DNA from: Mobula birostris
Taxonomy: Eukaryota
Length of the DNA stretch: 64,000 nucleotides
Direction of reading: 5' to 3'
NCBI RefSeq assembly: GCF_030028105.1
Contig: NC_092371.1
Span: 129,409,025-129,473,024, forward strand
The notes under the pieces are model-generated. The model ran no database searches and was not told the origin of the DNA. It saw only the letters and a list, made by a program, of their open reading frames with translations. Below are positions 1 through 64,000 of this stretch, piece after piece. Every line of letters begins with the position of its first letter. Positions within the stretch are counted from its first letter, which is position 1. The translations under genes were made by a program, and so were the position numbers.

Positions 1-413
1 AACCGCTCCCAATGTAATGACAGAACAGGTCCTTCTGTCTACGATGTTTGTGCTGACTAAACTAAACCTACTTGCTGCACTTTGATCCATTCCCCCCCAC
101 TCCCTGCACACTCATGTGCTACTTAATGTCACTATCACATCTGCTTCCACCACTTCTAGTAAATTATCACTGTGTCATCTCCTCTAAAAATTTCCCCCTC
201 ACCATAAACCACACTCTCAAAAAACAAAACAGCTAAACAGAACTTAAAAGCTTTATAAAGCCAAGTCTTCCAAAAGAATCAGTGCAGTTGTTACCAGTGA
301 TTTTTTAAAAAGGGAGGCTGTTCTCTTCACAGGGGATTTAAGACAGAGCAGGCATAAGAGGCCAAGTGATCTCCCCTGGTTCTATTTCTTACCTCTCCTG
401 ACTGGCCAATTCT

Positions 414-1512
414 AGAATGCACATGAATTCAAATAAAGGTTCAAAGGTTCAATTTCTAATTTTCTCCAAACTAAGACATAGCATCACCTGAGAGAACCAT
501 TGTGACAAAGTGGGAGCTGATGCATCCTTCCACTTCAACAAAATGGCCCTCCTAGCTATCAATGTAACAAATGCAATAACATGTTGGTCAGACACAGAAA
601 TACCATGAATATTTTGAGAAACTATTCCAAAAAAGCACAGTTAATTTATTAGGTTGTAAATTAATTTTAAGTGCTTTAGAAATTGTTGAGAAAACTGATT
701 TCCAGAACTGTTCCAATATAGAACAAGACCAAAACATATGTGTCAGTGTAGCTATCTCAGTTTTACATCTATCACAATGACTATCAACATTAGGAAAGAT
801 TTTAGAAAGTCTCTCCTTTGTCAAATGATAACGATGTACAATTTTAAATTGCATCAATGAATGGCTAGCACAAATTGAAGAGTTAACCAACTTCAGTATC
901 TGCATCCAATCCTCTGTCATAAAAGTCAAATTAAGTTCCTTTTCCCAATCCTGTTTAATCTTAGATAAAGGACGCTTATCCCATTGTAATAGTAAATTAT
1001 AAATTCTCCCAACAGAACCCGTAATCAAAGGGTTCATACTCATAATAGTATCTAACAGGTCAGCCTCCAATATGTAAGGGAAATTACTTAAATATTTTTG
1101 TAAAAAATATCTAACTTGAAGGTATTGCAGAAAGTGTGAGTATGAAAGTGAATTTGATTTTGAGAAAAGATGGGGCTCATTTGCTTGTTATTATCATTTG
1201 AGTTAATTGATATAATTTTTCCACGATCTAATTGTAAATTTTTTTAGTATATTTTCTTTTCTTGCTGGTGGTTTGATGTTTATTTTTAGAAGCTTCTTGT
1301 ATGACGCATGGCTCCAGGGTTGTACACCTAATGGGTTCTCTTTTTTTTCTCATTTTTCTGCTCAGTAGGTTTTTCTTGTTATCACAAAATTTTGTTTTCA
1401 ATCTTTAAGATGATGGTTTTTTTTGAGGATTGTAAGTGTTGTTACTTCGATGTACTCATGTTATTTTTCCTATATATACCATAAAAAGATTTGAAAAGAA
1501 AGCACACGAATT
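414..1512. mobile_element. L1-clade LINE 3' fragment with 5' inversion and 16-bp TSD
   Basis: Minus-strand ORF2 C-terminus with a CCHC knuckle (CDRCKTEIATLTHMFWSC) at ~430-1150; plus-strand FEKRWGSF, 3'UTR and A-rich tail at ~1150-1500; TSD at 414-429 and 1497-1512. Confidence 0.8.
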
Positions 1513-1813
1513 AATTCCTGCACAGGCCACTTTGTGAAATGGTTTCTGCAAACATTGGGATTTTACACCTCAGGGAGTGGGTGCGAGTCTGCTCCCTTGC
1601 TTGGTGTGAACTGCCACCTGGTGGAGGATCCAAGAAAGATCCCTCCTGCAGCTTGCTTCACACACACTTGATATACAGCACCTGGCCCTTGGAGTGCTTT
1701 CCCTACTGACAACAGCTTTCTCATTACAAATTTTAACAACATGGTAGATAATGTGTGCTACAAAATGCTTTGCAGAGGCTTATTCAGAAAAGTGGACATC
1801 CATTTTATAACAA

Positions 1814-2255
1814 ACAAGAGAAAATCTGCAGGTGCTGGAAATCCAAAATGCTGGAGGAGCAGCATCTGTGGAAAAGAGTACAGTCGATGTTTTGGGCCAA
1901 GACCCCTCAGTCGGACTGAAGAAAAAAGATGAGTAGAGTTAAAAGGTGGGGGAGGGAAGGGAAGGACAAACACAAAGTGACAGGTGAAACCACGAGGGGG
2001 AGGGGTGAAGTAAAGAGCTGGGAAATTGGTGAAAGACATACAGGGCTAAAGAAGGGGGAGACTGATAGGAGAGGACAGAAGGTCATCGAAGAAAGAAAAA
2101 GGGGGGAGGAGCACCAGAGGGAGGCGATGGGCAGGCAAGGAGATAAGGTGATAGAGGGAAAAGGGATGGGGAATAATGAAAGGGGGGGCATTACCAGAGG
2201 TTCAAGAAATCGATGCTCATGCCATCAGGTAGGAGGCTACCCAGACGAAATACAA
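1814..2255 (-). mobile_element. Penelope-like element 3' terminus (degenerate hammerhead core)
   Basis: Reverse-complement similarity to 47700-48170 and 59930-60390 in this window. Confidence 0.7.
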
Positions 2256-5200
2256 GGCTGGGTGCTTAGCCCCCTGCTCTATTCGCTTTACACTTACGTC
2301 TCTGTAGCCAAACTTGAAGCATATCCAAGTTTGCTAATGATGCCACTGTTGTAGGCCGAATCAAAGACAGTGATGAATCAGCATATACGAGGGAGATTGA
2401 GTGAGTAGCGCCATAACAACAACCTTTCAATGTCAGTAAGACCAAGGAGCCGATTACTGACTTCAGGAGCAGGAAACCAGAGGTCCATAACCCAGTCCTC
2501 ATCGAAGTATCAGAGGAGAAGGTCAGCGACTTTAAATTTCTAGTTGTTATTATTTTGGAGGATCTATCCTGTGCCCTGGGTGCAGCATATGAGCAATTAT
2601 GAAGAAATCATGACAGAGGCTCTAATTCCTTCAGAGCTCGTGAAGATTTGATATGACATCTAAAACTTTGACAAACACTGTAGGTGTGTAGTGGAGACTA
2701 TACTGACTGGCTGTATCACAGCCTGGTATGGAACAGCAAATCCTATAAAAAGTAGTGGATATGGCCCAGTCCATCATGGGTAAAGTCCTCTACGCCACTG
2801 AGCACATCTACGTGAAACACTATCACAGGAAAGCAGCATCCAACATCAAGGAACCCACTACCTAGGACATGCTCTCTTCTCGCTGCAGTCATCAGAAAAG
2901 TGTTATAGGAGCCTCAGGACTCACACCACCAGGTTCAAGAACAGTTATTACCCTTCAACCAACAAGGCTCTTGAACAATAGGAGATAACTTTCCTCAACT
3001 CCACCTGCCCCATCACTGAAAAGTCCCCACACTACCTATACACTCACTTTCAAGGACTCTTCATCGCCTGTTTCCGATACTTATTGTTTATTTATTTATT
3101 ATTGTGATTTCTTTCCTTTTGTATTTGCAATTTGTTGTCTTTTGCACACTGGTTGAAAGCCCAATTTGGTGCTATCTTTCATTGATTCTGTTATGGATTT
3201 ACTGAGTATGCTGGTAAGAAAGTGAATCTCAGGGTTGTAGATGGCGACAGATGATGGTGGTCCCTGAACTTTGAATGGACGAGTTGGGCTGAAGGGCTTG
3301 TTTCCATGCTGTATGATTATAGGTCTCACTGCTGCGAGAAGCTAATTTTCCACGGCATGTCAAAGTCAGATTCCTCACATGTACAAGTACATGTCTGCAG
3401 AGGTGCAATGAAACAAAATCTTACAGCAGCATCACAGGCACACAGTATTAACATACTGAAAAACAAATTAAACAAAATTATATGAGAAAGAACACAATTA
3501 GAACAACATAAAACAAAGCTATTGGGGTTGTGCAGGTATTTCAACAACCAAGTGGCTGAAGTAGCTCTTCTTGAACCTGGTGGCAAGGAACTTAGTACCT
3601 CCTGATCAAGGCACAAGATGTCAGGCCACTATGGTGTACTGAAATCCTATGCTGACCAACTAGCTGGAGAGTTCAAGAAAATCTTCAACCTCCCACTGCT
3701 GTGGTCTGAGCCTCCTTAAAAGGACAGCAATCATACCAGTGCCAGAGGCAGGGTGAGCTATCTTAACAACTACCAACCAGTAGCACACAAATCTACCATA
3801 ATGAAGTACTTCCAGAGGTTGGTTATGGCTAGAATTACTCCTGCCTGAGCAAAGACCTGAACCTGCTGCTTTTCAAATATAGTTCAGCATTCAATATCAT
3901 CCTCTTGGAATTAGTCAAGAAACTTCAAAACCTGAGCCTCTGTACCTCCTGCTGCAACAGGATCCTCGACTTTCTTAGTGGGAGACCACAGTCAATATGG
4001 ATCAATGACATCATCTCCTCCTCACTGATCATGAACACAGGTGCACCTCACAGATGTGTGCTTAGCCCACTCCTCTTCTCTACTATATATTCATGTCTGC
4101 GTGGCTTGGCACAGCCCAAACATCATCTGTAAATTTGCAAGTGAAACTGCTATTGTCGGCAGAATCTCAGATGGTGATAAGGAGGCGTACAGGAATAAGA
4201 CAGAATAGTGGTTGATGATTAGAATCAGAATCAGGTTTAATACCACAGTGACTATGTTGTGAAATTTGTTATCCTTATGGCAGCAGTACAATGAAATACA
4301 GAGAAAAAAAACTGAGTTACATTAAGTATATATATTCGTTGGTGGTGGGGATCCTTAACGGTGGATGCTCCTTGAAGATGTCTTGGACACAAAGGTTGGC
4401 ATCCATGATGGAGCTGACTAATTTCACAAGTTTCTGCAACTTTCTTTGATCTTGTGCAGTAGCACCCCCGAAATACCAGATGGTGATGCAGCCAGTCAGA
4501 ATGCTCCCCACAGTACATTTGTAGAAGTTTGTTTTTGAGTTGACAAACCAAATCTCAAACTACTAATGAAATATAGCCGCTGTCTTGCCTCCTTTATAGC
4601 TGCATTACATATGTTTCGTACAGGTTAGGTCCTCAGAGATATTGACACTGATGAATTTGAAATTTCTCACTCTCTCCACTTCTGATCCCTCCATTAGAAT
4701 TGGTTTGTGTTCCCTTGTCTACCATTTCTGAAGTCCACAATCAGCTTTTTGGTCTTGCTCACACTGAATGTAAAGGTCATGCTGCAACACCACTCAATTA
4801 GCTGGTATATATCTCACTCCTCTACACCCTTTCGTCACCATCTGAAATTCTGCCCACAACGGTTGTATCATCAGCAAGTTTATAGACGCTGTTTGACTAA
4901 TGCCTGGCCACACAGTCATGGGTGTAGAGAGTAGAGCAGTGGGCTAAGCACACACCCCTGTGGTCTGCCAGTGTTGATAGTCAGCAAGGTGGAAATGGTA
5001 CGTCCAATCTGCACAGACTGCGGTCTTCTGGTTAGGAAGTCGAAGATCCAGTTGCAGTGGGAGAAAGAGAGGCCTAGGTTCTGTAGTTTTTCGATCAGGA
5101 CTGGAGGAATGATGGTGTTAAATGCTGAGAATCCAATAAACAGCATCCTGGTATGGGTATCTGCATTGTCCGGGTGATCCAAGGCTGCATGGAGAGCCCC

Positions 5201-6560
5201 TGAGAACACATCTGTTGTAGCCCTATTGTGGTAATGGGGAAATCACAGTGGGTCCAGGTCCTTCCTGAGACAGGTGTCGATTTTAGCCATGACCAACCTC
5301 TCAAAGCGCTTCATCAACATAGATGTGAGCGCTACTGGACAATAGTTGTTAAGACAGTTCACACTGCTCTTCTTGGGCACTGATATAATTGTTGCCCCTT
5401 TGAGGCAGATGGGAAATTCTGATTCTAGCAGTGAGGGATTGAAAATGTCTTTCAACACCCCCCACCAGTTGGCTAGCAAAGGTTTTCAGAACCTTGTACT
5501 CCATCGGGCCCTGGTGCCTTGCGAGGGTACAGCACCTTGAAAGACAGCATAATGTTGTCTCTGAGAGAGGACACAGGGTCACCAGATGCTGCTGAGATCC
5601 TCATAGCTGTAGTTTTATTCTCCCTTTCAAAGCGAGCATAAAAGATGTTGAACTCCTCTGGTAGTGAAGTATCGCTGCCATTCATGATGTTGGGTTTTGT
5701 TTTGTAGGAAATAATGGCCTGCAAATGCTGCCAGAGTTGACTTGCATCCAATGTTGCCTCTCTCGGAATTGTTTCTTGGCTCTTGAAATAGCCTTTTGCA
5801 AGTCGTACCTGGTTTTCTTTTAAAGACCTGGGTCACCAGACATAAACACCTTAGCAGACTATGAACCTTCTGGTTCATTCACAGCTTTTGGTTTGGGCAT
5901 GACAGCAAGTTTTCGTTAGCACACACTCATCCACACAGGTTTTAATGAAGTCAGTCATAACTGGCACACTGCAATAGCAACCTAAAACCCATTGTCAACA
6001 AGACCAAAGGAATCGATTGTGGACTTCAGGAAGGGTGAAAATCAGGAGAAAATGCACCAGTCCTCATTAGGGATCTGTTGTGGAAAGAGTGAGCATCTTC
6101 AAGTTCCTGAGGATTTGTCCTGGGTACAACACATTTATGCAGTCTTGAAGGCAGCATGCTAATCGCTTTACTTCATTAGAAATTTGAAGAGATTGGCTAT
6201 GTCACCAAAGACTCTTACAAATTTGTATAGATGTACAGTGAAAAGCATCCTGACACTCTGCACCACAGTTTGTTATGGAGCATCTAATACACAGCATCGC
6301 AAGAGGCTACAGAAGTCTGTTGGCAGCTAGCTCTATCACAGGCACAACCCTCCCCACCAGAAGACGTCTTCAACAGGCAGTGCATCAAGGAAGCTGCATC
6401 CTTCATTAAGGAGCCTCATCGTCTGGGATATGCCCCCTTCTGTTTACTACCATTGTGGAGGAGATACAGAAGCCAGAAGACCCACACTCAAACACTCAAT
6501 TCAGAAACAGCTTCTTCCACTCCGGCATCAGAGTTCTGAATGGACAATTAATCCATGAAG
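2256..6560. mobile_element. cluster of decayed Rex1/Babar-type LINE RT fragments (2256-3260 +, 3630-4200 +, 4330-5960 -, 5985-6560 +)
   Basis: Motifs TG(A/R)[53 protein letters not shown]; many stops and frameshifts. Confidence 0.75.
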
Positions 6561-6889
6561 ACTAGTACTTCATTAAAGCTTTATTGTGCTTTGAACAGCA
6601 GCCGTTCGTGTGAGAAGATGCAGCTCATCAGGTTTGCCAATTGAGTACATAAGGCATTGATTCACAGCAGTTTGGTGATCTGTGTAGCAGCCAATCAGTG
6701 ATTGGGATTGATTGGCAAGATCAAATTAAAATAAGGGAGGGGCAAGCACAGTGGCCATTGCTGGAGTGGACAGTGTTACAGCGGGAATTTTGAGACTTCA
6801 GTTAGGTGAGGCTCGCTGAACTCCAGATCATTCAAGAGTCTGAGGGGATGATGGATAGGATATATAGAGATACAGTTACATGGAATTTA

Positions 6890-7615
6890 GAGGAATAAAT
6901 TTGTAGAAAGATTGCAGACTGTTGCAAGAAACACAAGGTTGTTATAGTTGATGATTTTAAACTTTCCACATATTACTAGGACTTCCATACTGTAAAAGGA
7001 CTAGATGGGAAGCAGTTTGCCAAATGAGTTCAGGAAAGTTTCCTTAATTGGCACATAGAAGTCCCAGTGAGAGAGTGTTCAATACTTATGTCCTATTAGG
7101 AAATGACACAGGGCAGGCGACAGAGGTTTTGAAACTAATGGCATTATAATCACCAGATGCAAAGCAAATATGGAAAAAAGATAGGTCTGGTCTGTGGGTT
7201 GAGATTGTAAATTGGAGAAAGGCCATTTTTGATGGTATCAGAAAGATACCAGAAACTGTGGATTGGGTCAGGCTGCTTTCTGGCAAAGATCTACTTGGTA
7301 AGTGGAAAAGCCTACAAAAGAAAAATTCTGAGAGTACAAAGCTTGTACGTGCCTATCAGCATAAAAGGTCAGATAACAGGTTTGGGGAATCTTGGTTTTC
7401 AAGAGATCATTGAGGCCTTGGGTTAAGGGGAGGAAAAAAAAAGGAGGTGCATAGCAGGTATAGGCAGGTAGGAACAAATGAGGTGCTTATAGAGTATGAG
7501 AAAGGCAAGAAAATATTTAAGAAAATTAGGAGGCTAAAAGGCGGCATAAGGTTACCTTAGCAGACAAGGTGAAGGAGAATCCTAAGGGATTCTACAGATT
7601 ATGTTAAAAGCAGAA
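6890..7615 (+). mobile_element. decayed CR1 LINE fragment (endonuclease/tether region)
   Basis: Similar in reverse orientation to the CR1 at 16050-16850 (KVKENPKGFY, NWRKA motifs). Confidence 0.6.
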
Positions 7616-8796
7616 GGTTCACACAGGTGATTATGTGTTTGAATCCCATTCTTCCCATAATCCTAACCCTTTTACCTGAATCCTGAACCTATTGATCTCA
7701 GTCGATCTCTATCCTAAAGACACTCACCACTTGACCTCCAGATTCCTCTGTGGCAATGAATTCCAGATTCTCCAACCACTGGCTGAAGAAATTCCCCTTC
7801 ATCTCACTTCTAAAGGGATGTCTCTTTATTCTGAGGCTGTGGCCTCCGATCTTAGACTCTCCTACTAACTGGAAAAAAACCTCTCCACAAACAACTCCTT
7901 CACTACTGCTTTATGGCAGGGTGGGTGGGTGGGGGTGTGTGTGTGTGTGTGTGTGCACGTGCATGGTGTGTGTGCGCCTCTACTTACTTACTTTTCTACA
8001 TCTCATATCAATTCCATGAGGGTGAATTTTATTCCGTAGCTCAAAACTGAGGAGTAATGTGTGGCTGTAACACAAGGGGATGCTCCCACTCACGGCAACC
8101 TGCAGTTAGATCTCCTGCATAGCGTTAGGATTCATATGATAGACTCGGAGTTACACAGCATATAAACAGGCCCTTCAGACGGACTCACCCATGCATTCAA
8201 CCCGTAAGCTCCCTAAACATTTACTATATATGTAACTGCCAAAATACTTTTTGAATGTTTTAATTGCACTTGTCTCATACACTCCAGGGCAAAAAAAAAT
8301 CCAGTCTATCCAGTCTTTCCTTAAAACTCAAGACTCCCCAGTCCTAGTAACACCCTAGTAAATCTTCTGTGAACACATTCCAACTTAATGACACCCTTCT
8401 TGCAGCAAGGTGATCAGGCAATCAGAGCTCCGTACAATAAAAAGAATCTGCTGGAGGAACTCAGCAGGTTGAGCAGCATGTTTGCAGCATCTGTGGAGGG
8501 AAACAAATTGTCCACAATTTGGGTCAAAACTCAGCATCAACCTGCTGAGTTCCTTCAGATGCCAGCACCTGCAGTCTCATGTCTACAGAGTACACGTAGC
8601 AACACATCCCAACTCTTCCACGAAGCATCAAGGGGAATAATGCAAAGGTTCTGCCTTGATGTGAGGACATAAAAGATCTGGAAAAAGTAGAGTGATATCA
8701 AATACTGGGTGATATGATTAAAAAAAAAGGTAGATGGAAATGGCCAACTTTTTCCCCTTAAAAATACAGGTTGTGGAGGTTCAGCTTGTCACCAAA

Positions 8797-9262
8797 TTTT
8801 TTTTTATTTCAAAATATACTTTATTCAACAATAAATATATACAATAAACCATTCCATAACTTTTCATCCTTTACATACATTTCCATTATAGTCAGTACGT
8901 ATCCGTATTTATAGCCACCCACGTGGCACTCCAGTAGTTCAGCTTAGCATCTCATTGTTGAGGGGTATACTCCCCGCCCACCGACCCCTCCCACTCCCAC
9001 GGGTGGAGAAACCTATACTGTAGTCCTTCCCCACCGGGCCCTTGCGGTGGCTGCACCAAGTTTCAGTGCGTCCCTCAGCACGTATTCCTGCAGCCGAGAA
9101 TGTGCCAGTCGGCAGCATTCTCCCACGGACATTTCCATGTGCTGGTAGATCATCAAGTTTCGGGCCGAGCAAAGAGCGTCTTTCACCGAGTTGATGACCT
9201 GCCAGCAGCACCGGATGTTGGTCTCAGTGTGCATCCCCGGGAACAGCCCATAGATCAGAGAT
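8797..9262 (-). mobile_element. Tx1/L1-clade LINE 3' end with AATAAA and poly(A) tail
   Basis: CCWQVINSVKDALCSARNL...CCRLAHSRLQEYVLRDALKLG C-terminus; minus-strand tail aataaagtatattttgaaataaaaaaaaa. Confidence 0.7.
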
Positions 9263-9294
9263 CCAAATACTCTTTAAAAAACTTCTACAGATGT

Positions 9295-10861
9295 ACGTAT
9301 GTTGGCTGCGCAGTAACATAAATGAAAATTGGGCAAGGCCATACCATCTATCCTTTTAGGTTTTTGAAGGTGAGCTTTATTTAGTCTGGGACGTTTGCCC
9401 TTCCATAGATAGGACAAAATAATAGAATCTAACAAGTCAAAAAAAGCTTTAGAAATAAAAGTCAGTAAAGATTGAAATAAGTAAAATTTAGGAAGGATAT
9501 ACATTTTAACAACATTAATTCGACCTATCAGAGACATAGACAGGGGTGACCACTGTACTAGACTCTGTTTTGTATGATTTGAAAGATTAGTGAAATTTTC
9601 TCCAAAAAGACACTTATAATTCCTTGTTACTGTAATGCCAAGGTAAGTAAATTGATTATTTACTACTTTAAAAGGGAGGTTTTGAAATTCTAATATTTAT
9701 GCTTCTCTGTTTATTAGAAAGAGTTCGCTCTTATGTAAATTAAGTTTGTATCTGGAAAGCTGGCTAAATTTGTTAAGGAGTGAAAACATTGGGGATAAGG
9801 AGGTAGTCGGATTGGATATAAAAAGTAAAAGATCATCAGCATAAAGAGAGACTTTGTGCTCAACACCCCCCCACCCTCCAAATTCCCGTCAATTCAGCAC
9901 AGCTACGAAACGCAATCGCCAATGGCTCTATGGCCAGATCAAAAAGTAAGGGACTTAAAGGACACCCTTGCCGGGTGCCACGTTTAAGGTTGAAAGGTTG
10001 GGATTGCTGAGAGTTGGTCAAGGCAGAAGCAGTTGAACGCCAACTTTTGGACAGTCAGAGCCAGTTTTATATCTATGGTGATAAATCTGGTAAGTTTTTA
10101 GTTAACCAAGATGCTCTAAAGCTAAACAACTTATTACAAAAATTCAAATGGGAAATGGGAACATTACCTTGAATCATTCTGAAATTACTGACACATTCAA
10201 GAATTACTATTCTCAATTCTACACTTCTGAATCTTTAAATGATAATATTTCTGTCCAGCATTTTTTAAATAGTTTAAATATTCCTACGCTTTCTCCTGAT
10301 CGCAAACCAAAACTGAATGAGCTATTATCATTAGAGGAAATATCTTCAGCTATTTCTGTATTGCAGCCTGGTAAATCTCCTGGACCTGATGGGTTCTCTG
10401 TAGAATCCTATAAATCATTTTCCTCACTGCTTTTGCCTCAACTAATTTTAGTTTTATCTGACTCATTTAAACAAGGTAAGTTGCAAGCATCATTTAATGA
10501 GGCATGTATCATTCTTTTAGCGAAAAAAAGGCAAAGATCCACCAGAGTGTTCTTTGTACAGGCTGATTTCTTTGCTAAATGTTGATGTTTAAAATTTTGG
10601 CTAAAGTTTTGGCCTGCGGATTGGAGAACCATTCTACCCTTAATTATTTCTGAAGACCAAACTGGTTTTATTAAAATTCATCTCCCTTTTTTTAACATAC
10701 GGCATCTATTTAGTATCTTATACTCACCTTCAGCTGGGATTCCTGAATGTGTCATTTCTCTAGACGCAGAGAAAGCGCTTGATCATATGGAGTGGTATTA
10801 TCTTTTTGCAGTTTTAGAAAAAATTGATTTTGGACAAAGTTTTATTATGTGGATTAAATTG
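9295..10861. mobile_element. L1 ORF2 RT fragment with internal inversion (9295-10037 -, 10035-10861 +)
   Basis: Plus strand: GDKSGKFL, KSPGPDGF, DQTGFI, SLDAEKA, WIKL. Minus strand: [33 protein letters not shown]. Confidence 0.8.
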
Positions 10862-11949
10862 AAATAATAAAACAATTTAATGAGCACATTTAGGCTTAAT
10901 TAATATTTGTTTAAATAGAACCTCACACTCCACCTCACAAAACACTAATCTATTTTCAGACCAGAGGTATACATACAAACTATTTCCAACTTCGATGCAT
11001 GAACAATGAAGACAATCTCAGCCTATTACTCCAGATGGCTAGCATGGAGGTTTAATGAGATAGACAAGACAGAGGTTCAGTATATTCATGAAATAATGCA
11101 AACTAGGGGTTATAAAGTGTAACCTATCGCTACTCAGCCAGCTGTGGAAAGATAACAAATAAATAGGTATGACAAATTGCCTGGAGTCTTAAGATCTGAT
11201 GAGAACAGTTATAAGCAACTTCCTTTACTATAAAACTCTAGTCTCTGCATTTCCTGCAAGCTACAACTCCTAACAAATGTAAATGCTAAACTGACTGCAC
11301 TATTGTTAAATACTGCAACATTAAGTTTAATTGGTCACGTTAGAGTGCTGGGTTGAAAGTCATTAGAGACACACAGCACAGAAACAAGCCCTTTGGTCCA
11401 TTTAGTCCATGCCAACCATCAATCATCCACTTACACCAATCCTATATTAAACTGATACATTGGCTTATTATTGTCACGTGCACCGAGGTATAGTGAAAAG
11501 ATTTACTTGCATGCTTCAGTCCTGCCGTTAGAAGACTGGTAAACAGTCGCCTAGTACAATAAGATGTATGTGCAGTAAGGAAGACAAATTTTTCACTGAA
11601 CTTTGGAACAAATGGCAATAATAGACCAATTTACCATCCAAACAGATCATTTCATCGCATTAACACAGCAAGGCTGTACAAGGGAAAAACAAAAAGCAGA
11701 ATAAAGCGTACAGAGAAAATGCAATGAAGGCAGACAATAGGTAAAGACTCCATTTTGGGGTGTAAACGTTTCTTCCCTCTTACATTTTTTTAAATGAATT
11801 TTATCTGTAGCAACATGGTTCAACTTGAAGCATGCTGCTTGACTTTTGGGACAGTGCTGTGGGGGTATGGCGGCTGCAGAGAGTTAATAACTACATTAGA
11901 TCTTGCCCAGGGTTGCACAATTTGTACACTAAAAGTTTAGCTGCTTAAC

Positions 11950-12215
11950 AGCTGGAGCTAAGAATCCACACATCTTTCCATGGACTCACCGCAGTTTCCA
12001 CACAGTTACAATTGTTGACTCCTATGTTTGCATTACAAAGGCTGCTGGCAAATCCTGCAATCCAAAAGGATAAGCATTGCCCTGAGAAAGCTTGCAATCC
12101 ACATATCCCGCTACTCGGGAATTATCACCGTCTAAACCTGGAGTTCCTAGAATACACATTGTCACTCCTGTGTTTGATGAGCGGCTGTGAGACATTAGCA
12201 CCCAGTCTGACATTT
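11950..12215. promoter_or_regulatory. candidate Nodal-responsive lefty enhancer (FoxH1 x3, Sox-Oct composite, Smad motifs)
   Basis: AATCCACA at 11963 and 12096, AATACACA at 12151; GTTTGCATTACAAAG at 12026-12040; lies in non-repeat sequence. Confidence 0.6.
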
Positions 12216-12672
12216 GGATGGCAACTGATTCTGACTTGACTTTGGGATGCAGAGTGAAAAACAACACTGGATACAAACAAGCTCTGTGAAAACATTACAC
12301 TTATGGGCAGTGTTTTCTCCTCACAGATGCTTCTCTCTGACAAACAAAGTGGCTGGGCAAGATGCATTTAAAACAACATTTTAATTAAAGTTTGCAAGGC
12401 CAACATTTAATGTTTCTGAATTATGTGGCTTAAAAGATTGCAAATACTAGGTTCAACAGGTTTAAATTTTAAAATTGATTCCCCTGCTGTCTGGGTAGGA
12501 ATGAATTTGCTGATCCTTACTCCAGGCCTTTCGATAAAAATGAATGCTCTTGTGGGAAGGGCACCATGGGTGCTGGTGGAAGCAGACACATTAGCGGAGT
12601 CTAAAGGGCTGTAGATAATACATGAATATTCAGGCTGTGACTTTGATTTCACATGATGATGACACAGATATC

Positions 12673-14320
12673 ATGGGTGATGGACCTACTCACGTGATGT
12701 ACACCATGGACTGATGGAACTTCCCCAGCGATGTACACCATGGACTGATGGACCTTCTCCAGTGATGTACACCAAGGATTGATGGACCTTCTCCAGTGAG
12801 GTACACCATGGACAGGTGGACCTTCTCCTGTGATGTACACCATGGTCTGATGGACCTACTCCAGTGATGTACACCATGGACTGATGGACCTTCTCCCGTG
12901 ATATACACCATGGACTGATGGACCTTCTCCCGTGATATACACCATGGACTGATGGACCTTCACCCGTGATGTACACCATGGACTGATGAACCTTCTCCAG
13001 TGATATACACCATGGACTGATGGACCTACTCCCATGATGTACACCATGGACTGATGGACCTACTCCGGTGATGTACATCATGGACTGCTGGACCTTCTCC
13101 AGTGATGTACACCATGGACTGATGGACCTTCTACAGTGATGTAAACCATGGACTGATGAACTACTCCTGTGATATACACCATGGCCTGATGGACCTACTC
13201 CTGTGATGTACACCATGGACTGATGGACCTTCTCCTGTGATATACACCATGGACTGATGGACCTTCTCCAGTGATGTACACCAAGGACTGATGGACCTAC
13301 TCCCGTGATGTACACCATGGACTGATGGACTACTTCTGTGATATACACGATGGACTGATGGACCTACTCCTGTGATATACACCATGGACTGATGGACCTT
13401 CTCCCGTGACGTACACCATGGACTGATGGACCTTATCCAGTGATGTACACCATGGACTGATGGACCTACTCCAGTAATGTACACCATGGACTGATGGACC
13501 TACTCCCGTGACGTACACCATGGACTGATGGACCTTCACCCGTGATATGCACCATGGACTGATGGACCTTCACCCGTGATATACACCATGGACTGATGGA
13601 CCTACTCTAGTGGTGTACACCATGGACTGATTGACCTTCTCCTGTGAGATACACCATGGACTGATGGACCTACTCCACTGATGTACACCATGGACTGATG
13701 GACCTTCTCCAGTGATGTACAGCAAGGACTGATGGACCTACTCCCGTGATGTACACCATGGACTGATAGACCTACTCCCGTGATGTACACCATGGACTGA
13801 TGGACCTACTCCCGTGATGTACACCATGGACTGATGGACTACTCCTGTGATATACACCATGGACTGATGGACCTTCTCCTGTGATGTACACCACGAACTG
13901 ATGGACCTACTCCTGTGATGTACACCACGAACTGATGGACCTACTCCTGTGATATACACCACGAACTGATGGACCTACTCCTGTGATATACACCATGGAC
14001 TGATGGAACTACTCCTGTGATATACACCATGGACTAATGGACCTACTCCCGTGATATACACCATGGACTGATGGACTTTTCCAGTGATATACACCATGGA
14101 CCGATGGACCTTCTCCTGGGACATACACCATGGACTGATGGACCTACTCCTGTGACATACACCATGGACTTACTCCAGTGATATACACCATGGACTGATG
14201 GACCTTCTCCTGTGATATACACCATGGACTGATGGACCTACTCCAGTGATGTACACCATGGACTGATGGACCTTCTCCAGTGATATACACCATGGACTGA
14301 TGGACCTACAGCCGTGATAT
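12673..14320. repeat. 34-bp satellite/minisatellite, left block (~48 units)
   Basis: Consensus GTGATGTACACCATGGACTGATGGACCT(T/A)CTCC(A/T/C), repeated head-to-tail. Confidence 0.97.
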
Positions 14321-16912
14321 AGAACATAGAACGGTACAGCACAGTATAGGCCCTTCGGCCCACAATGTTGTGCCGACCCTCAAACCCTGCCTCCCATATA
14401 AGCTCCCACCTTAAATTCCACCATATACCTGTCTAGTGGTCTCTTAAACTTCACTAGTGTATCTGCCTCCACCACTGACTCAGGCAGTGCATTCCACGCA
14501 CCAACCACTCTCTGAGTAAAAAACCTTCCTCTAATATCTCCCTTGAACTTCCCACCCCTTACCTTAAAGCCATGTCCTCTTGCACTGAGCAGTGGTGCCC
14601 TGGGGAAGAGGCGCTGGCTACCCACTCTATCTATTCCTCTTATTATCTTGTACACCTCTATCATGTCTCCTCTCATCCTCCTCCTCTCCAAAGAGTAAAG
14701 CCCTAGCTCCCTTAATCTCTGATGATAACGCATACTTTCTAAACCAGGCAACATCCTGGTAAATCTCCTCTGTACCCTTTCCAATGCTTCCACATCCTTC
14801 CTCTAGTGAGGTGACCAGAACTGGACACAGTACTCCAAGTGTGGCCTAACCAGAGTTTTATAGAGCTGCATCATTACATCGCAACTCTTAAACTCTATCC
14901 CTCGACTTATGAAAGCTAACACCCCATAAGCTTTCTTAACTACCCGATCCACCTGTGAGGCAACTTTCAGGGATCTGTGGACATGTACCCTGAGATCCCT
15001 CTGCTCCTCCACACCACCAAGTATCCTGCCATTTACTATGTACTCTGCCTTGGAGTTTGTCCTTCCAAAGTGTACCACCTCACACTTCTCCGGGCTGAAC
15101 TCCATCTGCCACTTCTCAGCCCACTTCTGCATCCTACCAATGTCCCTCTGCAATCTTTGACAATCCTCTACACTATCTACAACACCACCAACCTTTGTGT
15201 CGTCTGCAAACTTGCCAACCCACCCTTCTATCCCGCCATCCAGGTCGTTAATAAAAATCACGAAACGTAGAGGTCCCAGGACAGATCCTTGTGGGACACC
15301 ACTAGTCACAATCCTCCAATCTGAATGTACTCCCTCCACCACCACCTTCTGCCTTCTGCAGGCAAGCCAATTCTGAATCTACCTGGCCAAACTTCCCTGG
15401 ATCCCATGCCTTCTAACTTTCTGAATAAGCCTACCATGTGGAACCTTGTCAAATGCCTTACTAAAATCCATATAGATCACATTCACTGCAGTACCCTCAT
15501 CTATATGCCTGGTCACCTCCTCAAAGAACTCTATCAGGCTTGTTAGACATGATCTGCCCTTCACAAAGCCATGCTGACTGTCTCTGATCTGACCATGATT
15601 CTCTAAATGCCTATAGGTCCTATCTCTAAGAATCTTTTCCAACGGCTTTCCCACCACAGACGTAAGGCTCACTGGTATATAATTACCCGGACTATCCCTA
15701 CTACCTTTTTTGAACAAGGGGACAACATTCGCCTCCCTCCAATCCTCCGGTACCATTCCCGTGGACAACGAGGACATAAAGATCCTAGCCAGAGGCTCAG
15801 CAATCTCTTCTCTCGCCTCGTGGAGCAGCCTTGGGAATATTCCGTCAGGCCCCGGGGACTTATCTGTCCTAATGTATTTTAACAACTCCAACACCTCCTC
15901 TCCCTTAATATCAACATGCTCCAGAACATCAACCTCACTCATATTGTCCTCACCATCAAGTTCCCTCTCATTGGTGAATACCGAAGAGAAGTATTCATTG
16001 AGGACCTCGCTCACTTCCACAGCCTCCAGGCACATCTTCCCACTTTATCTCTAATCGGTCCTACCTTCACTCTTGTCATTCTTTTTTTCCTCACATTATT
16101 GAAGAATGCCTTGGGGTTTTCCTTTACCCTACTTGCCAAGGCCTTCTCATGCCCCCTTCTTGCTCTTCTCAGCCCCTTCTTAAGCTCCTTTCTTGCTTCC
16201 CTATATTCCTCAATAGACCCATCTGATCCTTGCTTCCTAAGCCTCATGTATGCTGCCTTCTTCCACCTGACTAGATTTTCCACCTCACTTGTCACCCTTG
16301 GTTACCTTCACCCTACCATTCTTTATCTTCCTCACCGGGACAAATTTATCCCTAACATCCCGCAAAAGATCTCTAAACATCAACCACATATCTATAGTAC
16401 ATTTCCCTGCAAAAACATCATCCCAATTCACACCCGCAAGTTCTAGCCTTATAGCCTCATAATTAGCCTTTCCCCAATTAAAAATTTTCCTGTCCTCTCT
16501 GATTCTATCCTTTTCCATGATAATGCTAAAGGCTAGGGAGCGGTGGTCACTGTCCCCCAGATGCTCACCCACTGAGAGATCTGTGACCTGACCCGGTTCA
16601 TTACCTAGTACTAGATCTAGTATGGCATTACCCCTGGTCGGCCTGTCCACATACTGTGACAGGAGTCCGTCCTGGACACACTTAACAAACTCTGCCCCAT
16701 CTCAACCCTTGGTGCCAATCAATATTAGGGAAGTTAAAGTCACCCATGGTAACAACCTTGTTATTTTTGCACCTTTCCAAAATCTGCTTCCCAAACTACT
16801 CCTCTGTATCTCTGCTGCTACCAGGGGGCCTACAGAGTACCCCCAATAGAGTAACTGCTCCCTTCCTGTTCCTGACTTTCACCCATATTGACTCAAAAGA
16901 GGATCTTGCGAT
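14321..16912 (-). mobile_element. young 5'-truncated CR1 LINE (ORF2 partial endonuclease and RT) inserted in the satellite
   Basis: ORF pieces PTRGNAILDLVL, KSPGPDGIFPR, DFSKAFDKVPH, GVPQGSVLGP, KFADDTK, LVRPHLEYCVQFWSP; (TTCTATG)n-type 3' tail at 14321; a few frameshifts and stops. Confidence 0.93.
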
Positions 16913-18250
16913 GTGATATACACCATGGATTGATGGACCTACTGCTCTGATGTACACCATGGACTGATGGACCTTCTCCAGTGATATACACCATGGACTG
17001 ATGGACTACTCCTGTGATGTACACCATGGACTGATGGACCTTCTCCAGTGATGTACACCATGGACTGATGGACCTGCTCCTGTGATGTACACCATGGACT
17101 GATGGACCTACTCCAGTGATGTACACCATGGACTGATGGACCTTCTCCTGTGATATACACCATGGACTGATGGACCTACAGCCGTGATATACACTATGGA
17201 TTGATGGACCTACTCCTGTGATGTACACCATGGACTGATGGACCCTCTCCTGTGATGTACACCATGGACTGATGGACCTTCTCCAGTGATGTACACCATG
17301 GACTGATGGACCCTCTCCTGTGATGTACACCATAGACTGATGGACCTTCTCCAGTGATGTACACCATGGACTGATGGACCTTCTCCAGTGATGTACACCA
17401 TGGACTGATGGACTTTCTCCAGTGATGTACACCATGGACTGATGGACCTACTCTTGTAATGTACACCATAGACCGATGGACCTGCTCCAGTGATATACAC
17501 CATGGACCGATGGACTACTCCTGTGATGTACACCATGGACTGATGGACCTTCTCCAGTGATGTACACCATGGACTGATGGACCTGCTCCTGTGATGTACA
17601 CCATGGACTGATGGACCTACTCCAGTGATGTACACCATGGACTGATGGACCTACTCCAGTGATGTACACCATGGACTGATGGACCTTCTCCTGTGATGTA
17701 CACCACGAACTGATGGACCAACAGCCGTGATGTACACCATGGACTGATGGACCTTCTCCCGTGATGTACACCACGAACTGATGGACCTACAGCCGTGATA
17801 TACACCATGGACTTACTCCAGTGATGTACACCATGGAGTGATGGACCTACTCCAGTGATGTACACCATGAACTGATGGACCTACTCCTGTGATGTACACC
17901 ATGGACTGATGGACCTTCTCCCGTGATGTACACCATGGACTGATGGACCTGCTCCTGTGATGTACACCATGGACTGATGGACCTTCTCCCGTGATATACA
18001 CCATGGACTGATGGACCTTCTCCCGTGATGTACACCATGGACTGCTGGACCTTCTCCCGTGATGTACACCATGGACTGATGGACCTTCTCCCGTGATGTA
18101 CACCATTGACTGATGGACCTACTCCCGTGATGTACACCATTGACTGATGGACCTACTCCCGTGATGTACACTATGGACTGATGGACCTACTCCAGTGATA
18201 TACACCATGGATTGATGGACCTTCTCCCGTGATGTACACTATGGGTGATG
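16913..18250. repeat. 34-bp satellite, right block (~39 units)
   Basis: Same unit as 12673-14320. Confidence 0.97.
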
Positions 18251-18360
18251 TATTGCTCTATATTCTATGTCAGGTTTCCAGCACGTGCAGATTTACCCCC
18301 TTTTTGTACGACTTTATCTTCAAGTAGCTCAACTGGGTGGAAGCATACCGTACGTATCCC

Positions 18361-18560
18361 AGCCGGGGAAAAAACAAATATTGCACCTATCTCAGCCAGG
18401 GGAATCCCACGTAAGCACAGGTAGAAGGTGTAAACTCCACAGATCAAATTAGGGTCTCTGGAACTGTGCATATGTCAGCTGGGGGAAACAGATACTGCTC
18501 ATATCTCAGCCAGGGGAATCCCACGTAAGCACAGGGAGACAGTGTAAACTCCACACAAAG
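18361..18560. repeat. ~116-bp tandem duplication of a SINE-like fragment
   Basis: tatctcagccaggggaatcccacgtaagcacagg...gtgtaaactccaca occurs twice. Confidence 0.7.
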
Positions 18561-21500
18561 AACCAGCGTCTCTACTGTTGGGAGGTAATAGCTGTGCATT
18601 ACCATTTCACTGTGTGTATCTTCCTCTGGTGCTGAGGAAAATTAATCAATTAGTATGTAGTTTGTCACTTAACACTGTGACGAGCTACTCTGTGATGAGC
18701 TACTCAGTGACAACCCAAAGCTGCTGAACAATTCCTAACCAGTCTCCCTCTTCCAAGGCTACATTATTTTTTAATTTCAACTTTTTTTCCTGTGCTCTCA
18801 TCTCCGTACTAAGACGCCTGGCAGAGACACAAGTCCATGGATACCTCACAGGAAGTACCTGGTTATTTTTCACTGCCCATTCTCTAATCCCCCGTCCCCC
18901 ACCCAAAAAAGGAAATGCAGATTGTGATGATTGAGTCACTCAATAAAACTTTCCAGGAATTTTGAAGAGAACCGACTGTATGATCACTTTGGGTCATTAA
19001 CAATGTACACTAATGTAGAACCTGTCACAGAGCAGAACACCCAGAAGTAGTTCATAGAGCCATTATCAAACAAAGGCCACCACTGGGCCTTACAGGGACA
19101 GAAACTCTGATTAAAGAAATCAGCATTAACAGTTTAACTGAGTTTGAAAGCTTTGCCCCTTGGCAGTATGAAGGCAGTCCCATCAATAACATAGCAACTA
19201 AACTTAGATTGCAGATATCTCCAAGGAAAAAGGATAGAGAGAGTCCATGAAGATGAAAAGGAAAGGTCAGGGAAGGATTTTAAATGAAAGATGCAAAGTA
19301 ATACAGAAATGTGCGTCACAAAGATGGATTTTCTCCTTGATGAAGTCTACGGGCCAGCGGGGGAATGGACAACGGCTGGTGTCCCAGTCAACCAGTCTGT
19401 GGCTCTGTACAGTGTGAACATTAATTGAATATATTCAAGTATGCCACTGGCAAAGCATTAAGCAGATCTTTATTACCCACAGTTTTAAAAACTTGATTTG
19501 AAACTGACTGTCATTAGATGTCATTAGCCCTTGTAACAGTGTATATTTGAGCAATACTAAAGCAGTAATTTTCATTCAGTACATTGATTTGCAACTTCCT
19601 AACTCGCTGCCAGCCATCTATTTCTCTGCACTTAATTACTTTAATGAAGAATTAAGTCTGACAACATTAGCACCACATTCGGCTGAGGAATGGAATGAGT
19701 TTGTAACTGTATATTCCACTCTTTCCTGGGTCAGACACACACCGAAACCATTTGAAGAATTTGAAACACAAGGGGTAGAAGAGGTGACTAATACATGGAT
19801 TTCAGCTAAAGTAAGAATACACTCAGAGATGGGCCGAATGGTCTGCCTCGCGGTTCTAGACTCAACGCACACTAACCTGTAATTCCTCATTCTGGCTCCT
19901 TTACCTTTCTCCCCAGCCCTGCAGAAGAAATGATTCTCCATTGCTTTAGACCACAGGAACCTGACAATACAAATATACTAGTCCAGTCTATAAGAACACC
20001 AGCCTTACTTCCACAGACTGTGCCAACATTTCCTGCTGAATCAGAAAAGCAGCCAACATAATCGAGGAACTGCCATCATGGTCACTCTCTCCCCTGTTAA
20101 ACGCCCGCCACCAAATCCCCTCCCCCCCAGTCAGGCAGAAGATACAAAATTTGAGAACACAACACCTTCCACCAGGCTCATGGACAGCTTCTATCCTGCT
20201 GTTATAAGACCCTTAGACAGAACAAATTCTTGATCTTTCATTTTACCATGTCACCGCCCTGCACTCTGTGATATAACACTGTCTCCAAGCTATTGTATTT
20301 CCTTCGGTTCTACTTCAATGTACTTATGCACACAAAGATCTTTCTGGATGGCATACCATAAGATTTTCACTATATCTCAGTAAGAATAATAAGTCAACCA
20401 CCAAAGCCAGTTAACCTGGAAATGTATTTTCAATGATAGGTTTACAATGCACAAAACAGTTGATATCCGATTATTTTATCAATGAGAAGGTTCTAATGCT
20501 CCACAAACACCTGTTACAATAACAAGGCCCCATCAATGTCAGATACTTAAGTACTGATCTTGGTCTTGATGCAGATTGCTGTCATAAAGCCTTGTTATGC
20601 CAGTTGTGACTGCTATTCCCATTGAGGAGAGCTGTCGCTGTAAAGCACCAGAAAGAGGTGCTGCTGCTATAAACACCAGAATAATGAGAGGCCTGTCAGG
20701 CTGCTCCAGCCTCCGGCTGTTGAGGGCAAGGAGATAAGGGAGTTATGGGCAACAACATTTATGCTTATCTGTACAGATCCTCGCCAGGTTACAAATGCCT
20801 GAATTATGGACATCCAGTACATACCGACGACCCTTTGGGAGACTGGTGGGATGGATGTGCTGGCTGCTGCCACTTTCTACCAAGTGGGAACATGACTAGC
20901 AACAACATTGTTGCATCTTGAAGAGAAATCTGAATAGTCAAGTCAAATGCCCTGATTTAACTGCTTGTGGGTCACACATGGACAGCTACAACTTTATGGA
21001 TTGAAAGTATCAGCAACTCCAAGGAACAGCCTGAGCAGCTTTGATTTTACACCAACTCCTGTCAGTGTTCATTTCACAGATACTGAGGTGGATGTGTTTG
21101 CAATTCTTCAGTTTGAAATCTTTCACTTGGCTGTCCACAGGATGCAGCTCACACCATATTTTATGCTGTGGCACCTACAACTGAATTAGACTAAAGCAAA
21201 CTCTCTGCTGAGTCATTACTAACAGCACTCTCAGCTGTCCCCCTCACAGCACAACAGAACTATAATACACTCTGTTGGAAAGTCACAAACCTGCACAAAT
21301 ACCCACTATACAATCCTGCATTATCAAAATGGGGAAAACTGATTCGTTCCGAGTGCCCACAGTTTCCTTTGCCTTGTACTTTACCCGTTTTGGTAACACT
21401 CGAAGCATCTGGGAGAGTTACGTGTGCCCTGTAAGAGTTGTTCTGCAGCACTATACCTCTTAAAGAGCATTGGTCACCGGTCTTAAAGCAAATAGCAAAT

Positions 21501-21659
21501 AAGCAGTCAGGGCAAAGATGAGAGATGGCCAGAATAAAGGAAACGTGCGCATAATTTGTAGTTATAATAAATTGCACAAAGACTAGTTTGGACGTTGGAA
21601 ATATTCGTTATATTTTTTGCAAATTAGCCCATCCCCCTGGTTAGTTTGCAATTTGCACA

Positions 21660-21775
21660 TAACCTGGAAGGTGTCAATCAAACTGAATGGTGTGACTGAG
21701 CCAGCAGTGTTTGATGTCTGCAGTCTGTATATAATCTGCTTAGTCTGGATGGCAGCTGCTGCTATAAAAGATCAA
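21660..21775 (+). promoter_or_regulatory. lefty core promoter: TATA box with Smad and T-box motifs
   Basis: TATAAAA at 21763-21769, ~150 nt upstream of the ATG; GTCTG at 21716, 21723 and 21743; AGGTGTCA at 21669-21676. Confidence 0.65.
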
Positions 21776-21913
21776 CAGCAATCATATACAGAGAGAGCAC
21801 AGAGGAGAGAAAGAGCACAGAAGATTGAAAGGAAACAGAAATAAAGGAAAGAAGTGATTTTACCAGCAACAAGAGGCAAAACTCCTCAACCATCAGGGGG
21901 CTGCTTCAAGGAG

Positions 21914-22208
21914 ATGACCAGAATCAACAGCAGCCTGACCACTATGCTGCCTGTCTTTGTTCTGTTGGTGCTGCAGACAGCCCCAATGAGTGGAGTCTCC
22001 CACGACAGCATTAAGAACGCCATGCTTCGTAAGCTAGGCCTAAGTGAAGTGCCACAGATGGAGAAGAGGGACCTGGAGAGGGTGGTGGTGCCAACACACC
22101 TCCGGAACAAGTACATGTCCATGCTGAAGCTGCACAAGGAGAAGGAGAGGAGGCGGAGAGCCCTGCCCAGCCTGGCCAGCATTTTGCGAGGAATTACAGG
22201 TAATGCAG
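21914..22208 (+). CDS. lefty: lefty (left-right determination factor, TGF-beta family) exon 1: signal peptide, start of prodomain, RRRR convertase site
   Basis: Translates MTRINSSLTTMLPVFVLLVLQ...LRKLGLSEVPQMEKRDLERVVVPTHLRNKYMSML...RRRRALPSLASILRGITGNA, a typical Lefty N-terminus. Donor GCAG|gtaaac after 22208. Alternative in-frame ATG at 21944. Confidence 0.93.
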
Positions 22209-23096
22209 GTAAACCGGGCTTTGATCTGCTTTTGACTTTGAAACCAGAAATACAATTATGTCACCTTCCTAGTGCTATCTTGTAATGTCTCTCTCCTGCC
22301 CCTTGCCTCAATCCCTCCAAACGTTGCACTGGGCTGGAATGTTGCAGTACAGGTAATGAAGGCAGATGCTCACCCGTGCCCCACAGGCTCAATGTCGTTT
22401 TGAGTTATACGGATAGACAGGGATTTCTTTCCCCTGGAGTGCTGGAGACTGAGCGGAGCACCTTGTAGGTGTATAAGATCAGGAGGGGCATTGATAGGGT
22501 GAAAATGCCCCTCGTGATTTTACACACCAGGGTTGGGGAATTCCTACATGGAAAGCACGCAGCCAGAGTTCCCGAATCATCATGTGCGAACTCTGAGGTT
22601 TATTGTGGTGATATCGGTTTATCATATTCTATCTTTTTTCCTTCGTACTATCTCTATATTCTGATGCACAAAATGGCCTTTCACTGTATCTCTGTAGATG
22701 TGGTGATAATAATAGACCATTTACCCATCACCCAGGCAAACTATGTAATACACAAGCAAAAGAGAATACAGGTTACAGTGGTACAGTCAGTGCAGGTGGA
22801 CAAACAAAGTGCAAAGCTGAACTACGATCCCCAAGTTATTCTGCATGAACTTAACAAAGCGCACTTCCAGTTTCTGTAACCTGTACACTTATTGCTGACA
22901 ACTGATCAACTCAAGAACACCCCAGCTTCTTTAAAGATTGGGGGAATTCACAACACCACTGATGACAAAGGCCGTAGGCTCACACTGTGTGAAGTACAGA
23001 CAATTTAGTATTTTTTTCTCCGATACAAATAACCAATGTACTCAAGATGGATATGGGAGTTTAAAACCTTCCAAGTAACCAGTTCTGTGTCCCCAG

Positions 23097-23340
23097 GCAC
23101 AACCGGAGAAGTGCTGTACTCAGACCCCACCAGGCAGAGGCTGGTTTTCGACATGAAGGGGCTGATCCCTGACAACAGCGAGGTGACCATGGCAGAGCTC
23201 AAGCTCTTCAAGAAGGGCGTCCACAAGGGGGAGCTCCCTCCCAGAAAATACAGCCGGCCAGTCAACAACGCCAGGGTCAGTGTGTACTGGGTCAAGATCC
23301 TGGCCGATGGCACCAACAGCACCTCGCTCATCGACTCCAG
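23097..23340 (+). CDS. lefty: lefty exon 2 (prodomain)
   Basis: Acceptor ccccag|GC; GTTGEVLYSDPTRQRLVFDM...EVTMAELKLFK...RPVNNARVSVYWV...TSLIDSR; donor AG|gtaagg; phase consistent with exons 1 and 3. Confidence 0.95.
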
Positions 23341-23724
23341 GTAAGGGCAAGACTAATGTTGGAATACGTTCCAGGGATTTGCCCAGCTGAGTTAAGACAA
23401 TTTAAGAAATGTTAAAGCTGATCTTTCCCCCACAGGGTTATTAGCTTTTTCCTCCCCGATCATTAATCAATAACAATTAAATATTCAATAAATAATCATC
23501 ATATTCTTTAAACTGATAAATACACATTTGTTCTCAAGGCAGTGAGCTTCATTCGCAAAGCTACCATTTCTAGATGCAGTACAGGTAGACAAAAGTGCAA
23601 AGCTACAATTATCATAATAAGGTTATGGTAAAACATATTGTTTTACTGATATCTGGTATAAACATACTGACTCCTATGATCATCTTCACACCCAGCCTCA
23701 GTTCCTTCGACTCCGCCACATTTA

Positions 23725-24835
23725 TTCCCAGGATGAGGCTTTCCTTTCCAGGACATCAGAGATGTCCTCCTCCTTCAAAGAATGGGGTTTTCCTTTCCCC
23801 ACCATTTACGCTGCCCTCACCTGCATCTCCTGCTTTTCCTGAACATCCATCCTCACCCCACCTTAATGGGAATAGAGTTCTTCTTGTCCTCACCGTCCAC
23901 CCTGTGAGCCTCCACATCCAGCACATCATTCCCTGCAACTTCCACCATCTTCAATGGGACCTGACCACCAAACACATCTCTACCTCCCCCTCACTCCCCG
24001 CTCTATGGAAAGATCACTCCCTTCCTGGTTCCCTTGTCTATTCATCCCTACCCACTAAACTCCCTCCTGGTACCTAACTGCGAGCACAAGAGCTACACCT
24101 GCTCATTCACCTCCATTCAGGGCCCCAAGCGGTCCTTTCAGGTGAGGCAACACTTCACCTGTGAATCTTTTGGGGTTATCTACTGTATCCAATGCTCCCA
24201 ATGCAGCCTCCTCTACACTGGTGGGGCCTAAGGTACAACGGGGAACTGCTTTGTCAAACACCTTCGCTCCAATTACAAAGAGCTGGATTTCACAGTGGCC
24301 AACCATTTTAATTCCTATCCCTATTCCCATTCCAACATGTCAGTCCAAGGCCTCCCCTATTGCCACAATGAGGCCACTATCACGTTTGAGGAGCAACACC
24401 TTATATTCTGTCTGGGTAGCCTCCAAGTTGATAGCATGAACATCAATCTCTCCAACTTCCTGTAATTTGCCCCCTCCCCCTTCCCTCTTCTTCAATTTCC
24501 AACTCTGGCCCCCTCTTACTTCTCCTCACCTGCCTATCATTTTCCCCTGGTGCTCCTTCACTTCCCTTTTTCCAATGGCCACACTCCTCTCCTATCAAAT
24601 TCTTTCTTTTCCAGCGCTTTACCTTTTCCACCTCCCAGCTTCTTACTTCATGCTGTCTCCCCCACCCACCTGGTTTCACCTATCATCTTCCAGCTTATAT
24701 TCATTCTCCACCCCTCACCTCCATATTCCAGCTTCTTCCCCCTTCCTTTCCAGCCCTGACGAAGGCTCTCAGCCCAAAATGTCGACTATTTACTTTGTAT
24801 GCTGCTCTCGTCCGGCATCTGCAAAATCTCTTGTG
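23725..24835 (+). mobile_element. decayed Penelope-like element (GIY-YIG region and terminus) in lefty intron 2
   Basis: FQVRQHFTCESFGVIYCIQCSQCSLLYTG; degenerate hammerhead core near 24755. Confidence 0.8.
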
Positions 24836-24939
24836 CTTACACTTAAAAATATAGCTGCTTTCACCTGTAACCAATGCCATCTGTTGCTGACAAAGATCAG
24901 CTACAGCAGAAGACACCTTATGGACTTGATGCCTGGAGG

Positions 24940-26962
24940 GAAACTGGAGATTCTGCAGATACTGGAAATCCAGAGCACCACACACACATGACACACAATC
25001 CTGCAGGAACTCAGCAAGTCAGGCAGCATCAATGGAAGCAGAATAAATAGTCGATGTTTCTGTTTGAGACCCTTCAGCAGGACTGGAAAAGGGCAAAAGC
25101 CAGAATCAGATGACACAGGGAGGGGAAGGAGTACAGGAGTACAGGCAGGCGATCGGTGATAAAGTGAGGGGAAGGTGAGTGGATGGAGAAGTGGGTGGGG
25201 GGGGGAGAAGAATGAAGAAAAAAGCTAACTTAACTCTCTCTGAACACACCTGCCCTCCACTCTCGCCATACCAACTTCACTCAAACTTGCTGACAGGAAG
25301 GGGGGTGGTTGTTTTCGTCTGGAGAGTGACCTCTACCTTGCTGAGGTCGGACAGCAGCTCTCAGATATCTCCTCTTACTTACTCCCTGCACTGGACCCGA
25401 CAAAGGAGCATCAGGCCATTGTCTCCCACACCGTCTCCACCTCATCAACTCTGAAGATCTCCCATCAACTGCCACCAAGCTCACAATTCCCTTACTTTCA
25501 GACTGCTTACTTTTGCCTCCTACCCAAGATCCACAAACCTGACTGCCCAGTAAGCCTATTGTTTCAGCCTGTTCCCGCCCCACTGAGCTTGTGTCCGCAT
25601 ACCTCAGCTCCCTTTTAACCCTCTTTGCTCAGTCCCTTCCCACCTGTATCCATGTCACTTCATCACTTCAGTTCTCCAGCCTGGATCACCTCATTTTCAC
25701 TTTAGACATATAGTCTCCATCAGAAACGCCTCAAAGCACTCAGCTTCTGTCTCAACAAGAGAACCTAACCAGTTCCCCTCCACCATCACCCCATTCACCT
25801 GGCTAACCTGGTTCTTACCCTCAACTCTTTCAACTCCTCCCACTTTCACCAAACGCATTGGCCCCTGCTGTGCCCACTTCTTCATCGTGTGGAACAGTCC
25901 ATGCCCTCCAACTTCTTCTGTTACACTGATGACTGCATTAGTGCTGCTTCCTGTGTCCATGCTGAGCTCATCAATTTCATCAACTTTGCCCCCAACTTCC
26001 AACCTGCCCTCAAATTTACCTGCCCATCTCTGACACTTCTCTCCCTTTCCGCAATCTCTGGCGACAGATTATCTATTGACATCTTTTACAAACCTATTTA
26101 CTCAGTTATCTTGACTATACCCCTTCCCACCCTGTTACTTGTAAAAATGCTATTTCCTTTCTCAGTTCCTCTGTCTCTATCGTATCTTTTCTCAGGAGGA
26201 GGCCTTCCATTCCAGAACATCTGAGATGTCCTTTTCTCCTCCCAAAGAATGGTGTTTCCCTTCCACTATCAGTGATGCTGCCCTTGCCTGCATTTCTTCC
26301 CATTTCCTGCACATCTACCCTCACCCATTTCCCCGCCATCATAACAGGGATAGGATTTCCCTTGTCCTTACCTACCACCCCACAAGCATCCATATCCGGC
26401 ACATCATTCTCTGTAACTTCCACCATCTTCCATTGGCAACACATTTGAGTTTGACTTCCCATTCTGAAATGTCTATCCAGAGCCTCCTGGACTGCCATGA
26501 TGAGGCTAAACGGGTTGGAGAGCAGCACTTCACATTCCATTCATGTTCTGATGGCATGAACATTGATTTCTCCAACTTCCAGCAGTTTCACCCCTCTCCT
26601 TTACCAGTCCTCATTCTGGTTACCCTCTCGCCCCTTCTCTTCTCACCTGCCCAATCCCACTCTGGTTTCCATCCTCCTCCTCTTTCTTCCATAGTCCACT
26701 CTCCTCTCCTATCAGATTCCTCCTTCCTTCAGCCTTTACCTCTTCTACTTATCTTCCATCTTCTTACTTCACCCCTCCCCCACCCACCCTCCTTCCCCCT
26801 TACCTGATCTCACCTATCACCTGCCAGCTTGAATTGCTTCCCCCACCCTCCTACCTTATTCTGGCTTCTGGCCCCTTCCTTTCCAAGATAAAACAGCAAC
26901 TGTTTATTCCCTATCCATAGACACTGACTGACTTGCTGAGTTCCGCCAGCATTTTGTGTGCG
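24940..26962 (+). mobile_element. Penelope-like element with RT remnant and inverted terminal arm
   Basis: KIHKPDCP..PIVSACS..TELVSAYL and YTDDC RT-like motifs; 24940-25240 is an inverted copy of the terminus at 26700-26962. Confidence 0.7.
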
Positions 26963-27304
26963 TAGGAAGGAAACACATCAGTGTAGGACAAACTCCTTGA
27001 GTTTTCTCTCTGGTGGACACTAGATAAAAGCGCGAAGTAAGCTGCCAGAGGTGGCGGTGGAAGTAAGGACAGTAACAACATTCAGTAGGTACCTAGATGG
27101 GCACTTGAATAAGCAGGTCAAAACGACATGGGATTAACACAAATGTGATTAGTAGGGGTAGGCATGGACACAGCGGGCTGAAGATTTTGTTCCCACTCTA
27201 TACAACTCAGATTCTAATTGATAGTGTTTTTACAACAATCTTCAACTTCTGTGGGCAATCATGGTGACAAGGGATTTCCATTCCAAATAAAACTAAATTT
27301 TAAA

Positions 27305-27705
27305 AAAACGGGACTATACGCTCTGGAATTCAGAAGAATGAGAGGGGATCTTATAGAAACATACAAAAATTTTGAAAGTTGTTTCCATTGGTAGGTGAGA
27401 CTAGAACTAGGGGACATTGCCTCAAGATTCAGGGGAGAAGATTTAGGACAGGGATGAGGAGAAACTGTTTTTCCCACAGAGTGGTAAATCTGTGGAATTC
27501 TCTGTCCAGGGAAGCAGTTGAGGCTTCTTCACTAAATATATTTAAGATACAGTTAGATAGGTTTTTACATAAAAAGGGAAGTAAGGGTTATGGAGCAAGT
27601 AGGTGGAGCTGAGTTTACGGACAGATCAGCCATGATCTTATTGAATGGTGGGGCAGGCTCGATGGGCCGGATGGCCTACTCCTGCTCCTATTTCTTATGT
27701 TCTTA
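27305..27705 (+). mobile_element. CR1 LINE 3' end
   Basis: RRMRGDLIETYK, TRTRGHCLK, FSHRVVNLWNSL, FKIQLDRFL; ttcttatgttcttatg tail. Confidence 0.85.
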
Positions 27706-29364
27706 TGTTAAATTCTAAAATAACTCAGGGTGGGATTTTAACTCCAATACAAGAGCTGGAGGAACTCAGTGGGTCAGGCAGCATTAATGGAGGGAAATGG
27801 ACAGTTGACATTTGGGGTAGAGATGACCCGAAAAGATAACTTTCTGGGAGCATCTGGAACTGAAATGTTGATTGCCCACTTCCATGCATAGACGTTACTT
27901 GACCTGCTGAGTTCTTCCAGCACTTTTTGTGTTGCTCCAGCTTCCAGCACCTGTAGTCACTCTAGACAACCACAATCTACTGTAACACCACTAGACTACT
28001 TAATTTACTTTAGATGAAACTTCCAAGTGCTAAGTGTATTTTTCAGCTTTAGTCCCTCTTCCAAAGAGCAGTTTATCACTGTGATGGTTATTCCTGGTCT
28101 CCCAGATGAGATCTCATCACAACATTTTATACATTTCAATGAGATCACTTCTTGTTTCAGTTCCAAACCACACAGGCCTCACCACATGTACTCTCCTCAC
28201 AGGGGAGGCTACACACCACAGCAAACCAACAATCTGGTGTTGTGGAGTCCAGATGTTTCTCTCTAATTTCTGCTGTTCTCTCCAACCCACCATCACCCAC
28301 TTCCTTACTTCTGTTGCATGTCGTGGGATGCACATAGTAACATCCTGTCAATTGTACCCATCTGCACATGCATGCCTGGAAATGTATAAATGTTAATACA
28401 CTAGAACAAAATATTCAAAAGTAAAATTTCATGTAGAAATTAATTTTTAAAATTAAGTTCCCAATCTGCTTTTGAAACAGCAGCTCCACACTATGTATAT
28501 TCTTCACAGCTGCCTTACAAGCAAAGATCTATTTGAGCTGCAGGGCATAGCAGCCCTCAAGTTCTAATAGATTAGGGTTGCAAACAGCAGCAAATGGTTT
28601 ATTCGCCTCTGTCCACAATGGAATCAGTAAAGGATACTTACAGTGGCACCCACAATCAATTACCATGGCTTTTAAATGAAATCAGTATTAAAACTGAATC
28701 TTGATGGCACTTAAACAAAGTTTGCACACAGCAAGTTCGGGGGACATTATTTTAAAATGCCATTGCCGTGAAACATTTATAAACTCGAGAAAGACATCCT
28801 TTGAAGAAAACGTGAGAAGATGGGAGAACCTTATTCATTTGGCAAACTTATGACATGGAATCCAATCCCAAATGAATAGTGGGACCAGCTAAAATAAGAG
28901 CTCTTGGACATGCAGAAGGAAAAAATGTGCAAGCCTGCAGTGAAAAGACAGGGCTTAAACTGAATGGTGGTTTCAGATTTTGAATGAGCGAACCACTCAG
29001 CTTCTTATCCTATTGCTTAAGTTTAATTACCCATTTGCAACATCCTTGGCAATTTTCCATGAAAAATTGAGAGAAATAATTGACTATTACAGTTGGGGGG
29101 GGGAGGGGGGGGAAGCAACAGTAAATCAGACATTCTATCCCTTGTTTCTCAGATTCTTAAGGCAAATGGAGCAGACTCCAGAAGGGACTTGGAAAGACAT
29201 GGTCAAAGGGACTGTTTCTGTGCTGTACAACTCAACTTTATAACAATGTACATCAAACATTGTTCCTGGCAACCATTCCAATTAGCATTGGTTCAGCACA
29301 ATACCTTTAACTGTGCAAAAGGAAGAGGCAAATTAATCGACTAATAACCTTTCTGCCTTGCCAG

Positions 29365-29601
29365 GTTGGTTCCTATCCTCAACTCTGGATGGGAAAGCTT
29401 GGACGTCACACAGGCCGTGTACTACTGGATGAAGAATGCAGACACACCCATGCACCTGGAAATCTGGATTGAGGCAGAGCGAATGGGCAGCTACGCAGCT
29501 GAATTAGCCAAACTGGTGCACTTCACCACTCAAAGCGCTGCTGACCAAGTACTAGGCAAACCAGAATTAGTCCTCTATACTCTCAACCTTGAAGAATATG
29601 G
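29365..29601 (+). CDS. lefty: lefty exon 3
   Basis: Acceptor ttgccag|G; RLVPILNSGWESLDVTQAVYYW...HLEIWIEAERMGSYA...GKPELVLYTLNLEEYG; donor GG|gtacgt. Confidence 0.95.
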
Positions 29602-30672
29602 GTACGTCTTTATTAAGGAACTTTTTGGGGCAACAACCAATTTTGTCCCTCTCCCCACACAGCTTATTCTGATAATCAAAATTAATCATTAACTTTACTG
29701 CATTGAAATTAAACAGGCGTAGTCTAACTTTACATCCTATGTTAAGCTATACAGTCATTGCCACAAAATAATTAAAATCTAATAGATATGACGCACAGTA
29801 TTCACAAAGCTGCCGCATTCATTTACGTTGTAGAAACTCTTGTTTGTTACCACAATCAAAGTAGAATCAGTTTTATTATCACTGACATACGTCCTGAAAT
29901 TTGTTTTGTGGCAGATGGTAGAGAGCAAGACAAAAACAATTACTACGGACTCACAATAAGCTCTACTTCCGCCAAGTTGCTTGAAAGTTAATTATTGAGA
30001 CAGGAATTATGCAACCTGTCATATAACCAGGGGTCTACACACTGAAACACAGGGCTGCAAGTTATATTTGGAAGTACAGTGTTACCTCATCTCAGCTAGA
30101 AGATGAATTAAATGTCTTGCAGTTCTTATAAAAATGCGTGGAGTTTGCTTCTATCAGTTGACTGATAACACAATTGATTAACATTTATCTTTTGAAGCTC
30201 AAACAGTGAAACTGAGTTTAAGAGATCAGGAGTATTTGTATTGGTCACAATTTCAATTAACTGCATGGAACCACAATAGTACACAATTCTTGACGCCATT
30301 TTTTCTGACTAGTTCAATCAAGTTTCATGAACAAAAACTCGGCCTTCATCCTGACACCCTACAGAAAATTTAGACTGCACTCTTTTCAAATAATCAGTAG
30401 ACAGCTAACTGCTGACTGGAATCTAATTAAAAGTTGCTTAATCTGCCCTCCTGCCATTTGTGAGAGAGCCTCTCTCTCAGGACATTTACACGATCCTATG
30501 ACATTTGTGTATTGGTATTAAAAGGACATTTTTTCATGTCAGAAAAGAGCATGAAAAGCTGATTTTGATTCAGTATGCAATGTTATCTAGCCAAACTAAT
30601 TTGTTGTATCGAGACAATTTACCCCATTTAGCTTTTACTTGGTAACTAATATTTGTGTTTTATCACGTCCAG

Positions 30673-30994
30673 GAGCACTGGCGACTGTGGTGCAGAGAAA
30701 GGCAGGACATGCTGCAGGCAGGAGCACTTCATTAGCCTCCGGGACCTGCCGTGGACCCAGTACTGGATCATCGAGCCCCCTGGCTACCAGGCCTTCCGCT
30801 GCCTTGGGGGTTGCAAGCAGCCACAACGGCCCTTTGACTACGGAGAGAGGAGCTGTGTGGCAGTGGAGAGCGCCTCGCTGCCCGTGATGTACCTGGTGAA
30901 GACGGGCAATTACACAGAGATCGAAGTGGCTGAGTTCCCCAACATGATAACCGAGAAGTGTGGCTGTACCACCAACAACGTCTCGGTCATATAG
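30673..30994 (+). CDS. lefty: lefty exon 4 (TGF-beta domain, stop codon)
   Basis: CCRQEHFISLRDLPWTQYWIIEPPGYQAFRCLGGC...SCVAVESASLPVMYLVK...EVAEFPNMITEKCGC, TAG at 30992-30994. It lacks the dimerisation cysteine and the long helix, which is the Lefty hallmark. Exons total 1098 nt = 365 aa plus stop. Confidence 0.96.
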
Positions 30995-31073
30995 CAGCAA
31001 CTTCAAAGGACTATGCAACACATGACACCTATTTCCCTTAAATCTCCTGTGAAAGCAGAAATGCAATTCAGAA

Positions 31074-31081
31074 AGCACTTT
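31074..31081 (+). promoter_or_regulatory. miR-430/427/302-family seed match in lefty 3'UTR
   Basis: AGCACTT(T) 80 nt after the stop codon. Confidence 0.6.
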
Positions 31082-34000
31082 ATGTAAATAGTGGAATTTG
31101 AAAATGTATATTTTTACTATTTTCTTTGGTAACTAAATTTAATATCAATGACACCTATTGGCTAGAGTCAATTCCTTACCAAGTTAGTGGAAGGGCATGT
31201 GGGCCAGGTAAAAATTTTAAGCAGTATTTCTCATGCTATTGTCCAGAGTACAGTCTTACATATACAATAGAATCAGCAATTGAGAGAGAGGCTACAGAAT
31301 CAGTCTGAATGCAAATAGGCAGAACTTGTATTAACATGACAATGACAAGAGTTGACAGATGGACAAAATGAGGAAGTACAGTGCGTGGAGAATTTTGGGT
31401 GAGGGGATGAACTAGAGGGCGTGCATACAAGGTGAGAGAGGGAGGGTCTGAGGGAGATGGGCGAGGCAATAATTTTTTTAACTTCAGAAAGTGGTAGGTG
31501 CCCGGTATGAGCTGTCAGAGGTAGTGGTGGAAGCAGATATGATAGTGGCATATAAGAGGCTTTTGGACAAGCACGTGAAAATAGAGGGAATAGAGGGATA
31601 TGGATCACTAACAGGCAGAAGAGATTGAGTTTAATTTGGCATCACGTCCGACACTGATTGTGGGCTGAAGGGCCAGTTTCTGTGCTGTTCTCATGTTCTA
31701 GGCTGGAGGAGAGCAGTAACAGACACAACTTCTACATTACTACCACTTAACCAGACACAGCGAGGTCAGCTTCTGCATCACCAGGGCTCCAGGTTTGTCC
31801 TTCAAAGCATGTGGGGCAAACCACATCGACCAGCTTGGCTATTTAACTCCATCCCCAAAAAAGTGGCTTATAACCATTACACACAAGGCTGGAGATCTGC
31901 TCAAAACAAAATACAAATCAGGCCACATCTAGTCCTAGCCCAAGGGCTTATAGTTTTAGTGGTACCCAACAGGTATTAGTCAGATCCTATCAGGTAAGGG
32001 TCAGAGATCCAGACTCAGGTGGGATCTGACTATACCTGCTAGATGTCAATAAACTATCACTAAACAGGTTTCCTTCTTTGAAAAGTGTTTTCTGAACCCC
32101 ATCGGGATAACATAGGTCCCCGCCCCACTTCAAGTTGATAGTTTTATCTCAGCCTGAGCTCCTAGCTGTAACTGAAACAGGAATCACAATAAAAATAGAC
32201 AGATACCTCAGATTCAGAGTTTCTTGGTCAGTGGTGCTTTTCCCTCTCCTGAAGGTTCCCACAATGGTATAACATAACCTTAAGGATCATAGCTGGCCCA
32301 TCCCATTCACATCCCTGCATCAGACAATTATCATGTGTTAACTGAGATCAGTTATCCACAGTCCAAATTCCTAGGAAACAGGTTAAGAGTGACATTCTGT
32401 GGGAGTGCCAAGGAATTGCTGAAATGGTGTACACGTCTGGTTCACCTGCAACAATACACCACAGGCTCCCAAAGTTGGACAGAGGTGGTATCATCAGAAG
32501 AGGAGACTAGGCTTTAACCAGCTCATTGCATTTGTACTTGCCACGAGAGTGACATAAAGATTCATCAAACGAATTCCTGGGGTGGTGGGTCTTTCGCGTC
32601 ATGAGGGACTGAGTAGATTAGATCTCTATTCTTTAGAGTTTCAGAGATGGAGGTCATTTTGTGAAAATACACAAACTATAATATATAGTAAGGCAGTTTT
32701 CCATATCTGAAAACTAGAGGTCACTGTTTAGAAAATAATCTTAATGAAATATACAAAATCCTAAGGGGGCATGACAGTGTCCACAAGTGGAAGAATCTCA
32801 AATCAAACGAGTTTCCAGATCAGGGCCAGTCATTTAAAGCCAATCTACCTATAAATTTCTCATAGTATTACAGTATGCAAGCAGGTCCTTCAGCCCAACC
32901 GGTCTATGCTGACCAAGATGCCTATTTGCCCACACTTGACCCTTCTAAATGTTGTTAATGTACCTGTCTCAATCACTTCCTCAGACATCTCACTCTGTAC
33001 ACAAACCACCCCATTAATCTCTCCCCTCTCACTTCAAACTTATGACTCCTAGTCCTTAATTCTTCAACGCTGGGAAAAAAATAAAACTGCATGTAATCAC
33101 CCTTCCTAGGCCCCTCATGATTTTATATACCTCCATGAAAACCACCCCCAATTCTCTAATGCTCCAATAAATAAAGTGCCAGCCTGTCAACTGTTGTCTA
33201 TAATTCAATCCTTTGAGTCCTTGCCAATATCCTCATAAATATTTTCTGCACTCTTTCTAACTTAACGGCATCTTTTCTCTAGTAGGATGGCCAAAATTGA
33301 ACACGATATTCCAGGTACAGCTCCATCAATGTCTTGTAGTAACTGCAACATAACATTCCAACTTCTATAATGAATGCCTTGACTGATGAAGGGCAACATG
33401 CTAAAAGCCTTCTTCACCACCCTTTCTAGCTGCAATGCCACTTTTGTGTCACCATATACTTGTATTCCTAGGCCCCAGAGACCTACTGTCTTGATTTGCC
33501 TTCCCAGTTCTTCTAAGAGAAGGAATTTTCTGATCCAATGTGCTGTGACTTGGGAAACTACATTGTTAAATGTATTTAAAGTAGAGGTAGATAAATTTTT
33601 GAAAGATTAGGGACACCTGAGGGCTAAGTTAGATCAGCCATGATCATACTAATGACAGTACAGGTTTGAAGGGCCCAGTAGCCTAGTGCTACTTCTAATT
33701 GTTTGTCATACACAATCTTAGAGTCAGGAGTAATCCATCTAACACTAAATTAAGAATTTTCTTCACCCAGAGGAAATGAACCATTCATATTTTCTGTTCC
33801 GGAGAGTTGACAGCAGGTTCATTCAAAGCAGAGACTACAAGATACTTGAGGAACCAGGCAACACAGAAATAGGGCAAGAAAATCATGTAAGAGGTGGGTG
33901 ATTAATAAGGACCTTGTTGAAAGTGGAACTTGCTGAAGAGGACAAAGGTTCTAATGTTCCTCTGGGGTTGACAATCACTTTATTGATATATGAGTTGAGG

Positions 34001-34451
34001 AAACGTGCAATATCTTGAAGGTGCCTCTGTGACACAGCCGGTGGAGCAGATGCATCACAACTCCAGTTGCCAGAGTTCAATCCTGACGTCAGGTGCTCTC
34101 TGTCTAGGTGAGCAGTAGAAATCTGGGATGGAGAGAGTTGACGGGAATGTGGGGAGAATGTGATTGGCATAAATGGTTCCCAGGATTGGGGAACTAGAAG
34201 CTATGGATTCAAGATGAGGGAGAAAGATTTCATTGGAACCCAATGGGCAATCTTTTCACTCAAAGGGTGGTCATGGTCAGTATGTGGAATGGGTTGCCAG
34301 AGGAAATGATTGACATAGGAACATAGATAGGAAAGGTTTAGAGGGATACGGGCAAATGGGTTTGGCTCAATGGGCATCTTGGTTGGCATGGACTAATGAG
34401 GTAAAGGGCCTGAGTTCTATACTCAAATGGATCTACGTAATCAGTACTTAC

Positions 34452-34818
34452 TGTTGCTGGTAGATTCACATCGTTTCCTTTATCTGCCGGCTTCTCCATT
34501 TCTTTAGGACTATTTTCAGTGCCCTCTTCCGTTTCAGGTTGTTCACTTTCTTGCGAGACCAAACTCTCTGCTTCCACTTCATTACTGGGTCCTGGATCCA
34601 CTTGTCCGTGTTCACTCTGAGGTTTGCAGATTGGCTCAGGCGCACAAGCTTCAATACTGGGTGCAGGGGCACAGTCTCTCACACCATCAACACCACTGCT
34701 TTCAACACTCACCTGCCCCACAGAACTCTCAGGGCAAGACAAAGACTTGGAGGAGCTACACTCTGCCACACAATCCTCATCAGAACTCCCAGATTCTTCC
34801 AAATCCTCCACTCCCATC
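34452..34818 (-). CDS. sde2: sde2 exon 6 (acidic low-complexity region)
   Basis: WMGVEDLEESGSSDEDC...NDVNLPAT; acceptor tgcag|G, consensus donor ACA|gtaagt. Six exons give 975 nt = 325 aa without the C-terminal SAP domain. Confidence 0.85.
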
Positions 34819-36954
34819 CTGCAAGGAAACAAGAACCATGAACTTTAAGTCAACAGCTTCAAGTTGTTCTGTTCTGTGAAGCTTAACCAATAATAGAGGC
34901 TCTAAACACTAGACAGTCACCATAATTTCAACAGATACAAACCAAAGGGGTGAGAATGTGATTGAGACTGACAATAGTTCTGGAAAAGATCATACATTAA
35001 AAGACACACACAATAGGTACGAATAAAGGGTTTCAACATGGAAACAGGTCCTTCAACCCACCGAGTCAGTGCCAACCATCAATCACTTATTTACATTAAT
35101 CTTACAATTAGTCTTTTTTTAATTCCCCCATTTCCTCACTACTCCCCAAGTTCAACCAATCACAAATAGATTAGGGGAAATTTCACCTGCCAGCCTGCAC
35201 CTGGCTGGGATGTGGGAGGAGATGAGGGCAGCTGGGGAAACCCATGTGGTCACAGTGCAAACTCCATGGAGACCTCACCAGTCGCGAGGATTGAACACCG
35301 GAATCTGGCTCTGCGAGGTTGCACCACTCTACCTCAAAGACTCTTTCCACACAATGAGACGCAGTAAGATAGGAGGTACACAGGCGAAAATTGATTTATT
35401 CTTGTCATATAAACCAACCTGCCCTGTACCTTGGTACATATTTTCACAGATATAGTGGAAAAACCTTACAGGTCAGTTCATCACGTTAGTATGCTGAGGT
35501 AGTACAAGGGAAAAGTAATTAACAGAAAGCAGAATGAAGTATTAGAGTCACAGAGACAGTGCAGTGCAGGTAGACAACAAGGCGCAAAGCCATAACAAGG
35601 TAGAATGTGAGGTCACACGTCCATCTTATTGTACGAGGGAACTGTCCCAACAGTCTTATAAATGCCAGATTGGGGAGGTGGGGGGAGAGAAGAGAGATGT
35701 CTGGGGTAAATGAGGTCTTTGATTATGTTTCTTGCAGTCACTGGCATAGAACAATTGCCATACCAAGTTGTGATGCAACCAGATGAAATGTTTTTTATGG
35801 TGTATCGATAAAAAGGTCAAATTTCTTTAACTCCTGAGGAAGTAGAAGCACTGTTGCACTTTCTGGGCAACAAGGCTGTTCTCCATAATTTCAATGCAAT
35901 GCAAGATCTGATACAGCAATAAGCAGAAAAATAATGTCTATTTGCAACTTCTTGAATTTAATTAGAAGCAACATGTCAAGAGACTATACGTCCAAAAAGC
36001 AATGTTAACAAGAAAATGGAACAGTCACTGATAAATGAGTACAAGGGAGAAGGCTAGCTACAATCAAAAACAAAAAGACAAGTAAAATAGAGGCACTATT
36101 TCTAATGTCAGCAACTTTATATGTTAGCCTAAAGCCACATGAACACACCAAGGTTCACCAGGCTAATTCCTGGAATGAGAGGGCTGTCCTACCAAGAGAG
36201 GCTGGACTTGGGCCTGTATTCTCTGGAGCTCAGAAGAGTGAGCGGTGACCTTATTCAAACACAGAAGACCTAATGGGACTTGACAAGATAGACACAGTAC
36301 TCGACTCATAGGAGAATCATGAACAAGGGGCATAGTTATAAAATAAGGGGCAGGCAGCTCTCTAAAGTTCTCTCCTGAAGCGGTGGATGCTGGATCATAA
36401 GTTTGAGATAGAGAAATATTCGTAAAATCTCAGAATTAAGGGTTATGGGGAACCGGCACAGAGAGGACTAACATAAATCAGCCATGATCATATTGAATGG
36501 CAGAGCAGGCTTCAGGGGACAAATGGCCTGCTCTTGCTCCAATATTCCTGTTTTTGTGTTCCTGACAACATGATGGTGTGGCTGGGTCCACAATTATTAT
36601 TCCAATCACCGTGGTAGCTGTGGAAATGAAACAGGACATTTAACTGCATTTTCTCAACTACTGATATCTAACTGATCACCTTCCCTTCTTGGTAAATATT
36701 GGCATTACAATTTTGTATCTTCCATTCTATAGGAACTTTTAGAGAATTTATATAATTTTCAAAATGAAAACTTAGGCATTCACCGTCTCCATCCCTGGTT
36801 GCAAATCATGTCCTGCTGACTTCCAGACCCATTAACTTTTTGATTATTTTCCCCTCAAAAAGCTTTGTTTTCAAACCCATTCTCTTCAGATCTCCATTCT
36901 TTCCAAGAGGAATTTCTGTCTTTCAGAAGACAGACAAAATATTTACCTCTCTTT

Positions 36955-38015
36955 AAACACGAGATTATGCAGATGCTGGAAACCCAGAGCAACATACACA
37001 AAATGCTGGGGTAACTCAGCAGGTCAGGCAGCATCTATGGAAAGGAATACTACTCAACATTTTGGGCTAAGACTCTTCATCAGGACAGGGAAAGCCAGAA
37101 TAAGGTGGTGGCGGGGAGGGGAAACTGGTAGGTGATAGGTTAAGCCAGGTGAAAGGGAAGGTGTGTGGGTGGGGAGGGAATGAATGAAGTACAAAGTTGG
37201 GATGTGATAGGTAGAAAAGGTAATGGGCTGAAGAAGAAATCTGATAGCAAAGGAGAATGAATCATGGGAGAAAAGGAGCATGGGCATTAGAGGGAGGTGA
37301 TGACAGGTGACAAGGGGTAAGAGGAGCCAGAATGGGTTTGGAAAAAAAAGGAGGAGGGGTGGAAAGAGAAATTACTGCAAGTTGGAAAATTCAATGTACA
37401 TGTCATCAGGCTACCCAGGTGAAATAGCAGTGGTTGCTCCTCCAACCCTCAAGTGGCCTTATCATGGCAGTAGAGGAGGCCATGAATCGACATGTCAGCG
37501 TGGGAAGCAGGATTAAAATAAGTGGCCACAGAGAAATCTCACCTATTGTGATGGTAGGAGCAAAACTGCTTGACAAAACAGCCCCCCAACCTACTGCAGG
37601 TCTCTCCGATGTTGAGGAGGTCACAACAGGAGCACTGAATATAGTAGATAATCATGACAAACTTGCAAGTGAATTGGTGCCTCAGCTGGAAGGTCTGTTT
37701 GAGGCCCTGAATGGCGGTGAGACAGTAAGTGTATGGGCAGCTGTAGCAATTGTCACACTTGCAGGGTTAAGTGTCAGGAGGGAGATCAGTGGCGAGGGAC
37801 GAATGGACAAGAGTGTCATGGACAGAGCGATCCCTGCGGAAAATGGACAGTGGGGTGGAGGTAAAGATGTGTTTAATGTCAGGATCCCATTGAAGATGGT
37901 GGAAGTTCCAGAGAATCATTTGCTGGATGACAAGACTCATGGGGTGGTAGGTAAGAACAAGGGGAACTCTATCCCTGTTATGGTGGCGGGAAGATGGGCT
38001 GAGTGGAGATGTCTG
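36955..38015 (-). mobile_element. decayed Penelope-like element
   Basis: Reverse-complement match to the GIY-YIG region and terminus of 47150-48170. Confidence 0.75.
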
Positions 38016-38294
38016 AGAAATGATAGCAAACCAAGACTTTCTCTAACCTTCCCATTCTTGCACAGCTTAGAGGCTTTTTCCAATCTATTTTTACGTTTCT
38101 CACCAGATTAAAGTTCATAATTTATTTTCCCTTATGAAATGTCTTGGGACCAAGAAAAAGCATTTCAGAATGTATATTATATATGGTTCTCTGACATTAA
38201 ATGTACCTTTGAAAGCTTTGACTACTTTGGCCATAATCAGAATCATTTTGAATATTCAGGCTAGTTGACCACATTGGCAAAACAAGTTATCTTT

Positions 38295-38374
38295 CAGGGG
38301 TTGCCAACCTGGGGTCCATGGACCTCTTGCTTAATGGTACGGACCATGGCATAAAGAAAGGTTGGGAACCCCTG
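38295..38374. mobile_element. 80-bp hAT/Charlie-type MITE remnant
   Basis: TIRs CAGGGGTTGCCAACCT / AGGTTGGGAACCCCTG (15/16 match); no 8-bp TSD visible. Confidence 0.6.
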
Positions 38375-39789
38375 ACCTAGTACATCCCTGTATCTTCTAT
38401 TAGCTATTCTTGAACCATTTCCCTGATTTTTTGTGTGCTGTTTCAACTATGCATTCATTATTTGAATGTTAGTCACTGTTTGTTTACTGACACAATTTTA
38501 GAAACAGACAATCAATATAAATTAGGTTCAGTTTTAACCTTCCTGATTTTCTGGCCTTGTTCAGTGTAGTTTGTGGATACCAATATCTTCCCATGCATTG
38601 CTCCTACCTGGTTCAATGCACCATAGGCATTCTAATATAGGACCACAAAGCATCTTTGCCCAGGTTGACTGCATCCTTAACAGGGCAGGGCCAAAGGAGC
38701 AAGAATCTACCAAAGTTTGTTTCCTGCCAATTGTGGGGCTTGAATAATATACAAATACTAAATCAGAAACAAGAGAAGCAGAAAACGTGAAAGGATTTTC
38801 TCAAATGTAGTCTCACAGTTACCTCTTTCAATATGGCGTAACAGAAATCTTCCGCCATTGTACTGCAGGGAGAACAACATTGTTCTGGGATGAGTTTACC
38901 AGAACGATACCAAAGATGAGGGCCTGGTGGTTAAGTGGAAAGAACAAAGCAACTGGGAGTTTTTCCTTCAACAGTGGAAGGTGAAGAGGAGATTTACAGA
39001 GTTTTTCCAAATTACGATGCCTTTGTTAGAGAAAACACAAGAAAACACTCTTGTAAGCACAGGTTTAAGATAGTTACAAAAACTAGAGGGAAGTGAGGAG
39101 AAATTTGTTCAAAAAGGATGCGAATTTAGTTCTGGAATACAATACCGAGATTGAAGAAGAATTAATTCCAATAGGATGTCCAAAAGACAACTATAAATTT
39201 AAGACTAACACAGACTTATGGGGTAAAAAGCTGATTTCAGAATAAATACGACAAATCTGTCAAAACGACTCTACAAATATAATAGAATGAATGGCAGTTT
39301 TTGTTGCTACAAGATTCACTAAGCTGCTGGAGAAAGTGGTAGATATGGACACAAGTACAAAGTTCAAAGGACATTTACACAGGTAGCCAGATCAAAATGA
39401 GGGATATGAGCCAAACACAGGCAAATAGGACTAGTTAAGGAAGAATACTTGAATGGCATAGATTAGTTGAGATGAATGACCTGTTTCTTCTCTATGACCC
39501 TCCACGACCCTGTAACATATCATAGCAGCATCCTGCTGCTTCAGCTTACTATGCTAAACAGCACAGAGGCGTGTGGCAAATAAATCTCTGTACATATAAC
39601 ACAACACAAAGGCTGGGATCAAGATGCTCACCATGCCCCCTCGCCCTCCAAAACTGCAAAAAAATTGGATCCAAAGTTGAGGACATTCACAGTACCATCG
39701 ATATCAAGGAGAAAATTGTCAAATAATATCAGCAAACAAGTTTTGAACACAAAATGACAAAACGAAGCTCAGAATAAGTCTTTCTTTAC

Positions 39790-39898
39790 CAGAGACATTT
39801 TTTCTTTCCTTCTGTGGCCACCTTGTGTGCACCTGGATATGCACGTTTTTGACTTCCACTCTCCACTGCCACCACATCACTTGATGATGCTTGTAAAC
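39790..39898 (-). CDS. sde2: sde2 exon 5
   Basis: GLQASSSDVVAVESGSQKRAYPGAHKVATEGKKKCLW; ag/gt boundaries, phase 1 to phase 2. Confidence 0.88.
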
Positions 39899-40483
39899 CT
39901 CAAGAGAAATACAGAATTTAAAGATACCTCACACAGTGCCAGTTTGACTTTCCAAGAATTATCTATGTGGGTAATGCAGGAAAAAAATAGCCTCGCTTTT
40001 TAAGTGGTAGACAACCTATTAGAAAAATTTCTTAGGGTTTCTGAACATTTGGTGAAGCTAAATTACTGTCCCTGAAAGCATTAAATACTGCTGATTAACT
40101 AGTCTGTATTGCACAGCAGCTCAGAATCATATGGCTGCAAGACAACGCAACTCCTAGATCACTGCTCACGCATTTCAACCCACGATGGCCAGGGCTGAAG
40201 TAATGGCTGGCTGATCTGGAGCACTTTTAGGGAGCTCCGCTGGCAGAAAGGGAAGCTTCAGTCCCCAAAAACACAGCCAGGTTGTCAAATCAATCTTCAA
40301 TGTTTTGGTACCATAAACTCAACATTGCCCACGATAGTCATTTTGATACTGCCTTTCACAACCTTATGACCTGGCACACTACAGGCGAGGAGTTCTCTGG
40401 CTACAGCTGTGACACGGGAAATAGCGCAGCTGATTTGCAAACAGCAAATATTCCAGATCAAGATTAGGCAAACACAACTATAC

Positions 40484-40653
40484 CTTTAAGCACAGAGTCC
40501 TCTAGTCGCTCTGACATCTCGTCCAGCTGCTGCTCGTACTGTGGGTCAGTGAAGTAGTGCTTAGGCTCGGCGAGCCTGCGCTGCAATCGTTCCAGTCGCC
40601 TCTGCTCTTTCTCTGTCTCCCGCTCTGCCTGCTTCTTTATCCATTCAGCCATT
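40484..40653 (-). CDS. sde2: sde2 exon 4 (coiled coil)
   Basis: [57 protein letters not shown]; phases consistent. Confidence 0.95.
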
Positions 40654-42250
40654 CTGCACAAAAGCAGACGCAGTCCGTAATAGGCTGTCCATGGTCAAGT
40701 TCATTTTGCCCACAAGTTGGAAATATACACAAGTATCACTCAGCTTAGTTGGACTTTTGAATTTAACAATATTATGTGAATGCATTCATATGTATGGTGT
40801 CCATAAGCGGCTCTCAGAACCCAGGGACAAGCTATACACGACTATAAACCTATCAGCTATCTTATCAACTATCACCTCTCCTGCTTCTTCCTTGGTCAGG
40901 TAGACAAGTAATGTAGCAAAGCTGCTTAACAACAAGCAATAAACGCTGTAAACTTCAGAAGAAAGCCCATCATGTTTTTTCAGTACTTGGATAACCAACA
41001 GCACTTCATAGCAACCTGAAGTGTCAACTCAATTATTTCTTCACCATAGCAAACATGAAACTAATTATCATGCAGCAAGCTCCTGCAAACAGCAGTGAAG
41101 TAATGACTAAATAACATTTATACTGATATCCATGTGACCAAGGAATCTTCAAAGAAAGGCATTGGTTTTATGACCTATTAAAAACAGTCATTCCACAGCA
41201 TTGTACTGGCACGGAACCTGAGATATGTCAATTGCAGAGTGAGAGGTTCTGACTTCAACACAAAATGCTGGAGGAACTTGGCAAGTCAGGCAGCATCTAT
41301 GGAAGGGAATAAACAGTCGATGTTTCGGGCCAAGACCCTTCATTTTGTGTGTGTTGCTCTACATTGCCAGCATCTGCAGAATCTCTTGCGACTCTGACTC
41401 AAAGAGTGCTTCTAGGGGCAACAATGACTGACCTTAGTCAACTCATATCAGTCAGTGTCGCCCAAAGACCCATAGATGTTGGAAATCAAGGTTTTTGATC
41501 CGAAGCATTGGTTTCTTGTTCTACAAGTGCAGAGTACTTCCAGAATTTTTGTTTTTACTTCATCTCGGTAAGCTTCTTAAGTCAAAACCCAATCTCTTCC
41601 CAGCCAGTAGATAATGAGGACTAACAGGCAACAAGCTCTTCACTGAACAGAGGCAAGTACATCAGTTCAATTCATGGATATTCACCTTGATTAGTTCACA
41701 AAAAGCAGTTAATCAGTTCACCAGATGAACACTTGTACTCCTGCCCAAACCTTCTCAACAATTGTTCACTGCTCAGTGACACAAGATGTCATCGCAATGA
41801 GCCAAGTGGAGGTGCTTTCTCCTCCACCCAAGTATCTTCAGCTGTGAGAACTGAGTCAAGTCCTGTAAAATCAACCAGCAAGGTGCCACTTCAAGGCCAG
41901 TCAGTTCACATGAATGGACAGGAAATGGCAAGCTGATCTCACCCACCTGTCACGGTATCATCAGTGGAGTCTAGGATGGCTCTTTCATGTCTGGCAAAAC
42001 TGTCACAGAGGAAATCTGGACTACCAGATTCAAGAACAGCTTCTTTCTCACTGCAGACTCCTGAACCAATCATCTCTATCACATCCCCTCCCTGGGGGTG
42101 CTACCACTCTCTGGCTTCTCTCTCTCAGCTAATCTGTTGTCACTTCAGCATTTCTTATGTACTACAATGCATTGTCATATTTGTTATCATGTATAACGTT
42201 TAGTCTCTGAACATGTAAGCAAGCAAATTCATCACACTGTGCGTATAAAT

Positions 42251-42354
42251 GACGATAAACTAATCTGCGTCTGAGACTAAGACTGAGAGCAAGCTCTCAA
42301 CAGACGATAAACTAATCTGCGTCTGAGACTAAGGCTGAGAGCAAGCTCTCAACA
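42251..42354. repeat. 52-bp tandem duplication (1 mismatch)
   Basis: gacgataaactaatctgcgtctgagactaag(a/g)ctgagagcaagctctcaaca x2. Confidence 0.95.
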
Positions 42355-42365
42355 GAAAGCCTTAC

Positions 42366-42477
42366 GCTTTTTCATGGTTTACATCCCGCAGCCTCCTTCC
42401 ACTCAAATCTCGGCATGCCTCTCGATTTGTAGTTTTCTCGATCTGTGCTCCCAGTGCACGAAGCATTGACCCGAAAC
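42366..42477 (-). CDS. sde2: sde2 exon 3
   Basis: [38 protein letters not shown], the highly conserved SDE2 motif; cag| acceptor and |gtaag donor. Confidence 0.96.
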
Positions 42478-42616
42478 CTGCAGAATGCAAAGACTGAAAA
42501 TGTTATAAAAGCTGAAGGTTCTACTAGTACTCACACTGCTATTCAATCAGTTAAAGAGTTACATCACTGCTGGAGATGATCTAGTCCATTACAGCCAAAA
42601 AAAAGAACTACTCATA

Positions 42617-42830
42617 AGCAAGAGAAAAGCTGCAGATGCTGGAAATCCAAGCAACACACACAAAATGCTGGAGAAACTTAGGCCAGGCAGCACCTATGGA
42701 AAAGAGTACAGTCGATGTTTTGGACTGAGACCCTTCATTGATGAACTGGCTTGGCCCAAAACGTCAATTGTTTACCCTTTTCCACAGATGCTGCCTGGCT
42801 GCTGAGTTCCTCCAGCATAATGAATGTGTT
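42617..42830. mobile_element. palindromic Penelope-terminus-derived mini-element (similar copies at ~8445-8585, 27750-27960, 41258-41390, 53380-53525)
   Basis: Arms atgctggag..ccaggcagca.ctatggaaaag and cttttccacagatgctgcctggctgctgagttcctccagcat face each other around hammerhead-core remnants. Confidence 0.65.
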
Positions 42831-43809
42831 ATTCAGCCCAATCCCATTTCTGAACTGAGCTGATAACCCGATAGTTTCACTCCTCTTCCAGATGTGCATT
42901 TCTGCCTCCACCTAGCTTTCAAGCAGAGAGTTCTAGATCACCACCTTCTTGTGAAATCATTTCCATTAACATTCCTCATTATGTCTTTCAATTACCTTAA
43001 ATCTGGACTTGTTAATTGACTGCTACGTCAAGGGAAATGTGAGGAATGTCTTTCTGTTCATAACTAAAGATCCTCAGCTCCTGGGAACATTCCTACAACC
43101 CCCTTCTGCCCTGTCTCTCATGCTTCCAGTAATCCAGCATGATCTCACGGTTCTTGTACTCTTTGCCTTGGCTAGAAAGAGGAACATCTCTTACTTTAAT
43201 GATCCCATTTACCATTTGTATTATCATCAGGGGCAAATGAACTCCAGGACTTCTCTGCCTGTGTATTCTCTAGCCTTGCTTGCATCCGACAAATACATTC
43301 ACACTGAACTCCAGTTGTCTACCTAGCCACTGATATCTCCCTGCAATCTCCCATGTTCCCTTTAATTATCAACCATATAGCCAATTCCTTTCTCATAGCT
43401 CCCACAGCCAAGTGTAACTCGTAATATGGAACGTAATAGAACATAGGACAGCACAGGATCAGGCCTTCTGGCCCATGAGGTCCGTGCTGACCATAATAAC
43501 TAACTGACACTGAAACTGTTTCTTTGACTGGCGGTCTGTCAACTTTACTTCTCTGCTTTCTGTCACTGAGATGATTTTTTTTTTAACCCAAATGGGTCTT
43601 ACCCTTTGGGTTTTTACTTTACTGATCAATGTGATATGCAAAACCTTGAAAAAACTAAAATATACTCACCAAAATGTGTATCCTTATTAACTTTAAAATA
43701 ATCTATTGTCAAGCTATGATGGTCCTTTGGCTGACTGTCCTCTATCAACATCGATTCTTTAAATGGTGAGTTATGCTTTAACTAGAAGGCATTCATGCCC
43801 ACAAATGAG

Positions 43810-44220
43810 TCATAGAGTAATACCACAGGAAAACAGGCCCTTCAGCCCAACTCATCCATGCCAACCAAGCTAGTCCCATTTGCCTATATTTGTTTGGCCC
43901 ATGTGCCTCTAAATCTTTCCTTTCCAAATGTCGTTATCATACCTGCCTCAGCCACAATCGCTGGCAGCTCATTCCATTGACCCACACACAACCCTTTGTG
44001 GGAAAACGTTGGCCCTTTTAAATCTTTCCCATGCCACTTTAAACATATTCCCTCAAGGTCTAGGTTCCCTTCCCCTGGCAGAAAGTCTGTCTGCATTCAT
44101 CCTATCTATACCTCTCATGATTTTATACACCTCTACAAGGACACCACTTAATCCCCTACGCTCCAAGGAATTAAATTCTAGCCTGCTTAACATCTCCCTC
44201 TTATTCAGGCCTTTGAGTCC
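43810..44220 (-). mobile_element. CR1 LINE 3' end
   Basis: SLERRGLSGVLVEVYKIMRGIDR, WNELPAIVAEAG. Similar CR1 3' remnants at ~31380-31700, 32550-33660, 34180-34420, 36150-36560, 57220-57470, 58020-58390, 59140-59350, 61700-62105 and 62640-63150. Confidence 0.7.
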
Positions 44221-44714
44221 TGCAACTAGAAGACAACATGTTGAAGACACGATGAGATTTACTCAATTTATTGCTCCCCTCACTTTTTGCATAACTGCTC
44301 CTCATCAGCAGTGTGTGTGCTCTGACAAAATCTGCAGCAAAAGGCATTTAGAAAATGGTGGCCAGAGCCTCCTCTGTTTTTGCCATTGCTCTGTTTAAGC
44401 AATAAGACAATAGAATTGGGTGCTGTTACACAAGAAATAATACAATGACCTTACAAATCACACAAGATACTTGTAGTCTTATAGAGCAGCTCGTGCTTCA
44501 TACCTGGCTTAGCCAGACCAAACACTCACGCAGTTCAGAGATTGAATCAGATGAAATTCCAAAGGATGAGTATCAAGTTTAGACAGGAGAGGGTATTATT
44601 ATTGCATCCTCCCCCACCCCATCACTTTAATACAATAATTTCTATGGAGTCACAAGACCTCACCACTCACAAGAACAGTGACACTAATGCAAACAGCAGA
44701 CTCTCCTATTTTAC

Positions 44715-44832
44715 CTCCTTTTCCTCCGACCAGTCTCGGTTCCACACTGTAAACCGCCCCATCATGAAGGTCTGCATCTTCAGCAACCAGCTTTCCATTA
44801 CATTTTAGGTAAATATCGGCAGCAGGGAAGCC
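44715..44832 (-). CDS. sde2: sde2 exon 2 (end of UBL domain, GG|KGG processing site)
   Basis: GFPAADIYLKCNGKLVAEDADLHDGAVYSVEPRLVGGKG; ag/gt boundaries present. Confidence 0.93.
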
Positions 44833-47069
44833 CTATATTCAGAGAGTATAGGTGGAATAAATCACATTTGGCTGAGTCCATACATGCCCTTCACATTGCT
44901 TAAAACATAACACACATTTACTGCAGAGGACACAAAACCAATAGGGATGGGGAGGTGCGGGGGGGGGTGTTCAGAGAATATGGATCAGGCACACTGGGAG
45001 GGGAGACAGAATGAGGGCACAAGATTAAACAAAAGAATGATCGAGGAACATACTGTGGGTCAGGTAGGATGTCAAACTGTGAGGATGTTGTTAAAACATT
45101 TGAATGAGAAATCTCTCATTGGATTCCTTGGTTAATAACAAACATTCTGCAGGAGGAATTCAGCAGGTCAAACAGCACCTGCGGGAGGAAAGGAATTGTC
45201 AAAGTTTCAGGTCGAAACCCCACACAGGACTCCACAGTCCTGTTGCAGTGTTTGGACCCAAAACTTACAATTATTGTCAGGCTACATATCCTTGGAGACA
45301 TCCCGTGTCAGGGCTGCACTTCACTGGGAAAGTTCATTTCCCACAAGATAGTATGCATAAGGCTTGCATACTCAAGCTGTTTTAATTGGAAAACCCTTTG
45401 CTATAAAAGGAAAGGGACATATTGCATTGCACCGCAAATATTTGGACATTAAAATTGTGGGCCACTGTTCCATTACTGTGGCTTGGAATAGATACTAAAC
45501 TGAACCTCTAATGCTGCCTGAAGCATCTGAGAAACATCTGTATGCACAACTGTGTGCTGAGACAAATAACAGCCCTGGCTACCAACACACCAGGCTTGCA
45601 AATGGAAAGCATCAATCTGAAATGACACTGCTTCTTGCTCCACAGATGCTGTCTGACCTGCTGAGTATTTTGCTGTTTACAGAAACTTGCTGTACATAAA
45701 TAAATACATACAGCCACTTGAAACACAGGAGTTAAAATAATTCATTGGCTGTAAAGCGGTGGAACAGTCAGAGGGAACATCCTCTACAAACAAGTCTTTT
45801 GACACCACTAATCTGTCTCCTGGACTATGCTCACCTCTCCTTTGGTCTCTGTGTCTCTCAGGGCCTTGATACTCTCCCTTCCCTCAGGTCACAGACCTGC
45901 TCCTAGACACCATGTTCCCACGGACCGAGATTCATGATGCAGGGATTGGCTCTCCTCCCTTCACTCCTAACCCAGAACATCCGAAGCAGGGAGCTGGAGT
46001 CACCCAACATTAGTGCCATTTTCCTGCACCATTAATTCCTTGGTATTCAAAAACCTGTTGATCTCATATTTGAATGATCTGCGACTGAGAATTTGAAGAT
46101 TGAATGCATTGTGAACAGCCTATCCCATATTTGGAGAACTCCTCCAATCACCCTGTATACAGGTTAAACTACCCAAGAATATTTTACATATCAACAAGTC
46201 ACAGAATCATTCTCCAGTGAAATAGTCCCTTTGGCTCACGAAGTTTATACTGACCATTTTCCACTTAACTGTACTAACCCCATTAGCTAGCATTTAAAAT
46301 GTAGCCTGCCAGGTCTCTTGGCAATGCAAATGCTCGTCCAAATACTTGTTAAATAGTCAGAATGGCTGCCTCTACCACTTTCTCAGTGTATTCATGATGG
46401 CAATCCCCTTCTGGGGAAACCAGTCAATCGTCACATACAATGGGACTGGAGTCTTCAGCTGAGGAAACAGTGGCAGGCTGCAACAGCTTTGCCAGGAGCA
46501 CAGGAGGCCGAAGGGTGACTTTCATAGGTTTACATATCACAAGGGCATCGGTAAGATGGTAGGTGTGACTGAGCAACCAGAGAAAGTGGTGGAGCTGGGC
46601 GGAAATACAATACTTGAAAGAAATTTGGGCAGGTTCATGGATGGGTGGGAAAGATTTTGAAGGATACAGATCAAAAGCAACCAAATGGGAGTAACGCAGA
46701 TTTGCCCTTGGTGCGAGGTCTTCAACCCGAAATATTAACAAATCATTTTCTCCCACAGGAGTTGCTCAACCTGCTGAGTTCCTCCAGCAGAATGGTTTGT
46801 TGCTTCAAACTCCAAGAGATCAGTCAAACTTGACTTTTCTTTCCTCGGTATTATTGCATAGAACCACACAGAAGGCGGCCACATCCGTGTCCTCCCTTTT
46901 TCCCCACCTAAACCCAATCTTGTTTTCCCACAATGGAACTGTACAGCCCTGAAGTCCACTCAGCCCACAATGCTGTACTGATCTTAATGCTAATTTACAC
47001 TAAATGCCCTCTTCCAGTGCATCATTCACATCCCTCCATGTGTCCATCTGAAAGCCTCAAACTCCAAAC

Positions 47070-48170
47070 CTCTGCTCTCAAATGCATCTCCCCCATTTCA
47101 CATATCTGCTCTCAAACGCATCTCCCCCATTTCACGTACATCTGCTCTCACTCCATCCTCCCGCCACCCCACTAGTAATAGGATTCCCCTGGTCCTCACC
47201 TACCACCCCACCAGCCTCCGGGTCCAACATATTATTCTCCGTAACTTCCGCCACCTCCAATGGGATCCCACCACTAAGCACATCTTTCCCTCCCCCTCCT
47301 CCACTTTCCGCAGGGATCGCTCCCTACGCGACTCCCTTGTCCATTCGTCCCCCCCCATCCCTCCCCCCTGATCTCCCTCCTGGCACTTATCCTTGTAAGC
47401 AGAACAAGTGCTACACATGCCCTTACACTTCCTCCCTTACCACCATTCAGCGACCCAAACAGTCCTTTCAGGTGAGACGACACTTCACCTGTGAGTCGGC
47501 TGGGGTGATATACTGCATCCGGTGCTCCCGATGTGGCCTTCTATATATTGGCGAGACCGCTTTGCTGAACACCTACTCTCTGTCCGCTAGAAAAAGCAGG
47601 ATCTCCCAGTGGCCACACATTTTAATTCCACATCCCATTCCCATTCTGACATGTCTATCCACGGCCTCCTCTACTGTAAAGATGAAGCCACACTCAGGTT
47701 GGAGGAACAACACCTTATATTCCGTCTGGGTAGTCTCCAACCTGATGGCATGAACATCGACTTCTCTAACTTCCACTAATGCCCCACCTCCCCCTCGTAC
47801 CCCATCTGTTACTTATTTTTATACACACATTCTTTCTCTCACTCTCCTTTTTCTCCCTCTGTCCCTCTGACTATACCCCTTGCCCATCCTCTGGGTTTCC
47901 CCCCCTCCCCCTTGTCTTTCTCCCTGGGCCTCCTGTCCCATGATCCTCTCATATCCCCTTTGCCAATCACCTGTCCAGCTCTTGGCTCCATCCCTCCCCC
48001 TCCTGTCTTCTCCTATCATTTCGGATCTCCCCCTCCCACTTTCAAATCCCTTACTCACTCTTCCTTCAGTTAGTCCTGACGAAGGGTCTCAGCCTGAAAC
48101 GTTGACTGTACCTCTTCCTACAGATGCTGCCTGGCCTGCTGCGTTCACCAGCAACTTTGATGTGTGTTGC
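47070..48170 (+). mobile_element. young Penelope-like element fragment (GIY-YIG endonuclease and terminal hammerhead) in sde2 intron 1
   Basis: CKQNKCYTCPY...RRHFTCESAGVIYCIRCSRCGLLYIGET; terminus contains CTGACGA...GAAAC at 48076-48100. Confidence 0.88.
48071..48108 (+). ncRNA. minimal hammerhead ribozyme motif, second near-intact copy
   Basis: tagtc CTGACGA agggtctcagcct GAAA c GTT gactg. Confidence 0.55.
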
Positions 48171-48499
48171 TTCCACTACTACCCATAATAACCCATCCCG
48201 GGTACCTACTACGACATAAACAAATACTTGTGAGGCACTTCAGTCTGCAGCTTGTACATTTAGGTACCTAAATGGCTTTTAATCATAGTGATTGTACCCG
48301 GATCTCCTCTAGCAACGAATTCCAGATAATAACCTCTCTCTGTATTTGGAAAAAAACTTACTCCTCAGATAGTTTTAAAACTCTTCGATCTCACCCTAAA
48401 CCCTCTTGCTCCTGATACCCCTACCGGCGCAGAAAGATTTTACATACTGTACGCTCTATCACATTAAACTCTGATTTAACCAACCACCACCCTGTGCAG

Positions 48500-49020
48500 A
48501 CAGCTGTTGCTCCCCGGTTGTCCCCGAACCAAAATTCACCCCAACACCCGCTGCCCCTCCCCGTTCCCGGGCGCTGACACTTTGGACACTTCAAGTTCGA
48601 ACCCTGGGCCCCGTCCCACGCTGCTCACTCACTTGTTGGTGGAAGCGCAGCTTCAGCTCCAGGCTGGAAGAGCCAGGCGGCAGCGTTAGAGCCACCAGGC
48701 CGGTCCCCAACCCGCGTACCCACACCTCCATGACAGGCCTGATCGACGCGCAAGCGCAGGCGCACCCGCGCGATGACGGTGGAGACGTCAACGGCGCAGG
48801 CGCACCTGCCCAGTGACGTTCGAGAGCCGACAGCGCAAGGCGGCGGCTGGGAAAGCGAATGCGCATGTGTACACACGGCAATTGGCGTGGAACTGTGCAG
48901 GGTCTGATCGGACATTGATGCACACCGCTGACGTCGTTCACATGACGTCGCGGAATAACGCGTCACGTGACACGGGTGACATTGCGCGGGAAAAGCTTTA
49001 TTTCCCGCGCGGTGGGGAGA
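48500..49020. promoter_or_regulatory. sde2 CpG-island promoter (NRF1, CRE, USF E-box, paired E2F motifs)
   Basis: GCGCAAGCGCAGGCGCA at 48748; GCGCAGGCGC at 48794; TGACGTCG at 48929 and 48943; GTCACGTGAC at 48962; GCGCGGGAAA/TTTCCCGCGC at 48984 and 49001. Confidence 0.75.
48633..48731 (-). CDS. sde2: sde2 exon 1 (N-terminal ubiquitin-like domain)
   Basis: MEVWVRGLGTGLVALTLPPGSSSLELKLRFHQQ followed by a gtgagt donor; lies in a CpG-rich promoter region; phase 0 matches exon 2. Confidence 0.85.
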
Positions 49021-51851
49021 TGAGCTTGGTTTGTTGCAAAGGGAGTGGGAACTTGTTCCAAACTTACACAGTAACACAAAGCTAGTACTGGAAAATAGAA
49101 ATAAAAGCAAGGAAATGTTGTATTCAAGCAGTAGATGCTTTCTGCATTTTAGACATATTGCTAGTCTGATACTGTATGAAGCAAAGTTAGTAAATATGGT
49201 TTGTTTTGCATTCATACGAAATATACCAACATCTTTCAATGCTGTAAAGATGAATGAAATAAAAAGGAATTGGAAAATGATCTTAGCCAGCATCTATGAC
49301 GAGGGTTAATGTTCTACAAACAGTAGAGGTTGAAGATAAATACATAGTTTATGCAATTTAGAGGGATAAAGTAAGGAACAGGGAGAAAGGGGGAAAAAAA
49401 CAAAATAACAGCAAGTGCTGGAAAAAAGCAACATGCATGGAGAGAGAAAGGTAACTTGTTGGAACTGTAAAAGAGACTTTAAGCTTCAGAGAAAGGGACA
49501 GGATGCCTGGATGGAATAAAAGATTAGACCCAGGTGTCTGGAGGTGTGAGGCAGCACTCTACCAGATGCACCACCATACTGTCCCAGAGTAGAAAGCTGA
49601 GCAAGGTGGAGTATGGCTGTTCAGGTTATGAAAATTTGCACTTACAAAATTCACAAATCACTACCCAATAATTTGAAATACAGAATAAAATTCACTCTTA
49701 CAGAATTTACATGGGGTAAAATGTAAGCAAATGTAAAATGTACTTTGACAGAGTAGATTTGCTTTCTGGAAAATTGTTTTCTAGGAATTTCCTTGGATGA
49801 GCCGTGACGATGTGGGTTGTAGACTGAAAACTGGGAAGTGGCACTTTAGAACAATGTAGGCACATTGGGCTGAACAACTGCCTTCAGTACAATGATTCTA
49901 ACGAGAAGTTGGTTTTATTATTGTTGAACATCAGCAGTGAAACCTCTACTAGGGCGTTACAATTGTGACACCTACCAAGATACGGTTTGCGTTCCTTCCA
50001 CCCCAATCAGCGTGTCGAGGTAGTGAAGGGGAAGGGGAAAGGGCAGTGCAGGCTGGCAAATGAGGTGCAAGGGCCATGACCTGACTGAGTTACCCCGTGA
50101 GAGTCTTAGCACAGCGGGGTAGAAGCTGTCCCAGTGTCTGGTGGTATGCGCAATCAGATTTTGTTATTTCTGCCCAATGGGAGGGAGGGAGGGAGATGAG
50201 GGAGTAACTGGGCTGGGAGGGGTCCTTGATTATTTTGGCTGCTTTACAGAAGCGATGAACATTGTAGACATATTCCATGGAGAGGAGGCTGGTTTTCATG
50301 ATATGCTGAGCTGTGTCCAGAACTCTCTGTAGCTTCTTGCCTACAAAAGCTTTCTATAAAAGCTTTATGGGATATATTGCATTGACCGAAGCCTTAATGT
50401 CTTTTCCAAATGATAATCTTGTGCATAAATAAACAAACCTCCCTAACCACCAGCTGACAGGTAGTTTAACTTTGGTCTTCCTGCATATTGAACTTAAATA
50501 TCTTATTCCAAGACCCTCCTTATTCATTTCCCATTTCAGTTCCCGTCGCTGTGCTCCAGCCTGTCTCCTGGGCCTATGTAAAGGAAAGTTATAAATTCCC
50601 GAGGAGACTTGGGTCTCCTAGTTGTGAGGGACTATATGACGGGGGGGGGGGGGGGGGAGATGTTTCCTTTTGTGGGGAGATATAGAACAAGACGTCTGGG
50701 TGGGGGGGGAGCAAAGGGTCAGCACCGAAGAAAGAGATGAGATGACAGGTTTTTAGAAATCAACTGGGTCTGAGGACAGTCAGGAATGGGCTATAAACAT
50801 TCCCACCTTGAAGAGTAAATGTAACAGTGTGCAGCTCAAACAGAGAGGGGACAGCCTAGCACTCCATTTCCAGGGAGTGAGGCTGAGCAGACGGGAGGGG
50901 GGAGTAATGAGAGAACTTTTCCATCAGATTTAACAAAGGTCCAAAACTAAACAGTGGTGCAACCGCTGCCTCACAGCGCCGGCGACCCGGAATCAACCTT
51001 GACCTCCGGCGCTGTCCGCACCTCCTCGCTACCACAGGTCTCCCGAGTGCTGCAGCCTCCCCCAACGTCCCAGCTAAAGTGGCTGCTGTAAGATAGCTCC
51101 AAAGACCTCATTCCCTGGGAGAGGGAGATGGGATGGGCCACGCCCTGTGATAGCCCGAAGAAAGACCGGCCCAGGACACAGGGCTCCGCTGAACTGCTGT
51201 TCACAGCTCTACCCTAAGCACCAGTGCAGATTGGCAAACAAGCAGCAAAAATAAGACGGGCCAAATGGCCCGTCTCTGCGCTGCATAGTTGGAATCCTAT
51301 CTGAAACCAATGCCGGAAATGTGGTAGCCGCTCTGTACACAGAAACTCACACAAACATTCTAATAGTTATCCATAATCTCTTTTATCTCCAGAATTTAGA
51401 GATAAATGTTGACCTCAGGACCGCAGAGACGGCACGGCATCGAGAAATAGTGCTATGGGATCTCCTCAGTTCTGAGAGTACTTTTAGAATCGCCCTGGAA
51501 GGTCAAATCCCCACTTTTCGGTTAACGAGCTTCCCGTGCCCGTGGAAACACGGGACAGTCTTCGGCGATGGCGGGGAGAGGTGAAAAGAAACCGAGCTTT
51601 GCGTGCTCTTTAAAACGCCATCAAAAGCAAAGCTGCCGGGACGTTTCTCGGGGCCGCGCTGCTGGAAGGTGTATCAGCCCAGCAGTGTAGGGACGAGGGA
51701 AAGAGAGCAGGGGCTGACCGCTCTCCCCGCCGGGCGAGCCCCTCGCCTTTCGGACTCGGGCTGCGAACGCACCCAGCCCGGTGGGTGTGTGCCCTGGGCA
51801 CAGAGGAGGGAGGGAGGGAGGGTTGTTCGCAGGAGCTTCTGGGAAGCCCTC

Positions 51852-51950
51852 GACAGCCATTTTCTGCAATTGTGTTTTCCAGCGAGAGAGGAATATCTGC
51901 TGTTTTTGCTCGAAAAGAGGCTCGGACGGAGGGGAACCAAGAGCGAATAG
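51852..51950 (+). other. h3f3a: h3f3a non-coding exon 1 within a CpG-rich promoter (~51400-52200)
   Basis: CAGCCATTTTCTGCAATTGTGTT (YY1-type CCATTTT; resembles the mammalian H3F3A 5' leader as I recall it); strong donor TAG|gtgagt after 51950. The 5' end is approximate. Confidence 0.7.
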
Positions 51951-54900
51951 GTGAGTATCAGTGTGTGTTGTATTAATTCGACAGACGACAACTTTCACAG
52001 GCACGTCAATGCAGTCTTTCTCCACAGTTTACCGCCCCCTTGTATTTACGTTGTAGCTGCTCTTTGTGAGGGCTAACGCTGCTTTAACAAACTTTAAGGT
52101 ATCCATTTTGTGCCAGCAACATTGTAACGAAACTCGCGCGTTCCTGGGTCAACGTTCCAGTTTCTTCTCACTTGTATCTTCGCTCTCTCTCTGTGAAACA
52201 CCCCCTCTCTGCGCTCTGCGCCGTATTTAGATCGCTCTTAATGTTATTGTTAGTTTATTTCTCTTTTCTTTTATTATTGTTTACAACTCCAACCCCAGAA
52301 AGTGTTTCGATTTCGTTTCGTCAATTTACAAGGACTTCCGTAATTGGTGTTTATAAGCGTGTTGCTTGAGGGTATATGGGCTTACTTTTAGCATTAGTTG
52401 CAAAACAGAGAGGCGAAAGAGGAATATTTAATTTCGCTTTGTTTTCCTCGTCACCTTCACCATCTTTGCTTGCTCTCTCTCCTTTGTTGCATCGCCCATT
52501 TTAACCACGGGTGTCCTCTATAGTTCTCATTCAACACAACTGTGTTCTTGTTTTTAAGTTTGTTTTTTTTTGGGGAGGTGAGTGAGCAAATATTAAAATT
52601 GATCTGTTTTATATTTTGTAACACTCGACCAGACTGTTACAGAATGTAAATTGTAAGGCGGGAGTTGGATCAGTTGCTGTTTCAAACTGGGCTGCTTGTG
52701 TAGTCTTAAACAAGCTATTCGCTTCCCACAGCACTCATCTCTACACCAGGCTGAGAATGTGTTGTATTTACTTGTATTTGGTGTAGTTTTTTTTTCGTAT
52801 CCATTTCAATGATTGGTGCAAAAAATGCAGTTCACATTCGATGCGTCCCCTCCACTTCCTGCACCTATCGATTACCAACACTGGTAGCCCGTGTTTTCTA
52901 TTGCAGATAACAGGAACGGATTGCGTGGGAGTTGGAATGGAAAAATGGCCAAAAGTTTAAAGAACAAAAATAGTGAATAGTTCTAAACAGGGAGGTGGAA
53001 TTTTAGTTGGTTCAGCACCGTTTCCCAAAATGTACGATAATGATTCAATGCCTTTTCGGCTTAACGGAGATGCCTTTCATCCAATAAACAGAAATTGGGA
53101 AAACTTTCTCAAAATATCTGAGAACTTCTCACCCAGGTAGAGGTTATACTTGAAACCTAATTTCTGCATTAACGTGTTGTCACCTAATTCAGTTGTAAGA
53201 TAGTGACCTCTCTTTAACACCCTCCTGGCAGTAAAACTCCAGTAATCCAACACACGTGGGATGTTGAGACTGGGAGATCTCTGAGTATTGGATGTTTATC
53301 CACAACCTCCCCTGCAGTTTAATTGAAAATGTTACACTGCGGTATAATTGCCCAGTGAACCAGACAAGTTTTTAAGGGTAAACGACAGGAATTCTGCAGA
53401 TGCTGGAAATTCAAGCAACACACATCAAACTCACGAAGGGTCTCGGCCTGAAACGTTGACTGTAGTTCTTCCTAGAGTTGCTGCCTTGCCTGCTGCGTTC
53501 ACCAGCAACTTTGTGTGTTGCTCAAGTTTTTAAGGGTACTGCGTGCGTGAGCTGAGCCTGCGGAGAGGTTGGCAAATGTTCCCTGGTGGTCTGGATTGTA
53601 AACCACCAGGAATTCTGGATTATCAGATAGTGGATTATCGGAGTTCTGCTGTAACATTGGACCCCATACATTGTGCTGGTAGTGTCGACTACTTGCTTTC
53701 CTGTTGTCAATGGTGAATTTGCTGATGTGTCAACTGTTGAGTTGGGGGGTGGAAGATACTGTCAAGTGAAGATTGTTCAGATTCTGTGGTGGTTACCACT
53801 GGAGAGGCGAGGGGTGGGGGAAGACCAGCCTCTGGTAACCTTGTATTGAGCTGAAGGTGACATTCTATATGCCAGACTGGCCTCTTGAAATGGCCCAGCC
53901 CACATACCGAGAGGGAACACCTGCCAACTGACACATTCACCATTATGAATGCCCATTTGGCCGTGGGAGGCGTCTCTTTCTGGGGTGGGGAGTGCAAGGG
54001 GGCAGGAGGAGTCGACCTTTGTTGATATTGGAGACTGCATATGCTGGTTGGAGGGAAATGGACAGATAATGTTGGGTTGACCCACCCTGGCCATGCTTCT
54101 TTCTCCTGTCGGGCAGAGACACAACAGCTCTGAGAGTTCGTACCACCAGGCACAAGGACAGCATCTGTCCTGCTGTTCTGAGACTCTGACGTGGACCTCT
54201 CCGACACTCTTGATTGTTCAGTCTGTCTTGTCATCGCCCTTGAACTTTGCTTAATTCCACTGCACTTTCCCTGTAACTGCATTATTTTGTTCCTTTTTCA
54301 CTACTTCAGCGTACGTGTGTCTGGATTGATCTGTCTGAATAGTATGCAAACAAAGGCATTTCACTTTATCTTGATACACAGGAGGATGATGAAACTGATA
54401 CAAAACGTAATTGTATCAGGAGGGATTGGCACAAGGCCAATTCCAGCAGCGTTCTACACGTGGTGTGACCAAGTTAGATTGTGTAGGCTTGTGAATTGAG
54501 CATTGTAATTTATCCATTATTTTCACGCTCTCCCCTCCCGCCTGTAGTTTGTTAGTTTTTGCCGCTGTTGCTACTTCTAACTGGTGCTCTCCAGTCGTTC
54601 AGGGTTAACACTTCACACTCTCCAGTGCAACTCACCAGGGCCCCAGTTCCAGCTGTAACTTGGCAAAATTACTGGGAATTTTATCTGACATCAAAAAGTT
54701 CTAATTAAAAGTGCATTGGGAAATTCGAACAAAGAATAAGTTGAAAGCAAATGGGGCTAGGTTAGATGGGTAACCTGGTTAGAAGGGCTGAGTCCCTCTT
54801 AACCTCCCAGTTAGTTCTGACGAAGGGTCCCAGCCCAAAACGTCAACTGTACCTCTTCCTATAGATCCTGCCTGGCCTGCTGCGTTCACCAGCATTTTGT

Positions 54901-54999
54901 GTTGCATTTTCAGCATCTGCAGATTTTCTCGTGTTTGCGTCCCTCTTAATTATTGGTTTATTAATGTCACAGGTTCGGTGAAAAACTTTGTTTAGCATG

Positions 55000-56060
55000 C
55001 TATCCTTTCAGAAAAGTAAAAAAAAACAGTGCTGAACTATTACAGGTTCAGAGAGAGTGCAGTACAGGTAGACAACAAGGTGCGAGGCCGGATTGTAGAT
55101 GCAGTTCATTTCATCATACTGGTGGGCTGTTCAGTAATCATAACAGTGGAATAGAAGCTGTCCTTCCAGGCTTTTCTATCTTCTGCCCGTTGAGAGAGGG
55201 GTGAGGAAAGAATGCCCAGGGTGGGAGAGGTCTTTAATTCTCTCGGCTGCTTTACCGAGGCAGCAGGAAGTTATAGACAGAGTCCGGGGGGGGTGGGGGG
55301 CTGGTTTCTGTGATGTGCCGAGCTGTGTGCACAACTCTGCAGTTTCTTCTGTTCTTGGCAGACCGGTTCCCATACCAAGCCGTGATATGTCTCGTTAGGG
55401 TGCTTTCTGTGGTGCGTCTGTAGTAATTGGTGAGGGTTCCTTAAGGTTGTCATAACCGGAGGAGGTAGTGGGAACAAGCTCCCACCACCTATGGAATGCT
55501 CCCAGTGGTGTGCATCTCCAGTGGCTTCTGAGAACCAAGCCTTCATGTGTGGCTGAGCGACTGAGCCTGGAAGAATTGTTTCTACTGACAGCCCTACGTT
55601 GAGTTCAGTGCTGACTGGCAGTCTTACAATGTCCCTGTATCGGCCTCTCTATTCTTTGGATTGATCGGGTGCGTGGAGAGGGGGAGTCTGCTGCATGGGT
55701 AATAGATTGTTCTCCATATCGTACTGCCCTGACTTGTGTATCACATTGCGTCCTCGTGGTCAATGTCAGTGGTCAGCCCTGACCCAACAGAGGGCCTCAT
55801 GAGAGTCAACAGAGACGTGCAAATTTCCTTTGTCTTCTGAGGAATGAGAGACACTGATGCACTTCTTTGGCCTTGGCATCTGTGTGGTTGGATGAGGTCA
55901 GGCTATTGGCAATGTTTGCACCCAGGAACTTGAAGCTATCAACCATCTATACCTCAGCACCATGGATACATCCAGAGGCGTGGACTCTGCCCTCCCTCCT
56001 GAAGTCAGAATCATTTCCTTTGTTTTGCTGACACCGAGGGAGAGGTTGTTGACACCATGC
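55000..56060 (-). mobile_element. decayed Rex1/Babar-type LINE 3' fragments
   Basis: NNLSLGVSKTKEMIL.F, KAAERIKDLSHPGHSFLTPLSTGRR. Confidence 0.6.
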
Positions 56061-56803
56061 CAGGGAAACTCTACTCCACTTCCTGGTCCGTGGCTCAGAT
56101 TGCATTGGGTCCGACTTGTTCCTATTGGCACTCGGATTCTGTATTTGTGTGTCAGGCATCAGGTGATAGACCACAAGACTTCCCTGACAGCGTGTGCCTT
56201 TGGTCACCCTTTCCAATTAACTGGGGAGCCTGCCTTTTAGCTGAGTTGTTCAGACAGCTCTTGGGTGAACGTTAGGTAGATCAGATGAAATTGAATGCTG
56301 AGAAATTAGATGAAATGCTTTCTCATGATATCAGAGGAAGGGATTGGGCCCATCAAGTCAATGCTGGCTATGAACAATCCTATTCTTTCCACACTCCCAT
56401 CAGCTCTCTGCCCACCCCCTCGCAAGAAACCACCACTTATCCGCACACTTACAATTCCGGCGGCCAGTTAATCTACCTACTGATTGGGATGTGAGAGGGA
56501 AACGGCACAGGTGAGAAACCCACATGGTCACAGCGACATGCACCCAAGGTCAGGATTGAACCCCAGTCTCTGGTGCTATGAAGCAGTGGCTCTACCAAAT
56601 CTGCCACTGGGCCATCCCCAGGAAAAGGACGGGGTGGTGACCCTGGTGCAGATCACAGTGGAGTAGTTGTACAGAGTGCATTTGGTCAGTAGTGAGAGGT
56701 CTTGGCTCCTGGTTTACATCCTCATTTTAAAGTACTTTAAGTTTTCAGTTCCTTCCCTCCCTTCCTATCAGTGTCACTTCAGTCATCCAACACAGTCTGT
56801 TAT

Positions 56804-57105
56804 GTCCCTGTAACCTGTGTGTGTGTCGCCCGTCCGTCACGTCCCTGTAACCTGTGTGTGTGTCGCCTGTCCGTCACGCCCCTGTAACCTGTGTGTGTGT
56901 CGTCTGTCCGTCACGTCCCTGTAACCTGTGTGTGTGTGTCGCCCGTCCGTCACGTCCCTGTAACCTGTGTGTGTTGCCCGTCCGTCACGTCCCTGTGACC
57001 TGTGTGTGTCGCCTGTCCGTCACGTCCCTGTAACCTGTGTGTGTGTGTGTCGCCCGTCCGTCACGTCCCTGTGACCTGTGTGTGTGTGTGTGTGTCACCT
57101 GTCAC
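56804..57105. repeat. ~37-bp minisatellite with internal variable (GT)n, 8 units
   Basis: gtccctgt(a/g)acct(gt)n cgcccgtccgtcac repeated. Confidence 0.95.
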
Positions 57106-57537
57106 CCAGGAACACTCTGTGACGGCTGCCCCCATCACCCAACAATCTTTCATCATCTCTGTAAACTGCATCACCGTCATCACCCTATGTCCCTCTCTCA
57201 GCAAACCCTTTCTTCCCTGCATTGCTAAGGTTGAAATGTTTAATACCAGAGAGCATGCATTTAAGTTGTGAGGTGGGTAAGTTCAGTGGAGATGTATTTT
57301 TTTTACACAGTGGTGGGTGCCTGGAATGTGCTTCCAGGAGTGGTGGTGAAGGCAAATCCAATGGGCTATTAGATAGGGACATGAATCTGGAGGAAATGTA
57401 AAGATGGGGACTTTGTGTAAGTGGAAGGGATCAGTTTAATTTTTGTAGATGTGGTGGGCTGTTCCTGTGCTTGTAGTACTTGCTCCCAAAGCAGCATGGG
57501 GAGCAGCAAGAACTAGATGACTGCTAGTTGAGGAATT

Positions 57538-57564
57538 CCCCCCCCCCCCCCCCCCCCCCCCCCC
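57538..57564. repeat. poly-C tract (27 nt)
   Basis: Read directly from the sequence. Confidence 0.9.
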
Positions 57565-59509
57565 GTCTTCATCACAGCAGCCTCTGTTTGTGTAATGGCT
57601 CTGACAATGTAAGTTGCTTCACTTCCCTCACGGTGCAGAGAGGTGTCATAGATTACTGAGTCAAGTTGTAATAAAACTCAGATAACCCACTCTCTGATTG
57701 GAAATCCCAAAGCTTTGGCACCTGGTATGCAAGATGACTCTTTGTAAACTTGCTGTGCTCTCCTACGCATAGGTTCATTGATCAAGATACTGTATTATTG
57801 AGTAACATTTTTAAAAATGAATTAAAAGCATGTGTTATTAAAAGGATTAGCATCTAGTAACCCAGGAAACCTACCAATCTGCCACTTCTGCCATACTAAC
57901 TCTGAGCAAACAAGATGATCAGAGTTTGGTATGTACGGTTGGCTAAAGGCCAAGTAATTGGGCGAAGTCATCTATGGATTTGAACTGAACTTGTCCCATC
58001 AGTGGATTAATGAGTCAAGCAGCATGGAAACAGGCTGTTTGGCCCAACTTGTCTGTGTTGGCTGATATTTCCCTCCGAGCTAATCCCATTTGGCTACACT
58101 AGCCCGTATCTCTGAATCTTTCGAGTGTCCTTTCAAATTTTCCATTTATTGTACCTGTCCAAGTGTCTTTAAAATGTTGTTACTGTGTCCTCTAGCAGCT
58201 CATTCTACATAGGCACACCATCTGTGTGTAAAGTTGCCTCTTAGGTCCCCTTTAAATCTTTTCTCTCTCGCCTTAAACCTATTCCCTCCACTAATCTCCA
58301 GAAGGCCAGCTCCTACTCTCCTTCACTCTCAGCCTATCCAGTCTCTCCGTATAACAGTTGATCATCTTTTCTGCACCCTCTCTAGCTTTCCAGAGCCTGG
58401 AGACAGTTGGTACCTTGTATCCCCTTTCAGTTCATTGGTGTCCTTTGGAAGAAATCTCCGATTCCTTGGCCCTGCGGTGTGTTTCTCCCCGACTGCCGCA
58501 TGTGGAAAGAGGATCCGTGGAGATCAGTTTCACCTCTCCGGGGAACGGATTAAAATGTTGATGCAGTGTGTCCTGGTTAGGGGGAGAGAAATTGACTAAA
58601 TGACCTTTCTCCAGGTTGGGGTAGGGGATGGTGACCCTGTAGGGATTGACCCACCCACTTGGCTGGGTACTCTGTTGCTGCTTATCCATACAGCATGGAA
58701 ATTTCAGCCTAACTCATCTATGCTAATGACAATACCCATCTCAGCTTGCAGGTAAAACAGTTGGCAATTGCTTGGTGTGTTGCTGGCATTCCAATCTTTC
58801 TTCATCTAACTATGGCTTACATGAGCTAAGGGTGAATATTCTGGCATAAATGATTATACACTATCATAGACGAAGTTTGGTGGCTACCAGAGTGCTAATG
58901 GAGAGACAGGGACTGCGAATACTGTCTGTTCGAGCTGCCTGACACACTGAGGTCCTCCTGCAGATATATTTTGTTGCTCCTTGTCCCAGTGTCAGCAGTT
59001 GTCTCAATTTTATTACTCCACTGCAAAGCCTCTTCCATGTGTGCCCACTTTGAAGAAGTTTCCCACCTCTCTGCAGGAGCTGTGTGAGACCCTCTCTCGC
59101 TGCTCCCCCTCTGCGACCCAGTTCAGATAGCACCTCTCCATTCAGAGTTATACAGAGGGTGTTGGGTGCCTGGACTATACTGCCAGGGGCAGTAGTGGAG
59201 GCAAATACCAGTAGTCCAGTAGTGGAGGGATGTCTAGGAGGCTTTTTAATTTGGGGAAATGGTCATTATGTGGGTAGAATGGATTAGATTAGTTAGACGT
59301 TTAATTAAGTCTGGCACAATATCATAGATTGGAGGGCCTGTTCTATTCCTGCAACTGCAGTTTCTTGTCTTGATGTTATGACTTGTTAATGATGGTTGAG
59401 TACTAAGTACTTAAATTGCCTGGATTTGTGACTACCGGTTTGGGGAAAGGGCAATCAACTCCAGGAATGTTACATTTTGGGAGAGATCTGTGGGGACAAG
59501 ATAGTGAAG

Positions 59510-60390
59510 ACGCAAACATGAGGAAATCTGCAGATGCTGGAATTTCAAGCAACACACATAAAAGTTGCTGGTGACTGAGTGTGGCTTCATCTTTACAGTA
59601 GAGGAGGCTGTGGATAGACGTATCAGAATGGGATGTGGAATTAAAATGTGTGGCCACTAGGAGATCCTCCCCAGACAGTCCTTCCAGGTGAGGCGACACT
59701 TCACCTGTGAGTCGGCTGGGGTGATATACTGCGTCCGGTGCTCCCGATGCGGCCTTCTATATATTGGCGAGACCGGACGCAGACTGGGAGATCGTTTTGC
59801 TGAACACCTATGCTCTGTCTGCCAGAGAAAGCAGGATCTCCCAGTGGCCACGCATTTTAATTCCACGTTCCATTCCCATTTTGACATGTCTATCCACAGC
59901 CTCCTCTACTGTCAAGATGAAGCCACACTTAGGTTGGAGGAACAACACCTTATATTCCATCTGGGTAGCCTCCAACCTGATGGCATGAACATTGACTTCT
60001 CTAACTTCCGCTAATGCCCCTCGTACCCCATCCATTATTTATTTATATACACACATTCGTTCTCTCTCTCTCCTTTTTCTCCCTCTGTCCCTCTCACTAT
60101 ACCCCTTGCCCATCCTCTGGGCTCTCCCCCCCCCCCCCCCCTTTCTCCCTAGGCCTCCTGTCCCATGATCCTCTCATATCCCTTTTGCCAATCACCTGCC
60201 CAGCTCTTGGCTCCATCCCTCCCCCTCCTGTCTTCTCCTATCATTTCAGATCTCCCCTCCCCCTCCCACTTTCAAATCTCTTACTAGCTCTTCTTTCAGT
60301 TAGTCCTGACGAAGGGTCTCGGCCCGAAACGTCGACTGTACCTCTTCTTAGAGATGCTGCCTGACCTGCTGTGTTCACCAGCAACTTTTA
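59510..60390 (+). mobile_element. young Penelope-like element (inverted 5' piece 59510-59668, sense GIY-YIG ORF, terminus) in h3f3a intron 1
   Basis: Uninterrupted ORF RRHFTCESAGVIYCVRCSRCGLLYIGETGRRLGDRFAEHL...LEEQHLIFHLGSLQPDGMNIDFSNFR. Confidence 0.9.
60301..60338 (+). ncRNA. minimal type I hammerhead ribozyme motif (Penelope terminus)
   Basis: Stem I AGTC/GACT; core CTGACGA at 60306-60312; stem II GGGTC/GGCCC; GAAA at 60326-60329; GTC triplet at 60331-60333. Confidence 0.7.
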
Positions 60391-60521
60391 AGGTAGTGAA
60401 GGTGTTGGAACAACCCTGTTGCCCTTAAGCTCATTTCACTGCTGCCCTGTGCCAGTCCTGCAGTACTCTCTGCTGTCTAATGTCTTACCTACTCTGTTTG
60501 TGCTTCAGTTGCTAGGATTGA

Positions 60522-60845
<324 letters not shown>

Positions 60846-62418
60846 TAAGTTGGTCCCATTTGCTATGTCTCCATACCTCTGTTCTCTCTCCAGCTTAATG
60901 GCATCTTTCCTGTAGCAGAGTGACCAAAACCAAATACAGTATTCCATATACAGCCTCACCAACCTCTTGTGCAGTGTACTATGTGCTTGGTGTACCTCCA
61001 AAGGGACTTGACCCTCTCTGAATACCTTTTAGGCTGTCATTATTTAAAAAGAATACCCTGCTTTCCATTTTATCTGGGCAGGCTTAATATTATGCCATCT
61101 GCCACATCCTTACAGTTCACTTATCCAGTCACCAAAGCCTCTCCCTGACCACCTCACCACACACCCTGACACTTGGGCAAATACCATCAATGAACTTGGA
61201 TATATTACTTGCTTCCTCTCATCCAGATCACTGGTGGGGATGGTCTAGTACAGATATGTCAGTTTCAGTTTCCCTCATTGGATAATTCAGGAAAGGAGGG
61301 TGAGCCTCAAGAGATGTGGGGATATTGTAGGAAACAGGTGCCATGATTTTGATGAATGGGAGAGTGGGCTCTTGGGGGCCAGATCATCTACTCCTGTTTA
61401 AGAGATACTCAGTCATATTAACTCTATGACTCTCATTTCCAGCAGACTTCAATGCAATGTGCTTCGAGTTGCTGAACTGCCTGAAGTAGATGGGGACAGA
61501 TGAGGCTGAAAGCTTCCCCTGCTGCATTAAGCTTATATTAATCAGCATAGTACTGCTTGCTGGATCTTGTTTTAAGCAGTGGGGTAGAAAGTACTGTGAA
61601 ATTTCCAATATTTTTGTGCCAGATAGTTTTGCATTATAAGATTTAATTTCTATGGAGTCATATAGAGTTCTACAGCAGAGAAACTGACTCTGTTGTCTGT
61701 GTGCAGAAGAGGTTCACCAAAATGCTGCCTGATTAGAGGTTGGGCAAAGTTTTTCTCTGCAGCAGTGGAGGCTAAAGGGGCAACCTGATGGAAGTGTATA
61801 AAAGTGAGAAGCAATAGATAGAATAGAGCCTTTCCCTCCTCTTCTCCCCCACCCCGAGCAGAACTGTCTAATATTAGAGGACATAACTTCAGCATGAGAA
61901 GGGGAAGGGTTTTTAAAGAGTAGTAGGTACCCAGAACATACTGCCAGGGGAAAAGACAGGAGAGTGACATTTACGGGGCATTTGGACGGGCAGAGAATCT
62001 GAGGATATGGATCAGGTGCAGGCAGGTAAGACTAGTTGGGTATCTTGGCTTGACACAGACATTGTGGGCCAAAAGTCTTTTCCTATGTTGTACTGTTCTA
62101 TATTCTGCACCAAATTCTGGCGCAAGGTAGTCCCATTTACCTGTATTAGCCCTCAGTCTAACTACCTTTTTCCTCAGCACTTTAAAAAATTAATAATAAA
62201 TATTCTATTGCACCAATTTGAACAGGAGTGTGGGAACTGGGAGAACCCACAGTGTCAGAGAGAACTTGCAGGCAGCACTGGAGATCAGGATCAAAAGAGG
62301 TCACTGGAGCCATGAGACTTTCCCAGCTGTGCCACTGCACCAGGCCCATCTACCGCCCAATTCACAACTGGGCTCTTCATCGAATTCCTTCAATTAATTT
62401 TTGCCAAAAAGTGCATGA

Positions 62419-62682
<264 letters not shown>

Positions 62683-63209
62683 TAATATTGTGAGCAATCT
62701 TGGGCTTCGTATCGAGGGAGGGATGTGCTAGCCCTGGAGAGGGTCCAGAGGAGGTTCATTTTTATGAGAAATGGTTGATGGCTCTAGCTCTGTACTCAAT
62801 GGAGCTCAGAAGGATGGGCATTGGGGGTGGGAGCAATCTCACAGTAACCTACCTGATACTGAAATGCCTGGAGAGAGGGGATGTAGTGAAGATGTTTTGG
62901 GTAATGGATGAGCCAAAGTTACTACCTACAGCCTCAGAATAAAGGGACATCCTTTAAGGTGCAGCTGTGGGATTTGTTGGAACACAGGGCTGTGGAGGCC
63001 AAGTCATTAGATGTATTTAAGGCAGAGATTGATAGGCCTTGTTTGGTAAGGAAATCAAAGGTTACAGGGACAAAGTAGGAGAATGGGTTTGTGGGATATA
63101 AAACATTAGTCATGATTGGCCTGAATCTGCTCCTCAAGGTTTTATGGCCATGGTTAAGAAGGCAAATATGTCAAGACGGTTTGTACTTAAACACAGTATG
63201 TCTGACATT

Positions 63210-63432
63210 TAGCCAGCTGGTGGCATAGTGGCATCAGCGCTGGACTTCAGAGCAAAGGCCCCTGAGTTGGAATCCAGCTGGCTCCCTTACACGCTTTCCA
63301 CCTGTGCTGGGTTGAATGTCAAGCTAGCAACTCGGCCTCGTGAAAATAAGAAAGCCTGCTTAAAAAAAACGCCGTCATGACACTGTCCCGATGATTCCAC
63401 TCAGAGTTAAGGGCTTTCTTCTTCATCTTCTC
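63210..63432 (+). mobile_element. tRNA-derived SINE with 11-bp TSD
   Basis: A box TGGCATAGTGG at 63221; B-box-like GTTGGAATCC at 63266; (TTC)n tail; TGTCTGACATT at 63199-63209 and 63433-63443. Confidence 0.8.
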
Positions 63433-64000
63433 TGTCTGACATTATTCCCAGGGCCAGGAGGTGCCCTCGTTTGACACAGAGGTAGTGAGTTCAAGCCTCA
63501 GTCCAGGACATGCAAGTCTAGGTTGTCCTTCCTTATAATATCAGATGTGAGGGCTTTTCCAGGAAAGTTGTATGTCAGAAGTGCTATCTTCTGAACAAGG
63601 TTATAACTGAGAACATATCACGTTGACAAACCAGAGTTCTCCTTATTGCCATGGCCACTTGAGGTCCTGAATCATTTGGTTTCATGAGGTGTTGTTTGTT
63701 TCTGGACTCATCCAGCTGTTGCCTTTTTTGCTTGACAGGCAGTTCCTTTTCAAGTTTATTGTACAGCAGGGTGTAGTGGTTCCTTGCTCATGAACATGAT
63801 GAGCACAAACAATGGGATGGTGGTAAGTTTAATAGTGGAAAAAAGAAATGCTAAAGTAACAGTAACAGAACTGAGAGATTCAAAGTTAAGGGTTTGAGAA
63901 CATGACGGCACCACCAGGAAGGGAGTGTGAAAGGGGTGATCAGTTCAGAGTCTGATAGCAGTAAGGAAAAAGCTGCACTTGAGTAAGAAGTAGTAGATAG

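Follow-up and report, generated by a model that had tools for sequence, protein, structure and literature searches.

A candidate FoxH1-Smad2 enhancer of LeftyB in the ray Mobula birostris and a diverged twin element at LeftyA

Feedback between Nodal and Lefty is central to germ-layer formation and left-right patterning. In a 64,000-nucleotide stretch of the Mobula birostris genome (hereafter, the window), three FoxH1 motifs lie close together upstream of a lefty gene, and the question is whether they belong to an enhancer through which Nodal signalling switches this gene on. The original prediction had proposed an element of the type of the left-side asymmetric enhancer (ASE) of lefty. Our analysis suggests, with a probability of about three in four, that the element is a FoxH1-Smad2 Nodal-response (feedback) enhancer of the ray LeftyB gene and that it has a diverged twin at LeftyA.

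FoxH1 motifs and the LeftyB locus

AATMCACA (TGTGKATT on the other strand) is the GK site of FoxH1, a factor that binds such sites and has a Smad-interacting domain in other vertebrates (available text of PMC9701222). FoxH1-dependent enhancers are recognized by at least two clustered copies of this site, and the element holds three within 196 bp, all in the predicted positions and on one strand. The triple was also correctly called improbable by chance: among 1500 dinucleotide shuffles of the 64-kb window, any triple within 200 bp appeared in five and a same-strand triple in one. The window as a whole contains 11 sites (6.95 expected). When 840 letter-permuted motifs were searched, nine gave a triple within 200 bp, six of them in a 34-bp tandem array, two at this locus, and one elsewhere. 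Scaled to a 4-Gb genome, chance triples would number on the order of 200, so the case rests on the adjacency to lefty and on conservation, not on the count alone.

The predicted Smad motifs (GTCT at 12130, AGAC at 12190, GTCT at 12205) exist but are not enriched: the 266 bp contain three such 4-mers, and 1.7 would be expected. The window element has no T-box, Nkx, or Otx motif, and an Rfam search of it gave no match at E values up to 1.

The four exons downstream join into a 365-aa open frame encoding a TGF-beta family protein. Among named proteins, chondrichthyan Lefty sequences are nearest to it, those of devil rays most of all. There are two lefty genes, and the element is duplicated as well, both of which the first reading had overlooked. 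About 90 kb leftward, the other gene runs head-to-head with the first on the minus strand. Exons that we take to be Sde2 lie to the right of lefty (40492..48734, minus strand), and the last Sde2 coding exon lies to the left of the window. With Sde2 exons on both sides, the lefty gene and the element are placed within an Sde2 intron. Given this intronic position, LeftyB is the presumed target gene. A LeftyA-LeftyB cluster with LeftyB nested in Sde2 has been described in chondrichthyans (available text of PMC12344233); in that naming, the gene in the window is LeftyB and the other is LeftyA. Two GC-rich stretches were seen at the right: 48740-49000 is the Sde2 promoter region, and 51600-52000, 3 kb rightward, contains a probable first exon on the plus strand that ends at a splice donor near 51950.

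The element had been placed about 9.7 kb upstream of the TATA box in non-repeat DNA. The distance is right (9.6-9.8 kb), but 5.6 kb of the gap consists of the 34-bp tandem array and a 2.6-kb LINE-like insert, presumably of the CR1 type. Without these repeats, about 4.0 kb remain. The element is thus upstream of Lefty, by 9.6 kb or by about 4 kb when the intervening repeats are discounted, a position like that of the ASE in the available text of PMC9634164.

Table 1. Coordinates of the element, its twin, and related features. Plain numbers are positions in the window; C numbers denote contigs, and L numbers denote loci of the genome (G000).
Feature	Position	Strand	Remarks
FoxH1 motif 1, AATCCACA	11963..11970	+	outside the block common to the LeftyA twin; not conserved
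FoxH1 motif 2, AATCCACA	12096..12103	+	identical in the LeftyA twin; best conserved of the three sites
FoxH1 motif 3, AATACACA	12151..12158	+	without aligned counterpart in the LeftyA twin
GTCT, Smad-type 4-mer between sites 2 and 3	12130..12133	+	aligns with GTCT of the LeftyA twin
AGAC (12190) and GTCT (12205), Smad-type 4-mers	12190..12208	+	present in the sequence
Core common to the LeftyA twin	11987..12133	+	107/154 columns identical
LeftyA twin	G000:C3:129377697-129377846 (L013:8673-8822)	-	same orientation relative to its gene
TATA box of LeftyB, TATAAAA	21763..21769	+	from the sequence
LeftyB exon 1 (coding part)	21914..22208	+	TGFb_propeptide match
LeftyB exon 2	23097..23340	+	homogenised with LeftyA
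LeftyB exon 3	29365..29601	+	not homogenised; 79-94% protein identity to ray, shark, and chimaera Lefty proteins
LeftyB exon 4, mature TGF-beta domain	30673..30994	+	PF00019; 82% to the second lefty copy
Upstream Sde2 exons	~48632-48734, 42410-42477, 40492-40654	-	from translations; right of lefty
Last Sde2 coding exon	C3:129405618-129405794	-	PF13297, E 5e-25; 3.2-3.4 kb left of the window
34-bp tandem array	12678-14318 and 16913-18244	.	Tandem Repeats Finder
LINE-like insert splitting the array	14319-16912	.	pieces match repeat sequence elsewhere in the region
LeftyA exon 2 (L009)	C3:129330.0-129330.3 kb		
31-bp satellite (L010-L012)	G000:C3:129345638-129368310		upstream of LeftyA
Second FoxH1 pair near LeftyA (L014)	G000:C3:129379543-129379705		inverted
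FoxH1 forkhead exons (L030)	G000:C1:105116309-105116800		
Nodal intron 1 FoxH1 pair (L043)	G000:C22:37290129-37290238		
Pitx2-like last intron FoxH1 sites (L052)	G000:C5:117291581-117291950		
Second Nodal-like gene (L044-L045)	G000:C9:147611001-147631000		

A twin element upstream of LeftyA

The element would pass as single-copy in a search of the genome DNA with 11850-12350, which returned only the self match, but a diverged paralogous twin exists. It was missed by blastn over the 264-kb region, was noticed by reading the sequence, and was then aligned by the Smith-Waterman method. The alignment with 11987-12133 is collinear with a score of 95, and neither the other tiles (996 scanned, 264 kb) nor 3000 shuffles exceeded 43. 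Masking the FoxH1 sites left a score of 68, again against 43. When the LeftyB side was compared with the LeftyA side (220 tile-strand pairs, non-repeat DNA), nine scores were higher than that of the twin, all of them from exons, so that no other non-exon match ranked above it; the next non-exon matches, at 74, look like repeat scraps in mixed orientation. The LeftyA and LeftyB promoters did not align (score 29). A pattern built from both copies occurred exactly twice in the 4.0-Gb genome, at the twins themselves, and the reversed control did not occur, which, at this degree of similarity, speaks against a repeat family.

The twin carries a FoxH1 pair of its own, with the two sites 117 bp apart; its distance upstream of LeftyA is 36 kb, or about 12 kb when satellites are discounted. 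Site 2 and the GTCT behind it are in place in both copies, and this is the only FoxH1 site at a matching place; the second site lies to the left of site 2 in the LeftyA twin and to the right of it in the LeftyB element. The three predicted sites are all present, but the conserved part is the pair of sites 2 and 3 together with about 100 bp to their left.

FoxH1 clusters (at least two AATMCACA in 200 bp) were concentrated between the two genes. Three fell in the 62.6 kb beyond the satellite, where 0.23 were expected (P about 0.002, for a region picked after the fact), and none fell in the flanking 82 kb and 85 kb.

A second FoxH1 pair near LeftyA, 1.7 kb beyond the twin, is inverted, with the sites 155 bp apart and two AGAC between. 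Its sites (C3:129379543 and 129379698) were considered as a homologue of the element and set aside, as they scored 32 and 29 and were unaligned; the pair may be an extra LeftyA enhancer, a candidate from its motifs. Upstream of LeftyA lies a 22.7-kb satellite made up of about 737 copies of a 31-bp unit. Some units contain AATACACA, giving about 27 FoxH1-like words between the LeftyA twin and the promoter. These matches, at C3:129345-129368 kb, are satellite units and were excluded from the cluster counts. Each lefty gene is separated from its own element by a different young tandem array.

Gene conversion, age of the duplication, and conservation in related species

Exon 2 of LeftyA and LeftyB was identical at 237 of 237 aligned coding bases, and the identity stopped a few bases into the introns. 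Exon 3, unlike exon 2, was never homogenised: its DNA identity is 64%, with 9/24 at fourfold sites. This difference was reflected in trees of 29 proteins, which are built on about 80 residues and lack an outgroup root. The exon 3 tree separated an A group (99/94) from a B group (97/91), each holding shark, ray, and chimaera sequences, and the exon 2 tree paired A with B within species (93-100% in four other elasmobranchs). On exon 3, a duplication confined to rays was rejected (p-AU 8e-5), and a separate duplication in chimaeras was not (p-AU 0.19).

By the exon 3 sequences, the LeftyA/LeftyB split predates the split of sharks and rays, and the silent sites of this exon have since been saturated. 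At such an age, a non-coding block of 70% identity is best read as selected. The twin has likely been retained by selection, possibly refreshed by conversion. The available text of PMC12344233 leaves undecided whether one duplication or separate ones in sharks, rays, and chimaeras took place, and the exon-wise trees bear on this question of one duplication with later conversion versus separate duplications. The exon 3 data appear to favour a single origin, at least for sharks and rays.

A fuller history seems to us evenly balanced between true and false. LeftyA and LeftyB would have arisen once, before the shark-ray split and perhaps before chimaeras, and each copy would have retained its own version of the ancestral Nodal-feedback enhancer, with turnover of FoxH1 sites around a fixed central site; repeated conversion would have replaced exon 2 and portions of exons 1 and 4 and spared exon 3. 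If this is true, the twins are the oldest traceable Lefty enhancer and offer a direct test of how the feedback switch is divided between two paralogues. The divergence of chimaeras is dated to about 400 million years in the available text of PMC12344233.

Conservation was compared in seven other organisms, coded B-H, whose DNA overlaps 11780-12520; of 23 runs, seven were compared, one for each organism. The cross-species index finds near-identical DNA only, so the comparison is one of close relatives, with no shark or chimaera among them. In B, F, G, and H a single contig spans 11947-12225, and sites 2 and 3, GTCT 12130, and AGAC 12190 were unchanged in all four. GTCT 12205 was too near the end of the compared stretch to be read in two of these species. 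The three bases after site 3 differ in three of the four, site 3 itself being unchanged. Within 12026-12158 (133 bp), B, F, G, and H showed 1, 4, 3, and 3 differences, respectively. Site 1 is broken in E and G (A11964 to C) and intact in the close organism B. F and H carry two and three further differences near the stretch ends, which are unplaced. D, which covers part of the core only, has six differences in 12002-12147, some of them listed, and C covers the flank only; missing cover was not scored as absence.

Conservation of the sites had been offered as a check of the prediction. Sites 2 and 3 were intact in all four relatives and site 1 was broken in two, and at a flank divergence of 4-9% the test is weak: the probability that two of three sites remain intact by chance is 46-79%. 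The rate of change was lower in the core at p 0.008, 0.056, or 0.21 depending on the flank used, with core and flank counts from different species, and a slower-evolving core is only suggested by these sequences. The shared block tolerates change, as bases common to both twins at 12015, 12025, 12054, and 12059 differ in F, G, and H. By hand reading, the window base equals the LeftyA twin at four of the five readable positions of 12015-12059 where F, G, and H differ, a pattern that could reflect either changes in the F/G/H lineage or a trace of conversion. Sox-like (12011) and forkhead-like (12025) motifs are present in the window, and both are altered in three of four related species. Other species have 10-12 extra bases near 11978-12003, and the inserted letters that were listed form no replacement FoxH1 site.

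Comparable loci, proposed function, and alternative readings

The genome contains a FoxH1 gene, traced by its forkhead exons only, both of which matched FoxH1 first in the PDB; the two exons are split by a very short intron. Nine other loci were examined, and FoxH1 pairs within 200 bp occurred only at a Nodal gene and at a Pitx2-like gene, in the latter within the last intron. The Nodal pair (sites 102 bp apart, at 120-222 bp of intron 1) matches sites 2 and 3 of the lefty element in order and strand and is a candidate Nodal ASE. The Pitx2-like last intron has three FoxH1 sites, of which two are separated by 51 bp and enclose GTCT/AGAC, and these form a candidate Pitx2 ASE. The Pitx2-like label comes from no more than a lead in the ESM Atlas (score 0.85) and from the C-terminus of the protein. 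Six control loci (120 kb, 14 sites), which from their translations we take to be three TGF-beta-like genes, one Pitx3-like gene, and two other OAR homeobox genes, had no FoxH1 pair within 200 bp. In amniotes, Nodal intron 1 and the Pitx2 last intron are the positions of FoxH1 clusters (available text of PMC9634164).

For the element itself, the motif, its position, the presence of a FoxH1 gene, and the link to the Nodal target LeftyB were all found as in the Nodal-response class. FoxH1 pairs render the mouse Lefty1 and Nodal enhancers Nodal dependent (available text of PMC5686177). In the catshark, LeftyB is expressed at the posterior margin from the early blastula, and this expression was lost in 3/3 embryos upon Alk4/5/7 inhibition with SB-505124 (available text of PMC4232768). 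Together with the paralogous twin and the Nodal and Pitx2-like loci as in-genome controls, this dependence lends support to the Nodal-response part of the prediction.

We propose that FoxH1 would occupy sites 2 and 3, site 1 being a lineage-limited extra. Nodal/Activin signalling would bring phospho-Smad2/3-Smad4 to FoxH1, with Smad contacts on the nearby GTCT/AGAC, and the 100 bp to the left of site 2 would bind further factors common to both paralogues. The complex would act on the TATA promoter 9.6 kb away and switch on Lefty, the feedback inhibitor of Nodal, and the twin would do likewise for LeftyA. One ancestral enhancer would have been copied with its gene into the Sde2 intron and retained in both copies. 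Activity would be expected at the posterior margin at blastula and gastrula and possibly, at slightly under even odds, in the left diencephalon or left lateral plate.

A narrower form of this explanation, in which the element is specifically the left-side ASE of lefty, must be regarded as tentative, and we would not quite wager on it. Upstream FoxH1 clusters are the conserved position of the Lefty ASE in mouse and reptiles, as judged by manual motif search (available text of PMC9634164), and the catshark 'ScLefty2', a paralogue not assigned to LeftyA or LeftyB, is left-restricted in the dorsal diencephalon (available text of PMC8569936). The likeness in order and strand of the Nodal intron 1 pair points the same way. 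Tissue is not readable from sequence, however, and both the early posterior-margin expression of catshark LeftyB and the early, non-left-right expression driven by the upstream FoxH1 pairs of mouse Lefty1 (available text of PMC5686177) speak against this form. The mouse Lefty1 pairs are active in the inner cell mass and distal visceral endoderm, so the tissue does not follow from the presence of a FoxH1 pair. The element might also be a real lefty enhancer run mainly by other factors on the 100 bp to the left of site 2, with FoxH1 minor or partly incidental. Most of the likeness to the twin does lie outside the FoxH1 sites, as the masked score shows, and site 2 alone is shared in place, site 1 being labile. 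We consider this unlikely: the second FoxH1 site that the twin retains 117 bp away fits turnover under the need for a pair, and in three of four species the first base of the forkhead-like TGTTTGC at 12025 is lost, whereas sites 2 and 3 are unchanged.

It is quite improbable that the element is a non-functional leftover, that is, a chance motif cluster whose likeness to the paralogue stems from a tract of later gene conversion or from a rare repeat common to both. LeftyA and LeftyB have indeed undergone conversion, as the identical exon 2 and the within-species pairing attest, the agreement with LeftyA in 12015-12059 would fit a tract, and chance triples are numerous at the genome scale. Conversion requires prior similarity, however, and the identity ends a few bases outside exon 2, with the promoters and the intervening DNA unaligned; the shared pattern has no third copy, and the best score in a further 200 kb at the nine loci was 46. 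Even harder to credit is a shared upstream non-coding exon, alternative promoter, small RNA, or regulatory element of Sde2. The element lies within an Sde2 intron, and the LeftyA twin contains the TATA-like word CTATAAAG, but this word is lost in the window copy, Rfam gave no match, and the twin is oriented with lefty about 28 kb beyond the last Sde2 coding exon.

If the FoxH1-Smad2 reading is right, the ray element likely functions in the manner of the mouse Lefty1, Lefty2, Nodal, and Pitx2 FoxH1 enhancers, an analogy drawn from motif and position. The mouse Lefty2 ASE and the ASE-like clusters of reptile Lefty (available text of PMC9634164) likewise consist of a cluster of AATCCACA-type sites upstream of Lefty, and the ray genome has corresponding clusters in intron 1 of Nodal and in the last intron of the Pitx2-like gene. 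Unlike them, the ray element is duplicated between head-to-head paralogues and lies inside an Sde2 intron; the comparison is by motif and position, not by sequence. Mouse Lefty1 has a distal enhancer (DE, -10 kb) and a proximal one (PE, -1.5 kb), both transgene-tested and active in the inner cell mass and distal visceral endoderm (available text of PMC5686177). Each has two FoxH1 sites kilobases upstream, as in the ray, and Nodal dependence as a feature of the mouse side; the likeness is one of motif layout. The gene arrangement and gene conversion in the ray are as described for the chondrichthyan LeftyA-LeftyB cluster in PMC12344233, whose main text contains neither 'enhancer' nor 'FoxH1'. 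We found no description of a cartilaginous-fish Lefty enhancer in the literature searched, which included few subscription journals and no supplements. This class of FoxH1 enhancer is well known and expected here, and the parts worth following are the twin and the exon-wise pattern of conversion. The element provides a test piece of 150-270 bp that comes with its natural twin, and could be used to ask if the FoxH1 switch was present in the jawed-vertebrate ancestor and how the difference between LeftyA and LeftyB arose.

FoxH1 pairs do not mark every expected target, because a second Nodal-like gene had no strict FoxH1 pair in 20 kb. Single strict FoxH1 sites lie in its intron 1 and just upstream of its exon 1, and the gene is closer to southpaw and Xenopus Nodal2-type proteins.

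Follow-up and report, generated by a model that had tools for sequence, protein, structure and literature searches.

Splicing of Mobula birostris sde2 across an antisense LeftyB, and a Lefty pair likely shaped by gene conversion

In the 64,000-nucleotide stretch of the Mobula birostris genome analyzed here (the window), sde2 breaks off after its sixth exon, and a lefty gene lies on the opposite strand in the sequence that follows. Where is the last exon of sde2, and how did a lefty gene come to be placed antisense beside it? The initial annotation proposed three answers: a last exon beyond the window with lefty nested in the last sde2 intron, a local inversion or misassembly, or an sde2 without a SAP domain. 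It had correctly read the consensus donor of exon 6 (ACA followed by GTAAGT, phase 0, minus strand) and the opposite orientations of the two genes (lefty plus strand, 21914-30994; sde2 minus strand). Its failure to find a SAP exon was also borne out, as a tblastn search of the whole window with the true last-exon peptide gave 11 matches, the best with E = 1.5. The same peptide has one match in the surrounding 264-kb region, exon 7 itself (E = 1e-43), on the minus strand about 3.2 kb left of position 1, where the first of the three proposals had placed it. Within the window the last sde2 exon is absent, but the genome contains it.

Exon 7 has an AG acceptor in phase 0 and an AATAAA 324 nt past the stop codon (Table 1). 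Profile searches assign it to PF13297 (SDE2_2C) with 98.7-99.6 bits (genome match G000:C3:129405618-129405794, minus strand); the generic SAP model of Pfam scores only 10.5 bits on sde2, below its cut-off. Elsewhere in the genome, PF13297 has two more matches above the cut-off, near each other on C35 and likely belonging to the related gene SF3A3, and three further ones below it. Human SDE2 has a SAP domain with a C-terminal tail (PDB 7n99; PMC9399289), and residues 6-71 of exon 7 align with its C-terminus, including the lysines of the tail (E = 4e-27); unlike in human SDE2, the SAP part is here encoded past a 37.7-kb intron. The complete gene comprises seven exons and six GT-AG introns, and its single open frame of 396 aa unites the ubiquitin-like, SDE2 and SAP-like domains of vertebrate SDE2 (PF22781, PF22782 and PF13297, all above cut-off), so that sde2 is intact. 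Intron 6 leaves the window at position 1 and continues leftward for 3,215 nt before reaching exon 7; it is 7.6 times as long as the next longest sde2 intron (4,971 nt).

Table 1. Features of the sde2-Lefty locus. Positions refer to the window unless a genome coordinate is given.
Feature	Position	Strand	Description
sde2 exon 1, coding part	48633..48731	-	ATG at 48731, GT donor; frame open in 396-aa model
sde2 exon 2	44715..44832	-	AG/GT; PF22781 Sde2_N_Ubi_vert, 34.9 bits, above cut-off
sde2 exon 3	42366..42477	-	AG/GT; PF22782 SDE2, 51.9 bits
sde2 exon 4	40484..40653	-	AG/GT; PF22782; joined to exon 5 by splicing in 4/4 runs
sde2 exon 5	39790..39898	-	AG/GT; joined to exon 6 by splicing in 4/4 runs
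sde2 exon 6	34452..34818	-	Phase-0 donor at 34451; contig matches end at 34451, then exon 7
sde2 intron 6, window part	1..34451	-	GT..AG; 37,666 nt in total; contains entire LeftyB
sde2 exon 7 (outside window)	G000:C3:129405594-129405809	-	SAP-like SDE2_2C domain and lysine-rich tail; 71 aa + stop
LeftyB exon 1, coding part	21914..22208	+	Signal peptide, start of prodomain
LeftyB exon 2	23097..23340	+	239 consecutive bases same as LeftyA exon 2; identity runs about 9 bases into intron 2
LeftyB exon 3	29365..29601	+	Not homogenised; nucleotide identity with LeftyA exon 3 is 64%
LeftyB exon 4, coding part	30673..30994	+	Mature TGF-beta domain, PF00019, 50 bits; 86% nucleotide identity to LeftyA
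FoxH1-type sites (three within 196 nt)	11963..12158	+	9.8 kb upstream of LeftyB, in sde2 intron
LeftyA (outside window)	about G000:C3:129326372-129341439	-	Four exons, 370 aa; left of sde2 exon 7

Splicing of exon 6 to exon 7 was assessed in contigs from four of 22 listed runs (three organisms, three studies), which carry no tissue, strand or level information and whose RNA nature is a presumption, backed by the GT-AG introns that they skip. The same contigs, paired by length and depth, cover the two exons at adjoining positions: the X19 contig (1534 nt) matches exon 6 with 627-993 and exon 7 with 993-1534, and the corresponding segments are 113-479 and 479-867 in X3 (867 nt), 2-159 and 159-715 in X6 (715 nt), and 113-479 and 479-508 in X2 (508 nt). 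Under a 31-letter rule, three of the four runs bridge the junction, X2 having just 30 letters on the exon-7 side; in all four, the loose contig end at the exon-7 acceptor is the end of exon 6. In X2, a contig also lies over the 3' end of intron 6, and may derive from pre-mRNA or DNA. The expectation that a minus-strand SAP exon to the left would be joined to the donor at 34452 is thus borne out by spliced contigs from three organisms.

These contigs also bear on the proposal that sde2 is made mainly without its SAP domain, either because transcripts read through the exon-6 donor or because they end at an intronic poly(A) site. Conceptual translation past the donor reaches a stop 37 codons into the intron, giving a 362-aa product, and the sde2 strand of intron 6 offers 23 copies of AATAAA, the first 467 nt in. 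In all four runs, however, the exon-6 contig passes straight into exon 7, so the proposal fails for the main transcript and we regard it as highly improbable; a minor truncated isoform may exist, since contigs drop rare variants.

Equally slight is the probability that an inversion or misassembly set lefty beside exon 6 in the wrong orientation. A 22-kb satellite separates LeftyA from exon 7, and gaps of N lie about 130 kb to the left and 107 kb to the right of window position 1, features that would leave room for such an error. However, neither the window nor the sequence between it and exon 7 contains a single N, so that the stretch from exon 7 to exon 6 is gap-free. Exon 7 lies in phase on the sde2 strand; had a single inversion moved lefty together with exon 7, the exon would be on the other strand. 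The neighbors fit as well, with a histone H3 gene starting at 60537 and TMEM63-family exons beyond LeftyA, and a published review (PMC12344233) describes the same nesting in every chondrichthyan genome that it scanned. Because exon 7 is on the sde2 strand, in phase and joined by spliced contigs, sde2 is whole and lefty is nested antisense within it.

The nested gene, LeftyB, has four exons that encode 365 aa without an internal stop, and the whole of it sits antisense within the 37,666-nt last intron of sde2, the layout published for cartilaginous fishes. The sde2 pre-mRNA would cross LeftyB and its upstream DNA in antisense before the intron is excised whole; with intron 6 removed in this way, the sde2 mRNA should contain no Lefty sequence. 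An unstranded signal from the sde2 intron could, in turn, pass for LeftyB. Contigs over LeftyB exon 4 differ from it at 31 of 291 letters in X2 and at 20 of 166 in X3, so that LeftyA is their likely source; over exon 3, X6 has a short contig that continues into the intron, which marks it as unspliced RNA or DNA. Catshark LeftyB shows embryonic, Nodal-dependent expression (PMC4232768). Upstream of LeftyB, a tight cluster of FoxH1-type sites (motif as in PMC9634164) is a candidate Nodal-responsive enhancer, proposed from sequence. The FoxH1-dependent asymmetric enhancer (ASE) of Lefty is characterized by upstream FoxH1 sites that are conserved between species and drive reporter activity. The cluster is single-copy in a genome search, and a clustering of such tightness has P of about 0.011, assessed post hoc. 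Across the window the motif shows no enrichment (11 against 6.95 expected; 6 of 100 shuffles as high), and its excess over 140 kb (52 against 11.9 expected) comes largely from a satellite. An Rfam search that took in the window gave no matches.

A second copy, LeftyA, lies beyond sde2 and on the same strand as sde2, head-to-head with LeftyB at a start-to-start distance of 89.5 kb. Its translation is identical to a Mobula birostris protein (P0001), and this distal copy is the closer of the two to a StLeftyA-named protein (285 versus 262 identical residues). The P5CR_dimer profile has at least three matches, on C4 and C28; among the matches listed none is on C3, the contig of this locus, and none puts a PYCR gene between LeftyA and LeftyB.

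Comparison of the two copies in this genome revealed a mosaic. None of the 38 fourfold sites of exon 2 differ, within 239 identical bases, compared with 16 of 25 in exon 3 (Fisher, p = 6e-9), 11 of 29 in exon 1 and 11 of 37 in exon 4. The comparison was extended to 20 species pairs, using proteins only and short segments of 50-93 columns. Pristis P0012 and Hemiscyllium P0140, for which no partner was found, and the fragments P0015, P0023, P0138 and P0146 were left out. Labels A and B were assigned to the copies from the cluster to which they belong and from the appearance of their N-terminus and exon 3, with the nested or distal position checked in this genome only. For exon 2, mean A-B identity is 97.5% within species versus 86% between species, and for exon 3 it is 66.5% within species versus 81-83% between orthologues. 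In skates, exon 2 of A and B is identical at 80 of 80 residues within species, and lineage-specific residues are common to both copies.

The trees follow the same division. The exon-2 tree, whose bootstrap had not settled, requires 17 label changes and rejects a single A group (p-AU 7e-60), and the mature-domain tree requires 13 (p-AU 1e-5); in both, A pairs with B by lineage. The exon-3 tree of the 20 species has one A group (support 98/97) and one B group (97/96), chimaera included, a grouping that is partly circular because the labels were drawn in part from the N-terminus and exon 3. The linked N-terminus, which lies across the homogenised exon 2 from exon 3, yields the same A/B split, with one A group, one B group and a single label change (45 rows; Hemitrygon B was too short for this tree). 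An exception concerns Mobula and two stingrays: their mature domains are just 81-87% alike between A and B and cluster by copy within the clade, so that conversion of this domain there is old or has stopped. Both signatures of interlocus gene conversion are found in these data: a tract almost devoid of synonymous divergence with diverged sequence next to it (exon 2 versus exon 3), and a tract tree that follows lineage between flank trees that follow orthologue (20 species, protein segments).

The pairing of A with B in each lineage could also arise from separate duplications in sharks, rays and chimaeras within a genuine nesting, with exon 2 kept alike by purifying selection. In the whole-protein tree of the review, each lineage has an A-B pair of its own (PMC12344233), and the exon-2 and mature-domain trees obtained here show the same. 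However, exon 3 and the N-terminus are nearer to an orthologue than to their own paralogue in 40 of 40 sequences, and separate duplications would need three independent insertions into the same intron. Selection at the protein level, moreover, explains neither the absence of fourfold differences in exon 2 nor the lineage-specific residues common to A and B. We therefore consider separate duplications improbable; the pattern favors one old duplication followed by segmental conversion.

The age of this duplication relative to the split of bony and cartilaginous vertebrates is compatible with several topologies: with 10 of the 20 species, A+B, B+bony and A+bony are all unrejected (p-AU 0.40, 0.44 and 0.12). 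LeftyB is the copy nearer to bony-vertebrate Lefty in 19 of 20 species for exon 3 and in 18 of 20 for the N-terminus, which may reflect rate alone. When lamprey, amphioxus and Ciona are added, chimaera A leaves the A group, at an unsupported fork.

Taken together, we conclude with a probability of roughly 0.9 that sde2 is an intact gene of seven exons, that its SAP exon is joined to the others by splicing over an intron of 37,666 nt holding LeftyB in antisense, and that LeftyB likely had a single origin, before the chimaera split, by inverted duplication, after which gene conversion has partly homogenised it with LeftyA. The segments copied repeatedly between the two genes would be exon 2 and the greater part of the mature-ligand exon, and the signal-peptide region and exon 3 may be too diverged to pair or be kept apart by selection. 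By the geometry of the locus, crossing over of one inverted copy with the other would turn around a 90-kb segment with sde2 exon 7 and sever the SAP domain from sde2, so that selection would pass non-crossover conversion and purge inversions. A more far-reaching reading, which we put forward as possible yet doubtful, is that the pair is a single ancient inverted duplication pinned by the last exon of the essential sde2 gene. As that exon lies between the inverted copies, recombination would survive only as non-crossover conversion. Exon 2 and the mature ligand would then have stayed near-identical within lineages since before chimaera divergence, with signal peptide and prodomain exon 3 remaining copy-specific, and nearly the same Nodal antagonist would be supplied by two precursors that differ in processing and regulation.

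The mosaic marks those parts of the precursor in which LeftyA and LeftyB may have functional differences. Since whole-protein Lefty trees mislead, exon 3 and the N-terminus are the parts from which Lefty orthology should be called; probes for exon 2 or exon 4 would likely fail to separate the two genes.

The nesting itself is already published. Kuraku (2024, Dev Dyn, PMC12344233, section 3.5) described LeftyB as lying within the last intron of Sde2, antiparallel to it, in every chondrichthyan genome scanned, and Mobula adds one more ray, with splice-junction support. Genes, nesting, orientation and the lack of a PYCR gene between the copies agree with that cluster; the start-to-start distance of LeftyA and LeftyB is given there as 60 kb, compared with 89.5 kb here, and the host intron as lying between the third and fourth (last) exon, compared with exons 6 and 7 of seven. 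From its whole-protein tree, the review left open whether the pairs stem from separate duplications or from one origin with conversion, a question to which the exon-wise mosaic gives a direct answer. We found no such mosaic in print, and the text of the review contains no exon-wise analysis (“exon” three times, “mosaic” and “inversion” not at all). A further parallel is the eutherian Lefty1-Pycr2-Lefty2 cluster, for which species-wise gene conversion is described (PMC12344233, section 3.2): there too, two linked Lefty genes beside Sde2 evolve in concert. The eutherian genes, however, are arranged head-to-tail with Pycr2 between them and are not nested, whereas the Mobula pair is head-to-head, with the last exon of sde2 between the two copies.

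Mobula birostris carries an intact sde2 gene with LeftyB, the lefty copy inside the window, nested antisense within it, a second, distal and inverted copy, LeftyA, and a mosaic of likeness between the two copies. The window, G000:C3:129409025-129473024, sits in a 4.0-Gb genome, and the initial annotation was right that it holds no SAP-coding exon: a search with the exon-7 peptide found none there (best match E = 1.5). In the flanking sequence, such an exon was recovered on the minus strand with the SDE2_2C profile (PF13297), as the best of six matches in the genome, three of which were above the cut-off. This exon 7 has a pyrimidine-rich AG acceptor and 71 codons followed by a stop, with an AATAAA 324 nt beyond it, and matches the human SDE2 SAP structure (PDB 7n99) with E = 4e-27. 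Joined to the six exons of the window, of which exon 6 ends as first read in a GT donor (phase 0), it yields a 396-aa frame with no internal stop, and all six introns (3800, 2237, 1712, 585, 4971, and 37,666 nt) are GT-AG. The stretch from exon 6 to exon 7 is free of any N. SDE2 is described as essential in mammalian cells (PMC8450105), and its SAP domain as required for fork function (PMC9399289).

Splicing was followed in four of 22 listed runs (three organisms, three studies), all of which are contigs and none recorded as RNA. sde2 introns 4 and 5 are skipped at their GT-AG ends in all four. Contigs halting at the exon-6 donor recur on exon 7 with the same length and depth and at adjoining positions; the two exons are bridged under a 31-letter rule in three runs, the fourth reaching 30 letters, and the loose end at the exon-7 acceptor reads as the end of exon 6 in every run. 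The main sde2 transcript is therefore spliced across LeftyB, and the nesting in the last sde2 intron that had been put forward from the sequence stands, as do the position and strand of lefty. Given cis-splicing, it follows, indirectly, that sde2 pre-mRNA would run antisense through LeftyB. Contigs from three runs (X2, X3, and X6) span all or part of the 585-nt intron 4 unspliced, accompanied by deeper spliced ones; they represent a retained intron, pre-mRNA, or DNA.

LeftyA was found with the LeftyB exon-4 peptide (82% identical). It has four exons with phases as in LeftyB, its translation is identical to protein P0001, which its source assigns to Mobula birostris, making the host a devil or manta ray, and gene order and strands make it the Lefty copy that points the same way as sde2. 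The annotated protein for this LeftyB, P0124, has 341 aa and falls short of the frame opened by the ATG at 21914 (window 21914-21946), which has 365 aa, as does protein P0002 of the sister species; the annotated start may be too far downstream. The two TMEM63-family genes beyond LeftyA are ~70-75% alike in two matched exons and so are old paralogues, and a third lies on another contig, C1. The FoxH1-type cluster in intron 6 can tentatively be regarded, from its motifs, as a candidate enhancer; the satellite units also hold many such motifs, and the satellite with its motifs is probably incidental.

Features in their order along the contig (window coordinates unless stated)
Feature	Position	Strand
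Two TMEM63-family (PF02714) genes, tail-to-tail (L033-L042)	G000:C3:129159928-129250683, 160-250 kb left of window	
LeftyA	start 89,499 nt from LeftyB start	minus
22-kb tandem satellite (L010-L012)	~40,700-63,400 nt left of window	
sde2 exon 7	3.2 kb left of window	minus
Three FoxH1-type sites, sde2 intron 6	11963-12158	
34-bp minisatellite, 49 copies, sde2 intron 6	12678-14318	
Reverse-transcriptase fragment, presumably LINE-like	~14806-16044	
Same minisatellite, 40 copies, sde2 intron 6	16913-18244	
LeftyB	21914-30994	plus
sde2 exons 6-1	exon 6 ends at 34452	minus
Unspliced sde2 intron-4 contigs	39871-40511	
First coding exon of intron-bearing histone H3 gene, taken to be H3.3/H3-3A, head-to-head with sde2	60537 onward	plus
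Open frames, presumably ACBD3	~24 kb and ~93 kb right of window	

Exon by exon, LeftyA and LeftyB are 71, 99, 64, and 86% identical in nucleotides (exons 1-4), with fourfold-site differences of 11/29, 0/38, 16/25, and 11/37. In exon 2, 239 bases are identical and the identity stops ~9 bases into the intron; apart from repeats, no long intron matches were found between the copies. Polishing of the assembly may have produced the exon-2 identity, but the same tendency is present in proteins of 19 other species.

This comparison covered 20 species pairs (40 Lefty sequences, protein only, in short segments), with genomic position checked in Mobula. For exon 3 and likewise for the N-terminal 50 residues, an orthologue was nearer than the own paralogue in 40/40 sequences, under A/B labels that we assigned and that are partly circular for exon 3. 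For exon 2, 19 sequences were nearer to their own paralogue, 8 were further from it, and 13 showed a tie; for the mature domain, 16 were nearer, 17 further, and 7 tied. In the exon-3 tree, chimaera, sharks, and rays are all represented both in a single A group (support 98/97) and in a single B group (97/96), and the N-terminus tree agrees; the exon-2 tree needs 17 label changes and rejects a single A group (p-AU 7e-60), and the mature-domain tree needs 13 (p-AU 1e-5). In a tree with distant outgroups the chimaera A sequence was left unplaced, and the duplication may be older or younger than the bony/cartilaginous split. Among the 20 species, homogenisation is most complete in three skates (P0019, P0020, P0142-P0145), where the copies are identical in exon 2 (80/80) and the mature domain (93/93).

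Judged from these sequences, the pattern is what a single old duplication and recurrent conversion of segments would leave. An inverted Lefty duplicate would have been in place within the last intron of sde2 by the time chimaeras split off, and exons remaining alike would go on serving as mutual templates. Crossing over between the copies would flip the exon-7 segment and disrupt sde2, which would leave conversion as the only kind of exchange to persist.

The nesting is real and already known: a review (Kuraku 2024, PMC12344233) places LeftyB, nested and antiparallel, within the last Sde2 intron of every chondrichthyan genome scanned. Catshark LeftyB is reported lost upon Nodal/activin inhibition (PMC4232768). 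The Kuraku review gives 60 kb between the Lefty starts, whereas the Mobula distance is 89,499 nt, and names the third and fourth exons as flanking LeftyB, which in Mobula are the sixth and seventh. Its available text leaves both possibilities standing, a separate origin of the A/B pair in sharks, in rays, and in chimaeras or a single origin followed by conversion, and neither there nor in other print covered, which takes in few subscription journals, did we find an exon-wise Lefty conversion mosaic. This mosaic is a modest, testable addition to the known nesting.

Follow-up and report, generated by a model that had tools for sequence, protein, structure and literature searches.

The closest described relatives of the motif reported here are the minimal hammerhead ribozymes of Penelope-like elements. 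In the experiments described by Cervera and De la Pena (2014, PMC4209133), a single minimal motif showed no detectable cleavage and dimers cleaved at a low level, in line with the first-pass annotation of this locus, which had stated that such hammerheads cut poorly as monomers and better as dimers. In tandem elements, two hammerheads on one transcript are reported to swap strands, thereby completing stem III (PMC6765202). The Poseidon hammerhead of the anole did not cut in vitro without protein, and zero RNA-seq read ends fell at its cut site (PMC11167929). Truncated, partly inverted insertions are known from endonuclease-positive Penelope-like elements (PMC8557442), for which a tail and an inverted copy have also been described (PMC8557442; PMC11167929). 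As for ribozymes within host introns, introns cut slowly by a hammerhead were still spliced, whereas a fast ribozyme blocked splicing (PMC2995048), and the intronic HDV-like ribozyme of CPEB3 affects its host mRNA (PMC10919898).

We analysed a window of 64,000 nucleotides from Mobula birostris (contig NC_092371.1, positions 129,409,025 to 129,473,024 of the forward strand), to which all coordinates below refer. Our main conclusion is that the hammerhead of a truncated Penelope-like copy in intron 1 of H3.3A is very probably an inert passenger. The exons in the window translate to histone H3.3, including S31 and A87-I89-G90, which we take to be its signature residues; about 9 kb beyond the window end, the minus strand carries exons of ACBD3, tail-to-tail with this gene, which is presumably the vertebrate gene order at H3F3A. 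The features of the host gene and of two further element copies in its first intron are as follows.

51929-51950, plus strand: 3' end of the non-coding exon 1 of the H3.3 gene, with the donor GT at 51951 (RNA contig)
51951-60508, plus strand: intron 1 of the H3.3 gene, 8.6 kb (RNA contig)
53387-53520, plus strand: short fold-back stub of the Penelope-like element (the 53425 stub)
54808-54941, plus strand: another short stub of that element (the 54812 stub), its hammerhead having G12 changed to A
60509-60664, plus strand: exon 2 of the H3.3 gene, with the ATG at 60537

The intron boundaries come from contig 23 of run X5 (120 letters), in which 20 letters equal window 51929-51948 and are followed by 60507-60606. 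This contig joins 51929-51950 to 60509, so that the acceptor is the AG at 60507-60508; the join was seen in one contig of one run, with 22 letters on the exon 1 side, when contigs from 4 of the 24 listed runs were compared with window 57600-61600. None of the listed runs is on record as RNA; run X5 is labelled RNA as a guess, and we treated it as RNA because it contains the spliced join. The depth of the spliced contig was 1725.6, compared with 4.07 and 8.98 for intronic contigs, contig depth being a poor measure of expression and contigs dropping rare forms. The spliced H3.3 form thus exists and dominates in run X5. X5 contigs are absent over 60414-60506, but equally so over other parts of the intron, and this gap carries no finding. 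The first-pass annotation had placed a sense hammerhead upstream of the first coding exon of H3.3A, with a cut after 60333 at about 175 nt from the acceptor, and both points hold: the motif lies in intron 1 of a gene whose exons encode H3.3, and the predicted cut after 60333 precedes the acceptor (60508) by 175 nt. A tandem array with TG runs and a unit length of roughly 35-40 bp also lies in intron 1, at 56805-57100.

The motif is carried by an insertion of 880 bp (59510-60389), a 5'-truncated and partly inverted Penelope-like copy, the parts of which are listed here from left to right.

59498-59509, plus strand: left target-site duplication (12 bp), identical to 60390-60401 except for one letter
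59510-59574, minus strand: inverted terminal-repeat end with "tail" extension, matching other copies in reverse and reaching past their 60388-equivalent
59575-59668, minus strand: inverted ORF piece, 86% like 59833-59932; the long copies L203-L205 match it in reverse
59669-60014, plus strand: GIY-YIG end of the ORF (Pfam PF01541, 27.1 bits against a cut-off of 22.6)
60015-60300, plus strand: pyrimidine-rich 3' UTR/pseudo-LTR, from its sequence aligned to other copies
60281-60299, plus strand: acceptor-like polypyrimidine run with CAG at 60297-60299, from the sequence
60301-60338, plus strand: minimal hammerhead within the pseudo-LTR, core intact
60339-60389, plus strand: remaining pseudo-LTR up to the right element end (last 51 bp); alignments stop at 60388-60390
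60390-60401, plus strand: right target-site duplication, 11 of 12 letters equal to the left copy

The target duplication, the inverted tail and the GIY-YIG remnant around the motif bear out the Penelope-like donor proposed in the first-pass annotation. The 880-bp copy has no RT part. Long copies elsewhere in the genome encode, as read by eye from their translations, an RT with DKG, a CxxxxCxxC linker and then GIY-YIG, and the hammerhead starts 286 nt after the GIY-YIG stop, a placement that is the same in the RT-bearing copies L203-L205. The Pfam scores of copy L204 lie below their cut-offs, both for RVT_1 (E 1.9e-6, 28.2 bits, just under 29.6) and for GIY-YIG (E 0.0015). Open frames spanning RT and GIY-YIG reach 699 codons in L203 (G000:C8:40408500-40413000) and 670 codons in L204 (G000:C7:37701500-37706000), none of them demonstrated to be complete. 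Compared with the description in PMC8557442, the long-copy translations contain the CX2-5CxxC linker finger and the cysteines between GIY and YIG. The combination of RT, CX4CxxC linker and GIY-YIG in these copies points to a Neptune/Nematis-type Penelope-like element as the carrier family, an assignment made from domain content. Segment 59669-60014 is 90-95% identical to its other genomic matches in the best 149 of 187,070 first-look candidates, and the family carrying the hammerhead looks young.

The hammerhead itself, a minimal type I motif on the plus strand, has the same letters as first described and is composed of the following parts.

60301-60305/60334-60338, plus strand: stem I (sequence)
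60306-60312, plus strand: core C3-U4-G5-A6-C7-G8-A9 (sequence)
60313, plus strand: extra A after A9, unpaired, between 9 and 10.1 (sequence)
60314-60317/60322-60325, plus strand: stem II (sequence and fold)
60326-60329, plus strand: G12-A13-A14-A15.1 (sequence)
60329-60332, plus strand: palindrome ACGU, replacing stem III, with no loop 3 (sequence)
60333, plus strand: C17, predicted cut 60333/60334

The core elements CUGANGA (60306-60312), GAAA (60326-60329) and UH (60332-60333) are all present, and helices I and II form in the fold, giving the type I topology. The letters therefore agree with the full core, the type I topology, the extra A and the ACGT palindrome of the first-pass annotation; its stem II of 5 bp with a 2-nt loop, by contrast, is in the fold a stem of 4 bp closed by a CUCG loop, with G60314-C60325 as the G10.1-C11.1 pair. 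A 25-letter hammerhead pattern matched the window three times, as against 0.00 times in 100 shuffles, and reversed-pattern controls gave 0 matches genome-wide. Across 108 distinct copies, 81% of cells pair in helix I and 92% in helix II, compared with 6-29% and 24-71%, respectively, in slid controls; double changes in the same 108 copies numbered 3 and 5, with no excess over the slid controls as a sign of covariation. The first-pass annotation had suggested an Infernal search with hammerhead models; those of Rfam gave no match at E up to 10 (9,001 or 161 bases scanned), and the hammerhead call therefore rests on the core letters and the stems. Rfam hammerhead models expect a stem III. Judged by these letters and stems, the hammerhead motif at 60301-60338 is real and, stem II aside, as first described.

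Structure prediction suggests that the lone motif folds with its catalytic core shut. The core-blocked fold has a predicted energy of -12.9 kcal/mol, compared with -8.9 for the hammerhead-like fold, and the blocking pairs join core G5-A6-C7-G8 with C15.2-G16.2-U16.1-C17. Similarly, the dimer target is predicted at -16.7 kcal/mol, as against -25.8 for two blocked monomers, energies that ignore tertiary contacts and proteins. When the motif was folded in nine context windows, stem I had a probability of 0.00-0.02 in the five with at least 30 upstream bases and formed (0.65-0.99) in the other four, where the core was blocked too.

Both stubs listed above lie in sense orientation, 6.9 and 5.5 kb upstream of the 60301 motif, and both have broken cores, so that intron 1 of H3.3A holds no second intact sense hammerhead. 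In the hammerhead of the 53387-53520 stub, the 5' strand of stem I is missing and G5 is changed to C, while the 3' half (ACGUU/GACUG) is intact. Outside the intron, about 3.8 kb before the donor of exon 1, lies a sense copy of the same element (47454-48172, 88% alike) with a G to A change in stem II.

That the H3.3A motif stands out is not supported by a genome-wide count: the exact 38-letter motif occurs in 4,176 copies, 2,088 per strand, and the relaxed core in at least 57,939 copies in 4.01 Gb. We further compared the strands of such copies inside genes, using 1,546,090 bases within 12 spectrin-repeat or LDL-receptor-repeat loci, defined as the sequence between same-strand domain matches and each assumed to be one gene. 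The 167 alignments in this sample comprise 88 sense and 79 antisense copies. Of the 167, 46 covered fewer than 30 of 36 motif columns and were dropped, which left 121 (64 sense, 57 antisense); among these, the core is intact in 27 sense and 20 antisense copies, and core, both stems and palindrome together in 8 sense and 6 antisense copies (p 0.79; Fisher p 0.78 for the strand of intact versus not-intact copies). Sense copies are thus not depleted in the 12-gene sample, in which numbers are small: the sense share of intact copies has a 95% interval of 0.29-0.82, which leaves mild purging of sense copies possible. Intact sense copies are accordingly common in introns of this genome, and their balance with antisense copies speaks against the family cutting host transcripts strongly. 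Intact sense copies occur at a density of 5.2 per Mb, at which about 4% of introns sized like intron 1 would hold one by chance. With introns numbering on the order of 200,000, about 200 of them would carry an intact sense copy within 200 nt of the acceptor; the position of the H3.3A motif is therefore unremarkable. In the same gene sample, the LDL-receptor-repeat exon matches at G000:C7:186466138-187059137 recur at a distance of about 300-350 kb with the same scores, reflecting either a tandem duplication or an assembly artefact.

The 5' ends of other copies were compared by aligning loci L041-L196 and L001-L030 to window 59669-60389. No copy starts at the cut site (60334), either among the 38 young copies of the gene sample or among the 42 in L001-L030; the nearest starts were at 60331, 60332, 60335 and 60336, BLAST ends being fuzzy and the 80 young copies too few for such a comparison. 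Among young copies, 5' ends are concentrated where the hammerhead begins: in the gene sample, 18 of 38 fall at the equivalents of 60290-60311 and 12 in the 620 bases upstream. This cluster may mark the start of the element RNA or a stalling point of the RT. Many young copies are head-to-head fold-backs.

Turning to conservation, when 49 alignments to 30 loci are compared, the H3.3A copy departs from the majority letter at 34 of 721 columns and, within the 38-letter motif, at 1 of 38. This is no excess conservation, and selection on this copy was rejected as unsupported; a domesticated ribozyme of the CPEB3 type was likewise rejected, on these two rates and the number of exact copies. The motif has kept 4 of its 4 CpGs, compared with 9 of 17 elsewhere in the H3.3A copy, and has G10.1-C11.1 where most sampled copies have G-U, both subject to a picking bias in that the comparison loci were chosen by the motif and the finding was chosen for being intact. 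In a related organism (run X7), whose unique flanks differ by about 1.6%, a DNA contig runs through the left flank and then 23 letters into the element. This overlap falls below the 31 letters required of a bridge, and among the X7 contigs listed none covers the right junction. From this match, the insertion is likely shared with the X7 organism. An X7 contig (organism B) also skips 58526-58890 (about 365 bp), reflecting an insertion here or a deletion in B.

Taken as an inert passenger, the motif would have the following history and fate. A truncated Penelope-like copy inserted into intron 1 of H3.3A, bringing its built-in hammerhead with it. As a lone RNA, the hammerhead would keep its core paired shut, in a fold predicted to be about 4 kcal/mol steadier than the hammerhead-like monomer. 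The active form would need a second copy, with which the ACGU palindrome could complete stem III as in tandem full-length elements, and related elements suggest that even the dimer would be slow and might need the element's own protein. The hammerhead would then leave with the spliced-out intron. At the mammalian rate quoted in PMC10919898, transcribing 175 nt takes about 3 s; as the cut is expected to be slow and the acceptor lies only this distance, a matter of seconds, downstream, a cut would rarely precede synthesis and use of the acceptor. Lying so near the acceptor, we infer, leaves a slow cut less time to have an effect. The first-pass annotation had raised an effect of the motif on H3.3A splicing or output. 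The intron is spliced, intact copies in genes occur on both strands (8 sense, 6 antisense), the lone motif is predicted to be shut and an intact partner is absent from the intron; a regulatory role of the H3.3A hammerhead is unsupported.

Activity of a milder kind, in which the motif cuts a small share of H3.3A pre-mRNAs while the exons are still joined and output is unchanged, seems improbable. The trigger would be pairing with another transcript of the family, or the element protein where it is made. The core and palindrome are intact, and the family is both abundantly represented in RNA-type runs and endowed with long open frames (586-699 aa); protein assists cutting of the anole element in vitro (PMC11167929), slow intronic cuts are tolerated (PMC2995048), and the absent strand bias would be equally expected. 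Against this, the dimer is disfavoured by about 9 kcal/mol in the model, the H3.3A copy is devoid of the RT part, and no fully intact ORF of the family has been demonstrated. Moreover, the protein-binding region of the anole element is proposed to lie at the ORF start, which is missing here save for the tail, with the matching strand inverted. We consider it very unlikely that cleavage tunes H3.3A splicing or output, be it by a cut at 60333 or by a split dimer, with the 60301 copy serving as the enzyme on the GUU site of the truncated copy (53457/53458). Three sense copies do lie within one 8.6-kb intron, the 53425 stub retains a free, complementary substrate half, all four CpGs of the motif are kept, the insertion is likely shared with a related species, and CPEB3 offers a precedent (PMC10919898). 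However, the partners are 5.5-6.9 kb away, and the heterodimers are predicted to be less stable than the separate folds, at -12.1 versus -18.0 kcal/mol with the 53425 stub and -11.8 versus -23.5 kcal/mol with the 54812 stub; strand depletion is absent, spliced mRNA is present, and chance alone would place an intact sense copy in about 4% of introns of this size.

The insertion could also act through splicing signals or double-stranded RNA rather than through the ribozyme, which we regard as extremely unlikely. Use of the CAG at 60297-60299, an acceptor-like sequence immediately before stem I and 209 nt upstream of the true acceptor, would add 209 nt and two upstream AUGs (60354 and 60480) to the 5' UTR, opening short frames that stop before 60537; an intron of Drosophila Penelope is described as ending at helix I (PMC4209133). 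Among the exon 1 joins listed, however, only 60509 is used, in contigs that drop rare forms, and the spliced contig accounts in full for the X5 mean depth of 528 in bin 60414-60547. The other route would be a long hairpin formed by the 94-nt inverted ORF piece, which is 86% complementary to the sense part. A pre-mRNA hairpin of roughly 95 bp between 59575-59668 and 59833-59932 is feasible and is a possible editing substrate. The boldest reading, to which we give very little credence, is that intronic Penelope hammerheads are latent cut sites activated in trans, which would cut host pre-mRNAs and lower H3.3 output. Element protein or family transcripts would be the trigger, for instance during element activity in the germline, and H3.3A would either be self-cut or offer the enzyme half acting on the truncated copy 6.9 kb upstream. 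If this were true, host genes would contain conditional cut sites numbering in the tens of thousands, each of them a retroelement ribozyme. That would be a novel route by which a transposon influences gene output, and the H3.3A locus, with its unique flanks and abundant transcript, would be a convenient test place.

As an inert passenger, and as found here, the H3.3A motif matters little, being one more copy of a described motif. A literature search found no H3F3A hammerhead; this kind of motif has already been published, and the H3.3A locus itself seems absent from the literature searched. Cartilaginous fishes are not named in the part of PMC4209133 consulted here, the supplements of which may list such hammerheads.

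How the locus relates to intronic and tandem ribozymes can be stated for two systems. The motif resembles the CPEB3 ribozyme in being a self-cleaving motif type in sense orientation within a host-gene intron. The CPEB3 ribozyme is described as single-copy, deeply conserved and active as a monomer, with a half-life of 2-3 min and 9.9 kb before the next exon (PMC10919898), whereas the H3.3A motif is a repeat copy of the dimer type with flanks about 5% decayed, 175 nt from the exon. With the non-LTR retrozymes (Li et al. 2026, bioRxiv 10.64898/2026.07.22.740005) it shares a type I hammerhead related to those of Penelope pseudo-LTRs. Retrozymes are presented there as tandem non-coding units with at least two hammerheads, whereas the H3.3A insertion has one plus a coding remnant. 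A non-LTR retrozyme was rejected here: 59510-60389 holds one motif, and the closest neighbours of that motif, 5.5 and 6.9 kb upstream, have broken cores. The conserved intronic hammerheads of amniotes are host-gene, single-copy and deeply conserved, and active as monomers.

Among Penelope-like elements, the family shares with Neptune and Nematis (Craig et al. 2021, PMC8557442) the C-terminal GIY-YIG, its core cysteines, the RT DKG and the linker, as well as 5' truncation, an inverted 5'-end copy, a tail and a target duplication as described in that work; unlike the full elements, the H3.3A copy is an 880-bp remnant with no RT. Anole Poseidon (PAc; Frangieh et al. 2024, PMC11167929) is similar in its vertebrate pseudo-LTR hammerhead and tail signature, but it belongs to another clade (Penelope/Poseidon, devoid of the linker finger), and the protein dependence is known for the anole element. 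The closest likeness is to the minimal hammerheads of PMC4209133, which are described as type I with a full core, no loop 3 and a short helix I, with a palindrome spanning 15.1-16.1, an extra base between 9 and 10.1 and G10.1-C11.1, and as mostly single, dispersed copies from truncated elements, located in the pseudo-LTR. Helix II is 4 bp here compared with 7-8 bp in the Schistosoma families, and the relaxed-core copies far exceed the 4,000-9,000 reported there for coelacanth and Xenopus. Among the sequence features examined, all those of a minimal Penelope hammerhead are present in the letters of the H3.3A motif.
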